Shown: positions 1 to 64,000 of the stretch, one piece after another
Layout of the letters: the number at the start of each line of letters is the position of its first letter
Position numbering within the stretch: position 1 is the first letter of the stretch
Origin: Phyllobates terribilis
Lineage: Eukaryota
Assembly: GCF_046119375.1 (NCBI RefSeq)
Contig: NW_027362773.1
Span: 162,130,001-162,194,000 of the forward strand
Reading direction: 5' to 3'
DNA length: 64,000 bases
Translations under genes and position numbers: made by a program
Notes under the pieces: model-generated
What the model saw: only the letters and a program-made list of their open reading frames with translations
The model's database searches: none
Told to the model about the DNA's origin: nothing

Positions 1-2670
1 GCACGGACAATCCGCACGCACAATCCGCACGCACAATCCGCACGTACAATCCGCACGTACAATCCGCACGCACAATCCGCACGCACAATCCGCACGCACA
101 ATCCGCACGCACAATCCGCACGCACAATCCGCACGGACAATCCGCACGGACAATCCGCACGCACAATCCGCACGCACAATCCGCACGGACAATCCGCACG
201 TACAATCCGCACGCACAATCCGCATGCACAATCCGCATGTACAATCCGCATGCACAATCCGCATGTACAATCCGCACGCACAATCCGCACGTACAATCTG
301 CATGTAGAATCCGCATGCACAATCCGCATGTACAATCCGCACGCACAATCCGCATGTACAATCTGCATGTACAATCCACATGCACAATCCGCATGTACAA
401 TCCGCACGCACAATCCACATGTACAATCCGCATGCACAATCCGCATGTACAATCCGCATGTACAATCCGCATGCACAATCCGAATGTACAATCCGTATGT
501 ACAATCCGCATGCACAATCCGCATGTACAATCTGCATGTACAATCCGCATGCACAATCCGCATGTACAATCCGCACGCACAATCCACATGTACAATCTGC
601 ATGTACAATCCGTATGTACAATCCGCATGCACAATCCGCATGCACAATCCGTATGTACAATCCGCATGTACAATCCACATGTACAATCCGCATGTACAAT
701 CCGTATGTACAATCCGCATGCACAATCCGCATGCACAATCCGTATGTACAATCCGCATGTACAATCCGCATGTACAATCCGCATGTACAATCCGCATGTA
801 CAATCCGCACGTACAATCCGCATGCACAATCCGCACGCACAATCCGCACGTACAATCCGCACGTACAATCCGCACGTACAATCCGCACGTACAATCCGCA
901 CGCACAATCCGCACGCACAATCCGCATGCACAATCCGAATCTACAATCCGTATGCACAATCCGCATGCACAATCTGCATGTACAATCCGCATGCACAATC
1001 CGCATGTACAATCCGCACGCACAATCCGCATGTACAATCTGCATGTACAATCTGCACGCACAATCCGCACGCACAATCCGCACGCACAATCCGCATGGAC
1101 AATCCGCACGGACAATCCGCACGCACAATCCGCACGTACAATCCGCACGTACAATCCGCATGTACAATCCGCACGTACAATCCGCATGTACAATCTGCAT
1201 GTACAATCTGCACGCACAATCCGCACGCACAATCCGCACGCACAATCTGCACGCACAATCCGCACGCACAATCCGCACGTACAATCCGCACGGACAATCC
1301 GCACGCACAATCCGCACGCACAATCCGCACGTACAATCCGCACGTACAATCCGCATGTACAATCCGCACGCACAATCCGCACGTACAATCTGCAAGTACA
1401 ATCTGCACGCACAATCCGCACGCACAATCCGCACGCACAATCCGCACGTACAATCCGCACGGACAATCCGCACGCACAATCCGCACGCACAATCCGCACG
1501 CACAATCCGCACGTACAATCCGCACGCACAATCCGCACGTACAATCCGCACGTACAATCCGCACGCACAATCCGCACGCACAATCCGCACGTACAATCCG
1601 CACGGACAATCCGCACGCACAATCCGCACGCACAATCCGCACGTACAATCCGCACGTACAATCCGCACGTACAATCCGCACGTACAATCCGCACGCACAA
1701 TCCGCACGCACAATCCGCACGTACAATCCGCACGCACAATCCGCACGCACAATCCGCACGCACAATCCGCACGTACAATCCGCACGTACAATCCGCACGT
1801 ACAATCCGCACGTACAATCCGCACGCACAATCCGCACGCACAATCCGCACGCACAATCCGAATGCACAATCCGAATGTACAATCCGCATGCACAATCCGC
1901 ATGCACAATCCGCATGCACAATCCGCATGCACAATCCGCACGCACAATCCGCACGTACAATCCGCATGTACAATCTGCACGCACAATCCGCACGCACAAT
2001 CCGCACGCACAATCCGCACGTACAATCCGCACGTACAATCCGCACGCACAATCCGCACGTACAATCCGCACGTACAATCCGCACGTACAATCCGCACGCA
2101 CAATCCGCACGCACAATCCGCACGTACAATCCGCACGTACAATCCGCACGTACAATCCGCACGTACAATCCGCACGCACAATCCGCACGCACAATCCGCA
2201 CGTACAATCCGCACGTACAATCCGCACGCACAATCCGCACGCACAATCCGCACGTACAATCCGCACGTACAATCCGCACGCACAATCCGCACGTACAATC
2301 CGCACGTACAATCCGCACGTACAATCCGCACGCACAATCCGCACGTACAATCCGCACGTAGAATCCGCACGTACAATCCGCACGTACAATCCGCACGTAC
2401 AATCCGCATGTACAATCCGCACGTACAATCCGCACGTACAATCCGCACGTACAATCCGCACGCACAATCCGCACGTACAATCCGCACGTACAATCCGCAC
2501 GCACAATCTGCACGCACAATCCGCATGTACAATCCGCACGTACAATCCGCACGCACAATCCGCACGTACAATCCGCATGTACAATCCGCATGTACAATCC
2601 GCACGTACAATCCGCACGGACAATCTGCACGCACAATCCGCACGCACAATCCGCATGTACAATCCGCATG
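1..2670. repeat. 13-bp tandem satellite (CAATCCGCAYGYA), ~205 copies, runs off the window start
   Basis: Unit caatccgcacgta/caatccgcacgca/caatccgcatgta repeats without interruption and explains the repetitive ORFs at 237-2881. Confidence 0.97.
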
Positions 2671-2748
2671 CGTTTTGTTCTGCCAGGGAGATGCTGAAAC
2701 GCTCAGGAAAAATCCGGAGCATTTCTGCATCGTGGGCACACAGCCTTA
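2657..2748. mobile_element. Terminal arm of a MITE contiguous with the 13-bp array
   Basis: gtacaatccgcatgcgttttg...catttctgcatcgtgggcacacagcctta closely matches the dispersed copy at 51201-51281 (gtaaaatccgcatgcgttttt...catttctgcatcgtgggcacatagcctta). Confidence 0.7.
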
Positions 2749-3299
2749 CAATGGTTCTGTGAGTTTTAGGTGTTTTTGGACTGGATCCGCTGCAAAAAAA
2801 ACCCTCAGAAATGTCAGTGTGCACAGGGCCTTAGCGTCTCATGGCGTCCTGCCCTCAGCTTGGGGTCTCATCGGCTCTTAAATGGCTTTTCAGGCTTTTT
2901 TTGTAAATTTCTTTTAATTCTCAGCAGCACAATGGTCGTGTCTGGTGTCGCCACTCTGCCCTGTCTTGTACATGGTGCGGAGCCGCAGTCCCAGACACAA
3001 CCTGTGGATGATAGAGGCGCTGTTCAGAAAAAAACATGCAGACTTAATATGTTTTTATCATGAAAACTTCCACCTCCAGCTCGTCCCATTCCACACTCTG
3101 CTTCATATCGCTGCATGATGTCAGTAAATGGAACAATTCACTGCAAAGAAAGTGGAGTTTTGATTTAAATAAAAAAAAAAATTAAAAAAAAGTCAATTTA
3201 TTGATTAGAAGACGCCAATGATTCCCAAGCAGTCTTCTGTCATCTCCCATCCATTAATAATTATCGCACATTTCCCGCATCAAACATGGCCGACTTTAC

Positions 3300-3423
3300 G
3301 CTGCCCTTACATAACATGGCGGCACTCCACTTCCGTACACTCGCACCTTGAAGCGGAAGTGCCAGCGACAAAGATGGTGGCTGCAGTTTCCGCCGGTCGC
3401 GATTAATACGCTCTGCCAGGATC
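3300..3423 (+). promoter_or_regulatory. PTPMT1: PTPMT1 CpG-rich promoter/5'UTR with YY1-like and ETS/GABP motifs
   Basis: AACATGGCGGC (3313-3323), CACTTCCG (3328-3335) and GCGGAAGTG (3353-3361) lie just upstream of the ATG at 3424. An NRF1-like GCGCATGCGC is at 3583-3592 in intron 1. Confidence 0.6.
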
Positions 3424-3576
3424 ATGAGTTTACAGTCAGCTGCCACGCGAGTTCTATTCTATCCGACCCTGCTGTATAACGTTGTCATGGAGAAGATATC
3501 CCGCCGGAAATGGTATGACAGGATCGACGAGACCGTTATCCTTGGAGCGTTGCCCTTCCGGGGAATGAGTGACAAG
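3424..3576 (+). CDS. PTPMT1: PTPMT1 (mitochondrial phosphatidylglycerophosphate phosphatase) coding exon 1
   Basis: [51 protein letters not shown]; donor AAG|GTAAGC at 3576/3577, phase 0. Confidence 0.95.
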
Positions 3577-5078
3577 GTAAGCGCGCATGCGCAGTGTAAG
3601 TCTCAGCTGCGGCTGCGCACTGAGCGCAGAGCGGGGATGTGATGGAGTGTAGCTCCGCCATAATTGGCTCCACGAGCCATTCCTGTCCCAGCACAGGGAA
3701 TAAGGCCCATTAATGGCCGCCAGAGAGGAGCAGGACTCCTGTATCTGCCTGCATTTGTCGCCAGCCTTATGTGGAGCTATTTTCTGCTGGTTTCTCTTTT
3801 TCCGACATACCTTGTGCGGCCACACACCGCCCTGCACCGTCACACTGTGACCCGCACGATACCGCCATTGCTACAAGCAAAAAAACAACTGATAGCAGCT
3901 TTTCGAGATTTTCTTGTGGCAGCAACTGGCGACTCCTCGTACGGGGAGAACGTCCCCAAAAGTGTAGTTCAGGTTGAGAAAGAAAGCTAGACCCCAATAA
4001 TTTACTGCATGTGCGCCCATTTTGTGTCTCGTGGTTCCAGCTTTAAAGAGGTCCTGTCACCGGCCACCAGCAGCCATGTTTAGTTTTTATTTCAGTCCTG
4101 CTCCTCCCGACCGTTCCGGTTTTTGTTATAATCCGCCATACGATGAGAGAGATTCGGGCATTTTCATTGGCTACTAACTTTATGGTCTTTCCAAAGGGGC
4201 GGGGCTGACAGGGTAATTATGCAGCACAGCCAAAAGATACGCCCCCGAGGATCCTGATAGGTGTAAAAAAAAAATATACAAATTGGCACCAAGCAAAAAG
4301 CCCCGATCCTTGGAGCCGTATGGCGGATTTCAGAAATAAAAAAAATCCTGACTATTCAGGAGCAGCGGGAATAAGATAAGAGCACTTTTCACCTGGTGTC
4401 GGGGCCTATTTAAGGTTTTTTTTGCTTCAAATTCTTTTACGTTGCGCCTATTTTGAAGATTATTTTACACTTGTTTGTCTCTTTTTTCGCTTTTTTTTGT
4501 TGTGGGCACGGTTTTTAAAATGAGATCTTTGCAGATGATTAATTATTTGCAACTTTAAAAAAAAACACACACCATTTTTTTTTTTTGCTGAAGCGTGCTC
4601 CAGTTCACGGAGTGATTTTTATTTATTTTTTCTTTCTTTTGAACATCAGAAATTTGTACACAAATATTAGAGTCGCGTGCAACAATCTGGAATCGTGATA
4701 CTTTTTGCTTTAAAAAAAAAAAGGTGCAAAAGCGTAAAAGTTAAAAATAAAGTTAATTTTCGCTGTCGCACTTAACTCGGGCGTCATTTTGAAGAATTTT
4801 GCACAAATAATGACGGGATGGGATAACATGGGACCTGCACCTTCTTTTTTACCCAACAGAACGCATGAACAGGAGAGGGGTTTTATAGTAGAAGACAATA
4901 GAAAAAGTCTTTCAAGCGATTTTTCAGGAGTTTTTTGGAAGTGACTCACTCCACAAACCTACACACAGCCTTACATACCAGCGGGAACAAGCAATCAACC
5001 CAGTTGCATCTGCTCGGCTGAGGGTCATTATCGGCTTTGGTTCCTTGTATTTCCTAATGACAGTGACGTCTTTTGCAG

Positions 5079-5159
5079 TTAATTAAAGAAGAGAACGTAC
5101 GTGGAGTCATCACTATGAATGAAGAATATGAGACCAGACTGCTCAGCCCCTCGTCTCAG
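5079..5159 (+). CDS. PTPMT1: PTPMT1 exon 2
   Basis: ttttgcag|LIKEENVRGVITMNEEYETRLLSPSSQ|gtgcga; 81 nt, phase 0-0. Confidence 0.95.
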
Positions 5160-5260
5160 GTGCGACTGCCGTCTCCAATGTCTAAGAAGTCGGTCCTGAT
5201 ATCACTCAGATATGATCACACTCTGGGGCCTCCACTAATCCTGAGAATGGAGGGGATGTA

Positions 5261-8200
5261 GCTCTGCATCTGAGCAGCTGGATACGTCAGAGCACCGCTC
5301 TGCATCCTCTGCACAGTCAGGATGCAATGTTTATCCCCTGCACAGTCAGGACAGCTACAGTCTCCTGTACAGCTGGATACATCGGAGCACCGCTCTGCAT
5401 CCTCTGCACAGTCAGGACGGCTGCAGTCTCCTGTACAGCTGGATACATCGGAGCACCGCTCTGCATCCTCTGCACAGTCAGGATGCAATGTTTATCCCCT
5501 GCACAGTCAGGACGGCTGCAGTCTCCTGTACAGCTGGATACATCGGAGCACCGCTCTGCATCTTCTGCACAGTCAGGACGGCTACAGTCTCCTGTACAGC
5601 TGGATACATCGGAGCACCGCTCTGCATCTTCTGCACAGTCAGGACGGCTACAGTCTCCTGTACAGCTGGATACATCGGAGCACCGCTCTGCATCCTCTGC
5701 ACAGTCAGGACGGCTGCAGTCTCCTGTACAGCTGGATACATCGGAGCACCGCTCTGCATCCTCTGCACAGTCAGGACGGCTGCAGTCTCCTGTACAGCTG
5801 GATACATCGGAGCACTGCTCTGCATCTTCTGCACAGTCAGGACGGCTGCAGTCTCCTGTACAGCTGGATACATCGGAGCACCTCTCTGCATCTTCTGCAC
5901 AGTCAGGACGGCTGCAGTCTCCTGTACAGCTGGATACATCGGAGCACCGCTCTGCATCCTCTGCACAGTCAGGACGGCTGTAGTCTCCTGTGCAGCTGGA
6001 TACATCGGAGCACCGCTCTGCATCTTCTGCACAGTCAGGACGGCTGTAGTCTCCTGTACAGCTGGATACATCGGAGCACCGCTCTGCATCTTCTGCTCAG
6101 TCAGGACGGCTGCAGTCTCCTGTACAGCTGGATACATCGGAGCACCGCTCTGCATCCTCTGCACAGTCAGGACGGCTGCAGTCTCCTGTACAGCTGGATA
6201 CATCGGAGCACCGCTCTGCATCCTCTGCACAGTCAGGACGGCTGCAGTCTCCTGTACAGCTGGATACATCGGAGCACCTCTCTGCATCCTCTGCTCAGTC
6301 AGGACGGCTGCAGTCTCCTGTAGAGCTGGATACATCGGAGCACCGCTCTGCATCCTCTGCACAGTCAGGACGGCTGCAGTCTCCTGTACAGCTGGATACA
6401 TCGGAGCACCGCTCTGCATCTTCTGCACAGTCAGGACGGCTGCAGTCTCCAGTACAGCTGGATACATTGGAGCACCGCTCTGCATCTTCTGCACAGTCAG
6501 GATGGCTGCAGTCTCCTGTACAGCTGGATACATCGGAGCACCGCTCTGCATCTTCTGCACAGTCAGGACGGCTGCAGTCTCCTGTACAGCTGGATACATC
6601 GGAGCACCGCTCTGCATCTTCTGCTCAGTCAGGACGGCTGCAGTCTCCAGTACAGCTGGATACATTGGAGCACCGCTCTGCATCTTCTGCACAGTCAGGA
6701 CGGCTGCAGTCTCCTGTACAGCTGGATACATCGGAGCACCGCTCTGCATCTTCTGCACAGTCAGGATGGCTGCAGTCTCCTGTACAGCTGGATACATCGG
6801 AGCACCGCTCTGCATCTTCTTCACAGTCAGGACGGCTGCAGTCTCCTGTACAGCTGGATACACCGGAGCACCGCTCTGCATCTTCTGCTCAGTCAGGACG
6901 GCTGCAGTCTCCTGTACAGCTGGATACATCGGAGCACCGCTCTGCATCTTCTTCACAGTCAGGACGGCTGCAGTCTCCTGTACAGCTGGATACATCGGAG
7001 CACCGCTCTGCATCTTCTTCACAGTCAGGATGGCTGCAGTCTCCTGTACAGCTGGATACATCGGAGCACCGCTCTGCATCTTCTGCTCAGTCAGGACGGC
7101 TGCAGTCTCCTGTACAGCTGGATACATCGGAGCACCGCTCTGCATCCTCTGCACAGTCAGGACGGCTGCAGTCTCCTGTACAGCTGGATACATCGGAGCA
7201 CCGCTCTGCATCTTCTGCACAGTCAGGATGGCTGCAGTCTCCTGTACAGCTGGATACATCGGAGCACCTCTCTGCATCCTCTGCTCAGTCAGGACGGCTG
7301 CAGTCTCCTGTACAGCTGGATACATCGGAGCACCGCTCTGCATCCTCTGCACAGTCAGGACGGCTGCAGTCTCCAGTACAGCTGGATACATTGGAGCACC
7401 GCTCTGCATCTTCTGCACAGTCAGGATGGCTGCAGTCTCCTGTACAGCTGGATACATCGGAGCACCGCTCTGCATCTTCTGCACAGTCTGGACGGCTGCT
7501 GTTTCCTGTACAGCTGGATACATCGGAGCACCGCTCTGCATCCTCTGCACAGTCAGGACGGCTGCAGTCTCCTGTACAGCTGGATACATCGGAGCACCGC
7601 TCTGCATCCTCTGCACAGTCAGGACGGCTGCAGTCTCCTGTACAGCTGGATACATCGGAGCACCGCTCTGCATCCTCTGCACAGTCAGGACGGCTGCAGT
7701 CTCCTGTACAGCTGGATACATCGGAGCACCTCTCTGCATCCTCTGCTCAGTCAGGACGGCTGCAGTCTCCTGTAGAGCTGGATACATCGGAGCACCGCTC
7801 TGCATCCTCTGCACAGTCAGGACGGCTGCAGTCTCCTGTACAGCTGGATACATCGGAGCACCGCTCTGCATCTTCTGCACAGTCAGGATGGCTGTAGTCT
7901 CCTGTACAGCTGGATACATCGGAGCACCGCTCTGCATCTTCTGCACAGTCAGGACGGCTGCAGTCTCCTGTACAGCTGGATACATCGGAGCACCGCTCTG
8001 CATCTTCTGCACAGTCAGGACGGCTGCAGTCTCCTGTACAGCTGGATACATCGGAGCACCGCTCTGCATCTTCTGCACAGTCAGGACGGCTGCAGTCTCC
8101 TGTACAGCTGGATACACCGGAGCACCGCTCTGCATCTTCTGCTCAGTCAGGACGGCTGCAGTCTCCTGTACAGCTGGATACATCGGAGCACCGCTCTGCA

Positions 8201-9708
8201 TCTTCTTCACAGTCAGGATGGCTGCAGTCTCCTGTACAGCTGGATACATCGGAGCACCGCTCTGCATCTTCTGCTCAGTCAGGACGGCTGCAGTCTCCTG
8301 TACAGCTGGATACATCGGAGCACCGCTCTGCATCCTCTGCACAGTCAGGACGGCTGCAGTCTCCTGTACAGCTGGATACATCGGAGCACCGCTCTGCATC
8401 TTCTGCACAGTCAGGATGGCTGCAGTCTCCTGTACAGCTGGATACATCGGAGCACCTCTCTGCATCCTCTGCTCAGTCAGGACGGCTGCAGTCTCCTGTA
8501 CAGCTGGATACATCGGAGCACCGCTCTGCATCCTCTGCACAGTCAGGACGGCTGCAGTCTCCAGTACAGCTGGATACATTGGAGCACCGCTCTGCATCTT
8601 CTGCACAGTCAGGATGGCTGCAGTCTCCTGTACAGCTGGATACATCGGAGCACCGCTCTGCATCTTCTGCACAGTCTGGACGGCTGCTGTTTCCTGTACA
8701 GCTGGATACATCGGAGCACCGCTCTGCATCCTCTGCTCAGTCAGGACGGCTGCAGTCTCCTGTACAGCTGGATACATCGGAGCACCGCTCTGCATCTTCT
8801 GCACAGTCAGGACGGCTGCAGTCTCCTGTACAGCTGGATACATCGGAGCACCGCTCTGCATCCTCTGTACAGTCAGGACGGCTGCAGTCTCCTGTACAGC
8901 TGGATACATCGGAGCACCGCTCTGCATCCTCTGTACAGTCAGGACGGCTGCAGTCTCCTGTACAGCTGGATACATCGGAGCACCGCTCTGCATCCTCTGT
9001 ACAGTCAGGACGGCTGCAGTCTCCTGTACAGCTGGATACATCGGAGCACCGCTCTGCATCTTCTGCACAGTCAGGACGGCTGCAGTCTCCTGTACAGCTG
9101 GATACATCGGAGCACCGCTCTGCATCCTCTGCACAGTCAGGACGGCTGCAGTCTCCTGTACAGCTGGATACATCGGAGCACCGCTCTGCATCTTCTGCAC
9201 AGTCAGGATGGCTGCAGTCTCCTGTATAGCTGGATACACCGGAGCACCGCTCTGCATCCTCTGCACAGTCAGGACGGCTGCAGTCTCCTGTACAGCTGGA
9301 TACATCGGAGCACCGCTCTGCATCTTCTGCACAGTCAGGACAGCTGCAGTCTCCTGTACAGCTGGATACACCGGAGCACCGCTCTGCATCCTCTACACAG
9401 TCAGGACGCACTGTCTGCACTGTTTATCCCCTGCACAGTCAGGATGGCTGCAGTCTCCTGTACAGCTGGATACACCGGAGCACCGCTCTGCATCCTCTGC
9501 ACAGTCAGGACGGCTGCAGTCTCCTGTACAGCTGGATACATCGGAGCACCGCTCTGCATCTTCTGCACAGTCAGGACGGCTGCAGTCTCCTGTACAGCTG
9601 GATACACCGGAGCACCGCTCTGCATCCTCTGCACAGTCAGGACGCACTGTCTGCACTGTTTATCCCCTGCACAGTCAGGATGGCTGCAGTCTCCTGTACA
9701 GCTGGATG
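5261..9708. repeat. 66-bp tandem satellite, ~66 copies, in PTPMT1 intron 2
   Basis: Unit ctgcagtctcctgtacagctggatacatcggagcaccgctctgcatcttctgcacagtcaggacgg; produces the 22-aa periodic ORFs of 1303 and 1417 aa. Confidence 0.97.
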
Positions 9709-10103
9709 GGCCGGAGCGCTGCTGAGCAGGAGACAAATTAGTAGAGTTCACAGCACTCCAGCCTCCTTTCATCCCCTTCATTCTCAGGATCAGTTCTCCC
9801 CATTATAAAATGGCACAGCAGCTCGGACCCCCGAACACCGCTCCACTCATTCTCTCTGGAGCAGCTGGGGGCAGCACATAGAGAATGAATGCGGCGGTGC
9901 TCGAGCGCGTGCACTACCACTCATTCTACCCGGACAAGAGCCCTGCTCTGCCTGATGCTGCGGGTCCCAGTGGTCGGACCCCCATCAATCAATGACATAT
10001 CCTCTATCCTATGGATGACTTGTTTTCACCCTTTACTTTGCCCCCCATGTATTATTCTCCCATTTTCTTGTACCCCTCCATGATCGCTCTTCTTTCTTCC
10101 CAG

Positions 10104-10295
10104 GAGTGGGAAGCTTTGGGGGTGGAACAGCTGAGGCTCAGCACCGTTGACTTCACCGGGGTCCCCACCCTCGAGCACTTACAGAAGGGGGTAGAGTTTG
10201 TTCACAAGCATAGGACAATGGGCAACAGCGTTTACATCCACTGTAAGGCCGGCCGCTCCCGCAGCGCCACAATGGTGGCTGCTTACCTGATAGAG
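10104..10295 (+). CDS. PTPMT1: PTPMT1 exon 3 (catalytic HCKAGRSRS, CX5R)
   Basis: ttcccag|EWEALGVEQLRLSTVDFTGVP...VYIHCKAGRSRSATMVAAYLIE|gtaaga; 192 nt, phase 0-0. Confidence 0.97.
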
Positions 10296-10600
10296 GTAAG
10301 ATCTGCCAATAATCCCGGACTCATCCCATTAGGACCCCCATATTGATCCTCATTACATTAATACTGATATATATATATATCTATATCATTAGTGCATGTG
10401 TCCTGATTACTGCACCCATCATATTTACCCTGCAAATTACATCTCCGGGAAATACCTAGTGCGAGATGATAAGTCTGATCAGCTTTCCGTGCAGCCACCT
10501 GGCATTGAGTGCTATCGGTCACGCTCTTCTCAGATTGCATACTGGATTGTGGTTATTACGATTCTGGAGCACTGCCATTATTTTTTATTCTTTCTTGCAG

Positions 10601-10744
10601 AGATATAAGTGGAAACCAGATGTTGCCAGCGCCTCCATAGCGGAAATCCGTCCACACATCCTGATCCGCGGCCGACAGCACCAAATGCTGGAGAAGTTCT
10701 ACCTCCTAGTGACCAAGTCGGACTCCCCGGGACACGGAGGGTGA
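10601..10744 (+). CDS. PTPMT1: PTPMT1 exon 4 (to stop)
   Basis: tttcttgcag|RYKWKPDVASASIAEIRPHILIRGRQHQMLEKFY...GHGG*; total ORF 189 aa. Confidence 0.93.
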   Translation, partial: RYKWKPDVASASIAEIRPHILIRGRQHQMLEKFYLLVTKSDSPGHGG

Positions 10745-10778
10745 CATGAAGCTGAACTCTTGTAGTGGGGATTTTGTA

Positions 10779-10784
10779 AATAAA
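10779..10784 (+). terminator. PTPMT1: PTPMT1 polyadenylation signal AATAAA
   Basis: AATAAA 35 nt after the stop codon, followed by tgtgttt. Confidence 0.65.
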
Positions 10785-10799
10785 TGTGTTTCTGGTCCA

Positions 10800-13700
10800 C
10801 GCGTGCCGTCGCCTGTGTGTGTATTATACGCGCGCGCCGTCGCCTGTGTGTGTATTATACGCGCGCGCCGTCGCCTGTGTGTGTATTATACGCGCGCGCC
10901 GTCGCCTGTGTGTGTATTATACGCGCGCGCCGTCGCCTGTGTGTGTATTATACGCGCGCGCCGTCGCCTGTGTGTGTATTATACGCGCGCGCCGTCGCCT
11001 GTGTGTGTATTATACGCGCGCGCCGTCGCCTGTGTGTGTATTATACGCGCGCGCCGTCGCCTGTGTGTGTATTATACGCGCGCGCCGTCGCCTGTGTGTG
11101 TATTATACGCGCGCGCCGTCGCCTGTGTGTGTATTATACGCGCGTACCGTCGCCTGTGCGTGTATTATACGCGTGTGCCGTAGCCTGTGCGTGTATTATA
11201 CGCGCGCGCCGTCGCCTGTGCGTGTATTATACGTGCGCGCTGTCGCCTGTGTGTGTATTATACACGTGTGCCGTCACCCGTGCGTGTATTATACGCGTGT
11301 GCCGTTGCCTGTGTGTGTATTATACGCGCGCGCCGTTGCCTGTGCGTGTATTATACGCGCGCGCCGTCGCCTGTGCGTGTATTATACGTGCGCGCTGTCG
11401 CCTGTGCGTGTATTATACGTGCGCGCTGTCGCCTGTGTGTGTATTATACACGTGTGCCGTCACCCGTGCGTGTATTATACGCGTGTGCCGTTGCCTGTGT
11501 GTGTATTATACGCGCGCGCCGTTGCCTGTGCGTGTATTATACGTGCGCGCTGTCGCCTGTGTGTGTATTATACACGTGTGCCGTCACCCGTGCGTGTATT
11601 ATACGCGTGTGCCGTCACCTGTGTGTGTATTATACGCGCGCGCCGTTGCCTGTGCGTGTATTATACGCGCGCGCCGTCGCCTGTGCGTGTATTATACGTG
11701 CGCGCTGTCGCCTGTGTGTGTATTATACACGTGTGCCGTCACCCGTGCGTGTATTATACGCGTGTGCCGTTGCCTGTGTGTGTATTATACGCGCGCGCCG
11801 TTGCCTGTGCGTGTATTATACGCGCGCGCCGTCGCCTGTGCGTGTATTATACGTGCGCGCTGTCGCCTGTGCGTGTATTATACGTGCGCGCTGTCGCCTG
11901 TGCGTGTATTATACGTGCGCGCTGTCACCCGTGCGTGTATTATACGCGTTCGCCGTCACCCGTGCATGTATTATACGCGCGCGCCGTCGCCTGTGTGTAT
12001 TATACGCGTGTGCCGTCACCCGTGCGTGTATTATACGCGCGCGCGCGCCGTCGCCTGTGTGTATTATACGCGTGTGCCGTCACCTGTGCGTGTATTATAC
12101 GCGTGCGCCGTCACCCGTGCGTGTATTATACGCGCGCGCCGTCGCCTGTGTGTATTATACGCGCGCGCCGTCGCCTGTGTGTATTATACGCGCGTGCCGT
12201 CACCCGTGCGTGTATTATACGCGCGTGCCGTCACCCGTGCGTGTATTATACGCGCGTGCCGTCTCCCATGCGTGTATTATACGCGTGTGCCATCACCTGT
12301 GCGTGTATTATACGTGCGCGCTGTCACCCGTGCGTGTATTATACGCGTTCGCCGTCACCCGTGCATGTATTATACGCGCGCGTGCGCCGTCGCCTGTGTG
12401 TATTATACGCGTGTGCCGTCACCCGTGCGTGTATTATACGCGCGCGCGCGCCGTCGCCTGTGTGTATTATACGCGTGTGCCGTCACCTGTGCGTGTATTA
12501 TACGCGCGCGCCGTCACCCGTGCGTGTATTATACGCGTGCGCCGTCGCCCGTGCATTATACGCGTGCGCCGTCACCCGTGCGTGTATTATACGCGTGCGC
12601 CGTCACCCGTGCGTGTATTATACGCGTGCGCCGTCACCCGTGCGTGTATTATACGCGCGCGCCGTCGCCTGTGTGTATTATACGCGCGTGCCGTCACCCG
12701 TGCGTGTATTATACGCGCGTGCCGTCTCCCGTGCGTGTATTATACGCGTGTGCCGTCACCCGTGCGTGTATTATACGCGTGCGCTGTCACCCGTGCGTGT
12801 ATTATACGCGCGCGCGCCGTCGCCTGTGTGTATTATATGCGTGCGCCGTCACCCGTGCGTGTATTATACGCGTGTGCCGTCACCCGTGCGTGTATTATAC
12901 GCGCGCGCCGTCTCCCGTGCGTGTATTATACGCGTGTGCCGTCACCTGTGCGTGTATTATACGCGCGCGCCGTCACCCGTGCGTGTATTATACGCGCGCG
13001 CGCCGTCGCCTGTGTGTATTATACGCGTGCGCCGTCACCCGTGCGTGTATTATACGCGTGTGCCGTCACCCGTGCGTGTATTATACGCGCGCGCCGTCTC
13101 CCGTGCGTGTATTATACGCGTGTGCCGTCACCTGTGCGTGTATTATACGCGTGCGCCGTCGCCCGTGCATTATACGCGTGCGCCGTCACCCGTGCGTGTA
13201 TTATACGCGCGCGCCGTCTCCTGTGCGTGTATTATACGCGCGTGCCGTCACCCGAGCGTGTATTATACGCGCGCGCCGTCACCCGAGCGTGTATTATACG
13301 CGTGCGCCGTCACCCGTGCGTGTATTATACGCGCGTGCCGTCTCCCGTGCGTGTATTATACGCGTGTGCCGTCACCTGTGCGTGTATTATACGCGCGCGC
13401 CGTCACCCGTGCGTGTATTATACGCGTGCGCCGTCGCCCGTGTATTATACGCGCGCGCCGTCTCCTGTGCGTGTATTATACGCGCGTGCCGTCACCCGAG
13501 CGTGTATTATACGCGTGCGCCGTCACCTGTGCGTGTATTATACGCGTGCGCCGTCACCCGTGCGTGTATTATACGCGTGTGCCGTCACCCGTGCATGTAT
13601 TATACGCGCGCGCCGTCTCCTGTGCGTGTATTATACGCGCGTGCCGTCACCCGAGCGTGTATTATACGCGCGCGCCGTCACCCGAGCGTGTATTATACGC

Positions 13701-14490
13701 GTGCGCCGTCACCCGTGCGTGTATTATACGCGCGTGCCGTCTCCCGTGCGTGTATTATACGCGTGCGCCGTCACCTGTGCGTGTATTATACGCGTGTGCC
13801 GTCACCTGTGCGTGTATTATACGCGCGCGCCGTCACCCGTGCGTGTATTATACGCGTGCGCCGTCGCCCGTGTATTATACGCGCGCCGTCTCCTGTGCGT
13901 GTATTATACGCGCGTGCCGTCACCCGAGCGTGTATTATACGCGTGCGCCGTCGCCCGTGTATTATACGCGCGCGCCGTCTCCTGTGCGTGTATTATACGC
14001 GCGTGCCGTCACCCGTGCGTGTATTATACGCGTGCGCCGTCGCCCGTGTATTATACGCGCGCGCCGTCTCCTGTGCGTGTATTATACGCGCGTGCCGTCA
14101 CCCGTGCGTGTATTATACGCGTGCGCCGTCGCCCGTGTATTATACGCGCGCGCCGTCTCCTGTGCGTGTATTATACGCGCGTGCCGTCACCCGAGCGTGT
14201 ATTATACGCGTGCGCCGTCACCTGTGCGTGTATTATACGCGTGCGCCGTCACCCGTGCGTGTATTATACGCGCGCGCCGTCACCCGTGCGTGTATTATAC
14301 GCGTGCGCCGTCGCCCGTGTATTATACGCGTGTGCCGTCACCCGTGCGTGTATTATACGCGTGTGCCGTCACCCGAGCGTGTATTATACGCGTGCGCCGT
14401 CACCTGTGCGTGTATTATACGCGTGCGCCGTCACCCGTGCGTGTATTATACGCGTGTGCCGTCACCCGTGCGTGTATTATACGCGCGTGC
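10800..14490. repeat. CpG-rich ~27-31-bp satellite (ccgtcRcctgtgYgtgtattatacgcgYgYg), ~125 copies
   Basis: Period is 31 bp at the start (10806 to 10837); the unit is mostly alternating purine/pyrimidine. It produces the 1100-1270 aa pseudo-ORFs. Confidence 0.96.
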
Positions 14491-14984
14491 AGATCTGCAG
14501 ACCGTCCGTCCGTCCAGCTGTGATTTCTCAGTTTCCTCCTTATTCTGGGGATATTCTGTGCCACCCGTTCCTCATCCATCTCATACAAATATCTGACCCC
14601 ACAATTACCAGCTGACTGCAGGGTCCGGTGACATAGGGGGCTGAGGACATGACCTGGCCCCCGACCGCTGCCCCCAGTATTAGTGAGGGTGGTCTGCTGT
14701 CGGCTGCTGTACCGCTAGAGTGCTTTCCTACCTTCCTTCCGGGAGATACGATATTATAAGCTCAGACAATCCATCATTCTACTTAGATTTTGACCTGGGA
14801 GAAACTTATTCTGCTCATTGTGACTTATTTCCACATTTTTACTCCCTGGGCTCTTCAGTGTAAATTCAATGATTTGGACACTTGTGGAGGATAAATATTT
14901 TGCAAAAGGGTTAAAAAATGTGGAACATTTGTCTTCTGCATCCTCTATGTATAATGGTTAATCAGCATCTCTCAGGGAGCGCAA

Positions 14985-16495
14985 TCTCTGGCCTGTAACC
15001 CTGATCTCTCTTCTCCTTCCTCTATGCATCACTGTACATAGCAGACTGCAGAATGGGTTACCAGTGATCAGTCAGTGAGCTCTGTAACCCTGATATCTCT
15101 TCTCCTTCCTCTATGCATCACTGTACATAGCAGACTGCAGAATGGGTTACCAGTGATCAGTCAGTGAGCTCTGTAACCCTGATCTCTCTTCTCCTTCCTC
15201 TATGCATCACTGTACATAGCAGACTGCAGAATGGGTTACCAGTGATCAGTCAGTGAGCTCTGTAACCCTGATATCTCTTCTCCATCCTCTATGCATCACT
15301 GTACATAGCAGACTGCAGAATGGGTTTCTAGTGATCAGTCAGTGAGCTCTGTAATCCTTATCTATCTTCTCCTTCCTCTATGCATCACTGTACATAGCAG
15401 ACTGTAGAATGGGTTACCAGTGATCAGTCAGTGAGCTCTGTAACCCTGATCTCTCTTCTCCTTCCTCTATGCATCACTGTACATAGACTGCAGAATGGGT
15501 TACCAGTGATCAGTCAGTGAGCTCTGTAATCCTTATCTATCTTCTCCTTCCTCTATGCATCACTGTACATAGCAGACTGTAGAATGGGTTACCAGTGATC
15601 AGTCAGTGAGCTCTGTAACCCTGATCTCTCTTCTCCTTCCTCTATGCATCACTGTACATAGACTGCAGAATGGGTTACCAGTGATCAGTCAGTGAGCTCT
15701 GTAATCCTTATCTATCTTCTCCTTCCTCTATGCATCACTGTACATAGCAGACTGTAGAATGGGTTACCAGTGATCAGTCAGTGAGCTCTGTAATCCTTAA
15801 CTCTCTTCTCCATCTTCTATGCATAACTGTACATAGCAGACTGCAAAATGGGTTACCAATGATCAGTCAGTGAGCTCTGTAATCATTATCTCTCTTCTCC
15901 TTCCTCTATGCATCACTGTACATAGCAGACTGTAGAATGGGTTACCAGTGATCAGTCAGTGAGCCCTGTAATCCTTATCTCTCTTCTCCTTCCTCTATGC
16001 ATAACTGTACATAGCAGACTGCAAAATGGGTTACCAATGATCAGTCAGTGAGCTCTGTAATCATTATCTCTCTTCTCCTTCCTCTATGCATCACTGTACA
16101 TAGCAGACTGTAGAATGGGTTACCAGTGATCAGTCAGTGAGCCCTGTAATCCTTATCTCTCTTCTCCTTCCTCTATGCATAACTGTACATAGCAGACTGC
16201 AAAATGGGTTACCAATGATCAGTCAGTGAGCTCTGTAATCCTTATCTCTCTTCTCCTTCCTCTATGCATCACTGTACATAGCAGACTGTAGAATGGGTTA
16301 CCAGTGATCAGTCAGTGAGCCCTGTAATCCTTATCTCTCTTCTCCTTCCTCTATGCATAACTGTACATAGCAGACTGCAGAATGGGTTACCAGTGATCAG
16401 TCAGTGAGCTCTGTAATCCTTATCTCTCTTCTCCTTCCTCTATTTATCACTGCACATAGCAGAATGAGTTAGCAATGATTTGTCAGTGAGCTCGT
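14985..16495. repeat. ~89-bp tandem repeat, ~17 copies
   Basis: Unit ctctgtaaccctgatctctcttctccttcctctatgcatcactgtacatagcagactgcagaatgggttaccagtgatcagtcagtgag (period 15081 to 15170). Confidence 0.95.
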
Positions 16496-16849
16496 TCTTT
16501 GCTCTGTAGTCCTCATCTCTTCTCCTGATTTATCTTCTAACTTTCATATTGTCATAAATCAGCTTAGAAGAAGGTTCAGGAGAGATACAAGACCATAAAA
16601 AAGAAGAAAAAAAGAAAGACTTGGCACTAGCTCGAATCCCTTTGAGTTCTATGATCCATTAGGTTCTCTGTGACGAGGTAACAGGAAAGGGGAAACCTGC
16701 GAAACACGTGCAGGTGACTGACGTTTCGCACTCACTAATGCTTCTTCAGCCCTGAGTAGCCGAAGAGAATATAAGGGCTACAGACACTCCGCAGTCTGTC
16801 ATGTACTAATATACATAGAGGCTGGAGTTCTTCCATTGGGAGTTTTGTC

Positions 16850-19178
16850 ATGACAGGTCACACCCCCCGCAGAAACCTTGCACATCTAGACACTCACACA
16901 CTCTGACTCTGTTCTACCACTGACATCCATATCCTCACTCCATGACACAGACAGCGCCACTGCTTTCTACAATGCCACTCTCGCATCAGCTATTGACTCG
17001 GTCGCCCCTCTTGTGCATGGCAGAGCGTGACGAGTCAACAGGCAACCCTGGCATAACACCCTCACTAAACAGCTTCGACAAGCGTCCAGGGTTGCGGAGC
17101 GGTGTTGGAAGAAAACACATACTCAAGAAGACTTCACTGCATTCAAACAAGCAACGCTCACATTCAAATCAGCCCTCACCTCTGCTAAACAGGCCTACTT
17201 CATAACCCTCATATCTTCCCTATCCTACAACCCCAAACAGTTATTCAACACTTATAACTCTCTCCTCCGCCCTCCACTGCCCCCTTCGACCTCCATCATC
17301 TCTGCTGAGGAGTTTGCCACACACTTCATAAACAAGATTGACCAAACACGGCAAGTCTTTACTGCCCAACCACCACAACCCCTTTGTTTTCCACAACATT
17401 TCCCTACCCCCATAACCTCCCTTCCCAACATCATGGAAAGAGACCTTACTCGTCTCCTCTCCAAATCACACCTCACCACATGTGCACTCGACACCATCCC
17501 ATCCCACCTCCTCCCCATCCTCACCCCCACACTTATCCCATCCCTAACCCATCTCTTCAACCTATCACTATCTTCTGGTACTTTCCCCGCTGCCTTCAAA
17601 CATGCCACAATCACGCCCATCCTCAAAAAGCCATCCCTCGACCCAACCGCCTTGTCCAGCTATCGCCCCATATCGCTGCTCCCATTTGCCTCCAAACTCC
17701 TTGAGCAACACGTTCACGCTGAACTTTCCTCCCACTTTTCATCTAACTCTCTCTTCGACAACCGACAATCCGGCTTCCACCGAAACTGCCCTTAGCAAAA
17801 TCACCAATGACTTACTTACAGCCAAAGCTAACAGACAATTCTCTGTACTCCTCCTTCTTGACCTGTCCTCTGCTTTCGATACTGTTGACCATTGCCTCCT
17901 ACTACAGATCCTCTGTTCCTTTGGTGTCAAAGACCTTGCCCTATCCTGGATCTCCTCATACCTTTCTAACCGCACGTTTAGCGTCTCCCACTCCCACACT
18001 ACCTCCTCGCCCCCTCTCTGTTGGAGTCCTTCAAGGCTCTGTCCTAGGACCCCTACTCTTCTCAATCTATACCCTTGGCCTGGGACAGCTCATAAAATCC
18101 CATGGCTTCCAGTACCATCTGTACGCTGATGACACCCAGATCTACCTCTCTGGCCCAGACTTCACCTCTCTGCTGTCCAGAATCCCAGCATGTCTAGCAG
18201 CCATATCCGCCTTCTTCTCCTCCCACTACCTCAAGCTCAATGTGGACAAAACTGAACTCATTATCTTTCCCCCATCTTGCATATCTTCCCCACCTGATCT
18301 TTCTATCACAATAAATGACATTACTCTTTCCCCTGTACCGTCAATCCCCTGCCTCGGAGTAACCCTTGACTCTGCCCTGTCCTTCAAACCACACATCCAA
18401 GCTCTCGCCACCTCCTGTCTCCTCCAGCTCAAAAATATTTCCAGAATCCGTCCTTTCCTCAACCCCCAATCTACTAAACTGCTTGTGCATGCCCTCATCA
18501 TCTCCCGCCTCGACTACTGCAACATCCTCCTCTGTGGCCTCCCTGCTAACACTCTCGCACCCCTCCAGTTCATCCTCAACTCTGCTGCGTGACTGGTCCA
18601 TCTCTCTCCTCGCTACTCCTCCGCTACCCCCCTTTGCAAATCCCTTCACTGGCTCCCATTCCCCCAGCGTATCCAGTTCAAACTACTAACACTGACCTAC
18701 AAAGCCGTCCATAACCTCTCTCCTCCGTACATCTCTGAACTAATCTCCCGATATATTCCCTCACGTAACCTCCGGTCCTCCCAAGACCTCCTTCTCTCCT
18801 CCACACTTATCCGTTCCTCACGCAATCGCCTCCAAGATTTCTCCCGAATATCCCCCGTCCTCTGGAATTCTGTGCCCCAACACGTCCGATTATCCACCAC
18901 ATCCGGATCCTTCAGACGGAACCTGAAAGCCCATCTCTTCAAGAAAGCCTACAGCCGGCCATGACCCCGTTGCCTCCTCAACAACACCGGAGCTGCTGCA
19001 GCCCCCCAACCTACTCTCTCCTTGCCCATCATCCTGGAGAATGTAAGCCCCCAAGGGCAGGGTCCTCTTCCCTCTGTACCAGTCTATCATTGTTAGTTTG
19101 TTTACTGTAAGTGGTATGTAACCCCTCCTTATGTACAGCGCCATGGAATCAATGGCGCTATATAAATTAATAATAATA
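16850..19178 (+). mobile_element. 5'-truncated, frameshifted L2/CR1-group LINE (reverse transcriptase region plus 3' tail)
   Basis: Split ORFs contain [46 protein letters not shown] (18122-18133) and LGVTLDS. The 3' end has the stem-loop AGCGCCAT-ggaatca-ATGGCGCT (19137-19159) and a (TAA)n tail. Confidence 0.92.
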
Positions 19179-20076
19179 TGGAGCCGTCACCCCGCTTCCA
19201 TCGCCTCCTAAGTGGCGGCACCGTTCTGATCCTACACGAGTCGCCGGTGAAGCTGGAACACAAGCGATCCCAACCCAGGAGGGGTCAGGGTGGTCTCAGG
19301 TCAGGGGGCTACTGATACTAACCAATCAGAAAACCAGTGGATATTACACTGGTGGTACCGGGTCCGATTTTTTTTTAGCCGCTGGGACAACATCTGGTTT
19401 TCACGGGATCGATAATAAACGCTAATTAGGATTTCATACATCCAAGGACCAGGTACGGGCTGGACCGCCAGTGCCCCTTAGGACAGCCAGACGTCTGACC
19501 CCACCATGACGTTTCTTCCCGAGGGTTGATGCCTTTAGATTACTAGAAGCAAAGGGTTAATTGGCAGCTGTTGTATGACCCAACCCAGAGCCGTAAGGAA
19601 ACGTTCACACCCTGATGGAAATTTTCTGCAGCCAAAATAGTCAGTAGCCGCGGCCCGTACAAAAAAAATTGTGCAGGTTTTTTGGTGCAGATTTCATTGA
19701 ATTCTAAAGGCTCAAAACGTTCCCGAAATCCGCAGCGGAGGTTTGATGGGTAGAAATGGCGCTGCCGCTCGACCACGCGGAGGATCTCTCAGGCAGCGTG
19801 CCGCTGGGATCTGGTGAAACCTCATCTATAATGATAACACTAAGGCCATGTTCACAAAAATGGTGGTCTCCAATTATTATTATAACCTATAAAGTATAGT
19901 GAACTGGAGCAGGTCTGTACAGGATCCATCCACAGATGGAGTGAGGTCCTACACACCGCCATCAAAGCGGATCACACTGGATCCCTGCCGCTCTGAGGGC
20001 TATCAACCCGTTTCCATTATAATCAATGGCTGATCAAGAAGCTTCCAGGCGGCTTGGACCTCACAACAATACGTCA

Positions 20077-20300
20077 CCAGAGACTGAGGCGAAACAAAGG
20101 GAACCTGTCACCAGAGACTGAGGCGAAACAAAGGGAATCGGTTACCAGAGACTGAGCCGAAACAAAAGGAATCTGCCACCAGAGACTGAGTCGAAACAAA
20201 AGGAATCTGTCACCAGAGACTGAGCCGAAACAAAGGGAATCGGTCACCAGAGACTGAGCCGAAACAAAGGGAATCGGTCACCAGAGACTGAGCCGAAACA
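20077..20300. repeat. 34-bp tandem repeat, ~6.5 copies
   Basis: ccagagactgagccgaaacaaagggaatcggtca at 20077, 20111, 20145 ... 20281. Confidence 0.9.
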
Positions 20301-20348
20301 ACAATAAGGCCATGGCCTACTGACCGAATACTGATAGTGGGGCCGTGG

Positions 20349-20830
20349 CCTTAAAGGGAATGTGTCATCAGAAAATGACCTGTTTACATAAAGGTTTTGT
20401 AATAGATTTTTTTTTTTTACTAATAATCCTGAAAAAAAAAGTAAAATGAATAATCAGACAATTTTCACACTGATCACTGTGACTTTTTAGATTAATATGC
20501 CACGTCCTTTCAGGAAGAGTTGTCAGCAGTTTCATTATCATCATAAGGTTTACAATGACTGATATCACCTCTATATACAGTAGCTAACACAGGATCCACC
20601 ATTCACAATAGGTGATGTCACAGCTCACCTCCTCCTGTACAATGACTGATAACACCTCTATATACAGTAGATAAGACAGGATCCACCTTTCACAATAGAG
20701 GATGTCACAGCTCACCTCCTCCCCCTCCTCTACAATGACTGATAACATCTCTATATACAACTGATAATCTATTGTGAATGGCGGATACCGTGTTATGTCA
20801 CAGCTCACCTCCTCCTCCTCCTGTACAGTG
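20349..20830. mobile_element. TTAA-AGGG-terminated (T2/Kolobok-type) MITE with internal short direct repeats
   Basis: Starts ttaaagggaatgtgtcatcag; contains three copies of gatgtcacagctcacctcctcc / cacctctatatacag. Confidence 0.55.
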
Positions 20831-21569
20831 ACCTTTGCACACGTTCATTAGATGCTTCAGTAAAAATACACAGAGCCTGTTTGTTCATTGCAGCTCATGT
20901 ACATGTGGATTTCTTAAAAACAGTAAAAATTCTAAGATTTCTACTTCAGCTTTTTAATTTGGATTGTGATATTTAAAAAAAAAAAAAGTAAATTTAAACA
21001 GAAAATCCGGATTTAAACAATCGTTCATTTTCTGACGCCATTTCCCATCATTGTCAGATCGGCATAAATGGCTGCTGCTAATGAGGAGACGTCACAGTTA
21101 CATCGGTATTTACAGAGGACTCAGGGGCCGGGACCCCAACGATTGCAGAAGTGATCAGCTGAGGGTGTGGTGGGCTTCGCTCTCCTACGGAAAGTCCACA
21201 CCCGCTAACCCTGAGCGCCCGAGCGGAGGGGCGCAGCGCCAGCCCAATGTTTCTGCCATCTCTTATTTTAACATCCCGACGTCCCCATTAACAGGAGCTT
21301 ATGATGCGTCACCTCAATCAATACTTAGGACTTTGGGTGGGACTTGTTTGTCCGATCTTGTCGGGATCTTCGGCCTCCAAACACAAGCAGCTAAGCAGAG
21401 ATTCAGCAGAGGCAAGAAGACGGCAGAGGACACGGGCAGGTTCACTAAAGCCACCGTTTTAGGCTGGTGGTCCCACCCTGTTTTACTAGGACCAGATTTT
21501 AATATAATTTTTCAGATCCAAAAGCAACAAATGACGTCTCCGGCTTTCCCCGAGTCGTCAGACAAAGCC

Positions 21570-22430
21570 TCATGCCAGTAAAAACTGCAGATTGGTAAGC
21601 AGAAAGCGAATGCCGCTGGTGACGGTCACCACGGAGGTGGCGGGGTTTAGCTTGAAGGTGTTGGCGTCCCCTTTCTTGTATTGATCCCGGAAGACATAAA
21701 TGCAGCCGTTGCAGCTGGCGATTTTCCAGAGCGCTGGTCGTGAGCTCCAGACCTCGGGCAGGCAGAGCCTGGTGAAGCTGTCCAGCAGCGGGTTATAGCA
21801 CACCAGCGAGTCTCCCTCCGCCACGATGAACACCAGGTCCTTGTGGACGGCCGCGTGCATTCGGCCGGCAAACGGCAGCAGGTAGGGTTTGACGTGGCAC
21901 TTCTCCGTGGTAGTGTCGAAACACTGGATGAGGCGAGAGGGTTTGGTGAAGAAGTCCAGGTCGTTCTCCTCGCCTCCCATTAGGTAGATCAGACCGTTCA
22001 GGTTCACCCCCGCCGCCCCGGAGATGGAGACCTCCAGCTGACTAGTCTCTGTCCAGACATTGTCCGCTACTCGATAGTAAATGACCACATTAGAGAGCGA
22101 GTCCTGCAGGGTCTTACCCCCCAGGGAGTAGATGGCATCCTTGCCGGGCACGGACACCAGCGTATGCTGCAGACGGTCCCGGGGAAGCGGTGCGCATCGC
22201 TCCCAGTCCATGGTCTCCATATTACATTTCCACATTCGACGAGGGATGGACCCTCCTACCACGTAGAGATCGGGGCCATGTTTGCAGGCGGCGGTGATCT
22301 GGTGGCACAGACTGTTCTGTCCGCTGACACTTATGGAGTCGTCCTGCGCACAATGGAGCGAGACGGCAATGGAGTGCGTGCGAGATTCCTCCTTCCCGAT
22401 CAGGTAGATGTGCACGTTTTCCCCGATTTC
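21570..22430 (-). CDS. KBTBD4: KBTBD4 last coding exon (kelch repeats)
   Basis: tctttaag|EIGENVHIYLIGKEESRTHSIAVSLHC...YVVGGSIPRRMWKCN...LTNLQFLLA*; 861 nt, phase 0. Confidence 0.96.
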   Translation of the reverse strand, partial: EIGENVHIYLIGKEESRTHSIAVSLHCAQDDSISVSGQNSLCHQITAACKHGPDLYVVGGSIPRRMWKCNMETMDWERCAPLPRDRLQHTLVSVPGKDAIYSLGGKTLQDSLSNVVIYYRVADNVWTETSQLEVSISGAAGVNLNGLIYLMGGEENDLDFFTKPSRLIQCFDTTTEKCHVKPYLLPFAGRMHAAVHKDLVFIVAEGDSLVCYNPLLDSFTRLCLPEVWSSRPALWKIASCNGCIYVFRDQYKKGDANTFKLNPATSVVTVTSGIRFLLTNLQFLLA

Positions 22431-22727
22431 CTTAAAGACATAATACACATGGAAACACTTGAAGGGTCATTAAAAGGGATTTACTCCAAAAAAGCAACAA
22501 GGTCCTAGCTCTTATAAGTCAGAGGATCTACAGAAAGGAGCGCCGTCCCAGAAGGAAAGAAACCTTGCAAGATTGCAAGAGCCACATATTGGATGTGAAA
22601 ATTGCCTTTTCCGAGAGGATCTGAACTCTAATGCCACTTATTGAATGAAGCGAGCCTAAAAGTCAATATCGACTCTTTAACGAGCCTCGTCACATGACTT
22701 TGGTTTTTATCCTAACCAGAATCTCTG

Positions 22728-22771
22728 TTTGAAGACTCGTGTTTCAGGGCTTTGCCCCTCCTCAGTGCAAA
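22728..22771 (-). ncRNA. Type I hammerhead ribozyme motif
   Basis: Minus strand reads tttgca-CTGAGGA-ggggc(aaa)gccct-GAAAC-acga-GTC-ttcaaa. The CUGANGA and GAAA cores, stem II (5 bp), a minimal stem III and a GUC cleavage triplet are present; stem I pairs at 5 of 6 positions. Confidence 0.75.
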
Positions 22772-23531
22772 GCAAGAGACCCGATTCGGCTGTATGAGAA
22801 GCCTCTGACTGGGGTCTAAGGGGTAATGTCTCTCCTTGGAGAGTGGTAAACTGGCGATGGTGTCAAATAAACTGTGGGTTATCATAGATAGGTGTCAGAA
22901 CATGCAGAGCATCACAGGTACTATAGAAAATTAGTCAACGCGCAGAACATCACAACTATGTTATTAAGGAGTCACAACAAGCACAGCATTGCAGCTAATA
23001 CAGAAAGGAGTAACAACACGCAGAGCATAAAGTTTTGATTATTTGGATGTGACATGTACCACCTACTAGAGAGGAGCCAATCGATTTGCAGGACCTTGAT
23101 CCAGCGGCCATGCCAGTGTTTCATGGACGCCAGACGGGAGCCCTGTGAATCGCCTCCTACCTCCCGGCATTCCCCAGTCCAGCCTGGCGCTACATCAAGC
23201 CACCACGATGACGTTGTGCCGCGCCTACAAATCCGAAGGGAAGCCGGGCATGCCGGCAGGAGGAAGTGGCTCACAGCGCTCACTTACGATGGCCACGGAT
23301 GACTAACATGGCCACTGGACTAGGGTCCTGCACCTCAACTCGCTCATCTGTACCAGCCTCCTCACCTTGTACGGTGCAACCTCTACGGCAGAGGTATTAT
23401 ACTGGCGGTGATTCTTTCAGCAGGATAATGGTCGGTTAAGAACGTGACAAGGAGATGAAGGTTATGACTTTATAACCCTTTAAAAAATAATTACCACAAA
23501 ATGCTCAGAACACGAAGATGTTTAACAAGTT

Positions 23532-23537
23532 TTTATT
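23532..23537 (-). terminator. Candidate polyA signal of the nested P2X7-C-terminal-like gene
   Basis: TTTATT on plus (AATAAA on minus), ~230 nt past the stop at 23766, in an AT-rich UTR-like stretch. Confidence 0.45.
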
Positions 23538-23765
23538 TAAAACTTTTAGTGAAAAATTACAACAAACTTCATCTAAAACAGCAAATGTACAACTCAATCA
23601 AATGAAAGCTTTGCTCCTTATACAGTGCGATAACTTTTACATTTTTTAAAACTTTTTACAAACTTTTTATACAAAACAAAACTTGGAAAAATTAGAACTT
23701 TTTTTTTCCCCATATGAAATATAAAACCGTATAACTGTGATACGCGAGATTACTTGGAGCATCAC

Positions 23766-23961
23766 TTAGAAATTCATGTCGGCCAGCGGACCTGACGCGT
23801 ACTCGGAATACCATTTGAAGGCGGTATAACCTCCGTCAGGGCTCAGGAACGTCTGCTGAATTTTACTGACTACACATGAAGGCACTGATAATCCGCGTCC
23901 CTACCCAAGAAATCCGTAGATCACGTTAGTGAATTTGCGATAGGCTGCCTCTCGAAGGTGC
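23766..23961 (-). pseudogene. Nested P2X7 C-terminal (ballast)/nanor-like pseudogene, terminal exon
   Basis: ttttctccag|(R)HLREAAYRKFTNVIYGFLG*GRGLSVPSCVVSKIQQTFLSPDGGYTAFKWYSEYASGPLADMNF*; resembles the LR..AYR...PSCV...F...DG.Y..F motif of the P2X7 C-terminus. In-frame TAG at 23901-23903. Confidence 0.85.
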
Positions 23962-24273
23962 CTGGAGAAAAGAAAAAAAAAACAAAACGATATAAGCGGG
24001 TTCATAATTCTGCTCTGGGTATGAGCAATAATTGCATCAGGTGGATCAGCAACCTGCAGCACTCCAGCTGTTGCAAAACTACAACTCCCAGTATCCTCGG
24101 GCAGCCGCAGACTTCTGCCTCATCATTTCAATCTGTTAGTCTTAACAGATTTACCCGTTCTTTTTGCACGGATTACTTTATATTGACGGAACAGCAATAT
24201 CACATTATGGGATGATTTGCTGTGGAAACGTCATAAAAATAAAACATGCAAAAAAAAAAAGAAGTAAATTTAC

Positions 24274-24615
24274 CTATTTTCTTTTTCTGCAAACTTTGAC
24301 GCTGTCAATTTGGTGGAAAACTGAAGCAGCTGAACGAGAAACTCTCTGGACAGCATGAAGCTGGCAAAGTCCAAGTGTCGCGTAACACAAGACTCGTTTT
24401 CTAGGAATCTCTTCATGGCGGGAACTTTCCGCTACGTGAGGCATGATGCTACGACGCCCGCATCGACACCAGTTTGTGTTCTGCAGCCTTCCTCCAGGAT
24501 CGGGCGTCGGGATCGGCCGTTCCTCGCCCGGTGCCCATTGTGGATCGTTCTAGACGCTCCATGGGTTACGGCGGTTTTCTTTCTCTGCACGTTCCTGGAG
24601 TCGAGCTTGGAATTT
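24274..24615 (-). pseudogene. Nested P2X7-C-terminal-like pseudogene, Cys-rich exon
   Basis: cttattag|KFQARLQERAEKENRRNPWSV*NDPQWAPGEE...RLQNTNWCRCGRRSIMPHVAES, then a frameshift to VPAMKRFLENESCVTRHLDF...AEKEN(R)|gtaaat. The phase-2 junction joins the terminal exon in frame. Confidence 0.8.
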
Positions 24616-24706
24616 CTAATAAGAAAAATGGAAAAATTGTGTTTTTTTTTTTTAAATAAAAGTATAAAATATTATAAATAAATGAAATAATTAAGTGAAG
24701 CCTCAC

Positions 24707-24784
24707 AGGGTCAGCTTCTCTGTCGGCGCGGATCCTGGCCGCATTCTCGTCTTCAGGTGGCTCTTCATATTCCTCTGACCTTTC
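24707..24784 (-). pseudogene. Nested pseudogene, acidic exon B
   Basis: gatatcag|ERSEEYEEPPEDENAARIRADREADP|gtgagg; 78 nt, phase 0-0. Confidence 0.7.
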
Positions 24785-24891
24785 CTGATATCACACAACA
24801 TAAAAAACAAAAAAAGACAAAAAACAAAACCAAGATAAAACATAAAATGCCTTTATAAACACAAGCAAACAAAAAATACAAAAACACCTAC

Positions 24892-24999
24892 TTCAACATA
24901 TTCGTCATAGTCTGATTCAGAGTACTCAATTTCTTCCTCATAAATAAACTCTTCTACATCTTCATCAACGTCTATTTTTTCTTCTTCTTCCTTATATGA
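24892..24999 (-). pseudogene. Nested pseudogene, acidic exon A
   Basis: tttttttcccctaatag|SYKEEEEKIDVDEDVEEFIYEEEIEYSESDYDEYVE|gtaggt; 108 nt, phase 0-0. Confidence 0.7.
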
Positions 25000-25122
25000 C
25001 TATTAGGGGAAAAAAAAGGTAGATATAGTTTTATTTGAAAAAAAAAATTGTTTTAGATCTATTTTCCACATAAATTATATTTTTCAAAAATAAGTGTCAG
25101 AACAGGCTGAAGTCTGAAGAAG

Positions 25123-25372
25123 CAGCTCCCAAGACCTGCGCCTCAACTGACAGAGGAGCTGAATGGTAACAGATCACTGGTGAGCGGCTGGAGACGGGAG
25201 GTGACAGGGAAAGAAATAAATCTCAGCTGACTGAGAATTTTTCTTCTTCTCCAACCTCAGTCAGCCAAGAAGACTTCTTTCTTTTCCGGTCACTGCCTGT
25301 CTCCTTTCGCTCACCAGTGTGCTCTTAACATATAGCTCCTCTATCATTTGAGGCGCAGGTCTCAGGAGCTGT
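25123..25372. mobile_element. Foldback MITE with ~100-bp imperfect inverted arms
   Basis: cagctcccaagacctgcgcctcaa...cactggtgagcg at the left is complementary to cgctcaccagtg...ttgaggcgcaggtctcaggagctg at the right. Confidence 0.65.
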
Positions 25373-25724
25373 GATTCTAAAGACTGCAGCCCGTCCTGAC
25401 ATGTGACTAGGAGTGGCTGCTATTTCAATTACATGACGGGGGACCATTTTTCCCCCCCAACCTTTGAGAACCCCCTTAAATGTCTATGGATGTGGAGTAG
25501 GAGGTCAGAATAGCTCCAGGAAGTTAATGTGGAGGAGGCACATACTTTCTCCGTTTACTGTATATATGCACAATTATTGTGCATATATACAGGGTGGGCC
25601 ACGTTTCACATGTGGTCTGTACAGGACAACGCTTATGGCCATACATGTCAAACTCTGGCGCGAGGGCCAAATCTCGCCCCCAGGGTGGTTTTATTTGGCC
25701 TACGACAATAGGAACACCACCCCT

Positions 25725-26665
25725 ATGTGGGACCCATTATAGTGTATGGCGCACTATGCGGGGGCCCATTATAGTGTATGGCGCACTATGCGGGGGCCCA
25801 TTATAGTGTATGGCGCACTATGCGGGGGCCCATTATAGTGTATAGAGGACTATGCGAGGCCATACATTATACTGTATGGCGCACTATGTGGGGCCCATTA
25901 TTCTGTATGGAGGACTATGCGGGGCCCATTATTCTGTATGGAGGACTATGTAGGGACCATTATACTGTATGGAGGACTATGTGGGGTCCATTATTCTGTA
26001 TGGAGGACTATGCGGGGCCATTATTCTGTATGGAGGACTATGCGAGGCCACACATTATACTGTATGGAGGACTATGCGAGGCCACACATTATTCTGTATG
26101 GAGGACTATGCGAGGCCACACATTATACTGTATGGAGGACTATGCGAGGCCACACATTATACTGTATGGAGGACTATGCGAGGCCACACATTATTCTGTA
26201 TGGAGGACTATGCGAGGCCACACATTATACTGTATGGAGGACTATGCGAGGCCACACATTATACTGTATGGAGGACTATGCGGGGCCCATTATTCTGTAT
26301 GGAGGACTATGTGGAGCCCATTATACTGTATGGAGGACTATGTGGGGCCCATTATTCTGTATGGAGGACTATGTGGGGCCCATTATTCTGTATGGAGGAC
26401 TATGTGGGGCCCATTATTCTGTATGGAGGACTATGTGAGGCCCATTATTCTGTACGGAGGACTATGTGGGCCCATTATACTGTATGGAGGACTATGTGGG
26501 GCCATTATACTGTATGGAGGACTATGTGGGGCCATTATTCTGTATGGAGGACTATGTGGGGCCATTATTCTGTATGGAGGACTATGTGGGGCCATTATTC
26601 TGTATGGAGGACTATGTGGGGCCCATTATACTGTATGGAGGACTATGTGGGGCCATTATTCTGTA
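25725..26665. repeat. ~27-31-bp minisatellite (gtatggaggactatgYgRggccYattatWct), ~31 copies, probably inside a hAT-like MITE
   Basis: Direct tandem units; preceded by catgtcaaactc...gagggccaaatctcgcccc, which resembles a hAT MITE left end. Confidence 0.85.
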
Positions 26666-27008
26666 TACTGGTTGGCCCACGATTTTGTCCAAGTTTTTCA
26701 TTGTGGCCCTAATAATCCCGTCTGTTGCCCATAGCAACCAAGCAGGCCTCAGCTCTCACTTTACCTCAGCAGTGTGAGGGATGCCTGCGGCCACCATTTC
26801 CTTCCTGCGGTCGGTCGTTGTTTCTCCGCGGAGGACGGCAGTGATGTGTGAGCACAACATGGCGGCTTGTGATAGTGCAGGCGACGTACACATGGGGTCA
26901 GTCACAGACACGACGGCTCTGCGGGGCAATGGCCGCTCCTTCCCGCTCCAGTAATAAGCTGAATACACGGCTTGTAGTAACACAGGATCCACAGAGAAAA
27001 AAAAAATA

Positions 27009-28180
27009 CACTATTCTCAAAAAGTTTGGGATATTTGGCTTTTGGGTGACATTTCTGGATGACCCTACAGTGTCCTTTGACCTCCATCAGGAAAACTTAA
27101 TGCGACACCGCTGGATTTCTGAATCCACACGTCCAGCCGGTCAACGTCTCAGGACGGTTTCCACAACTTGCTCTTCTCGAACGAGGAGCTTAAATGACAA
27201 AATCCACACCAGGGGTTTGATCCATGAATCGGCCAGTACATGTCGGGGCTTAATTAGAATTGGGTTCTAAACCGTCCTCCACATGGCGCTGTTCACATTC
27301 TGACATCATGAGACCAAGACGACACCTGACAATTGATCATCAGGACCGGCCATTGTGAGGCTCCAAGCAGGAGGTTCCCAGACGGAAGAGACCACCGAGC
27401 TGAGAGAGTCATCAGCGGGGTGCAACAGAGACAGAGAGAGACACAGGAAGAGGCAGAGACGTGGACGTCCTCTGCCACACCCCACAGCTCATTCAGAATC
27501 GGATGATGAAAGTCACACAACTCCGGGCACATGTAAGGGAGGCGAGAGGCACCAAGTGTCATGTCAGACCATCCAAAACAGTTTACACCAGCGTGGTCTG
27601 CGTGCCAGACGGACTGCAAGGTCCCTGAGCAATCACCGGCGTCATCTGCAAGGTCCCCGACCAATCACCAGCATCATCTGCAAGATCCTATACCACACCA
27701 CCAAGCACTGGAGTGGCGTCATCTGCAAGGTCCCCGACCAATCACCAGCATCATCTGCAAGATCCTATACCACACCACCAAGCACTGGAGTGGCGTCATC
27801 TGCAAGGTCCCCGACCAATCACCAGCATCATCTGCAAGATCCTATACCACACCACCAAGCACTGGAGTGGCGTCATCTGCAAGGTCCCCGACCAATCACC
27901 AGCATCATCTGCAAGATCCTATACCACACCACCAAGCACTGGAGTGGCGTCATCTGCAAGGTCCCCGACCAATCACCAGCATCATCTGCAAGATCCTATA
28001 CCACACCACCAAGCACTGGAGTGGCGTCATCTGCAAGGTCCCCGACCACACCAGCATGGGCCAGGGAGCATCTACGCTGGATGAGGGACCAGTGGCCTCA
28101 GTGCTGTTCACTGATGAAAGTCACAGGACGCTGCGCCACATGATAAGCTATTGAGACATTGACATTTCTTGTTGGGATAT
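27009..28180 (+). mobile_element. Degraded, truncated Tc1/mariner element with an internal 77-bp tandem amplification
   Basis: TA|cactattctcaaaaagtttggg terminus; remnant transposase (QTIQNSLHQRGLRARR, WAREHLRW, VLFTDES); 77-bp unit at 27661, 27738, 27815, 27892 and 27969. Confidence 0.8.
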
Positions 28181-28224
28181 AATTATATTATATATACATA
28201 TACATACATACATACACACACACA

Positions 28225-30668
<2,444 letters not shown>

Positions 30669-31029
30669 GCTCCGGGAAATCGACATGAAAATGATCTGAG
30701 CAGAAGAACATGGCGCCAAGTGCGGAAATCACCACAGCTGACGTCACCGAAAAGAGGAGGAAATGAAAAGAAGCGCGAGTCGGATTGTGGCTACTGGATA
30801 TGATGGCGGACACCAGGAGAACCCGATACATTACGTGATGACACGCGGCTCCGGACATACCCAGGTGTTCCTTCACCTTCCACAGGGAAGCGCCGCACCC
30901 GAGCTCCACATGAAGGAGAACCGGATTTATCACAATGGACGCCGACATCCATAGCTCCATGTCTGAACGTGTCCATGGTAGCAGCTTTCCACAGGCAATG
31001 AGACGGGTCTGCAGCTCCATGCATAAGTG

Positions 31030-31520
31030 GGCTGCGATGCTCTGCGTGTCCTGACCCCTTTCTCCCACAGCTGCGATGCTCTGCGTGTCCTGACCCCTTT
31101 CTATTACACCTGCGATGCTCTGCGTGTCCTTACCTCTGCGATGCTCTGCGTGTCCTGAGCCCTTTCTATCATAGCAGCGATGCTCTGCGTGTCCTGAGCC
31201 CTTTCTATCATAGCAGCGATGCTCTGCGTGTCCTGAGCCCTTTCTATCATAGCAGCGATGCTCTGCGTGTCCTGACCCCTTTCTATCATAGCAGCGATGC
31301 TCTGCGTGTCCTGACCCCTTTCTATCATAGCAGCGATGTTCTGGTTGTCCTGACCCCTTTCTGTCACAGCTGCGATGCTCTGCGTGTCCTGATATCTTTC
31401 TATCATAGCAGCGATGCTCTGCATGTCCTGACCCCTTTCTATCACAGCTGCGATGCTCTGCGTGTCCTGACCCCTTTCTATCATAGCAGCGATGCTCTGC
31501 GTGTCCTGACACCTGCGATG
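31030..31520. repeat. ~39-bp minisatellite next to the KBTBD4 exon donor
   Basis: gcgatgctctgcgtgtcctgacccctttctatcatagca, ~12 copies, ending ~25 nt from the donor at 31543. Confidence 0.9.
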
Positions 31521-31543
31521 ATCCTACTGCAGACTGTTCCTAC

Positions 31544-31650
31544 CTTCAGGCTGGAGACCAGCACCTCGGAGAATCCCTCCCGCTCCTCCTTATTGTAGTG
31601 GATCCAGCTCTTTATGGCGGCGGTCGGATTCTGAGAACAGGGAACGCCGT
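31544..31650 (-). CDS. KBTBD4: KBTBD4 middle coding exon (BACK domain end)
   Basis: ccatcag|(D)GVPCSQNPTAAIKSWIHYNKEEREGFSEVLVSSLK|gtagga; 107 nt, phase 1-0. Confidence 0.95.
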
Positions 31651-32439
31651 CTGATGGAAGAAGAAGAAGAAAAAGAATCAGGAAGAAATTGACAGGACGA
31701 CAATCTGGACTCACAGGAGAACGAGGCCACCGGACGACGGGCAGCGAGCGGAAGGGAACGGCTCACACGTCATAAGATCTCGGACTTCCTTTTTATGCCC
31801 CATTATTATTATTAATTCTCCAGCGCAGGACGAGAACCACTAAACCAAATTTTAATATTACCATTTCAGTAGGTGAAGACTTCTGGCTTTTCTGCTCAGC
31901 TTCTTCACACTTCCACTTCAGGTCAATCTATTTTGTATATCGATAGATCCAACTTTTATGGACGCCGGGATATCAAATAGAGATTTTTTTATTCTTAATT
32001 GGAGAATTGTAGTTAACTCAATTTTTTTTTTACTCCCCATAGGAGACTTAAAGGGGCTGTCCAGGTTTGGCACGTAAGTCTATAGTCACTCTATGCGACT
32101 GCAGACTTATGAATCCTCACAGTGTGCACAGCGCAATGTGAATGCATTGTGGAGGTAGGGGTGGAGGACGATGGGTACCCAAAATGGACACCCTGGGATA
32201 TTCCTGGATAAGCTTGTGTGCATCATGTGCACGCGCCCTTATGACGCTGCCGTGTAGGGAAGATGAGAGAGAGCAGTTCACTCAGTGCGGAGATTCAGTT
32301 TTCAGCCTCAGGACAGTTCCCTGATCCCGGAGCTTTGGGAAACTACAATTCCCAGCATGCACCTAGTAGTTGGTGCACATTGAGAATTATATAACTGCAG
32401 AGTGACAGATGTAGGATCAGGCTGAGCGCAGTCACTCAC

Positions 32440-33046
32440 CTGCCAGGATGTCCGTGAGTAATCGCAGCGGCAGGTTCAGGAACTCCTCGCTATCACACAG
32501 CTGTGACAGGTGGGTTTTGGCGCAGTGTTTTGCCGCAGTGTAAAGGGAGGTGTCGCTGTGCTGATCCGCCAGCCACATGATCTGCAGACAGTTCTTCACC
32601 TGCACCGTCCGCACCAGGAAGCGGGAGCACTCCTCAAACAAGGAGGTCAGCTGGTACATGTCCGCCACCTCGTAGGTCTCCTGCAGCTCCTCCAGCCGCA
32701 GCTTCACTGTCCCGTGATAAATGTAATCCACCAGGAGCTGGAACACGCCGGCGCTAACATCCTGCAGCTGGATCACGCGGTTACGTCCCTCCTTCAGATT
32801 GGACGCGAACATGGAGCGAAAGAAGCAGCTCTGGGCCGACAGAACCAGCCGGTGCAACTGGAACTCCTTCCCCTCCACCAGGATGGTGACGTCAGCAAAC
32901 AGCTGCTCCTCCATGCAAAGCTTCATGATGCTCTGAGCCACCCGGCTGCTGTGGGAGCGATCCGTAAACGTGTACGTCACAAAGTAATTCTCCTCCGTGG
33001 TGCCGGCCAGGTTCTGAGCCGCCGCTGCGTCCTCTGAAGGGTCCAT
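32440..33046 (-). CDS. KBTBD4: KBTBD4 first coding exon (BTB/BACK)
   Basis: MDPSED...ENYFVTYTFTDRSHSSRVAQSIMKLCMEEQLFADVT...HRLVLSAQSCFFRSMF...LLTDILA G|gtgagt; acceptor ctccag at 33076/33075; total ORF 524 aa. Confidence 0.97.
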
Positions 33047-34072
33047 AGTTTATAATACGCCTGAGTTTCAAGTGCCTGGAGAGAAGCAAAAAGAAGTCTT
33101 ACTGACAGAATCCATGACTCGCAGTTATCAGCCAGTTCTCACCGACTTGTAAGAAGCTCTAGAACCATTTACCCAAGTCTGAATGGACTGAGCAGCTCTA
33201 TAGTGCAACCTCCACCTGTAAGGCACCCGGCGGGTATGAAAGGCAGGAGTCCAGGAGGAGGAGCCGGGTCCCTTCCCTTACACTCCAGAAAGGAGAAGAC
33301 CTGGAATGATTCTCTGCTGGAGCTCACACCGGGGTTAGGGGAGCACAATTATATAGATAAATGGGGTCCTATGGATGACCCCACGGTGCACCATTAGTAC
33401 CTGCCCCTCCCAGACACTCAGGTCACTGACTGGATAGTTGGGGGCCACACAAAAATCCAGAAGGGACCAAAAAACCCAATAAAAATGGTTCACTGAGATC
33501 TTCTCCCTGCAGGCTTGAAGCCTGAGGCTGCACTACTGGGGCTTCTGATGTCAGACACAAGGAAAACTGCAACTACTGAAGCCGCTTAGATATTGATGGA
33601 TCTGGTTCTCCGTGACAGCGCTGCGCCTGACATAGATCAGTAAGGTACACGCGGCAACCAGAACCTCACATCGGTGAGGCCGCCGGCTTCACACCGGGCT
33701 CCGTTCAGCATTCTGCATCGATGTATCTGAGCCATCAATAAAAAGAAGTAATAACATCCACCTCCTCAGGTCCAGGGCTGCGTCTCCGCTCGGTACCGGC
33801 TGCTTCGATTATTCTTAACACAAGTTCGCCAACATTGTGCAGAATGCTGGAAGGAGACGCTTCCCCTTTAAGTGATAACTAATAAGTATTCAAGATATTT
33901 TTTTAAAATTCCTCTAAGCAGCAAATCACTGGGGCAGAAATAAGCCGAACTTCAGGACGGACGGCCCTGGTGGGCGGAGGGGCAAATATCTATTCGAGAT
34001 TACAATAAAGGCACCAACAAGGCGCCACGTGGACCCCCACGATGGTAGTAGGCCACCATGACAAAAAACTAA

Positions 34073-34127
34073 ACTACAACTCCCAGCATGAAGTTAAAAG
34101 ATGGTAAAACTTGCTGGGAGTTGTAGT
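34073..34127. promoter_or_regulatory. Inverted pair of ZNF143/THAP11-type ACTACAA-TCCCAG motifs
   Basis: ACTACAACTCCCAGCATG (34073-34090, +) and TGCTGGGAGTTGTAGT (34112-34127, -). The same motif occurs at 24078 and 32342, so it may be MITE-borne. Confidence 0.5.
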
Positions 34128-34612
34128 TACGGTCTTGTCCCATTGGTGCAGCACATTACGCCCTCATATGTGACGGGTGCACAATACCAGAAGCCCGGTC
34201 ACCATCGCAGGGCGGGCACCAGTGTAAAACTCCCCACCAGCCATGGCCGGACCACTAGACCCCAGGATAATGGCGCCACGTGCAGTAATGGCCGTTTCTC
34301 CAGGAACAGCCGCCATTCTACAGTTACTGACTGCCAGAAGTGAAGGACAGCAGTGGGACGCCCCATGTCCAGCATTACACGAGGGGTCAGGCGGCTGATG
34401 CTGGAAAATATGTAAGAAGACAAAAAAAAAAAAAACACAGGAAGAGTCAGAGGGGAAAGTGTCGGAGTTTGTAGTCGGGTGACGTCATACACCTGGATGA
34501 TGGAGGAAAACGCCGAGTAATGGGCGGCTAGAACGTCACACCGGCCAGGACTGCACGGACAGATCCCAGGAAGGGACACAGCTGCATCTCCTCCCCCAGA
34601 AGCAGCACTCAC

Positions 34613-34700
34613 CGGCCCCGGAGATCTCCGCGCCTCCTCTCGCAGTCAGATACCGGAACGTTCTTGATCAGGAACCTTGAGCTCTGGATTCTACACCGGA
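34613..34700 (-). other. KBTBD4: Probable non-coding exon 1 of KBTBD4 (5' boundary approximate)
   Basis: Strong donor CCG|GTGAGT at 34613/34612 in a CpG-rich region; no ATG in the exon; 5' end not definable from sequence. Confidence 0.6.
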
Positions 34701-34789
34701 AGTTATCAGGAACGCTTTAGTGGGCGGACCGGTCAGGTTGTAGTGACTTCCGCTCTATTTCGCTTGCCCTTGTCTGTCCGTCAGGGAGA
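34640..34789. promoter_or_regulatory. Bidirectional KBTBD4/NDUFS3 promoter
   Basis: Head-to-head genes <200 bp apart; ETS/GABP cores CCGGAAC (~34653), CCGGAAGT (~34696) and ACTTCCG (~34746); GC box GGGCGG. Confidence 0.7.
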
Positions 34790-34838
34790 ATGATGCTGGC
34801 TGGAGTGCGGGCGGCGCAGCGGGGTCTGCTCCGGGGAG
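34790..34838 (+). CDS. NDUFS3: NDUFS3 exon 1 (mitochondrial targeting peptide start)
   Basis: MMLAGVRAAQRGLLRG G|gtgagg; 49 nt, phase 1; Arg-rich and free of acidic residues, like a presequence. Confidence 0.75.
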
Positions 34839-34914
34839 GTGAGGACTGGAATACACCGCCATATAGTGAGGGGAGGGGTAGTACTACAAGGCTCAGCACT
34901 GGCAGATCACTGGA

Positions 34915-36520
34915 GAGTCAGAATATGTAATGTATGTACACAGTGACTGCACCAGCAGAATAGTGAGTGCAGCTCTGGAGTATAATACAGGATGTAACTC
35001 AGGATCAGTAATGTAATGTATGTACACAGTGACTGCACCAGCAGAATAGTGAGTGCAGCTCTGGAGTATGATACAGGATGTAACTCAGGATCAGTAATGT
35101 AATGTATGTACACAGTGACTGCACCAGCAGAATAGTGAGTGCTGCTCTGGAGTATAATACAGGATGTAACTCTGGATCAGTAATATAATGTATGTACACA
35201 GTGACTGCACCAGCAGAATAGTGAGTGCAGCTCTGGGGTATAATACAGGATGTAACTCAGGATCAGTAATGTAATGTATGTACACAGTGACTGCACCAGC
35301 AGAATAGTGAGTGCAGCTCTTGAGTATAATACAGGAGGTAACTCAGGATCAGTAATGTAATGTATGTACACAGTGACTGCACCAGCAGAATAGTGAGTGC
35401 TGCTCTGGAGTATAATACAGGATGTAACTCTGGATCAGTAATATAATGTATGTACACAGTGACTGCACCAGCAGAATAGTGAGTGCAGCTCTGGGGTATA
35501 ATACAGGATGTAACTCAGGATCAGTAATGTAATGTATGTACACAGTGACTGCACCAGCAGAATAGTGAGTGCAGCTCTGGAGTATAATACAGGATGTAAC
35601 TCTGGATCAGTAATATAATGTATGTACACAGTGACTGCACCAGCAGAATAGTGAGTGCAGCTCTGGAGTATAATACAGGATGTAACTCTGGATCAGTAAT
35701 ATAATGTATGTACACAGTGACTGCACCAGCAGAATAGTGAGTGCAGCTCTGGGGTATAATACAGGAGGTAACTCAGGATCAGTAATGTAATGTATGTACA
35801 CAGTGACTACACCAGCAGAATAGTGAGCGCAGCTCTGGAGTATAATACAGGATGTAACTCAGGATCAGTAATGTAATGTATATACACAGTGACTGCACCA
35901 GCAGAATAGTGAGTGCAGCTCTGGAGTATAATACAGGAGGTAACTCAGGATCAGTAATGTAATGTATGTACACAGTGACTGCACCAGCAGAATAGTGAGT
36001 GCAGCTCTGGAGTATAATACAGGATTTAACTCAGGATCAGTAATGTAATGTATGTACATAGTGAGTGCAGCTCTGGAGTATAATACAGGATGTAACTCAG
36101 GATCAGTAATGTAATGTATGTACATAGTGAGTGCAGCTCTGGAGTATAATACAGGATGTAACTCAGGATCAGTAATGTAATGTATGTACACAGTGACTGC
36201 ACCAGCAGAATAGTGAGTGCAGCTCTGGAGGATAATACAGGATGTAACTCAGGATCAGTAATGTAATGTATATACACAGTGACTGCACCAGCAGAATAGT
36301 GAGTGCAGCTCTGGAGTATAATACAGGATGTAACTCCGGATCAGTAATGTAATGTATATACACAGTGACTGCACCAGCAGAATAGTGAGTGCAGCTCTGG
36401 AGTATAATACAGGATGTAACTCCGGATCAGTAATGTAATGTATGTACACAGTGTCTGCACCAGCAGAATAGTGAGTGCAGCTCTGGAGTATAATACAGGA
36501 TGTAACTCAGGATCAGTACA
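34915..36520. repeat. 86-bp tandem repeat, ~19 copies, in NDUFS3 intron 1
   Basis: gtgagtgcagctctggagtataatacaggatgtaactcaggatcagtaatgtaatgtatgtacacagtgactgcaccagcagaata (period 34991 to 35077). Confidence 0.96.
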
Positions 36521-36684
36521 GTATATATTATACACGTGTTGGCCACCCCCAGGCTGAGTTATATCTTTGCATATAATAGTGATGTGATTTGGGCAGAATC
36601 TTACATGTTGTTGTTCTTCTCTTCTTTCTGTGTTGCTGTTGTTGATGTTGTGAGATTGGTGGAGTCTGAAATACTTAGGATTAA

Positions 36685-37061
36685 AGGGGTATTCTCATCT
36701 CCAAGATCCTATCCCAATATGTAGAAGGTGTAATAATAATAATAATAATAATATTAGCAAATACCTCCAATTAGAAGTGTTGTATAGTTTTTCTGATTCA
36801 CTATGTCTCTTTCCTCATGTGCAGGTATCGCAGGACCTTAGGTATCCACGGTTACGACCACTAGCAACTAGCTAGCTAACTGTCACTTTATCAGTGGACT
36901 TAACCATGGATACCTAAGGTCCTGCAATGCCTGCACATGAGGAAAGCGACATGGTGAATCAGAAGAACTATACTACATTTCTACTTGGAGGTATTTGTTA
37001 ATATTATTATTATTACACCTACTACATATTGGGATAGGATGTTGGAGATGGGAAGACCCCT
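36685..37061. mobile_element. Palindromic T2/Kolobok-type MITE
   Basis: TTAA|AGGGGTATTCTCATCTCCAAGATCCTATCCCAATATGTAG pairs with CTACATATTGGGATAGGATGTTGGAGATGGGAAGACCCCT; the long internal arms are also complementary. Confidence 0.8.
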
Positions 37062-37250
37062 TTGCAGTTGACTCCTCCACTAGTTATTATGGGTCGAGAC
37101 CTCATTGATAGTGATAGCGGGGGGTGCATTTCCTGTGAGCGATCGCTGCGGCTCCGTTCTGGGTTGTGTGACTGAGGGGGGCAGCAGAGTCCCCCGTACC
37201 GGACCGGTTGCCTCCTGATAGCGCCGTTATTTCGCCTCTTTGTCTTGCAG

Positions 37251-37310
37251 CTTCCGTTCTCCGTGTGCTGACTCCGGTGCGATGCGAGGGCTCCGCCACA
37301 GAGACTAAAC
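37251..37310 (+). CDS. NDUFS3: NDUFS3 exon 2
   Basis: tgtcttgcag|(A)SVLRVLTPVRCEGSATETK(P)|gtacgt; 60 nt, phase 1-1, bridging exons 1 and 3 in frame. Confidence 0.75.
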
Positions 37311-37844
37311 GTACGTAATTACTATTATATTTATTTACAGCGGTAAAGGACCCGTGTGCTCTAAGTCTAGAGAGGATTCGGAGTTGCCTTTGCTTTTACA
37401 TGGGGCTGATAGTCTTAGTAATTAGTCGTCCCAGCTACGTCCTAGTGATCGTCTGCTTACCTGGGCCTGCCGTCCGCTGCGAGCTTTGCACCAACAGGAA
37501 ATGTTCTTTTGTTAACATTTGTAGACTCCTAAATTCATTCACACCAGATCACAACATTTATTAACACGCCAGGTCCCTCTTCTGAATTCCTGGTGACCCC
37601 TGATGTCCCCCAACCAGGCTGCTGAGATCAGACTGTGCTCAGACGTCAGACCAGTGCAAAGACCAGATAAAATAAAAGGAGAATTTAGACTTTACGCTGC
37701 TTGGTCCTCTTCTCTTCCAGGGGCCACCAAAGGCACCCTCCTGAAAATGCCCCCCTCATTATTTGCATTACTGTGTGACATATATGCTGCATGTCTCTGT
37801 CCAGGATATCAGCAGTTTCCCTCCTTACATGTTTTGCGTCTGTG

Positions 37845-40800
37845 AGGTATCCGGCTGCAGCAGGAGCCTCTCCCCTTCTCTGTCTGTAATCTTTCCGGCT
37901 GCAGCAGGAGCCTCTCCCCTTCTCTATCTATAATCTTTCCGGCTGCAGCAGGAGCCTCTCCCCTTCTCTATCTATAATCTTTCCAGCTGCAGCAGGAGCC
38001 TCTCCCCTTCTCTATCTATAATCTTTCCGGCTGCAGCAGGAGCCTCTCCCCTTCTCTATCTATAATCTTTCCGGCTGCAGCAGGAGCCTCTCCCCTTCTC
38101 TATCTATAATCTTTCCGGCTGCAGCAGGAGCCTCTCCCCTTCTCTATCTATAATCTTTCCGGCTGCAGCAGGAGCCTCTCCCCTTCTCTATCTACAATCT
38201 TTCCGGCTGCAGCAGGAGCCTCTCCCCTTCTCTATCTATAATCTTTCCAGCTGCAGCAGGAGCCTCTCCCCTTCTCTATCTATAATCTTTCCGGCTGCAG
38301 CAGGAGCCTCTCCCCTTCTCTATCTATAATCTTTCCGGCTGCAGCAGGGGCCTCTCCCCTTCTCTATCTATAATCTTTCCGGCTGCAGCAGGAGCCTCTC
38401 CCCTTCTCTATCTATAATCTTTCCGGCTGCAGCAGGAGCCTCTCCCCTTCTCTATCTATAATCTTTCCGGCTGCAGCAGGAGCCTCTCCCCTACTCTGTC
38501 TATAATCTTTCCGGCTTCAGCAGGAGCCTCTCCCCTTCTCTGTAATCTTTCCGGCTGCAGCAGGAGCCTCTCCCCTACTCTGTCTATAATCTTTCCGGCT
38601 GCAGCAGGAGCCTCTCCCCTTCTCTGTAATCTTTCCGGCTGCAGCAGGAGCCTCTCCCCTTCTCTGTAATCTTTCCGGCTGCAGCAGGAGCCTCTCCCCT
38701 ACTCTGTAATCTTTCTGGCTGCAGCAGGAGCCTCTCCCCTACTCTGTAATCTTTCTGGCTGCAGCAGGAGCCTCTCCCGTACTCTGTAATCTTTCTGGCT
38801 GCAGCAGGAGCCTCTCCCCTTCTCTGTAATCTTTCCTTCTGCAGCAGGAGCCTCTCCCCTACTCTGTAATCTTTCCGGCTGCAGCAGGAGCCTCTCCCCT
38901 TCTCTGTAATCTTTCCTTCTGCAGCAGGAGCCTCTCTCCTACTCTGTAATCTTTCCGGCTGCAGCAGGAGCCTCTCCCCTACTCTGTAATCTTTCCGGCT
39001 GCAGCAGGAGCCTCTCCCCTTCTCTGTAATCTTTCCGGCTGCAGCAGGAGCCTCTCCCCTACTCTGTAATCTTTCCGGCTGCAGCAGGAGCCTCTCCCCT
39101 TCTCTGTAATCTTTCCGGCTGCAGCAGGAGCCTCTCCCCTTCTCTGTAATCTTTCCGGCTGCAGCAGGAGCCTCTCCCCTTCTCTGTAATCTTTCCGGCT
39201 GCAGCAGGAGCCTCTCTCCTACTCTGTAATCTTTCCGGCTGCAGCAGGAGCCTCTCCCCTTCTCTATCTGTAATCTTTCCGGCTGCAGCAGGAGCCTCTC
39301 CCCTTCTCTATCTATAATCTTTCCGGCTGCAGCAGGAGCCTCTCCCCTTCTTTGTAATCTTTCCGGCTTCAGCAGGAGCCTCTCCCCTTCTCTGTAATCT
39401 TTCCGGCTGCAGCAGGAGCCTCTCCCCTACTCTGTCTATAATCTTTCCGGCTGCAGCAGGAGCCTCTCCCCTTCTCTGTAATCTTTCCGGCTGCAGCAGG
39501 AGCCTTTCCCCTTCTCTGTCTATAATCTTTCCGGCTGCAGCAGGAGCCTCTCCCCTTCTCTGTAATCTTTCTGGCTGCAGCAGGAGCCTCTCCTCTACTC
39601 TGTAATCTTTCTGGCTGCAGCAGGAGCCTCTCCTCTACTCTGTAATCTTTCTGGCTGCAGCAGGAGCCTCTCCCGTACTCTGTAATCTTTCTGGCTGCAG
39701 CAGGAGCCTCTCCCCTACTCTGTAATCTTTCTGGCTGCAGCAGGAGCCTCTCCCCTACTCTGTAATCTTTCTGGCTGCAGCAGGAGCCTCTCCCGTACTC
39801 TGTAATCTTTCTGGCTGCAGCAGGAGCCTCTCCTCTACTCTGTAATCTTTCTGGCTGCAGCAGGAGCCTCTCCTCTACTCTGTAATCTTTCTGGCTGCAG
39901 CAGGAGCCTCTCCCCTTCTCTGTAATCTTTCTGGCTGCAGCAGGAGCCTCTCCCCTACTCTGTAATCTTTCTGGCTGCAGCAGGAGCCTCTCCCGTACTC
40001 TGTAATCTTTCTGGCTGCAGCAGGAGCCTCTCCCCTTCTCTGTAATCTTTCCTTCTGCAGCAGGAGCCTCTCCCCTACTCTGTAATCTTTCCGGCTGCAG
40101 CAGGAGCCTCTCCCCTTCTCTGTAATCTTTCCTTCTGCAGCAGGAGCCTCTCCCCTACTCTGTAATCTTTCCGGCTGCAGCAGGAGCCTCTCCCCTACTC
40201 TGTAATCTTTCCGGCTGCAGCAGGATCCTCTCCCCTTCTCTGTAATCTTTCCGGCTGCAGCAGGAGCCTCTCCCCTTCTCTGTAATCTTTCCGGCTGCAG
40301 CAGGAGCCTCTCCCCTACTCTGTAATCTTTCCGGCTGCAGCAGGAGCCTCTCCCCTTCTCTGTAATCTTTCCGGCTGCAGCAGGAGCCTCTCCCCTTCTC
40401 TGTAATCTTTCCGGCTGCAGCAGGAGCCTCTCCCCTTCTCTGTAATCTTTCCGGCTGCAGCAGGAGCCTCTCCCCTTCTCTGTAATCTTTCCGGCTGCAG
40501 CAGGAGCCTCTCCCCTTCTCTGTAATCTTTCCGGCTTCAGCAGGAGCCTCTCCCCTTCTCTGTAATCTTTCCGGCTGCAGCAGGAGCCTCTCCCCTACTC
40601 TGTAATCTTTCCGGCTGCAGCAGGAGCCTCTCCCCTTCTCTGTAATCTTTCCGGCTGCAGCAGGAGCCTCTCCCCTTCTCTGTAATCTTTCCGGCTGCAG
40701 CAGGAGCCTCTCCCCTTCTCTGTAATCTTTCCGGCTGCAGCAGGAGCCTCTCTCCTACTCTGTAATCTTTCCGGCTGCAGCAGGAGCCTCTCCCCTTCTC

Positions 40801-43800
40801 TATCTGTAATCTTTCCGGCTGCAGCAGGAGCCTCTCCCCTTCTCTATCTATAATCTTTCCGGCTGCAGCAGGAGCCTCTCCCCTTCTTTGTAATCTTTCC
40901 GGCTTCAGCAGGAGCCTCTCCCCTTCTCTGTAATCTTTCCGGCTGCAGCAGGAGCCTCTCCCCTACTCTGTCTATAATCTTTCCGGCTGCAGCAGGAGCC
41001 TCTCCCCTTCTCTGTAATCTTTCCGGCTGCAGCAGGAGCCTTTCCCCTTCTCTGTCTATAATCTTTCCGGCTGCAGCAGGAGCCTCTCCCCTTCTCTGTA
41101 ATCTTTCTGGCTGCAGCAGGAGCCTCTCCTCTACTCTGTAATCTTTCTGGCTGCAGCAGGAGCCTCTCCTCTACTCTGTAATCTTTCTGGCTGCAGCAGG
41201 AGCCTCTCCCGTACTCTGTAATCTTTCTGGCTGCAGCAGGAGCCTCTCCCCTACTCTGTAATCTTTCTGGCTGCAGCAGGAGCCTCTCCCGTACTCTGTA
41301 ATCTTTCTGGCTGCAGCAGGAGCCTCTCCCGTACTCTGTAATCTTTCTGGCTGCAGCAGGAGCCTCTCCTCTACTCTGTAATCTTTCTGGCTGCAGCAGG
41401 AGCCTCTCCTCTACTCTGTAATCTTTCTGGCTGCAGCAGGAGCCTCTCCCCTTCTCTGTAATCTTTCTGGCTGCAGCAGGAGCCTCTCCCCTACTCTGTA
41501 ATCTTTCTGGCTGCAGCAGGAGCCTCTCCCGTACTCTGTAATCTTTCTGGCTGCAGCAGGAGCCTCTCCCCTTCTCTGTAATCTTTCCTTCTGCAGCAGG
41601 AGCCTCTCCCCTACTCTGTAATCTTTCCGGCTGCAGCAGGAGCCTCTCCCCTTCTCTGTAATCTTTCCGGCTGCAGCAGGAGCCTCTCCCCTTCTCTGTA
41701 ATCTTTCCGGCTGCAGCAGGAGCCTCTCCCCTTCTCTGTAATCTTTCCGGCTGCAGCAGGAGCCTCTCCCCTTCTCTGTAATCTTTCCGGCTGCAGCAGG
41801 AGCCTCTCCCCTTCTCTGTAATCTTTCCGGCTGCAGCAGGAGCCTCTCCCCTTCTCTGTAATCTTTCCGGCTTCAGCAGGAGCCTCTCCCCTTCTCTGTA
41901 ATCTTTCCGGCTGCAGCAGGAGCCTCTCCCCTACTCTGTCTATAATCTTTCCGGCTGCAGCAGGAGCCTCTCCCCTTCTCCGTAATCTTTCCGGCTGCAG
42001 CAGGAGCCTCTCCCCTTCTCTGTAATCTTTCTGGCTGCAGCAGGAGCCTCTCCCCTACTCTGTAATCTTTCTGGCTGCAGCAGGAGCCTCTCCCGTACTC
42101 TGTAATCTTTCTGGCTGCAGCAGGAGCCTCTCCCCTTCTCTGTAATCTTTCCGGCTGCAGCAGGAGCCTCTCCCCTTCTCTGTAAACTTTCCGGCTGCAG
42201 CAGGAGCCTCTCCCCTTCTCTGTAATCTTTCCGGCTGCAGCAGGAGCCTCTCCCCTACTCTGTAATCTTTCTGGCTGCAGCAGGAGCCTCTCCCCTACTC
42301 TGTAATCTTTCTGGCTGCAGCAGGAGCCTCTCCCCTTCTCTGTAATCTTTCCGGCTGCAGCAGGAGCCTCTCCCCTTCTCTGTAATCTTTCCGGCTGCAG
42401 CAGGAGCTTCTCCCCTACTCTGTAATCTTTCTGGCTGCAGCAGGAGCCTCTCCCCTACTCTGTAATCTTTCTGGCTGCAGCAGGAGCCTCTCCCCTACTC
42501 TGTAATCTTTCTGGCTGCAGCAGGAGCCTCTCCCCTACTCTGTAATCTTTCTGGCTGCAGCAGGAGCCTCTCCCCTTCTCTGTAATCTTTCCGGCTGCAG
42601 CAGGAGCCTCTCCCCTTCTCTGTAATTTTTCCGGCTGCAGCAGGAGCCTCTCCCCTACTCTGTAATCTTTCTGGCTGCAGCAGGAGCCTCTCCCCTACTC
42701 TGTAATCTTTCCTTCTGCAGCAGGAGCCTCTCCCCTACTCTGTAATCTTTCCGGCTGCAGCAGGAGCCTCTCCCCTTCTCTGTAATCTTTCCTTCTGCAG
42801 CAGGAGCCTTTCCCCTTCTCTGTCTATAATCTTTCCGGCTGCAGCAGGAGCCTCTCCCCTTCTCTGTAATCTTTCCGGCTTCAGCAGGAGCCTCTCCCCT
42901 TCTCTGTAATCTTTCCGGCTGCAGCAGGGGCCTCTCCCCTTCTCTGTAATCTTTCCTTCTGCAGCAGGAGCCTCTCCCCTACTCTGTAATCTTTCCGGCT
43001 GCAGCAGGAGCCTCTCCCCTACTCTGTAATCTTTCCGGCTGCAGCAGGATCCTCTCCCCTTCTCTGTAATCTTTCCGGCTGCAGCAGGAGCCTCTCCCCT
43101 TCTCTGTAATCTTTCCTTCTGCAGCAGGAGCCTCTCCCCTACTCTGTAATCTTTCCGGCTGCAGCAGGAGCCTCTCCCCTACTCTGTAATCTTTCCTTCT
43201 GCAGCAGGAGCCTCTCCCCTTCTCTGTAATCTTTCCGGCTGCAGCAGGAGCCTCTCCCCTTCTCTGTAATCTTTCCTTCTGCAGCAGGAGCCTCTCCCCT
43301 ACTCTGTAATCTTTCCGGCTGCAGCAGGAGCCTCTCCCCTACTCTGTAATCTTTCCGGCTGCAGCAGGAGCCTCTCCCCTTCTCTGTAATCTTTCCGGCT
43401 GCAGCAGGAGCCTCTCCCCTTCTCTGTAATCTTTCCGGCTGCAGCAGGAGCCTCTCCCCTACTTTGTAATCTTTCCAGCTGCAGCAGGAGCCTCTCCCCT
43501 TCTCTGTAATCTTTCCGGCTGCAGCAGGAGCCTCTCCCCTTCTCTGTAATCTTTCCGGCTGCAGCAGGAGCCTCTCCCCTTCTCTGTAATCTTTCCGGCT
43601 GCAGCAGGAGCCTCTCCCCTTCTCTGTAATCTTTCTGTCTGCAGCAGGAGCCTCTCCCCTACTCTGTAATCTTTCCGGCTGCAGCAGGAGCCTCTCCCCT
43701 TCTCTGTAATCTTTCCGGCTGCAGCAGGAGCCTCTCCCCTACTCTGTAATCTTTCCGGCTGCAGCAGGAGCCTCTCCCCTTCTCTGTAATCTTTCTATCT

Positions 43801-44352
43801 GCAGCAGGAGCCTCTCTCCTCTACTCTGTAATCTTTCTAGCTGCAGCAGGAGCCTCTCTCCTACTCTGTAATCTTTCCGGCTGCAGCAGGAGCCTCTCCT
43901 CTACTCTGTAATCTTTCCGGCTGCAGCAGGAGCCTCTCCCCTTCTCTGTAATCTTTCTATCTGCAGCAGGAGCCTCTCTCCTCTACTCTGTAATCTTTCT
44001 AGCTGCAGCAGGAGCCTCTCTCCTACTCTGTAATCTTTCCGGCTGCAGCAGGAGCCTCTCCCCTACTCTGTAATCTTTCCGGCTGCAGCAGGAGCCTCTC
44101 CCCTTCTCTGTAATCTTTCCGGCTGCAGCAGGAGCCTCTCCCCTACTCTGTAATCTTTCCGGCTGCAGCAGGAGCCTCTCCTCTACTCTGTAATCTTTCC
44201 GGCTGCAGCAGGAGCCTCTCCCCTTCTCTGTAATCTTTCCGGCTGCAGCAGGAGCCTCTCCTCTTCTCTGTAATCTTTCCGGCTGCAGCAGGAGCCTCTC
44301 CCCTTCTCTGTAATCTTTCCGGCTGCAGCAGGAGCCTCTCCTCTACTCTGTG
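37845..44352. repeat. 40-bp (initially 46-bp) satellite, ~160 copies, in NDUFS3 intron 2
   Basis: ctgcagcaggagcctctccccttctctgtaatctttccgg; ends ~35 nt before the exon 3 acceptor. Confidence 0.97.
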
Positions 44353-44387
44353 ATCTTAGCCATGTTTCACCCTGCTTTGTGTTGCAG

Positions 44388-44485
44388 CGACGGTTCGTCC
44401 GGTGGATACTGCTCTACAGAATCACCTCAGCGCATTCGGCGAGTACGTGGCAGAAATTCTTCCCAAGTACGTGCAGCAGGTTCAG
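44388..44485 (+). CDS. NDUFS3: NDUFS3 exon 3
   Basis: gttgcag|(P)[32 protein letters not shown]|gtgagt; 98 nt, phase 1-0. Confidence 0.96.
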
Positions 44486-44984
44486 GTGAGTTATCGGCCG
44501 TGGTCTCTGTGCACTGGGGCGAGTGCTGCTCTTCACAATTCCTGCAGACTTCACACCTTCACACACTGGAGGCCTCCGATCTCTGCACACGTGGTGCGGG
44601 GAGCCGCTATATCTACAGCTCCAGTGTTACAGTTTGCATTTCCCGCTGTTGTGCATTAGTATTGTAGATCCTCGATCCCTCCAATCCTTGTATTTACAGA
44701 ATATCTACCTAATATATGACATAATTACTGATTATTGGTCACCTAGAGTCCGGCAATGCTGTCCTGCTCCAGGGGCACAGATCCAGTCCACTGCCGTAGT
44801 GTTAGGATAGGTCATTAATGTCTGATTATGGGGTTAGACACTCAGAAATGTTTGCAGCTCTTCCCACGGACGCATGTACTCAGCGTCCAGAGCTCGGACA
44901 CCTCACCTCTGCGCACAGCATAGGAAATGAGTGTTGTAATCCTGAACAACCACTTAATCAATATTTGTGTCCAACTGCTCATAG

Positions 44985-46692
44985 AGCAGAGGGGCGAGGC
45001 TCCTGCTGCAGACAGTTGTCTTACGGCCACACAGAGGGGAGAGGCTCCTGCTGCAGACAGTTGTCTTACGGCCACACAGAGGGGAGAGGCTCCTGCTGCA
45101 GACAGTTGTCTTACGGCCACACAGAGGGGAGAGGCTCCTGCTGCAGACAGTTGTCTTACAGCCACACACAGGACAGAGGGGGGAGGCTCCTGCTGCAGCC
45201 AGTTGTCTTACAGCTACACACAGGACAGAGGAAGGAGGCTCCTGCTGCAGGCAGTTGTCTTACAGCCACACACAGGACAGAGGGGGGAGGCTCCTGCTGC
45301 AGGCAGTTGTCTTACAGCCACACACAGGACAGAGGGGGAGGCTCCTGCTGCAGACAGTTGTCTTACAGCCACACACAGGACAGAGGGGGGAGGCTCTTGC
45401 TGCAGGCAGTTGTCTTACAGCCACACACAGGACAGAGGGGGAGGCTCCTGCTGCAGACAGTTGTCTTACAGCCACACACAGGACAGAGGGGGGAGGCTCC
45501 TGCTGCAGACAGTTGTCTTACAGCCACACACAGGACAGAGGGGGGGAAGCTCCTGCTGCAGGCAGTTGTCTTACAGACACACAGAGGGGGGAGGCTCTTG
45601 CTGCAGGCAGTTGTCTTACAGCCACACACAGGACAGAGGGGGGAGGCTCCTGCTGCCAACAGTTGTCTTACAGACACACACAGGACAGAGGGGGGAGGCT
45701 CCTGCTGCCAACAGTTGTCTTACAGCCACACACAGGACAGAGGGGAGAGGCTGCTGTTGCAGACTGTTGTCTTACAGCCACACACAGGACAGAGGGGGGG
45801 AGGCTCCTGCTGCAGACAGTTGTCTTACAGCCACACACAGGACAGAGGGGGGGGGGCTCCTGCTGCAGACAGTTGTCTTACAGCCACACACAGGACAGAG
45901 GGGGGGAGGCTCCTGCTGCAGGCAGTTGTCTTACAGCCACACACATGACAGAGGGGGGAGGCTCCTGCTGCAGGCTGTTGTCTTACAGCCACACACAGGA
46001 CAGAGGGGAGGGGGCTCCTGCTGCAGACAGTTGTCTTACAGCCACACACAGGACGGAGGGGGGAGGCTCCTGCTGCAGGTAGTTGTCTTACAACCACACA
46101 CAGGACAAAGGGGGGGGGGGGGCTCCTGCTGCAGACAGATGTCATACAGCCACACACAGGACAGAGGGGGGAGGCTCCTGCTGCAGACAGTTGTCTTACA
46201 GCCACACACAGGACAGAGGGGGGGAGGCTCCTGCTGCAGACAGTTGTCTTACAGCCACACACAGCACAGAGGGGGGGAGGCTCCTGCTGCAGACAGTTGT
46301 CTTACAGCCACACACAGGACAGAGGGGGGGAAGCTCCTGCTGCAGGCAGTTGTCTTACAGCCACACACAGGACAGAGAGGGGAGGCTCCTGCTGCAGCCA
46401 GTTGTCTTACAGCCACACACAGGACAAAGGGGGGGGGGGCTCCTGCTGCAGGTAGTTGTCTTACAACCACACACAGGACAAAGGGGGGGGGGGGGCTCCT
46501 GCTGCAGACAGATGTCATACAGCCACACACAGGACAGAGGGGGGAGGCTCCTGCTGCAGGCAGTTGTCTTACAGCCACACACAGGACAGAGGGGGGAGGC
46601 TCCTGCTGCAGGCAGTTGTCTTACAGCCATACACAGGACAGAGGGGGGGAGGCTCCTGCTGCAGACAGTTGTCTTACAGCCACACACAGGAC
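44985..46692. repeat. 45-53-bp satellite, ~33 copies, in NDUFS3 intron 3
   Basis: gggggaggctcctgctgcagacagttgtcttacagccacacacaggacaga. Confidence 0.96.
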
Positions 46693-47137
46693 ACTGCGGA
46701 GGACATGGCTGAACTCCTTACTGGAAAGTCTGCTTACATTGGGAGGAATTGTTTTTTTGGTTATTGTTTCTGCCTTTTGGAAAGCCCCTGTATAAGCTGC
46801 TTATGGCTGAAGACGCTGATACCCTGCGATTTCCCTGCTGCCATCAGTTCTGTGATCTGTCGCAGATTTCTGTTTCTTGGTTGCCAGCAATGATGTGGCG
46901 TGATCAGCATGTGACAACGGCCCCAGGCACTAACTGCAAAGGTGACTTTCATGTCCAGCTGGGAACCGCGGCGGTCAGTGACTGTCTGCGGCGGTCACGG
47001 GTCTATATGCAGCTTATAAGGAGGATCCCCAAAGTCCAGGAAACCATTTAATGACAGTGATTGTCTGCAGCGCTGCTCACCTCCTGCCCATGGGCTGCTT
47101 TACCCTCCGTCTCTCTTCTGCCGGTTTTCTCTCGTAG

Positions 47138-47287
47138 GTCACGTGCTTTGGAGAATTGGAGATTATGATCCATCCTGATGGCGTCGTCCCCGTCCTCACG
47201 TTCCTCCGCGATCACACAAATGCTCAGTTTAAGTCACTGGCAGATCTGACCGCTGTGGACGTCCCGACCCGACAGAACCGCTTCGAG
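47138..47287 (+). CDS. NDUFS3: NDUFS3 exon 4
   Basis: ctcgtag|[50 protein letters not shown]|gtgagc; 150 nt. Confidence 0.97.
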
Positions 47288-47534
47288 GTGAGCGCCGCAG
47301 TCTCCGCCGCTACACACCTGATGCGGGAGTTACGATTGCGCCATTTCTGACCGTTGGGCCGGCGTCCACATCCCATAGGCGGATCGGCCATACTGAGACA
47401 CAGACTGATCTCCCTGACGCTCCCTCAGTCGTCTTATTCTTATTGAAGAGCATCACAGTCAGTCTCTCTCCAGCCAAAAATGGCTGATAACAGGGGGCAG
47501 TAGATTATATATAACTGAACTGTAAGAGTACGGA

Positions 47535-47708
47535 GCCGGTGCTGCGCCATCGCACGCGGACGGCTCCGGTGGTGCGCCATCGCACGCGGACGTCGCCGGT
47601 GCTGCGCCATCGCACGCGGACGTCGCCGGTGCTGCTTCATCACACGCGGACGTCGCCGGTGCTGCTTCATCACACGCGGACGTCGCCGGTGCTGCTTCAT
47701 CACACGCG
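47535..47708. repeat. 30-bp minisatellite, ~6 copies
   Basis: gccggtgctgcKYcatcRcacgcggacgtc. Confidence 0.9.
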
Positions 47709-47751
47709 TCCGATAGATTAACCCATTCCACACCTTCTACTTTTCTTCCAG

Positions 47752-47877
47752 ATTGTCTACAACTTGCTGTCCTTGCAGTTTAACTCCCGGATCCGTGTGA
47801 AGACTTACGCAGATGAGCTCACTCCCATAGACTCCATTGAGCCCGTCCATAAAGCTGCAAACTGGTATGAGAGGGAG
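47752..47877 (+). CDS. NDUFS3: NDUFS3 exon 5
   Basis: ttcttccag|[42 protein letters not shown]|gtgagc; 126 nt. Confidence 0.97.
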
Positions 47878-48498
47878 GTGAGCGTCCGCTGAGCGCGCGG
47901 CTGTGTGCACTCGTGCGATACGTGATAACGAGTCACGTCGGATCACAGTCCTGATATATTGAGGATGGTGCCGTCCCCCCGCGCTCATTCCACACATGGA
48001 CGCCCGTCCAGCCGTGTGCAGCGCTTCTCGCTGGAAATTTATGGATTGTGATCAGTGAACAGCAGGGGTGTGATCGGCTGATTCCACCATAAACTGATGA
48101 TCAGCGCGACGCCGGCGTGAATGGTTATAGATGAAGCAGGGGCGTCATGTATGCACCCACTAGGACCCCACAGATCCTGAGCGTGGTACCCTGGAGGAAG
48201 GTCCTCTGTTTTATCATGAAGGTCTGGACTCTCCTTTTGTTATGAATAATGGCGCCTCTACAGACATCTTTTTTTTTTTGCAGCAGAAATCCGCTGCAGC
48301 CGGTAAGTAAATGTCAGACGCACCATAGGTTTTCATATGGTTCTTCAGATGCAATATGCTCTAGGGGCTTTTTTATGCATTTATCCAAATGCAAAAAAAA
48401 CCCCCCCAAAAATACAAATGTGCACCAAAAAAAAATCTGGAAATAAAACCAGAAAACCTATTTCAATTTGCTTATCGCAGTCCTGTCTGATGTCTTAG

Positions 48499-48744
<246 letters not shown>

Positions 48745-48987
48745 TAGGGCCGCAGTATTGGATAGTGATATCGTATTTCTGGCTTTGCTGTTACTTTGTG
48801 ATCGCTGGGGGTCCTATCTCTGGGTCTTCCACCGATCCCGAGCTCTCCCTTCTCTTCAGCGCTCTCAGCCGCCCGTCAGTGCAGGGAAATCCTGCCGCCT
48901 CATTTACCTCCTGTTACATCAAGGGGTCTGAAACGCCCCTCTGCTGGGGGAGAGCTGTGGAGGTCCCTGGGGTCAGACCCCCACATA

Positions 48988-50491
48988 CAGTGGGTACGGA
49001 AAGTATTCAGACCCCTTTACATTTTTCACTCTTTGTTTCATTGCAGCCATTTGGTAAATTCTAAAAAGTTCATTTTTTTCTCCTTACAGTACACTCTGCA
49101 CCCCATCTTGACTGAAAAAAAAACAGAAATGTAGAAATTTTTGCAAATTTATTAAAGAAAAACTGAAATATCCCATGGTCATAAGTATTCAGACCCTTTG
49201 CTCGGTATTGAGTAGAAGCCCCCTTTTGAGCTAGTACAGCCATGAGTCTTCTTGGGAATGATGCAACAAGTTTTTCACCCCTGGATTTGGGGGTCCTCGG
49301 CCATTCTTCCTTGCAGATCCTCTCCAGTTCCGTCAGGTTGGATGGTGAACGTTGGTGGACAGCCATTTTCAGGTCTCTCCAGAGATGCTCAATTGGGTTT
49401 CGGTCAGGGCTCTGGCTGGGCCAGTCAAGAATGGTCACAGAGTTGTTCTGAAGCCACTCCTTTGTTATTTTAGCTGTCTGCTTAGGGTCATTGTCTTGTT
49501 GGAAGGTGAACCTTCGGCCAAGTCTGAGGTCCAGAGCACTCTGGAAGAGGTTTTCATCCAGGATATCTCTGTACTTGGCCGCATTCATGTTTCCTTCAAT
49601 TGCAACCAGTCGTCCTGTCCCTGTAGCTGAAAAACACCCCCATAGCATGATGCTGCCACCACCATGTTTCACTGTTGGGATTGTATTAGGCAGGTGATGA
49701 GCAATGCCTGGTTTTCTCCACACATACAGCTTAGAATTATCACCAAAAAGTTCTATCTTCGTCTCATCAGAGCAGAGAATCTTATTTCTCATAGTCGGGG
49801 AGTCCGTCATGTGTTTTTGAGCAAACTCTATGCGAGCTTTCATATGTCTTGCACTGAGGAGAGGCTTCCATCAGGCCACTCTGCCATAAAGGCCCGACTG
49901 GTGGAGGGCTGCAGTGATAGTTGACTTTGTGGAACTTTCTCCCATCTTCCTACTGCATCTCTGGAGCTCAGCCACAGTGATCTTGGGGTTCTTCTTTACC
50001 TCTCTCACCAAGGCTCTTCTCCCACGATTGCTCAGTTTGGCTGGACGACCAGGTCTAGGAAGACTTCTGGAGGTCCCAAACTTCTTCCCTTTAAGGATTA
50101 TGGAGGCCACTGTGCTCTTAGGAACCTTGAGTAATGCAGAAATTCTTTTGTAACCTTGGCCAGATCTGTGCCTTGCCACAGTTCTGTCTCTGAGCTCCTT
50201 GGGCAGTTCCTTTGAGCTCATGATTCTCATTTGGTCTGACATGCACTGTGAGCTGTGAGGTCTTATATAGACAGGTGTGCGCCTTTCCAAATCAAGTCCT
50301 ATCAGTTTAATTAATCACAGCTGAACTCCAATGAAGGAGTAGAACCATCTCAAGGAGGATCACAAGGAAATGGACAGCATGTGACTTAAATATGAGTGTC
50401 TGAGCAAAGGGTCTGAATACTTATGACCATGTGAGATTTAATTTTTTCTTTTTTAATAAGAGTGAAAAATGTAAAGGGGTCTGAATACTTT
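48988..50491 (-). mobile_element. Near full-length IR/DR Tc1 element (DD34E transposase, 342 codons, disabled) in NDUFS3 intron 6
   Basis: TA|CAGTGGGTACGGAAAGTATTCAGACCCC left end; ~210-bp inverted repeats with internal direct repeats; single frame 50230 to 49202 with GRPAK, SDETK, QDND-(34)-E; in-frame TGA at 49871-49873. Confidence 0.96.
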
Positions 50492-50512
50492 GCAATGTCA
50501 TGTCCTTCCCAG

Positions 50513-50677
50513 GTTCGTTATGATGACGAGGTGAAGCGCGTGGTGGCAGAGCCGGTGCAGTTGGCCCAAGAGTTCAGAAAGTTTGACTTGAGCAGCCCAT
50601 GGGAGGCCTTCCCAGCCCACCGGGAGGCGCAAGAGAGCCCGAAGCTGGAGGCAGGAGAAACGAAGGAAGCAAAGTGA
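50513..50677 (+). CDS. NDUFS3: NDUFS3 exon 7 (to stop)
   Basis: ccttcccag|[34 protein letters not shown]...EAK*; total ORF 255 aa. Confidence 0.97.
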
Positions 50678-50732
50678 GGCCAGCGCTGACGTGAGGACGT
50701 CCGGAGCCCCGAAACTATATTTATGTACATAG

Positions 50733-50738
50733 AATAAA
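50733..50738 (+). terminator. NDUFS3: NDUFS3 polyadenylation signal AATAAA
   Basis: AATAAA 55 nt after the stop codon. Confidence 0.7.
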
Positions 50739-52700
50739 GATCTGACGTCTTGGAGAAGCGTAGGAGGTTTGGTGTCTTCTCTTGTCCTTGCTCTTCTGAA
50801 CCTTCTGCCTCTTGGTTTTTAGCTTTAATTTGTTCATATTGTTGAGTTTTTCCCATTGACATGAATAGGACCCTTCATTTAGTTGCGTGACCTATCACAT
50901 GACTAAATGACGTCATGGCAGGTCCTTTCACACCACCGCAACACATACAACGGACCGGGGGCCATCAGAAGGTAAGTATAATCTTTATTTTTTATTATTT
51001 TTTTTCTTTTTTCTTTTTTTTTTTTTTTTTACGGTTAACTTGGTCACACTATATATGCCGGTTGCCGGTTGCATGGATTTATATAGTGTGACCAAGTTAT
51101 CAAGCACTTTCCAAGTGATGCTAAAATCACTTGGAAAGCGCTTGATAACCCGCATGCAAAAACGCTTGACAAACGCTTCTACCTGGCGGGAAAAACACAT
51201 GTAAAATCCGCATGCGTTTTTCCTGCCAGAGAGAAGCGGAAAAAATCTGCATCATTTCTGCATCGTGGGCACATAGCCTTAGGCAGAGCAGACTACACGT
51301 CCATATGCTGAAAAGAAAACCGGTCAATGCAAACTGACCCAGCATGGGCCAAAAACTAGTCTGTAATGTATGTATGTGGTCTTATGTTTGTATGGACATG
51401 TGCATGTTTACAAAATGATTTGTGAATGGAGCCTTAAGGGGAGGTTGTCTGGCGTCTTAGACATTGATGGCTTATCCTAAGGAAAGGTCATTAGTATCAG
51501 ATCGGTGGGTCCAACCCTCGGCCCTGCAGCGATCCGCAGGCGTAGACTATGTGCGGAGCCCCACACATGGCGTAGAGGCCTATCCCGGTACTACAGCTCG
51601 GCCTCTATTCACAGCAGGACCCAGGGGTCTGATTGATGGGTAGAAAACTAGGTCAATTTGTGAAACCTTTCTGTATGAGTTCAAGGGTTTATTAGAGCCG
51701 ATGACAGTACGACCCCTCGCAGCAGCCAGACGAGGCATGCACCATACCTGCCGACCATGCAGGTCCGCAGGGTCATCACATCATGGTCCAGGATGGCGCT
51801 CGATGACCCCTTTAGACACGGCTTCTATCCCCTGGAATTGGTGGCACTTACAGATCGGCCACCGTCACTGAGCGGGACCCTTGCACTGGAGCGGCGCTGT
51901 TTCTGGAGGATCGCAGCCTTGGTTTACGTGTCTCGTCGCGTCCCTTCTGGATGCACTTGTGCTGCATTTGGGGGACCAGATGCCGTTTCGGTCCAGGGTT
52001 TGAATCTTAATTTCAGGACAGGGATTGAGAATAGCGGCGACCGGCGACGTACGAAGCGCAGAATCGACTTCTCCTTTCTTGAATCCTCTAGTTGAGGCAT
52101 AAAATCAGCTCATGTACAAGCTCCCAAATCCCCCCCCCAGAAAACCCCCAATTATCGCAGCACCTGCAAAACTTGTGTCAGTGGCTCACAATCCGCCACC
52201 CTCTGTCTGTGCCGCCCGCTGATGGAATAGAAGGGCTCGTTAGCAGATTTAATTAACCGCTGGCATCGGGAACGATCGCTCCCGCAGGACGCAGCTCCGT
52301 ATAATCGCTCATATTTGCATAAACATTCACCAGTAATGACATTTATAATTGCCAAACACATGGGAAATAGAAAATGATTTTATTCCCCTCTTATCCCCCG
52401 CCAGGTAGTGTAACGTACGGCACGTTCTGCGTATCTTACACCTGTCCTATGTCAGGACGACCGGCCGCCTCTTACGCTCCTTATAAGACGACTACGGACA
52501 CTGGGAAGGTTGCCCACTCCACTCATGCACTACACGGATCTAGAACATGCCCGCCGACACTCAAGATGAACTGCGAATGACAACTGTATGAATGGAGACA
52601 CAGGCCGATGTCTGATTACTGGTCCTATCAATGGAATCACAAGTGGATTTAAGGAGTAACGCCATAAAAATAGTGGAAATGTGGGTGAAACTGCATTTAA

Positions 52701-52971
52701 AGGAAGACCTGTCACCCAGCTTAAGTGTCCAGTTTTTGCTCTTATTTTCTTCCCGCTACTCCACTGATTATTCCATTTTTTGTTTTTCTAAAATCCGCCA
52801 TACGGTTCCAGAGATCTGGGCCTTTTTATTCAGTGCTGAGCGTTAATGTGTTTACTAAGGAGGCGTGGCTCACAGGCTAATTATGCACAGCAGCCTAAAG
52901 ACACGCCCCCGAGGATCCGGTGAGCTACAGCGCTGAATAAAAAAGGCCCATATCTCTGGAACCGTATGTTG

Positions 52972-53002
<31 letters not shown>

Positions 53003-53084
53003 CAACAACAAATGGAATACTCGGGAACAGCGGGAAGAAAATAAGAGCAAAATTTGATCACTTTTGACCTGGTACCGGGACCTC
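52701..53084. mobile_element. TTAA-flanked palindromic MITE (T2/Kolobok-type)
   Basis: TTAA at 52697-52700 and 53085-53088; internal inverted arms (tacggttccagagat...ggcctttttattcag vs ctgaataaaaaaggcc...atctctggaaccgta). A related copy is in PTPMT1 intron 1 near 4045-4400. Confidence 0.7.
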
Positions 53085-53810
53085 TTAAAAGATATTCCGG
53101 ACTTAAAATGCTATGACATATGTCCAAAAAATAATTTTATTATTAGTAGGGAACGTGGACAGCCCATAACCATTTCTCCTGCACCCAAAGTGAAGGTGTG
53201 GCAACCCTTTCATTCTGAGGGATTTTGTAGGTCCCACCAAATAACCTCTATATCTCATGTGCCAAGTGACCTTTAAGGTGGCCATGATTAGTAAGATGTA
53301 AAAAAATACCCTATGTTCATCTGACACTGCAGGATACAGTGTTTCACCAATCGTCTCGATCAACACTTTCCTCCTATATTATACGAGAGGAGGTACTTTG
53401 TGTTTGCTAGAAGTGCATAATGTGAGCAAGAGGAGTCCTAAATGGGTAAAAGTTCTCACTGGCCTATTATATTGGCATTTTTTTTTTCAGGTCCAGTTTC
53501 ATTCACGTCCATTCTCTGAAACTAGCTGATATATTTTACATCTGGGCATGGTATCACTTGTATTTGATGCTGTAAAATTGCATACAATCTAATGGTCAGT
53601 GTTCAAGAAATTCTGGGTGCCATATGAATTAGGAGGCGCTATCTATGACACAATGACCAATGTTACAAACATGAGTGAAATCAGGGTGAAGATATCACAA
53701 ACACGTCCCTAATGTCTCTATGGCACCATATGTGCTTAGACCACCTATATAATCCAGCTTTATATACTAGTCATAGTCTGGCATTGTTACCGTACCCATT
53801 ACGGTACCCT

Positions 53811-54914
53811 TCAAATCTTTGTAATAACTTCTGGTTTGGAGTTTGTTTCCATATGTTGCTTGTATGGTATCTCTGGATAAACCAGAAAGCCTGTGAAAGT
53901 AATGTATTTTCCATGATTACTGTAGACCCCGTAGCCTTCATGTCCATGGCTATATAGCCATACTGTGTCTCCCGGTTGTAGTGACAGCATCATACTTTGA
54001 CTCTGCATTTCACGTTTTTTTGAGTGGCTGTCATCGTAAATCATTGCCTGGACCTCGTTCTCGTTCTTCATCAGCTTGACAGACATAGTTTTAAAAGGCA
54101 TTTTCCCTATAGTAAAGGAAAAATAATACGCTCCAGGCATCCGGCAGTGAAACTCGCCAGATGAAAGGTTGAAGTCTTTCCCTATGTTAACAAACTCCGT
54201 GTCAAAAGTGATTGGCTGATGTTGGATCTTCTTGTCCTCGGACCCAACAAGACTTTCAGTTCGGGCCACGGAGAAAGCAGACCGAGGGTCCGTGTTGATG
54301 GGTTGGTAGTCACTTACTATGTACTTTTTGTAGACCTCATTCTGTTCTGAGGACCCTTCTGTAGTCATGATGGAGTTTTGAGAGCTTTGAAGTTTATAGG
54401 ATTCACTGCCGGTCTGGAAATAATAGGATGTATCGGGGTAGATCAAGTAACCATTGAAGGTGGTATAAGGTCCCACGTTGCTGTACAGGGCGTATTTTGG
54501 GTCTCCATGAAGGCGAAGCCAAACAGTGTCGCCGTAGTCCAGCTGCAACATGGCGCTCTGACTGGCTACCTTTCTCTCTTTGTGGTGATGCTCATCGTAG
54601 ATAATAACCTGAACTTCATTCTTGTTTTTCATCAGCATGACTGACAGGTTCTTCTTGGGAAACTTTCCAATTGTGAAGGAAAAATAATAAGCTCCAGGGA
54701 TGCGACATCTGAAAATCCCGGCCTTGGGGTCAAAGTCACCTCCGATATTGACATAGACTTTGTCAAAAGTGATGACCATTTCGGGCCCCCCTTCCATACT
54801 GGTTGTTCGGGCAACAGAAAAGGCTGAGCGATAATCTGTACCAAGGACCACCGGAGGAAGGAGAAGGAGATGAACCCATGCTCCAACAAGGGCCAGAATA
54901 CTGGAAGCAGACAT
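53811..54914 (-). CDS. C1QTNF4: C1q/TNF-related protein 4 (signal peptide plus two tandem C1q domains, no collagen stalk)
   Basis: 367-aa ORF; RSAFSVAR...[12 protein letters not shown]...[11 protein letters not shown]...[18 protein letters not shown], repeated in a second domain; acceptor tttcttcag 5 nt upstream of the ATG (exon starts 54919). Confidence 0.96.
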
Positions 54915-55039
54915 CTTGCCTGAAGAAAGATAAAAAACATGACATTATTCTCCAACCCCAAAACAGATGAAAACATCAAGAAATCCCTGATGGTTCCTTG
55001 ATTATAGATAATTATACATAGAGTACTTATTAAAAGGTA

Positions 55040-55525
55040 ATCCCTTAACTGCCCTAGACCACCAGGAAAGTCGTAAACTCACTGCCCCAAACCACCATGG
55101 ATGTTATAAACTCACTTTTCTAGACCACCAGGGATGTTATAAGCTCACTGCCCCCAGACCACCTATATAATCCAGATTTATATACTACTCATAGTCTGGC
55201 ATTGTTACCGTACCCATTATGGTACCCTTCAAATCTTTGTAATAACTTCTGGTTTGGAGTTTGTTTCCATATATTGCTTGTATGGTATCTCTGGATAAAC
55301 CAGAAAGCCTGTGAAAGTAATGTATTTTCCATGATTACTGTAGACCCCGTAGCCTTCATGTCCATGTCCATGGCCATACTGTGGCTCCAGGTTGTAGTGA
55401 CCACCAGGGATGTTATAAACTCATTCACTGCTCTAGACCACCAGGGATGTTATAATCTCACTTCCCCTGACCACCAGAGATGTTATAAACTCATTCACTG
55501 CCCTAGGCCACCAGGGATGTTACCC
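55040..55525. repeat. ~33-37-bp minisatellite (agaccaccagggatgttataaactcactgcccYt) interrupted by a gene fragment
   Basis: About four units on each side of the 55156-55401 insertion. Confidence 0.8.
55156..55401 (-). pseudogene. 246-bp duplicated fragment of the C1QTNF4 3' CDS, stop codon and 3'UTR
   Basis: Near-identical to 53738-53985 (about six substitutions plus a small rearrangement with net -2 nt that frameshifts it). Confidence 0.93.
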
Positions 55526-57171
55526 TCATTGTTTTCATAAATTCTAACAATTTACTATCATTTCTTTTGAGATGTAAGTTGCTGCTTTGTCCTCCGTGTT
55601 TTAGAGTCTATTCATTTAAGTGGCTCCTTCTTTCCCAGCTCCAGATTTTGTAATTTTCTTCCTAACTGATTAATTTGTGTTGAGATTATGAAAGTGTTCG
55701 CAGTATCTGGAGTCATCTGATCAAAGGCATCAGATCACACATGCGATGCTGCTGGTGGCAGCGAGCCTGGGGGAAGGTGAACAGTGTCACCAAAGCAACA
55801 AGAAGAATGGGGGACCCTCCAGCTATTTGAGAGATGCCGGGAAAATATATTCGGGACTGCGGGGAGAACAGTCCGGCAGTCATCTCTCAGCCGGGATCCT
55901 CTTACACATCCTGACAATGAAGGAGAATCACGTCTATTGAGGGATCGGAGCCGACATCTCAGCTCGGATCATGATCAGAGGACGGGAAAGTTCATTAGAC
56001 GAGAAGTTTGGAAACAAATGAGACAGAATGTTCCGCGTGAGAGGATGACGAGGCTCCTTGGTCCTGACGCAGAACATATACAGGGGCCCGGCAATGCTCA
56101 ACAAGGGGAAGGAGTCTGAGCAAGTTACAAAGTGACTGCCGTTTTAATTATTTTTTTTCCCTCCATAAATCAATAGCTCACGTAAAAATAAGAAACTTTC
56201 TAATATATCTTTAGAAGAAAAATCTGCTTCTTTATCCTCCTGGACTGAACTTCCATTCTCAAACTTCTCAGTTCACTGGTAAAATCTATCTTCGTCATTC
56301 CGCCTTTCCTCCACTAGGGGGAGCGCAATAAAAAATGGATTTATTACAGAGTTCAGTAGGAGCTGTGTACATTCCTATGCAGTGAGCTCCCCCTAGTGGA
56401 AGCCGCAAACATTCAAAAGTTTATTATTTATTCAATGGTTGCGCACAGGGAAACTTGGGAATTGGCGTTTAGCATACAAAAAAACCCTAAATTCTGCTTC
56501 TTATAGATTGTACCTATAATTTAAATTTGCATGTTCTTACATACCAGAGAGCACTTCTACAAATCCTTTTACTACCCTAAATCACCAGGAATATTAGGTC
56601 TAAACCACGGCACTACCACAGGCTTCCAGGGACATTATATATTAACCCCTATGCTACTGTGAATTGGTACCATTAACCCCTTCATCACTGCAGACCACCA
56701 CAGATCCTGGGTATTTCCCGAGCTCTGGAGTGAATAGGGCTCAATTTTGAACACTCGGGAGATATTTTATACTTCCTTCAATGGGCACAAATATGTGAAT
56801 TTCATCATTTACACGGGTTCCAATAATTCTAGGAATAATTAAGTTAATATAGAAAGTTCTACAGCCTGAATATATATGAGGGTTGTAAATACAATCTTGG
56901 TGCTTATGGGTCATCATCATGATTCCTCTTCATCTATAACTATTAAAAAAAAAAAAAAAAAGAATATATTTGCATTGACAAATAAGAAGCAGAGATCTTA
57001 AAGGGAGTCTGTCCCCCCCCCCCCAAAAATGCCGATTAGACTGAATGTACAGTCACATAAGGGACGTAAAACTCCTGCCTGCACTGTAGATTTTATTAAT
57101 TGCTGTCCAGAAAAAAAATGATTTAATATGTAAATCCGGGCTCATTGCTGCACTTTTGGCTTGGCCAAGAG

Positions 57172-57280
57172 CTCCGTGCACCGTTCTGCCCCCCTCAATT
57201 AACATGGGGTGCACCGTTCTGCCCCCCTCAATTAACATGGGGTGCACCGTTCTGCCCCCCTCAATTAACATGGGGTGCAC
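57172..57280. repeat. 33-bp repeat, 3 copies
   Basis: gcaccgttctgcccccctcaattaacatggggt. Confidence 0.85.
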
Positions 57281-57514
57281 TGCCACTTAGCTTGATTGAC
57301 AGCACTCGCCCGGAAGGCCCATGCTCGTGCACTGACACTCTCTGAGCACAATGGCGCACATGCCGTGTTCACACATGCACGTTCTTCTTCCTCATTCCAG
57401 ACTGTAGCAGCCGCTTGTTACAATAATAACATTTGACTTATCAGCAGATAAAATAGCAAAACTCACTAGATACAGGTTTGTACATGTTAATAGTGGCTGT
57501 ATAATCCGACACTT

Positions 57515-57699
57515 AGGCCACGGCCCCACTATCAGTATTCGGTCAGTATTTTTTCTCAGGAGTGGGAGCCAAAACCAGGAGTGGGGGATAAATGCAAAAT
57601 TGGTGACTTGTTTCTTTTCTCTGATTGTTCCTCACCTGGTTTTGGCTCCCACTCCTGAGAAAAAATACTGACCGAATACTGATAGTGGGGCCGTGGCCT
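57515..57699. mobile_element. Young PIF/Harbinger-like MITE with perfect 65-bp inverted arms
   Basis: 57515-57579 is the exact reverse complement of 57635-57699; flanks TTA...TCA; a half copy sits at 20315-20352. Confidence 0.85.
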
Positions 57700-60600
57700 C
57701 AGGAGCACTCACTCTAGTGGTGGCTGTATAATCTGATGTGTAGTGAGCTCCCTCTAGTGGGGACTGTATAAATCTGTATGTAGTGAGCTCCCTCTAGTGG
57801 TGACTGTATAAATCTGTATGTAGTGAGCTCCCTCTAGTGGTGACTGTATAAATCTGTATGTAGTGAGCTCCTTCTAGTGGTGACTGTATAAGGCTGTATG
57901 TAGGGATCTCCCCCTAGTGGTGACTGTATAAATCTGTATGTAGTGAGCTCCCTCTAGTGGTGACTGTATAAATCTGTATATAGTGAGCTCCCTCTAGTGG
58001 TGGCTCTATAAATCTGTATGTAGTGAGCTCCCTCTAGTGGTGACTGTATAAATCTGTAGGTAGTGAGCTCCCTCTAGTGGTGACTGTATAAATCTGTATA
58101 TAGTGAGCTCCCTCTAGTGGTGGCTCTATAAATCTGTATGTAGTGAGCTGCCTCTAGTGGTGACTGTATAAATCTGTATGTAATGAGCTCCCTCTAGTGG
58201 TGGCTGTATAAATCTGTATGTAGTGAGCTCCCTCTAGTGGTGACTGTATAAATCTGTATGTAGTGAGCTCCCCCTAGTGGTGACTCTATAAATCTGTATG
58301 TAGTGAGCTCCCTCTAGTGGTGGCTGTATAAATCTGTATGTAGTGAGCTCCCTCTAGTGGTGGCTGTATAAATCTGTATGTAGTGAGCTCCCTCTAGTGG
58401 TGACTGTATAAATCTGTATATAGTGAGCTCCCTCTAGTGGTGGCTGTATAAATCTGTATGTAGTGAGCTCCCTCTAGTGGTGACTGTATAAATCTGTATG
58501 TAATGAGCTCCCTCTAGTGGTGGCTGTATAAATCTGTATGTAGTGAGCTCCCTCTAGTGGTGACTGTATAAATCTGTATGTAGTGAGCTCCCCCTAGTGG
58601 TGACTCTATAAATCTGTATGTAGTGAGCTCCCTCTAGTGGTGGCTGTATAAATCTGTATGTAGTGAGCTCCCTCTAGTGGTGACTGTATAAATCTGTATG
58701 TAGTGAGCTCCCCCTAGTGGTGGCTGTATAAATCTGTATGTAGTGAGCTCCCTCTAGTGGTGACTGTATAAATCTGTATGTAGTGAGCTCCCTCTAGTGG
58801 TGGCTGCATAAATCTGTATGCAGTGAGCTCCCCTAGTGGTGGTGTATAAATCTGTATGTCTTGAGCTCCCTCTAGTGGTGGCTGTATAAATCTGTATGCA
58901 GTGAGCTCCCCCTAGTGGTGACTGTATAAATCTGTATATAGTGAGCTCCCTCTAGTGGTGGCTGTATAAATCTGTATGTAGTGAGCTCCCTCTAGTGGTG
59001 ACTGTATAAATCTGTATGCAGTGAGCTCCCCTAGTGGTGGCTGTATAAATCTGTATATAGTGAGCTCCCCCTAGTGGTGGCTGTATAAATCTGTATGTAG
59101 TGAGCTCCCTCTAGTGGTGGCTGTATAAATCTGTATGTACTGAGCTCCCTCTAGTGGTGGCTGTATAAATCTGTATGTAGTGAGCTCCCTCTAGTGGTGG
59201 CTGTATAAATCTGTATGTAGTGAGCTCCCTCTAGTGATGGCTGTATAAATCTGTATGTAGTGAGCTCCCCCTAGTGGTGGCTGTATAAATCTGTATGTAG
59301 TGAGCTCCCCCTAGTGGTGGCTCTATAAATCTGTATGTAGTGAGCTCCCTCTAGTGATGGCTGTATAAATCTGTATGTAGTGAGCTCCCTCTAGTGGTGA
59401 CTGTATAAATCTGTATGTAGTGAGCTCCCCCTAGTGGTGGCTGTATAAATCTGTATGTAGTGAGCTCCCCCTAGTGGTGGCTGTATAAATCTGTATGTAG
59501 TGAGCTCCTCCTAGTGGTGGCTGTATAAATCTGTATGTAGTGAGCTCCCTCTAGTGGTGACTGTATAAATCTGTATGTAGTGAGCTCCCTCTAGTGGTGG
59601 CTGTATAAATCTGTATGTAGTGAGCTCCCCCTAGTGGTTGCTGTATAAATCTGCATCTAGTGAGCTCCCCCTAGTGGTGGCTGTATAAATCTGTATGTAG
59701 TGAGCTCCTCCTAGTGGTGGCTGTATAAATCTGCATCTAGTGAGCTCCCCCTAGTGGTGGCTGTATAAATCTGTATGTAGTGAGCTCCTCCTAGTGGTGG
59801 CTGTATAAATCTGTATGTAGTGAGCTCCCTCTAGTGGTGACTGTATAAATCTGTATGTAGTGAGCTCTCCCTAGTGGTGGCTGTATAAATCTGTATGTAG
59901 TGAGCTCCCCTAGTGGTGGCTGTATAAATCTGTATGTAGTGAGCTCCCTCTAGTGGTGGCTGTATAAATCTGTATGTAGTGAGCTCCCCCTAGTGGTGGC
60001 TGTATAAATCTGTATGTAGTGAGCTCCCCCTAGTGGTGACTGTATAAATCTGTATGTAGTGAGCTTCCTCTAGTGGTGGCTGTATAAATCTGTATGTAGT
60101 GAGCTCCCCCTAGTGGTGGCTGTATAAATCTGTATGTAGTGAGCTCCCCTAGTGGTGGCTGTATAAATCTGTATGTAGTGAGCTCCCTCTAGTGCTGGCT
60201 GTATAAATCTGTATGTAGTGAGCTCCCCCTAGTGGTGGCTGTATAAATCTGTATGTAGTGAGCTCCTCCTAGTGGTGGCTGTATAAATCTGTATGTAGTG
60301 AGCTCCCTCTAGTGGTGGCTGTATAAATCTGTATGTAGTGAGCTCCCCCTAGTGGTGGCTGTATAAATCTGTATGTAGTGAGCTCCCTCTAGTGGTGGCT
60401 GTATAAATCTGTATGTAGTGAGTTCCCCCTAGTGGTGGCTGTATAAATCTGTATGTAGTGAGCTCCCTCTAGTGGTGGCTGTATAAATCTGTATGTAGTG
60501 AGCTCCCTCTAGTGGTGGCTGTATAAATCTGTATGTAGTGAACTCCCCCTAATGGTGGCTGTATAAATCTGTATATAGTGAGCTCCCCCTAGTGGTGGCT

Positions 60601-63600
60601 GTATAAATCTGTATGTAGTGAGCTCCTCCTAGTGGTGGCTGTATAAATCTGTATGTAGTGAGCTCCCTCTAGTGGTGGCTGTATAAATCTGTATGTAGTG
60701 AGCTCCCTCTAGTGGTGGCTGTATAAATCTGTATGTAGTGAGCTCCCTCTAGTGGTGGCTGTATAAGTCTGTATGTAGTGAGCTCCTTCTAGTGGTGACT
60801 GTATAAATCTGTATGTAGTGAGCTCCCCCTAGTGGTGGCTCTATAAATCTGTATGTAGTGAGCTCCTCCTAGTGGTGGCTGTATAAATCTGTATGCAGTG
60901 AGCCCCCTCTAGTGGTGGCTGTATAAATCTGTATGTAGTGAGCTCCCCCTAGTGGTGGCTGTATAAATCTGCATGTAGGGAGCTCCCCCTAGTGGTGACT
61001 GTATAAATCTGTATGTAGGGATCTCCCCCTAGTGGTGACTGTTTAAATCTGTATGTAGGGATCTCCCCCTAGTGGTGACTGTTTAAATCTGTATATAGTG
61101 AGCTCCCTCTAGTGGTGACTGTATAAATCTGTATGTAGTGAGCTCCCTCTAGTGGGGGCTGTATAAATCTGTATGTAGTGAGCTCCCTCTAGTGGTGACT
61201 GTATAAATCTGTATGTAGTGAGCTCCCTCTAGTGGTGACTGTATAAATCTGTATGTAGTGAGCTCCCCCTAGTGGTGGCTGTATAAATCTGTATGTAGCG
61301 AGCTCCCTCTAGTGGTGGCTGTATAAATCTGTATGTAGTGAGCTCCCTCCAGTGGTGGCTGTATAAATCTGTATGTAGTGAGCTCCCCCTAGTGGTGGCT
61401 GTATAAATCTGTATGTACTGAGCTCCCTCTAGTGGTGACTGTATAAATCTGTATGTAGTGAGCTCCCCCTAGTGGTGACTGTATAAATCTGTATGTAGTG
61501 AGCTCCCTCTAGTGGTGACTGTATAAATCTGTATGTAGGGAGCTCCCCCTAGTAGTGACTGTATAAATCTCTATGTAGTGAGCTCCCCCTAGTGTTGGCT
61601 GTATAAATCTCTATGTAGTGAACTCCCCCTAGTGTTGGCTGTATAAATCTGTATGTAGTGAGCTCCCCCTAGTGGTGGCTGTATAAATCTGTATGTAGTG
61701 AGCTCCTTCTAGTGGTGGATGTATAAATCTGTTTGTAGTGAGCTCCCCCTAGTGGTGGCTGTATAAATCTATAGCCAATGAGCTCCCTCTAGTGGTGGCT
61801 GTATAAATCTGTATCTAGTGAGCTCCCCTAGTGGTGGCTGTATAAATCTCTATGTAGTGAGCTCCCCTAGTGGTGGCGGTATAAATCTGCATGTAGTGAG
61901 CTCCTTCTAGTGGACGCTGTATAAATCTGTATGTAGTGAGCTCCCCCTAGTGGTGACTGTATAAATCTGCATGTAGTGAGCTCCCTCTAGTGGTGACTGT
62001 ATAAATCTGTATGTAGTGAGCTCCTCCTAGTGGTGGCTGTATAAATCTGTATGTAGTGAGCTCCTCCTAGTGGTGGCTGTATAAATCTGTATGTAAGTGA
62101 GCTCCCTCTAGTGGTGGCTGTATAAATCTGTATGTAGTGAGCTCCCTCTAGTGGTGGCTGTATAAATCTGTATGTAGTGAGCTCCCTCTAGTGGTGGCTG
62201 TATAAATCTGTATGTAGTGAGCTCCCCCTAGTGGTGGCTGTATAAATCTGTATGTAGTGAGCTCCCTCTAGTGGTGACTGTATAAATCTGTATGTAGTGA
62301 GCTCCCTCTAGTGGTGACTGTATAAATCTGTATGTAGTGAGCTCCCCCTAGTTGTGGCTGTATAAATCTGTATGCAGTGAGTTCCCCCTAGTGGTGACTG
62401 TATAAATCTGTATGTAGTGAGCTCCTTCTAGTGGTGAGTGTATAAATTTGTATGTAGTGAGCTCCCTCTAGTGGTGGCTGTATAAATTTGTATGTAGTGA
62501 GCTCCTTCTAGTGGTGACTGTATAAATCTGTATGTAGTGAGCTCCCTCTAGTGGTGGCTGTATAAATCTGTATGTAGTGAGCTCCCCCTAGTTGTGGCTG
62601 TATAAATCTGTATGTAGTGAGCTCCCTCTAGTGGTGGCTGTATAAATCTGTATGTAGTGAGCTCCCCCTAGTTGTGGCTGTATAAATCTGTATGTAATGA
62701 GCTCCCCCTAGTTGTGGCTGTATAAATCTGTATGCAGTGAGTTCCCCCTAGTGGTGACTGTATAAATCTGTATGTAGTGAGCTCCCTCTAGTGGTGGCTG
62801 TATAAATCTGTATGTAGTGAGCTCCCCCTAGTGGTGGCTGTATAAATCTGTATGTAATGAGCTCCCCCTAGTGGTGGCTGTATAAATCTGTATGTAGTGA
62901 GCTCCCCCTAGTTGTGGCTGTATAAATCTGTATGCAGTGAGTTCCCCCTAGTGGTGACTGTATAAATCTGTATGTAGTGAGCTCCCTCTAGTGGTGACTG
63001 TATAAATCTGTATGTAGTGAGCTCCCTCTAGTGGTGACTGTATAAATCTGTATGTAGTGAGCTTCCTCTAGTGGTGACTGTATAAATCTGTATGTAGTGA
63101 GCTCCCCCTAGTTGTGGCTGTATAAATCTGTATGCAGTGAGTTCCCCCTAGTGGTGACTGTATAAATCTGTATGTAGTGAGCTCCCTCTAGTGGTGACTG
63201 TATAAATCTGTATGCAGTGAGTTCCCCCTAGTGGTGACTGTATAAATCTGTATGTAGGGATCTCCCCCTAGTGGTGACTGTTTAAATCTGTATGTAGGGA
63301 TCTCCCCCTAGTGGTGACTGTTTAAATCTGTATATAGTGAGCTCCCTCTAGTGGTGACTGTATAAATCTGTATGTAGTGAGCTCCCTCTAGTGGGGGCTG
63401 TATAAATCTGTATGTAGTGAGCTTCCTCTAGTGGTGACTGTATAAATCTGTATGTAGTGAGCTCCCTCTAGTGGTGACTGTATAAATCTGTATGTAGTGA
63501 GCTCCCCCTAGTGGTGGCTGTATAAATCTGTATGTAGCGAGCTCCCTCTAGTGGTGGCTGTATAAATCTGTATGTAGTGAGCTCCCTCCAGTGGTGGCTG

Positions 63601-64000
63601 TATAAATCTGTATGTAGTGAGCTCCCCCTAGTGGTGGCTGTATAAATCTGTATGTACTGAGCTCCCTCTAGTGGTGACTGTATAAATCTGTATGTAGTGA
63701 GCTCCCCCTAGTGGTGACTGTATAAATCTGTATGTAGGGAGCTCCCTCTAGTGGTGACTGTATAAATCTGTATGTAGGGAGCTCCCTCTAGTAGTGACTG
63801 TATAAATCTCTATGTAGTGAGCTCCCCCTAGTGTTGGCTGTATAAATCTCTATGTAGTGAACTCCCCCTAGTGTTGGCTGTATAAATCTGTATGTAGTGA
63901 GCTCCCCCTAGTGGTGGCTGTATAAATCTGTTTGTAGTGAGCTCCCCCTAGTGGTGGCTGTATAAATCTATAGCCAGTGAGCTCCCTCTAGTGGTGGCTG
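57700..64000. repeat. 40-bp satellite, ~155 copies, runs off the window end
   Basis: gtagtgagctcccYctagtggtgRctgtataaatctgtat. Confidence 0.97.

What the first reader, a model, noticed from the sequence alone, without database searches (positions are those of the whole stretch)
22715..22782. Sense-strand type I hammerhead ribozyme in the last intron of KBTBD4
All conserved core nucleotides are present (C3U4G5A6-G7-G8A9, G12A13A14, A15.1, GUC triplet), with predicted cleavage between 22734 and 22733 on the minus strand. Stem II has 5 bp and an AAA loop; stem III is a 2-bp minimal stem; stem I is tttgca/ttcaaa (one mismatch), extended by tctct/agaga across an internal loop that could contact loop II. 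It is co-oriented with KBTBD4, ~300 nt upstream of the final 3' splice site and ~800 nt downstream of the nested gene's candidate polyA signal. It could cut the pre-mRNA co-transcriptionally, or it may mark a retrozyme or Penelope-type non-autonomous element. No second hammerhead was seen nearby.
Basis: partly seen in the sequence, partly recalled or inferred. Interest (0 to 1): 0.75.

Follow-up and report, generated by a model that had tools for sequence, protein, structure and literature searches.

The report
Decayed hammerhead repeat copy in intron
The hammerhead ribozyme motif is really there, but it is one worn-down, solitary copy of a very abundant frog jumping-gene repeat that carries such ribozymes, so it is an ordinary and probably inert passenger in the KBTBD4 intron.

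Summary
The motif is in the sequence as described: minus strand 22782 to 22715, predicted cut after C17 (22734), 304 nt upstream of the last KBTBD4 exon. It is not a chance match: a descriptor of the same stringency found 1 hit in the window and 0 in 300 shuffles.

It is not a dedicated KBTBD4 element either. Public contigs of two frog species show that 22598-22930 is high-copy repeat DNA. The motif lies in a roughly 125-135 nt piece (22714 to about 22848) found in thousands of contigs.

Most other copies differ from this one where this copy is defective:
- They carry G at 1.2, which pairs with C2.2.
- They carry U at 22737, which makes helix III a perfect ACACGUGU palindrome.

The ancestor was therefore a normal metazoan type I hammerhead of the Penelope/retrozyme kind, and this copy has decayed:
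- It has a stem I mismatch, a G.U pair at 10.1-11.1 and a broken helix III palindrome.
- It has a new competing 7-bp helix.
- It scores 12 bits in Rfam, against 30 for a good control.
- No second copy for dimer cleavage was found in 64 kb.

Self-cleavage could not be tested, because only contigs were available. The scan has already reported this class elsewhere in this genome. Interest is low.

The parts
22715..22782 (-). Type I hammerhead-like motif. It has outer and inner helix I, the CUGAGGA box, helix II GGGGC/GCCCU with an AAA loop, the GAAA box, a 2-bp helix III with an ACGA loop, and GUC.
   Evidence: Read directly. It is the only descriptor hit in the window, with 0 in 300 shuffles. 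Rfam Hammerhead_1 matches 22728-22771 at 12.2 bits, E 2.8 in a 101-nt scan.
22733..22734 (-). Predicted scissile bond, 3' of C17 (22734) and 5' of U1.1 (22733).
   Evidence: Follows from the standard hammerhead numbering applied. It is not shown experimentally, because only contigs were on hand and they carry no end information.
22714..22848 (-). Truncated copy of a high-copy dispersed repeat (the 'B part') that ends with the hammerhead. Homology to other copies stops sharply at 22714. Other copies run on beyond about 22838-22848, so this copy is cut short at its 5' side.
   Evidence: many contigs of organisms A and E span 22714-22837 at 80-87% identity, for example records 19-22 and 28-30. 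The loose-end consensus behind 22838 has 51 records. Summed word depth is about 20,000-24,000 against about 9-14 in the single-copy flanks.
22614..22700 (.). A second, even more abundant repeat (the 'A part') that abuts the hammerhead-bearing piece. It is not similar to the B part.
   Evidence: depth is about 130,000-140,000 in X2, and it is also present in organisms B and E and in a possible RNA run; there is no similarity between A and B beyond the shared junction.
22749..22773 (-). Competing helix GCUUUGC (22773-22767) with GCAAAGC (22755-22749). It buries the CUGAGGA box in a loop.
   Evidence: It appears in the MFE and centroid folds. It depends on the letters at 22750/22751, which 82-97% of the other copies do not share.
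21573..22430 (-). Last coding exon of KBTBD4 (context).
   Evidence: 286 aa align to residues 233-518 of human KBTBD4, E 1.7e-179.

Best explanation
The motif is the ribozyme end of a 5'-truncated, mutated, solitary copy of a high-copy retroelement-type repeat. That repeat carries a type I hammerhead of the kind described for Penelope-like elements and non-LTR retrozymes, which is abundant in frogs. The copy landed in sense orientation in the last intron of KBTBD4.

In the family, the ribozyme has a 6-bp helix I with a distal helix, a 4-bp helix II and a 2-bp helix III capped by the palindromic loop ACGU. By analogy with published amphibian and Penelope-type hammerheads, it would cleave multimeric element transcripts through a dimeric fold, in which two units form a long helix III.

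This copy has since drifted:
- U at 1.2 breaks a helix I pair next to the cleavage site.
- A at 22737 breaks the helix III palindrome.
- The letters at 22750/22751 create a competing hairpin.

It also has no neighbouring partner. It is therefore most likely inert or nearly so, and is simply spliced out with the intron.

Shown here: the motif, the repeat nature, the direction of the differences, and the absence of a partner in the window. Inferred: the retroelement class, the dimeric mechanism and the inactivity.
For: -: 22598-22930 is covered by thousands of contigs in DNA runs of organisms A and E. The flanks 22450-22597 and 23190 onward are at single-copy depth. Many contigs span exactly 22714-22837.
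-, table 3, majority letters of the other copies:
  - 22732 A>C: 1900 of 2025 depth in X2 and 389 of 423 in X14. On the minus strand this is U1.2 to G, which pairs with C2.2.
  - 22737 T>A: 2420 of 2733 and 605 of 653. This turns ACACGAGU into ACACGUGU, a perfect palindrome.
  - 22780 C>T turns the outer G.U pair into A-U.
  - 22750/22751 changes give a 4-bp helix II and remove the competing helix.
- a pattern written from those majority letters (24 fixed bases) finds 5 metagenome contigs with textbook type I hammerheads. This helix I / helix III version is therefore a natural ribozyme type.
- one of those contigs scores 30.3 bits (E 2e-6) against Rfam HH9 in a 101-nt scan. The window copy reaches only 12.2 bits.
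- the hammerhead fold has a predicted population of about 3e-7 for the window copy, against about 3e-4 for the control.
- no second copy or second hammerhead was found in 64 kb.
- Literature:
  - PMC4209133: metazoan type I hammerheads have helix I of 6 bp, helix II of 4 bp and helix III of 1-2 bp with a palindromic loop. They are active as dimers. X. tropicalis has about 9,000 minimal hammerheads.
  - PMC3088659: Xenopus hammerheads are associated with interspersed repeats.
  - PMC7761336: amphibian motifs need dimeric constructs.
  - Preprint 10.64898/2026.07.22.740005: about 44% of Xenopus retrozyme copies overlap introns, and 1 of 9 dimer constructs cleaved in vitro.
Against: - The copies themselves could not be fetched. 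The family picture rests on per-position majority letters and piece coordinates from short Logan contigs, aligned at 80% or more to this one copy. Linkage between positions is unknown, and 46 difference rows were not shown.
- The element class was not tested. No frog repeat library was on hand, no Penelope RT/GIY-YIG ORF or pLTR was linked, and no tandem unit was seen.
- Depth falls from about 10,000 at 22750 to about 1,200-2,700 over 22726-22737. I attribute this to alignments being clipped at this copy's four mismatches. It could instead mean that many relatives lack the 3' third of the ribozyme.
- Nearest-neighbour folding does not model hammerhead tertiary contacts, so the population estimate is only relative.
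- All invariant core bases are intact, so residual activity is not excluded.
Confidence: 0.8

Rival explanations
1. The motif is an active, host-relevant intronic ribozyme. It would self-cleave the KBTBD4 pre-mRNA co-transcriptionally 304 nt before the last exon. That would lower full-length mRNA or favour transcripts ending at the nested cassette's polyA site, in the manner proposed for the conserved amniote intronic hammerheads HH9 and HH10.
For: - All invariant core nucleotides are present and the three-helix type I topology can be drawn.
- The motif is in sense orientation within the last intron, about 800 nt downstream of an AATAAA.
- There is precedent for domestication of frog-like repeat hammerheads in RECK and C10orf118 introns (PMC3088659 discussion).
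Against: - This copy is worse than its own family at helix I (1.2-2.2) and at the helix III palindrome.
- It has a G.U pair at 10.1-11.1 and only a 2-bp helix III, with no partner in 64 kb. Amphibian type I motifs need dimers (PMC7761336, PMC4209133).
- It scores 12.2 bits, against 30.3 for a good relative.
- The predicted folds sequester the CUGAGGA box.
- Sense orientation is a 1-in-2 event.
- No conservation or cleavage data are available.
Confidence: 0.06
2. The motif is a chance match to the hammerhead consensus, in DNA that has nothing to do with ribozymes.
For: - The Rfam score is weak: E 2.8 even in a 101-nt scan, and nothing was listed in wider scans.
- The bare core pattern occurs 4 times in the window, against 2 expected.
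- A scan of very many windows will turn up some chance motifs.
Against: - The full descriptor gave 0 hits in 300 shuffles.
- The motif sits in a repeat whose majority letters repair exactly the two defective structural positions.
- The repaired helix I / helix III version occurs in bona fide hammerheads elsewhere.
Confidence: 0.03
3. The repeat is another kind of element, such as a SINE, a MITE or fold-back element, or a composite of the A and B parts. On this reading the hammerhead-like segment is not used for self-cleavage in its life cycle.
For: - The B part is only about 125-135 nt here. It abuts a different and far more abundant repeat, with an inverted 12-nt A-rich junction.
- Some contigs join A and B on opposite strands (the 'unexplained' entry of the notebook).
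- No Penelope ORF, pLTR or tandem unit was linked to it.
Against: - Core boxes and three helices are kept in the majority of copies of two species.
- The architecture equals the published metazoan type I consensus (PMC4209133).
- Other windows of this genome are reported to hold about 332-bp retrozyme-like and Penelope-type hammerhead repeats (unchecked notes).
Confidence: 0.1

Closest known systems
Repeat-associated type I hammerheads of frogs: Xenopus interspersed-repeat hammerheads and Penelope-like-element minimal or canonical hammerheads (PMC3088659; PMC4209133)
   Same: - It occurs in a frog genome as a high-copy dispersed repeat.
- It has type I topology, with helix I of 6 bp plus a distal helix.
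- It has a short helix III with, in the family majority, a palindromic loop.
- Copies are often solitary and lie in non-coding DNA, including introns.
   Different: - This copy has lost one helix I pair and the palindrome, and has G.U at 10.1-11.1.
- No link to a Penelope ORF or pLTR could be tested.
- The flanks are unrelated to the five metagenome hammerhead loci found here.
Animal non-LTR retrozymes and newt satellite 2 (PMC7761336; preprint 10.64898/2026.07.22.740005)
   Same: - It is a non-coding repeat with a type I hammerhead that needs a dimeric fold.
- It is abundant in amphibians.
- Monomer copies are dispersed, and many lie in introns.
   Different: - The defining tandem arrangement and circular RNA were not seen here.
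- There is only one truncated unit of about 125-135 nt.
- No second hammerhead was found in 64 kb.
Conserved intronic hammerheads of amniotes, HH9 in RECK and HH10 in C10orf118 (Rfam RF02275 and RF02277; PMC3088659)
   Same: It is a sense-strand type I hammerhead in an intron of a protein-coding gene, and probably derives from the same sort of amphibian-like repeat.
   Different: - HH9 and HH10 are held intact at orthologous sites over long evolutionary times and score well against their models.
- This copy is degraded relative to its family, scores 12 bits, and no orthologous conservation could be shown.

Membership tests
Hammerhead ribozyme, type I (Rfam clan CL00010) | Invariant core: C3 U4 G5 A6 N7 G8 A9, G12 A13 A14, A15.1-U16.1, H17 | tested here: met
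   CUGAGGA at 22765-22759, GAAA at 22745-22742, U16.1 at 22735 and C17 at 22734.
Hammerhead ribozyme, type I (Rfam clan CL00010) | G10.1-C11.1 pair closing helix II at the core. From my own knowledge, this pair is nearly universal in natural hammerheads. | tested here: not met
   G22758 lies opposite U22746, giving a G.U wobble. Good relatives such as L003 have G-C.
Hammerhead ribozyme, type I (Rfam clan CL00010) | Three helices around the core, with helix I open (type I), that form a stable fold | tested here: inconclusive
   The helices can be drawn: helix I has 5 of 6 pairs plus a 5-bp outer helix, helix II has 5 bp and helix III has 2 bp. The fold is -6.7 against an MFE of -19.8 kcal/mol, with population about 3e-7. 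The control L003 gives about 3e-4. Energy models ignore tertiary contacts.
Hammerhead ribozyme, type I (Rfam clan CL00010) | Covariance-model score at or above the family's gathering score | tested here: not met
   Hammerhead_1 scores 12.2 bits against 34, and nothing was listed. One caveat applies. Textbook hammerheads in L001-L005 also miss the gathering score, although L003 reaches 30.3 bits with E 2e-6.
Hammerhead ribozyme, type I (Rfam clan CL00010) | Site-specific self-cleavage that gives 2',3'-cyclic phosphate and 5'-OH ends | not testable with these tools
   All runs found are kept as contigs, so there is no information on starts or ends.
Penelope-like-element / retrozyme hammerhead repeats | Multi-copy repeat in the genome | tested here: met
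   Thousands of contigs of two species lie on 22598-22930, and 22714-22837 is spanned repeatedly.
Penelope-like-element / retrozyme hammerhead repeats | Short helix III (1-2 bp) with a small palindromic loop that allows a dimeric ribozyme (PMC4209133) | tested here: inconclusive
   The family majority has ACACGUGU, a perfect palindrome, from 22737 T>A in 88-93% of depth. The window copy has ACACGAGU, which as a dimer would have two A.A mismatches.
Penelope-like-element / retrozyme hammerhead repeats | A second hammerhead in tandem or nearby (pLTR pair or tandem retrozyme units) | tested here: not met
   There is no other copy of the repeat and no other descriptor hit in 64 kb. There is also no repeat structure in 22400-23600.
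Penelope-like-element / retrozyme hammerhead repeats | Homology to a Penelope pLTR or RT/GIY-YIG ORF, or circular RNA of unit length | not testable with these tools
   No eukaryotic repeat library or frog genome could be searched, and the contigs could not be fetched.
Conserved intronic hammerheads (HH9/HH10 type) | Retention of an intact motif at the orthologous intron position across distant species | not testable with these tools
   Organism E has contigs on the single-copy flank 22464-22562. None is listed that bridges into the repeat.

The most novel reading that the evidence does not exclude
Despite its defects, the copy keeps a low level of self-cleavage in the nascent KBTBD4 transcript. 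It lies about 800 nt downstream of the polyA signal of the transposon-derived cassette nested in the same intron. There it could act as a co-transcriptional cleavage element that helps end the alternative cassette-terminated isoform and tunes how much full-length KBTBD4 mRNA is made.
Probability: 0.04. Interest if true: 0.55.

Novelty: new member of a known kind. Interest (0 to 1): 0.15.

Why it matters
It matters little for biology as it stands. It is one more degraded copy of the hammerhead-bearing repeats already known to litter frog genomes, and the scan has met the class repeatedly in this same genome.

Two practical points are worth keeping:
- Rfam gathering thresholds miss even textbook Penelope/retrozyme-type hammerheads. 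A blank Rfam scan therefore does not dismiss such motifs.
- Laying public contigs at low stringency shows quickly whether a lone ribozyme motif is a repeat copy, and whether it is better or worse than its family. That separates relics from candidates for domestication.

If this copy did cleave, it would be a young, lineage-specific example of the route that gave amniotes HH9 and HH10.

Tried and rejected
- Rfam at gathering threshold over the whole window gave nothing, and an E-value scan of 701 nt listed no hammerhead. I rejected this as evidence of absence after the positive control also failed the gathering score.
- The MFE fold does not give the hammerhead. This is only weak evidence, because good minimal hammerheads do not fold that way either.
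- The search for a partner or other copies in the window found none. It used blastn with word size 9, repeat finders and the descriptor.
- A search of earlier findings by sequence was blank.
- The metagenome scan returned 5 loci that share only the ribozyme, not the flanks. They serve as a control but not as family members, so no covariation test on true copies was possible.
- I began a class-specific covariance model from those loci (alignment A2) and dropped it for two reasons. The loci had been selected with a pattern derived partly from this copy, so its score would be circular. The helix II columns of the two subfamilies also did not align in register.
- I tested the idea that the A part and the B part are inverted copies of one element. 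There is no similarity beyond the junction.
- I tested for a tRNA-derived SINE. ARAGORN found no tRNA-like gene.
- RNA evidence for cleavage was not obtainable, because no run is kept as raw reads.
- I described the family only position by position and did not write out or fold a consensus of the repeat.

Full report
**1. Observation**

Read on the minus strand from 22782 to 22715, the sequence is UCUCU UGC UUUGCA | CUGAGGA | GGGGC AAA GCCCU | GAAA | C ACGA G | UC | UUCAAA C AGAGA.

- Every invariant hammerhead position is present: C3-A9 at 22765-22759, G12-A14 at 22745-22743, A15.1 at 22742, U16.1 at 22735 and C17 at 22734.
- The predicted scissile bond lies between 22734 and 22733.

The context also holds:
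- 21573-22430 (-) encodes the C-terminal 286 residues of KBTBD4, aligning to residues 233-518 of the human protein with E 1.7e-179.
- The BTB/BACK exon is the ORF 32432-33046 (-). A small exon reading SDGVPCSQNPT...SLK lies at about 31540-31650 (-).
- The motif is therefore in the last intron, in sense, 304 nt upstream of the last exon. It lies about 800 nt downstream of AATAAA at 23537-23532.

The motif is not a chance hit at window scale. A descriptor requiring the core boxes, at least 4 contiguous pairs in helix II, at least 2 in helix III and at least 5 of 6 in helix I found exactly this site and none in 300 dinucleotide-preserving shuffles. The bare core pattern alone is not unusual, with 4 hits against 2.0 expected.

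**2.

- The pair that closes helix II at the core is G10.1.U11.1 rather than G-C.
- The helix I mismatch (U1.2/C2.2) is the second pair from the cleavage site, and the rest of inner helix I is A-U rich.
- Helix III has 2 bp. As a dimer, its segment ACACGAGU would form 6 of 8 pairs with two A.A mismatches.
- Rfam lists no hammerhead at gathering score in the window and none at E up to 10 in 701 nt. In a 101-nt scan it lists only Hammerhead_1 at 12.2 bits against a gathering score of 34, with E 2.8.
- The predicted MFE and centroid folds pair GCUUUGC (22773-22767) with GCAAAGC (22755-22749). That buries the CUGAGGA box.
- The hammerhead fold evaluates to -6.7 kcal/mol against an MFE of -19.8, a predicted population of about 3e-7 that falls further with flanks.

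**3. What it is**

I laid public Logan contigs on 22450-23550 at 80% likeness. The runs were a DNA run of the same species (X2), a DNA run of another species (X14, organism E), a possible RNA run (X10) and a run of a third species (X11).

- The flanks 22450-22597 and 23190 onward are at single-copy depth, about 9-14 in X2.
- 22598-22930 is covered by thousands of contigs in both DNA runs. 2607 and 2085 records were laid, most of them under 90% alike.
- Three pieces can be told apart:
  - an extremely abundant A part, 22614-22700;
  - a B part, 22714 to about 22838-22848, which holds the motif;
  - a 39-nt minisatellite, 22880-22930.
- Many contigs of both species span exactly 22714-22837 at 80-87% identity while running on into other sequence at both ends.
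- Beyond 22838 the other copies share a continuation that this copy follows for only about 10 more bases. This copy is therefore cut short on its 5' side in ribozyme orientation.
- The hammerhead ends 7 nt before the sharp 3' boundary at 22714.

**4. Direction of the differences**

Table 3 gives the letters that most other copies carry.

- At 22732, 94% of depth in X2 and 92% in X14 have C on the plus strand. On the ribozyme strand this is G at 1.2, which pairs with C2.2.
- At 22737, 89% and 93% have A on the plus strand, which is U on the ribozyme strand. This turns ACACGAGU into the perfect palindrome ACACGUGU: a 2-bp helix III with the palindromic loop ACGU.
- At 22780 the majority turns an outer G.U pair into A-U.
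- At 22750 and 22751 the majority gives a 4-bp helix II with a 5-nt loop. It also removes the competing GCUUUGC/GCAAAGC helix, which is thus peculiar to this copy.
- No majority difference is listed in the CUGAGGA, GAAA or GUC boxes.

The family ancestor therefore matches the published consensus architecture of metazoan type I hammerheads: helix I of 6 bp, helix II of 4 bp, and helix III of 1-2 bp capped by a small palindromic loop (PMC4209133). The window copy is a degraded member.

As a cross-check, I scanned metagenome contigs with a pattern written from the majority letters, GCACTGANGA, 11-15 N, GAAACACGTGTCTGC. It hit five contigs carrying textbook type I hammerheads. Their flanks are unrelated to the window, so they are other families with the same ribozyme type.

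**5. Calibration of Rfam**

Those five loci give no hit at gathering score either. In a 101-nt E-value scan, L003 reaches 30.3 bits against HH9 with E 2e-6. Two things follow:
- A blank Rfam scan does not dismiss this class.
- On the same footing the window copy, at 12.2 bits, is clearly poorer than an intact relative.

The thermodynamic control points the same way, at about 3e-4 against about 3e-7.

**6. Mechanism**

Published work holds the following:
- Amphibian and Penelope-type type I hammerheads have too weak a helix III to cleave as monomers. They act when two units are close, as in tandem repeats or pLTR pairs, by forming a dimer with an extended helix III (Forster et al. 1988 as cited in PMC4209133; PMC7761336).
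- Even then, activity in vitro is often low (PMC4209133).
- Only 1 of 9 Xenopus dimer constructs cleaved (preprint 10.64898/2026.07.22.740005).

Here there is no second copy or second hammerhead in 64 kb, the palindrome is broken, and helix I is weakened next to the cleavage site. I infer that the RNA is not cut, or only at a negligible rate, and leaves with the intron lariat. This is an inference. No run with raw reads was available, so RNA ends at 22733/22734 could not be examined.

**7. Comparison with what is known**

- Repeat-associated hammerheads in Xenopus were reported in 2010-2011 (PMC3088659).
- About 9,000 minimal hammerheads were counted in X. tropicalis (PMC4209133).
- About 44% of Xenopus non-LTR retrozyme copies overlap introns (preprint above).
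- The scan's own notes list many retrozyme-like units of about 332 bp and Penelope-type hammerhead repeats elsewhere in this genome. They include a follow-up on an intronic copy in a MAP7-family gene that was judged inert. I did not check these notes.

The present locus is a new, degraded member of a known kind. Membership of the Penelope versus retrozyme branch could not be settled. The tandem or paired arrangement was tested and not met in this window. Homology to pLTRs or to unit-length circular RNA could not be tested.

**8. Open points**

- The depth over 22709-22745 is about ten times lower than over 22746-22856. I attribute this to local alignments being clipped at this copy's four private letters (22726, 22727, 22732, 22737). 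It could also mean that many relatives lack the 3' third of the ribozyme.
- The A/B junction carries a 12-nt A-rich word in the orientation opposite to that found after most A copies. A few contigs join A and B on opposite strands. The relation of the two repeats is unexplained (see the 'unexplained' entry of the notebook).
- The majority letters at 22775 and 22726 would keep an outer helix I pair through a double change, U-A to A-U. Their linkage on the same copies could not be checked.

**9. Verdict**

- The retrozyme/Penelope-type reading is supported.
- The reading as a pre-mRNA-cutting ribozyme is unsupported and unlikely, at about 6%.
- Interest is low.

Noticed in passing
window 22614-22700: This is an extremely abundant repeat piece, with summed contig depth about 10,000 times the single-copy flanks. 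It is also present in two other frog species and in a possible RNA run. In other copies it is followed by AGGATAAAAGCCAAAACC, whereas here the same 12-mer stands in inverted orientation between it and the hammerhead piece.
   Followed up: partly
window 22880-23032 and 31030-31514: A 39-nt minisatellite with 4 units lies next to the repeat. It is related, on the opposite strand, to a longer 39-nt array further up the same intron. Both are multi-copy in the genome.
   Followed up: partly
L001-L005 (metagenome contigs ERZ1740055 and Ga0314693/Ga0314701): These are five contigs of unknown, presumably animal, origin with textbook type I hammerheads (CUGAUGAG ... CGAAACACGUGUC). All are missed by Rfam at gathering score, and L003 scores 30 bits against HH9.
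   Followed up: partly
window 34907-36535: A long tandem array of about 86-bp units lies upstream of the KBTBD4 BTB exon. It shows up as a ladder of near-identical 64-aa ORFs on the minus strand.
   Followed up: no
window 17400-18600 (+) and 28530-29650 (+): There are LINE-type reverse-transcriptase ORF fragments downstream of KBTBD4. There are also broken Tc1/mariner-type transposase ORFs inside the same last intron.
   Followed up: no
window 25780-26780 (+) and 27350-28150 (+): These are long open frames made of short tandem repeats (YGGLCGA.../WRTMWGP... and QHHLQDPIPHHQALEW...). They are probably minisatellites rather than genes.
   Followed up: no

What the first reader, a model, noticed from the sequence alone, without database searches (positions are those of the whole stretch)
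23532..24999. Hidden spliced gene nested in KBTBD4: stand-alone P2X7 ballast-like domain, now pseudogenised
None of this is in the ORF track. Four minus-strand exons (24892-24999, 24707-24784, 24274-24615, 23766-23961) have canonical GT-AG introns of 107, 91 and 312 nt and matching phases (0, 0, 2). They splice into a protein ending NTNWCRCG..SIMP...ES/VPAMK...CVTRHLDF...ENRHLREAAYRKF...YGFLG...VPSCVV.KI...F.SPDGGY.AF. This matches the pattern of the Zn/GDP-binding cytoplasmic ballast of P2X7 and of stand-alone homologues such as zebrafish nanor, with no channel domain. Lesions are TAG at 24550-24552, a frameshifting deletion near 24426 that removes the CC motif, a probable Cys-to-Arg change, and TAG at 23901-23903. 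From memory, the accessory KolX protein of Kolobok DNA transposons is related to this domain; TTAA-type MITEs are abundant here, so this may be the relic of an autonomous Kolobok partner gene and a clue to how P2X7 acquired its ballast. The transposon link is inference: I found no transposase or clear termini.
Basis: partly seen in the sequence, partly recalled or inferred. Interest (0 to 1): 0.85.

Follow-up and report, generated by a model that had tools for sequence, protein, structure and literature searches.

The report
Dead ballast-domain cassette in frog KBTBD4
The last intron of a frog's KBTBD4 gene holds four exons from a Kolobok transposon accessory gene (KolX, the same fold as the P2X7 "ballast"); other frogs splice them onto KBTBD4 as an alternative tail, but here they carry stops and a frameshift and are still transcribed and spliced at a low level.

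Summary
Public RNA contigs use introns 2 and 3 exactly and carry the lesions.

The identity holds too. An intact 264-aa orthologue matches Pfam P2RX7_C (2e-24). A profile of frog orthologues matches solved P2X7 structures (1.7e-12).

The interpretation needs correcting on three points:
- **Genome:** it is a dendrobatid-like frog.
- **Age of the locus:** it is not a recent transposon relic. The same cassette lies in the same KBTBD4 intron in Eleutherodactylus coqui, and between KBTBD4 exon 3 and the Kelch exon in Ranitomeya and Anomaloglossus.
- **Architecture:** NCBI annotates BTB-BACK-ballast isoforms of KBTBD4 in six hyloid species, and a seventh such gene model is called in Dendropsophus. 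It therefore looks like an alternative 3' cassette, a host-transposon fusion, more than a stand-alone gene.

The Kolobok origin is supported. Paralogues in two frogs lie tail-to-tail with a THAP transposase and share all intron positions. The KolX-P2X7 link was already published (PMC9587614).

Hylid frogs appear to have captured a different KolX copy at a different site.

The parts
24892..24999 (-). Cassette exon 1: 36 codons, acidic, phase 0-0, no ATG. It is preceded by the acceptor ...cccctaatag| with in-frame TAA and TAG just upstream.
   Evidence: The homologous exon with an AG acceptor at the same place occurs in E. coqui and in the THAP-linked KolX genes of L001 and L002. Contig X5 record 22 stops aligning at 25001 and has 182 nt that lie elsewhere.
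24707..24784 (-). Cassette exon 2: 26 codons, acidic, phase 0-0. In Ranitomeya and Engystomops isoform X3 this exon follows KBTBD4 exon 3 directly.
   Evidence: Contig X1 record 6 covers exactly 24707-24784, and the joint 24615>24707 is seen in X2.
24274..24615 (-). Cassette exon 3: N-terminal two thirds of the ballast (zinc-cysteine) domain. It carries the first stop and the frameshift and ends in phase 2 (AG|G).
   Evidence: 70.5% DNA identity over 173 nt to the E. coqui exon.
23766..23961 (-). Cassette exon 4: C-terminal third of the ballast domain, carrying the second stop. The natural stop is TAA at 23766-23768.
   Evidence: (P2RX7_C E 0.0035 on the last 44 aa). 79.8% DNA identity over 119 nt to E. 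coqui. The joint 23960>24273 is seen in X2 and X5.
24550..24552 (-). Lesion 1: TAG where most orthologues have Gln (..WCFQNDP..). The two preceding invariant residues, C and F, are also changed to S and V.
   Evidence: RNA contigs X2 record 15 and X5 record 20 cover it without mismatch.
24424..24431 (-). Lesion 2: a frameshifting deletion. The five residues VCCRE of orthologues plus one base are absent, which removes two zinc-ligand cysteines.
   Evidence: Contig X7 record 31 covers 24290-24476 with no gap or mismatch.
23901..23903 (-). Lesion 3: TAG inside the conserved GFLG.G motif.
   Evidence: Contigs X2 records 12 and 13, X1 record 4 and X7 record 28 cover it unchanged.
23533..23765 (-). 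3' untranslated region, with AATAAA at 23538-23533. RNA depth falls to zero below about 23510.
   Evidence: contigs reach 23613-23637; the 23376-23509 bin has depth 0.
32441..33046 (-). Host KBTBD4 coding exon with the start codon, BTB and the start of BACK.
   Evidence: Pfam BTB 2.4e-27 and BACK 2.1e-10. 97.5% identical to Ranitomeya KBTBD4 residues 1-202.
31544..31650 (-). Host KBTBD4 exon 3. It ends ...CTGAAG|gtagga in phase 0, so it is in frame with cassette exon 1, with cassette exon 2 and with the Kelch exon.
21573..22433 (-). Host KBTBD4 last exon (Kelch repeats). The cassette lies in the 9.1-kb intron 22434-31543 upstream of it.
   Evidence: Pfam Kelch_6 6.8e-19. RNA contigs end at 22433 with depth 24-52.

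Best explanation
The locus is the decayed copy of an old domesticated KolX (Kolobok accessory protein, P2X7-ballast fold) cassette. It lies in sense orientation in the last intron of KBTBD4. A Kolobok element, or its KolX gene, inserted there near the base of hyloid frogs. The KolX gene brought its own introns and a 3' splice site in front of its first coding exon. KBTBD4 exon 3 ends in phase 0, so it can splice to cassette exon 1 or exon 2 instead of the Kelch exon. That gives a BTB-BACK-acidic linker-ballast protein ending at the cassette's own stop and poly(A) signal. This architecture is annotated in six hyloid species, and a seventh such gene model is called in Dendropsophus. It is inferred to be a CUL3 adaptor in which a Zn/nucleotide-binding ballast domain replaces the Kelch propeller. 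In this dendrobatid-like genome the ballast reading frame is dead. It has two stops and a 3n+1 deletion, has lost 3 of the 7 family-wide cysteines plus a fourth cysteine conserved in frogs, and breaks 8 of 25 columns that are invariant in frogs. The cassette is still transcribed, spliced at introns 2 and 3, and ends near its AATAAA, at roughly a tenth of the Kelch-exon depth. Any fused transcript would stop at 24550-24552, 276 nt before the last junction, so it is predicted to be a nonsense-mediated-decay target. Shown: the exons, the lesions, the splicing, the homology, the shared position and the transposase-linked relatives. Inferred: splicing to KBTBD4 in this species, the CUL3-adaptor role, and the decay of the transcripts.
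For: Exons and lesions. Spliced RNA carrying the lesions. Intact orthologue P0001: 77% identical over the 52-residue piece searched (E 1.4e-16), Pfam P2RX7_C 2e-24, nested on the same strand inside the BTB-Kelch gene. Profile of frog orthologues against solved P2X7 structures: E 1.7e-12. BTB+BACK+P2RX7_C isoforms of KBTBD4 in Ranitomeya, Engystomops (two forms), Hyla sarda, Rhinoderma, Bufo bufo and E. coqui; gene models of the same architecture in Ranitomeya and Dendropsophus. Same intron and same four-exon layout in E. coqui. Phase compatibility and the shared acceptor. Only cassette exons 3 and 4 are conserved at the DNA level between the two introns. dN/dS is about 0.35. Loss of invariant residues is 8 of 25, against 0-5 for intact proteins. 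Kolobok link: KolX-like genes lie tail-to-tail with a roughly 931-aa THAP protein in two frogs. Atlas relatives of that protein carry PF20700 alone or with RNase_T or YqaJ, as described for KolobokD and KolobokE. Intron positions and phases are identical. Literature: KolX has the ballast fold (PMC9587614); transposon-borne acceptors drive capture by alternative splicing (bioRxiv 10.1101/2020.05.07.082677).
Against: No read or contig joining KBTBD4 exon 3 to the cassette was seen in this species. The 182 nt upstream of exon 1 in contig X5 record 22 could not be placed. The main KBTBD4 contig of that run passes unbroken from the upstream exons into the Kelch exon, so in a k-mer assembly those 182 nt are more likely a separate 5' exon. 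Anomaloglossus annotates the cassette as a separate 264-aa gene. The NCBI isoforms are computed models whose RNA support I did not see. Intron 1 appeared only as retained. Window pieces taken alone do not reach the Pfam threshold (17.7 against 23.5 bits) and find no P2X7 chain in the PDB. dS against E. coqui is about 1.1, near saturation.
Confidence: 0.78

Rival explanations
1. It is a stand-alone nested gene. The cassette has its own promoter and 5' exon inside the KBTBD4 intron, made a free nanor-like ballast protein, and has now lost its reading frame. The KBTBD4 fusion models in relatives are annotation chaining or a minor by-product.
For: Anomaloglossus annotates a separate 264-aa protein with its own Met. 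Contig X5 record 22 has 182 nt upstream of exon 1 that are probably not KBTBD4 exons. Contig X1 record 8 runs unspliced from exon 1 up to 25166. The THAP-linked KolX genes also start from far-upstream exons in their gene models.
Against: In the window there is no in-frame ATG in exons 1-3 before the first stop, and TAA and TAG lie directly upstream of exon 1. Fusion isoforms are modelled in six species by NCBI, in two splice forms that respect phase, with a seventh such gene model in Dendropsophus. Exons 1 and 2 are both phase 0-0 and in frame with KBTBD4 exon 3.
Confidence: 0.17
2. It is a plain transposon fossil: a Kolobok element landed in this intron in this lineage, was never used by the host, and is simply eroding.
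For: The domain is KolX-like, and its closest non-KBTBD4 relatives sit beside THAP transposases. The intron is full of repeats, including a Tc1 remnant at 28531-29163 and high-copy segments.
Against: The position and exon layout match E. coqui, and the cassette lies inside KBTBD4 in Ranitomeya and Anomaloglossus. The open frame and all cysteines are kept in 11 frog proteins. dN/dS is about 0.35. The coding exons are the only conserved DNA in the intron. No transposase trace exists in 64 kb, and no credible inverted termini flank the cassette.
Confidence: 0.03
3. It is still functional. The lesions are assembly errors, are polymorphic, or are bypassed, and the ballast protein is made.
For: The cassette is transcribed and correctly spliced. 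Its end branch on the tree (0.11) is no longer than those of intact orthologues.
Against: Contigs from four runs in three studies and under two organism labels carry each lesion unchanged. There are three independent disabling lesions. Four conserved cysteines are lost, along with the Arg that aligns with human P2X7 R578.
Confidence: 0.02

Closest known systems
KBTBD4 isoforms X2/X3 of hyloid frogs (NCBI models: Ranitomeya variabilis, Engystomops pustulosus, Bufo bufo, Rhinoderma darwinii, Eleutherodactylus coqui)
   Same: Same host gene and orientation, the same four cassette exons, and 60-76% protein identity to the nearest species. The same last-intron position was checked on DNA only in E. 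coqui and follows from gene-model spans in Ranitomeya; it is unknown for Engystomops, Bufo bufo and Rhinoderma.
   Different: The window's copy is disabled by two stops and one frameshift and has lost four conserved cysteines. A junction to KBTBD4 was not shown here.
KolX, the accessory protein of Kol0-lineage Kolobok DNA transposons (Kojima and Bao 2022, PMC9587614)
   Same: Same domain, and intron positions and phases identical to KolX-like genes that lie beside a THAP transposase in Engystomops and Dendropsophus, at about 50% identity.
   Different: No transposase, no termini and no TTAA duplication at this locus. It is fixed and orthologous across frog families.
P2X7 cytoplasmic ballast (Pfam PF20478; PDB 6u9v, 9e3m)
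   Same: A profile of the frog orthologues aligns to human P2X7 residues 472-592 with E 1.7e-12. It shares the WC.CG.C, CC, C.T and PSC motifs and the LR..AYR segment.
   Different: No channel domain. The host partner is a BTB-BACK adaptor rather than a P2X4-like channel. The window lacks 3 of the 7 cysteines and has Gln where R578 aligns.
Zebrafish nanor / nanor-b (Rump et al. 2020, PMC7016195)
   Same: A short protein with an N-terminal region followed by the zinc-cysteine domain, regarded as a domesticated KolX.
   Different: Not compared directly here. The fish and frog proteins form separate groups in that paper, and nanor lies in no conserved synteny block, whereas this cassette does.
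Host-transposase fusion genes made by alternative splicing, such as KRABINER (Cosby et al., bioRxiv 10.1101/2020.05.07.082677)
   Same: A transposon inserts in an intron, an acceptor supplied by the transposon lies just upstream of its coding sequence, and the fusion coexists with the parental isoform.
   Different: The captured part is an accessory protein rather than the transposase or its DNA-binding domain. The host part is a CUL3-adaptor BTB-BACK module rather than KRAB or SCAN.

Membership tests
P2RX7_C / ballast domain (Pfam PF20478) | Profile match above the Pfam gathering score | tested here: inconclusive
   Window pieces alone gave only the last 44 aa, at 17.7 bits against a 23.5 cut-off. 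The tools refuse a read-through, so the whole domain could not be scored. The orthologue P0001, which is 60-86% identical across the three tblastn segments, scores 87 bits, E 2e-24.
P2RX7_C / ballast domain (Pfam PF20478) | Sequence homology to the solved P2X7 ballast | tested here: met
   A profile of four frog orthologues against the PDB hits 9e3m_A at E 1.7e-12 and 6u9v_A at 9e-12, covering residues 472-595. Single window pieces found no P2X7 chain.
P2RX7_C / ballast domain (Pfam PF20478) | Seven conserved zinc-coordinating cysteines (PMC9587614) | tested here: not met
   The window keeps four (WC.C, C.T, PSC). It has lost three: G.C is now Arg, and the CC pair is deleted. All 11 intact frog proteins keep them. 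So this is a dead member, not a working one.
KolX of Kol0 Kolobok transposons | Encoded next to a THAP/DDD-E Kolobok transposase inside one element with TTAA target duplication | tested here: not met
   No transposase trace in the window (best tblastn E 3.3) and no flanking inverted termini. Relatives do meet it in part: L001 and L002 have the ballast gene tail-to-tail with a THAP protein of about 931 aa. Their termini were not resolved.
KolX of Kol0 Kolobok transposons | Descent from KolX (shared gene structure and sequence) | tested here: met
   All three intron positions and phases, and the acceptor before exon 1, are shared with the THAP-linked genes. Identity is 48-54%.
Host-transposon fusion gene by alternative splicing | Transcripts join host exons to transposon-derived exons in frame | tested here: inconclusive
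   The phases fit and fusion isoforms are annotated in six relatives. In this genome no junction contig was seen, and the upstream partner of exon 1 is unplaced.
Host-transposon fusion gene by alternative splicing | Captured part kept under purifying selection | tested here: met
   This holds for the lineage as a whole: dN/dS is about 0.35 between the window and E. coqui, although dS is about 1.1. The exons are the only conserved DNA in the intron. It is no longer met on the window's own branch.
Processed (retro-) pseudogene | Intronless copy with a poly(A) tract | tested here: not met
   Three GT-AG introns sit at ancestral positions, and two of them are used in RNA.

The most novel reading that the evidence does not exclude
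KBTBD4 of hyloid frogs is a second natural case, after P2X7, of a host gene capturing the Kolobok KolX/ballast domain, and the capture happened twice. Most hyloids use a cassette in the last intron. Hylids use a different KolX copy that lies 9 kb downstream of the Kelch exon, antisense inside PTPMT1, and that groups with hylid transposon-borne KolX. The resulting BTB-BACK-ballast protein would be a CUL3 adaptor whose target-binding module comes from a transposon. It might be aimed at Kolobok proteins or their partners. This dendrobatid would then be a natural knockout of that isoform.
Probability: 0.3. Interest if true: 0.8.

Novelty: new variant of a known kind. Interest (0 to 1): 0.55.

Why it matters
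The biochemical role of the ballast/KolX domain is unknown, both in P2X7 and in Kolobok transposons. The origin of P2X7 by capture of KolX has so far been inferred from a single ancient event. Here the same domain is caught at an earlier stage: it is still an alternative 3' cassette next to the parental Kelch isoform, in a host gene of known biochemistry (a CUL3 substrate adaptor). Intact versions, one dead version and transposon-borne versions all exist within one frog clade.

That makes capture by splicing directly observable. It also offers natural contrasts for asking what the domain binds: intact Ranitomeya against the dead copy here, and the intronic cassette against the hylid downstream one.

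The window's own copy is an ordinary unitary pseudogene. The interest lies in the family it reveals. In the held paper library I found no description of that family: no paper combines KBTBD4 with ballast.

Tried and rejected
**Searches that gave weak or no results**
- Pfam on the separate window pieces gave only one sub-threshold P2RX7_C hit.
- phmmer of the pieces against the PDB found no P2X7 chain. Short broken pieces are too weak, so I went through intact orthologues instead.
- tblastn of the L001 THAP transposase against the window found nothing (best E 3.3), and found nothing in the E. coqui or Dendropsophus KBTBD4 loci either.
- The inverted-repeat search around the cassette returned only A/T-rich chance pairs and one hairpin repeat at 25123-25371, with no TTAA ends.
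- TTAAAGGGG, the terminus of a MITE seen in L002, occurs three times in the window against 0.26 expected, but none flank the cassette.
- Kolobok termini in L001 and L002 were not resolved. The long inverted repeats there belong to flanking MITEs or satellites.

- DNA of the Anomaloglossus, Ranitomeya, Bufo gargarizans and Pseudophryne loci could not be fetched because the files are too large. No codon test against a close relative was therefore possible.
- Isoforms X3 of Ranitomeya and Hyla are not on record in the gene index.
- An exact spliced mapping script failed because the stored proteins differ slightly from the loci. Boundaries were read by eye instead.
- A scan-notes search for P2X7, Kolobok and related words found nothing.

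**Readings rejected**
- Chance ORF.
- Retrocopy.
- Recent transposon relic.
- Assembly error.
Full report
**1. What is in the sequence**

- 24999-24892 encodes 36 acidic residues.
- 24784-24707 encodes 26 residues.
- 24615-24274 encodes KFQARLQERAEKENRRNPWSV, then TAG, then NDPQW...NTNWCRCGRRSIMPHVAES. The frame then shifts and the reading continues VPAMKRFLENESCVTRHLDF...AEKEN.
- 23961-23766 encodes (R)HLREAAYRKFTNVIYGFLG, then TAG, then GRGLSVPSCVVSKIQQTFLSPDGGYTAFKWY...MNF, then the natural stop.

The introns are 107, 91 and 312 nt. All are GT..AG, with phases 0, 0 and 2. AATAAA lies at 23538-23533.

One correction: exon 1 is not a first exon. It starts directly after ...cccctaatag|, TAA and TAG lie in frame just upstream, and no in-frame ATG occurs before the first lesion.

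**2. It is transcribed and spliced**

I laid Logan contigs of four public runs on 21500-25500.
- They show joints 23960>24273 (skips 312, CT..AC on the plus strand) in two runs and 24615>24707 (skips 91) in one run. These are the predicted introns 3 and 2.
- One contig covers exactly exon 2.
- Contigs reach 23613 but not below about 23510, which fits the poly(A) signal.
- Intron 1 was seen only as retained.
- Depth is 2-6, against 24-52 for the neighbouring Kelch exon.
- Contigs without any mismatch or gap cover all three lesions, including one from a run labelled as a second organism. The lesions are therefore real and not assembly slips.
- One 239-nt contig stops aligning at the exon 1 acceptor, and its other 182 nt lie outside the stretch, so an upstream exon exists. 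In the same run the main KBTBD4 contig passes unbroken into the Kelch exon. In a k-mer assembly that argues the 182 nt are not the KBTBD4 exons. This is an open point.

**3. Identity**

Window pieces alone are too short. Pfam gave P2RX7_C only for the last piece, below threshold, and the PDB gave nothing relevant.

An exhaustive phmmer with the 52-aa middle piece found P0001 (264 aa, 77% identical, E 1.4e-16). P0001 matches P2RX7_C at 2e-24. tblastn of P0001 and its relatives hits only these exons in the window, with E 1e-32 to 1e-19. A profile of four frog orthologues hits solved P2X7 structures at 1.7e-12 over residues 472-592.

The ballast identity is therefore established for the family, and by close orthology for the window.

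**4. Context changes the reading**

*Host gene.* It is KBTBD4 on the minus strand.
- The BTB/BACK exon is 33046-32441.
- A 107-nt exon is 31650-31544.
- The Kelch exon is 22433-21573.
- The cassette lies in the last intron, in sense orientation.

*Relatives.*
- P0001 comes from the frog Anomaloglossus and is nested the same way.
- NCBI annotates KBTBD4 isoforms with BTB+BACK+P2RX7_C in Ranitomeya variabilis, Engystomops pustulosus (two forms), Hyla sarda, Rhinoderma darwinii, Bufo bufo and Eleutherodactylus coqui.
- Gene models of the same architecture are called in Ranitomeya (478 aa, ending before the Kelch exon) and Dendropsophus (479 aa).

*E. coqui DNA (L005).* The four cassette exons (16931-19183) lie between KBTBD4 exon 3 and the Kelch exon, exactly as in the window. 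Only cassette exons 3 and 4 are conserved between the two introns at the DNA level.

*Frame compatibility.* KBTBD4 exon 3 ends CTGAAG|gt in phase 0, and cassette exons 1 and 2 are both phase 0-0. Both annotated forms, with and without exon 1, are therefore in frame.

*Placement.* The tree puts the window with Ranitomeya (89/84), then Anomaloglossus (100/99), so the genome is dendrobatid-like.

**5. Transposon origin**

Kojima and Bao 2022 (PMC9587614) already showed three things:
- KolX of Kol0 Kolobok elements has the ballast fold.
- P2X7 arose by capture of KolX.
- nanor is probably a domesticated KolX.

Atlas relatives of the THAP protein carry PF20700, alone or with RNase_T or YqaJ. Those are the architectures described for KolobokD and KolobokE.

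These transposon-linked genes share all three intron positions and phases with the window cassette. They also share the acceptor in front of exon 1. That fits the capture model of Cosby et al., in which the transposon supplies the acceptor.

The window itself has no transposase trace and no termini.

**6. Decay**

I compared the window with 11 intact frog proteins.
- The window breaks 8 of 25 invariant columns. Each intact protein breaks 0-5 in a leave-one-out comparison.
- The losses include four cysteines, three of which belong to the seven family-wide zinc ligands.
- The window has Gln where human R578 aligns.

Pairwise dN/dS against E. coqui is about 0.35, although dS is about 1.1. The window's end branch is not long (0.11). 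So a long period of constraint was followed by a fairly recent loss.

A fused transcript would end at 24550-24552, 276 nt before the last junction. By the usual rule it would be a decay target; this is inferred.

**7. Side result: a possible second capture**

In Dendropsophus the KBTBD4 last intron (1.8 kb) is empty. The ballast exon used by the 479-aa model lies 9 kb downstream of the Kelch exon, antisense inside PTPMT1.

Hylid KBTBD4-linked copies group with the hylid THAP-linked KolX (90/94). An AU test rejects one clade for all KBTBD4-linked copies (p 0.0065 with 13 rows; p 0.001 with 17 rows).

Caveats:
- The group was named after I had seen BLAST identities.
- Only 188 alignment columns were used.
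- The position in Hyla itself is unknown.
- P0007, P0021 and P0016-P0018 were left out as duplicates or distant.

**8. Verdict**

The identity and the pseudogene status are confirmed. The Kolobok origin is supported, but as an ancient and already published kind of event. "Stand-alone relic" is better replaced by "dead alternative 3' cassette of KBTBD4". The window's copy is ordinary in itself, but the KBTBD4-ballast fusion family it reveals appears undescribed in the paper library.

The age statement rests on my own knowledge of frog phylogeny and was not tested here: the common ancestor of Eleutherodactylus and dendrobatids lies near the base of Hyloidea, some 60-70 million years ago.

Noticed in passing
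L004:24410-24802 (Dendropsophus ebraccatus), with KBTBD4 at L004:10001-15421: In this hylid the ballast exon used by the KBTBD4 fusion model lies 9 kb downstream of the Kelch exon, antisense inside PTPMT1, and the last intron is empty. Together with the tree, this suggests a second, independent KolX capture by KBTBD4.
   Followed up: partly
L001:36078-40579 and L002:39727-46095: Kolobok-like units in two frogs: a four-exon KolX gene lies tail-to-tail with a THAP protein of about 931 aa. In L002 the unit is bracketed by two MITE copies whose ends read CCCCT|TTAA and TTAA|AGGGG. The true element termini were not resolved.
   Followed up: partly
protein P0014 (451 aa, Logan contigs, species unknown): A protein that combines a KRAB domain (PF01352) with a P2RX7_C domain. 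This would be a third kind of host partner for the ballast/KolX domain, besides P2X and BTB-BACK.
   Followed up: no
window 22572-22839: A very high-copy transcribed repeat (contig depth up to 1449-1629) in the same KBTBD4 intron, with internal joints 22697>22751 and 22672>22753.
   Followed up: no
window 24046-24179 (inside cassette intron 3): A high-copy repeat fragment (depth 136-421). Its core GTTGTAGTTTTGCAACAGCTGGAG occurs once in the window, and near-identically in a hairpin of Dendropsophus L002 (38571-38662), so it is a repeat shared across frog families.
   Followed up: partly
window 25123-25371: A hairpin repeat with 101-nt arms (80% complementary, 47-nt loop) just upstream of cassette exon 1. 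RNA depth there is 54-75, and one contig runs from exon 1 into it. No TTAA ends were seen.
   Followed up: partly
window 28531-29163 (+), 29336-29506 (+) and 17807-18589 (+): A Tc1-type transposase remnant (HTH_Tnp_Tc3_2, E 2e-22) inside the same KBTBD4 intron, with a second Tc1-like stretch just downstream of it, and a reverse-transcriptase fragment downstream of KBTBD4.
   Followed up: no
window 237-2881, 5478-9741, 10784-14615, 44818-46893: Very long open frames in several overlapping frames and on both strands. This pattern is typical of satellite or tandem-repeat arrays rather than genes.
   Followed up: no

What the first reader, a model, noticed from the sequence alone, without database searches (positions are those of the whole stretch)
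37845..46692. NDUFS3 exon 3 is bracketed by two satellites with complementary cores
The upstream unit core CTGCAGCAGGAGCCTCTCCCC (~160 copies) is the exact reverse complement of GGGGAGAGGCTCCTGCTGCAG in the downstream array (e.g. 45036-45056); most of its ~33 units match 16 nt exactly and ~20 nt with a G-U pair. In the pre-mRNA this allows many ~20-bp helices that loop out the 98-nt exon, the geometry that promotes exon skipping, back-splicing or ADAR editing. Skipping would frameshift an essential complex I subunit. The two otherwise different arrays probably expanded independently from the same seed motif in opposite orientations.
Basis: partly seen in the sequence, partly recalled or inferred. 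Interest (0 to 1): 0.7.

Follow-up and report, generated by a model that had tools for sequence, protein, structure and literature searches.

The report
Inverted minisatellites flanking frog NDUFS3 exon
Two tandem repeats of one family sit in opposite orientation on either side of a small essential exon of a frog complex I gene and could pair strongly in the RNA, but the assembled RNA I could inspect splices the exon in normally, so this looks like a tolerated by-product of a repeat-prone genome.

Summary
Array A (37850-44357) has about 160 units of 40/44 nt. Array B (44987-46693) has 33 units of 45-56 nt. They bracket a 98-nt exon (44388-44485) that encodes the start of mature NDUFS3. Their cores are reverse complements, and among 91 array pairs in the window only this pair shares a long word (26 nt, next best 13).

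The arrays are not "otherwise different". 31 of the 40 positions of the A unit align with the 45-nt B unit, so they are diverged inverted copies of one minisatellite family.

In silico the pairing is strong: about -56 kcal/mol per unit pair, z = -11, and 281 A:B pairs for ten units a side. It loops out the exon with both splice sites. Skipping would shift the frame.

Assembled RNA contigs from four studies (the window's species and two relatives) all join exon 2, exon 3 and exon 4 exactly, with no back-splice contig. Contigs cannot show rare forms, so low-level skipping, circles and editing remain untested. The core of array B is no better conserved than the rest of its unit.

Unchecked notes of this scan report inverted copies of one minisatellite on other DNA of this genome: around SLC25A27 exon 6 and around the endou/cyb5r3 promoter.

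Verdict: a real and tidy structure, probably neutral.

The parts
34790..34838 (+). NDUFS3 exon 1, coding part (ATG at 34790, donor gtgagg at 34839); inferred
   Evidence: Read from the sequence. It opens with a presequence-like peptide, MMLAGVRAAQRGLLRG, and its phase fits exon 2. No RNA evidence was obtained for this junction.
37251..37310 (+). NDUFS3 exon 2 (60 nt)
   Evidence: Splice sites were read. The loose ends of RNA contigs before exon 3 equal 37281-37310 exactly.
37850..44357 (+). Array A: about 160 units of 40/44 nt. It is C/U-rich on the sense strand, fills 92% of intron 2 and ends 30 nt before the 3' splice site of exon 3.
44388..44485 (+). NDUFS3 exon 3 (98 nt; [32 protein letters not shown])
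   Evidence: Contigs in four runs cover it with exact borders.
44486..44986 (+). Unique first 501 nt of intron 3, lying between exon 3 and array B
   Evidence: Low-depth contigs cover it in run X19, at about 1% of the exon contig's depth figure.
44987..46693 (+). Array B: 33 units. Four of the 32 measured unit lengths are 45 nt (the first three units and one further in); the rest are 51-56 nt. The sense strand carries G runs and the reverse complement of the A core. It fills 64% of intron 3.
47138..47287 (+). NDUFS3 exon 4 (150 nt)
   Evidence: PF00329 profile positions 1-41. The loose ends behind exon 3 equal 47140-47169.
47752..47877 (+). NDUFS3 exon 5 (126 nt)
   Evidence: PF00329 profile positions 42-85.
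48499..48618 (+). NDUFS3 exon 6 (120 nt)
   Evidence: PF00329 profile positions 86-123.
50513..50674 (+). NDUFS3 exon 7, coding part up to the stop (end coordinate approximate)
   Evidence: The peptide [33 protein letters not shown]... is followed by a stop.

Best explanation
Arrays A and B are two diverged local expansions of one minisatellite family. They lie in opposite orientation in introns 2 and 3 of a frog NDUFS3 gene, in a genome whose introns are full of such arrays. In the pre-mRNA they could zip into a long interrupted duplex that loops out exon 3. In the cell the exon is nevertheless defined and spliced normally. Three inferred reasons are that splicing is co-transcriptional, that the C/U-rich A units and G-run B units are probably coated by proteins, and that helicases act on such RNA. 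On this reading the pair is a tolerated, probably neutral by-product, and it gives at most minor amounts of skipped (NMD-targeted) or circular RNA. Shown: the anatomy, the homology, the in-silico pairing and the normal exon 2-3-4 joins in assembled RNA. Inferred: why the duplex does not disturb splicing, and neutrality.
For: The arrays and their inverted homology are real. RNA contigs from four studies and three organism labels join exon 2 to exon 3 to exon 4 exactly and show no other joint. In array B the 16-nt core varies as much as the rest of the unit (0.040 vs 0.036 and 0.021 vs 0.021). In array A the lower core variation reflects a few polymorphic sites outside the core. No compensatory changes were seen. 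About 40% of the window is minisatellite, and introns 1 to 4 of this gene are 66%, 92%, 64% and 37% tandem repeat. Unchecked scan notes describe many other array-filled introns in this genome that are spliced exactly, and other inverted pairs of one minisatellite. In reporter plasmids, G-U wobbles and over-stable hairpins can inhibit circularisation, and thermodynamics alone does not predict it (PMC4201285).
Against: The predicted pairing is very strong and sits where it should matter. A unit pair gives -55 to -57 kcal/mol, against -26.5 for A:A and -35.9 for B:B. The 951-nt local fold has z = -11.1, and the inter-array helices survive in the centroid. Ten units a side gain about -261 kcal/mol over separate folding, with 281 A:B pairs. 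The last helix lies within about 45 nt of the 3' splice site. In human data, exons looped out by stable complementary regions have lower inclusion and such arrangements are depleted (PMC8052449). 30-40 nt inverted repeats suffice for circles in reporters (PMC4201285). My RNA evidence is contigs only, and contigs drop rare forms and cannot quantify.
Confidence: 0.7

Rival explanations
1. The A:B duplex does form on a sizeable share of pre-mRNAs and gives measurable by-products: a 98-nt exon 3 circle, an exon 2-4 transcript removed by NMD, or ADAR-edited intronic dsRNA. These arise as a non-adaptive side effect that lowers NDUFS3 output somewhat.
For: The thermodynamics and geometry favour it. 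The repeat length and position are within what suffices for circularisation in reporters (PMC4201285). Looped-out exons are included less, and complementary regions are enriched in editing sites (PMC8052449). Skipping gives a premature stop, so it would be hidden in steady-state poly(A) assemblies.
Against: None of the four runs has a contig with a back-splice or any other joint at the exon. From general knowledge, a 98-nt exon is short for a single-exon circle. Most B units need a G-U pair, which can inhibit circularisation. Array A is transcribed minutes before array B and can be bound or folded first (inference).
Confidence: 0.2
2. The pair is a selected regulatory device, for example a structure-dependent and possibly temperature-sensitive switch that tunes complex I output in an ectotherm through exon 3 skipping plus NMD.
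For: Only the suggestive geometry in an essential gene.
Against: There is no sign of constraint on the complementary core in array B and no compensatory changes. Similar inverted and direct array pairs are reported elsewhere in this genome in unrelated genes (unchecked notes). The dominant RNA is the normal one.
Confidence: 0.04
3. The relevant level is DNA, not RNA. On this view the inverted arrays matter as a fragile or recombination-prone inverted repeat around exon 3, or as protein-binding arrays in chromatin.
For: There are inverted arrays with up to 26 nt of uninterrupted identity, 630 bp apart. Other arrays of this genome were noted as CTCF-like (unchecked).
Against: From general knowledge, 26 nt is far below the usual length needed for homologous recombination. 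By eye the core matches only about 10 of 14 positions of the CTCF consensus and lacks its GGC triplet; I recalled this from memory and did not score it. The gene is intact.
Confidence: 0.05

Closest known systems
Inverted intronic repeats that drive exon circularisation (Alu pairs at ZKSCAN1, HIPK3, EPHB4; the long inverted repeats at mouse Sry), PMC4201285
   Same: Complementary sequences lie in the two introns flanking an exon and close to its splice sites, and their pairing would bring the downstream 5' splice site next to the upstream 3' splice site.
   Different: Here the arms are two minisatellites (160 and 33 units), so pairing is multivalent: many 22-29-bp helices separated by internal loops, not one SINE-length helix. 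The exon is only 98 nt. No back-spliced RNA has been seen.
Exon loop-outs by long-range complementary regions (PCCRs; Kalmykova et al. 2021, PMC8052449)
   Same: A stable intronic duplex encloses a whole exon, a configuration linked with lower inclusion in human data.
   Different: PCCRs are defined by evolutionary conservation. These arrays are fast-evolving repeats with no sign of constraint, and the exon appears constitutive in the assembled RNA.
Other array-filled introns of this same frog genome (scan notes s1-224834, s1-224826, s1-198934, s1-238380, s1-196806; unchecked)
   Same: Local expansions of minisatellites fill introns next to exons, sometimes with the same family on both sides of an exon or promoter and sometimes inverted. 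Splicing was reported as normal where it was examined.
   Different: I could not show that this family is dispersed.

Membership tests
Minisatellite (tandem repeat with a unit of about 10-100 nt) | Head-to-tail copies of a 10-100-nt unit | tested here: met
   TRF: 40 nt x 160 copies at 94% matches, and 52 nt x 30 copies at 91% matches.
NDUFS3 / Complex1_30kDa gene | Exons encode the 30-kDa subunit domain in order | tested here: met
   Exons 4, 5 and 6 match PF00329 profile positions 1-41, 42-85 and 86-123. The exon 3 peptide matches NDUFS3 chains at E about 3e-9. The joined protein was not searched.
circRNA locus driven by flanking inverted repeats | Reverse-complementary sequences in both flanking introns, near the splice sites | tested here: met
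   In the folds the helices start within about 45 nt of the 3' splice site and about 500 nt after the 5' splice site.
circRNA locus driven by flanking inverted repeats | A back-spliced junction exists in RNA | tested here: inconclusive
   No 'go back' joint in the contigs of four runs. Contigs drop rare and circular forms, and no raw reads or RNase R data were on hand.
circRNA locus driven by flanking inverted repeats | The repeats base-pair in vivo | not testable with these tools
   Only thermodynamic prediction is available.
Exon loop-out that causes skipping | Reduced inclusion of the enclosed exon | tested here: inconclusive
   The dominant contigs in all four runs include the exon. The exon 2-to-4 junction could not be looked for, because exons 2 and 4 are 10 kb apart and the stretch limit is 6 kb.
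Exon loop-out that causes skipping | Complementarity kept by selection (conservation, compensatory changes) | tested here: not met
   The core is no less variable than the rest of the unit in array B, and there are no compensatory variants. Cross-species comparison of the arrays was not possible.
ADAR substrate (long intronic dsRNA) | A-to-G differences clustered in the paired regions | not tested
The 629-nt unique stretch shows no such differences in the window's own species.

The most novel reading that the evidence does not exclude
The two arrays form a multivalent RNA zipper of up to 33 helices whose stability, and hence exon 3 skipping plus NMD or production of a 98-nt circle, varies with temperature or tissue. 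That would give an ectotherm a structure-based dial on complex I assembly.
Probability: 0.05. Interest if true: 0.7.

Novelty: new member of a known kind. Interest (0 to 1): 0.3.

Why it matters
If the duplex forms in vivo, this would be a natural, highly multivalent test case for how far intronic complementarity can go before it disturbs a constitutive, frame-critical exon of an essential gene. It would also bear on how cells with satellite-laden introns keep splicing accurate. As it stands, it mainly documents that a very strong predicted exon loop-out is compatible with normal splicing of the dominant mRNA. That is a useful caution against reading function from complementarity alone.

Tried and rejected
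- **Transposon remnants or inverted homology in the flanks.** I ran blastn of 36519-37849, 44358-44986 and 46694-47700 against the window. It found nothing beyond a small local 30-nt repeat.
- **Solo or degenerate copies of either unit elsewhere in the window.** Only chance matches of 12 nt or fewer turned up (one search failed without an answer).
- **Origin from the exon 3 junction, as in other arrays of this genome.** The only shared strings are a 9-nt TGCAGCAGG and TCTCTGT, seen by eye and not significant.
- **Rfam on 34000-51500.** No family matched.
- **Exact 22-mer core in metagenome contigs.** No hit.
- **Full-text search for the core as a string.** Only unrelated primers came back.
- **Papers on NDUFS3 circRNA and on poison-frog intronic tandem repeats.** Nothing specific.
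- **CTCF-like reading of the core.** About 10 of 14 consensus positions by eye and from memory, without the GGC triplet. I did not score it and did not adopt it.
- **Assembly artefact (fold-back chimera).** Rejected, because the two arrays have different unit lengths and different spacer sequence.
- The joined spliced NDUFS3 model was not built or searched; exons were searched one by one by reference. The arrays themselves were kept out of read laying from the start, because the tool says it turns away long repeats.
Full report
**What is there**

The window is a frog sequence that is very rich in minisatellites. TRF lists 14 separate arrays covering roughly 40% of the 64 kb. Other agents' notes call the species the golden poison frog; I did not check that.

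NDUFS3 lies on the + strand, and I derived its model piece by piece.
- Exon 1 has its ATG at 34790 and its donor at 34839. It was read from the sequence and is inferred.
- Exon 2 is 37251-37310.
- Exon 3 is 44388-44485, 98 nt.
- Exon 4 is 47138-47287, exon 5 is 47752-47877 and exon 6 is 48499-48618.
- Exon 7 runs from 50513 to the stop.

Exons 4 to 6 match Pfam PF00329 (Complex1_30kDa) in consecutive profile segments. The exon 3 peptide matches the N-terminus of mature NDUFS3 in many solved complex I structures at E about 3e-9.

**The observation**

Array A (37850-44357) has about 160 units, 131 of 40 nt and 26 of 44 nt. It fills 92% of the 7077-nt intron 2 and stops 30 nt before the 3' splice site of exon 3. 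Array B (44987-46693) has 33 units. Four of the 32 measured unit lengths are 45 nt (the first three units and one further in); the rest are 51-56 nt. It fills 64% of the 2652-nt intron 3 and starts 501 nt after the 5' splice site.

Of the B units, 21 of 33 give 16 or more contiguous Watson-Crick pairs with the A consensus, 3 give 22, and 27 give 20 or more with G-U allowed.

As a control I compared all 91 pairs of arrays in the window. The longest shared exact word is 26 nt for A/B inverted, 13 for the next pair and 11 or fewer for the rest.

**How the two arrays relate**

Aligning the reverse complement of the A unit with the 45-nt B unit gives 31 identical positions out of 40. These are the 22-nt core, ACAGAG and TTAC. 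A 9-nt block is unrelated and B has a few extra bases. The 52-nt B unit is the 45-nt unit with a short internal duplication.

So these are diverged copies of one minisatellite family in opposite orientation, not two unrelated arrays that share a seed. I found no transposon remnants, no target-site duplications, no inverted homology in the flanks and no solo copies. How the family came to lie on both sides of the exon therefore stays open. Possible routes are two insertions, re-integration of a circle excised from one array, or a local inverted event.

**Could the RNA pair?**

In silico it pairs very well.
- One A unit against one B unit gives -55 to -57 kcal/mol, compared with -26.5 for A:A and -35.9 for B:B.
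- The 951 nt from 44200 to 45150 fold to -414 kcal/mol, against -321 +/- 8 for shuffles (z = -11.1). Four inter-array helices are also kept in the centroid.
- Ten units a side plus the middle fold to -742 kcal/mol, against -482 for the three parts folded apart. That fold has 281 A:B pairs and no A:A pairs.
- The loop of about 640 nt holds the branch region, both splice sites and the exon.

Leaving exon 3 out shifts the frame. The exon 4 frame that would follow exon 2 meets a stop after 12 codons.

**What the RNA shows**

The one run search returned only runs kept as contigs, with their kind guessed as RNA. I laid four of them on the 629 unique bases 44358-44986: X1 and X19 from organism A in two studies, X5 from organism B and X6 from organism C. 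I left the arrays out on purpose because the tool says it turns away long repeats.

In all four runs a high-depth contig covers 44388-44487.
- Its overhang before 44388 ends in ...GAGACTAAAC. In organism A that overhang is exactly 37281-37310, the end of exon 2.
- Its overhang behind 44487 is exactly 47140-47169 in organism A, which is exon 4 from its third base. The first two bases, GT, coincide with the intron's own GT.
- The relatives show the same joins with 8-9 differences per 100 nt.
- No joints of any kind were listed, so no back-splice contig was found.
- The unique part of intron 3 is covered in X19 by contigs with about 1% of the exon contig's depth figure.

The dominant mRNA therefore contains exons 2-3-4, and it uses the authentic 3' splice site even though about 160 splice-acceptor-like motifs lie just upstream. 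Contigs cannot count molecules and they drop rare variants. The exon 2-to-4 junction also could not be sought, because the two exons lie 10 kb apart and the stretch limit is 6 kb. Skipping, circles and editing at low level are thus untested, not excluded.

**Selection**

In array B the 16-nt core is as variable as the rest of the unit (0.040 vs 0.036 for 52-nt units; 0.021 vs 0.021 for 53-nt units). In array A the difference (0.013 vs 0.054) comes from two or three polymorphic sites that define unit subtypes. No compensatory changes were seen. Nothing points to maintenance of the complementarity.

**Context**

Introns 1 to 4 of this gene are 66%, 92%, 64% and 37% tandem repeat. Unchecked scan notes report many array-filled introns in this genome that are spliced exactly. 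They also report the same family on both sides of SARS2 exon 2 (direct), inverted copies of one minisatellite around SLC25A27 exon 6, and inverted copies around the endou/cyb5r3 promoter. An inverted pair is thus what one expects now and then when one family seeds arrays in neighbouring introns.

**Comparison with what is known**

The geometry is that of inverted-repeat-driven circRNA loci. In those, 30-40 nt of complementarity next to the splice sites is sufficient in reporters. G-U wobbles and over-stable hairpins can inhibit, and 'more than simple thermodynamics' decides the outcome (PMC4201285). It is also the geometry of exon loop-outs, which in human data go with lower inclusion and are depleted (PMC8052449).

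The first defining feature, flanking inverted complementarity, is met. The product features (a back-splice junction, lowered inclusion, editing) are not shown. I therefore say it is built like such loci and do not file it as a working one.

**Verdict**

The structure is real and unusually neat, with a strong predicted exon loop-out in an essential gene. The best-supported reading, at about 0.7, is a tolerated neutral pair of inverted minisatellites with normal splicing. A sizeable by-product (circle, skipped NMD form, editing) gets about 0.2, a selected device about 0.04 and a DNA-level role about 0.05.

Noticed in passing
window 37850-44357: Each A unit reads, on the sense strand, as a C/U-rich tract followed by GGCUGCAG|CAG, which looks like a 3' splice site with a polypyrimidine tract. 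About 160 such motifs lie directly upstream of the real acceptor at 44387. The same tracts (UCUCU, CUUCUCU) look like PTB-type binding sites, and the B units carry G6-G13 runs of the hnRNP H/F type. Contigs show only the authentic acceptor in use. The motifs were not scored.
   Followed up: partly
window 34839-37250, 47288-47751: Intron 1 of NDUFS3 is 66% an 86-nt-unit array (34925-36518) that starts 87 nt after the exon 1 donor. Intron 4 holds a 30-nt x 5.8 array (47535-47708). With arrays A and B, the first four introns of the gene all carry minisatellites.
   Followed up: no
window 34690-34760: Two ETS/GABP (NRF-2)-like motifs, CCGGAAGT and ACTTCCGC, lie in opposite orientation 30-100 nt upstream of the NDUFS3 ATG. 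From general knowledge this is typical of promoters of nuclear respiratory genes. It is probably the promoter region shared with KBTBD4.
   Followed up: no
window 44802-44833: A 32-nt piece of intron 3 matches contigs of depth 119-136 in X1 and X19 that run on into unlike sequence on both sides. It is probably a fragment of a repeat or of another expressed transcript.
   Followed up: no
window 44390: In X1 a low-depth contig (depth 6.2, against 1700 for the main one) reads C instead of A at the third base of exon 3. That would change Thr to Pro. It is probably an error or a rare allele, and it is not an A-to-G change.
   Followed up: no
window 1-2668, 5499-9408, 10800-14487, 57708-64000: There are further large arrays: 13-nt x 205, 66-nt x 59, 31-nt x 120 and 40-nt x 157 (the last runs off the window end). 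None shares more than 13 nt with any other array.
   Followed up: partly
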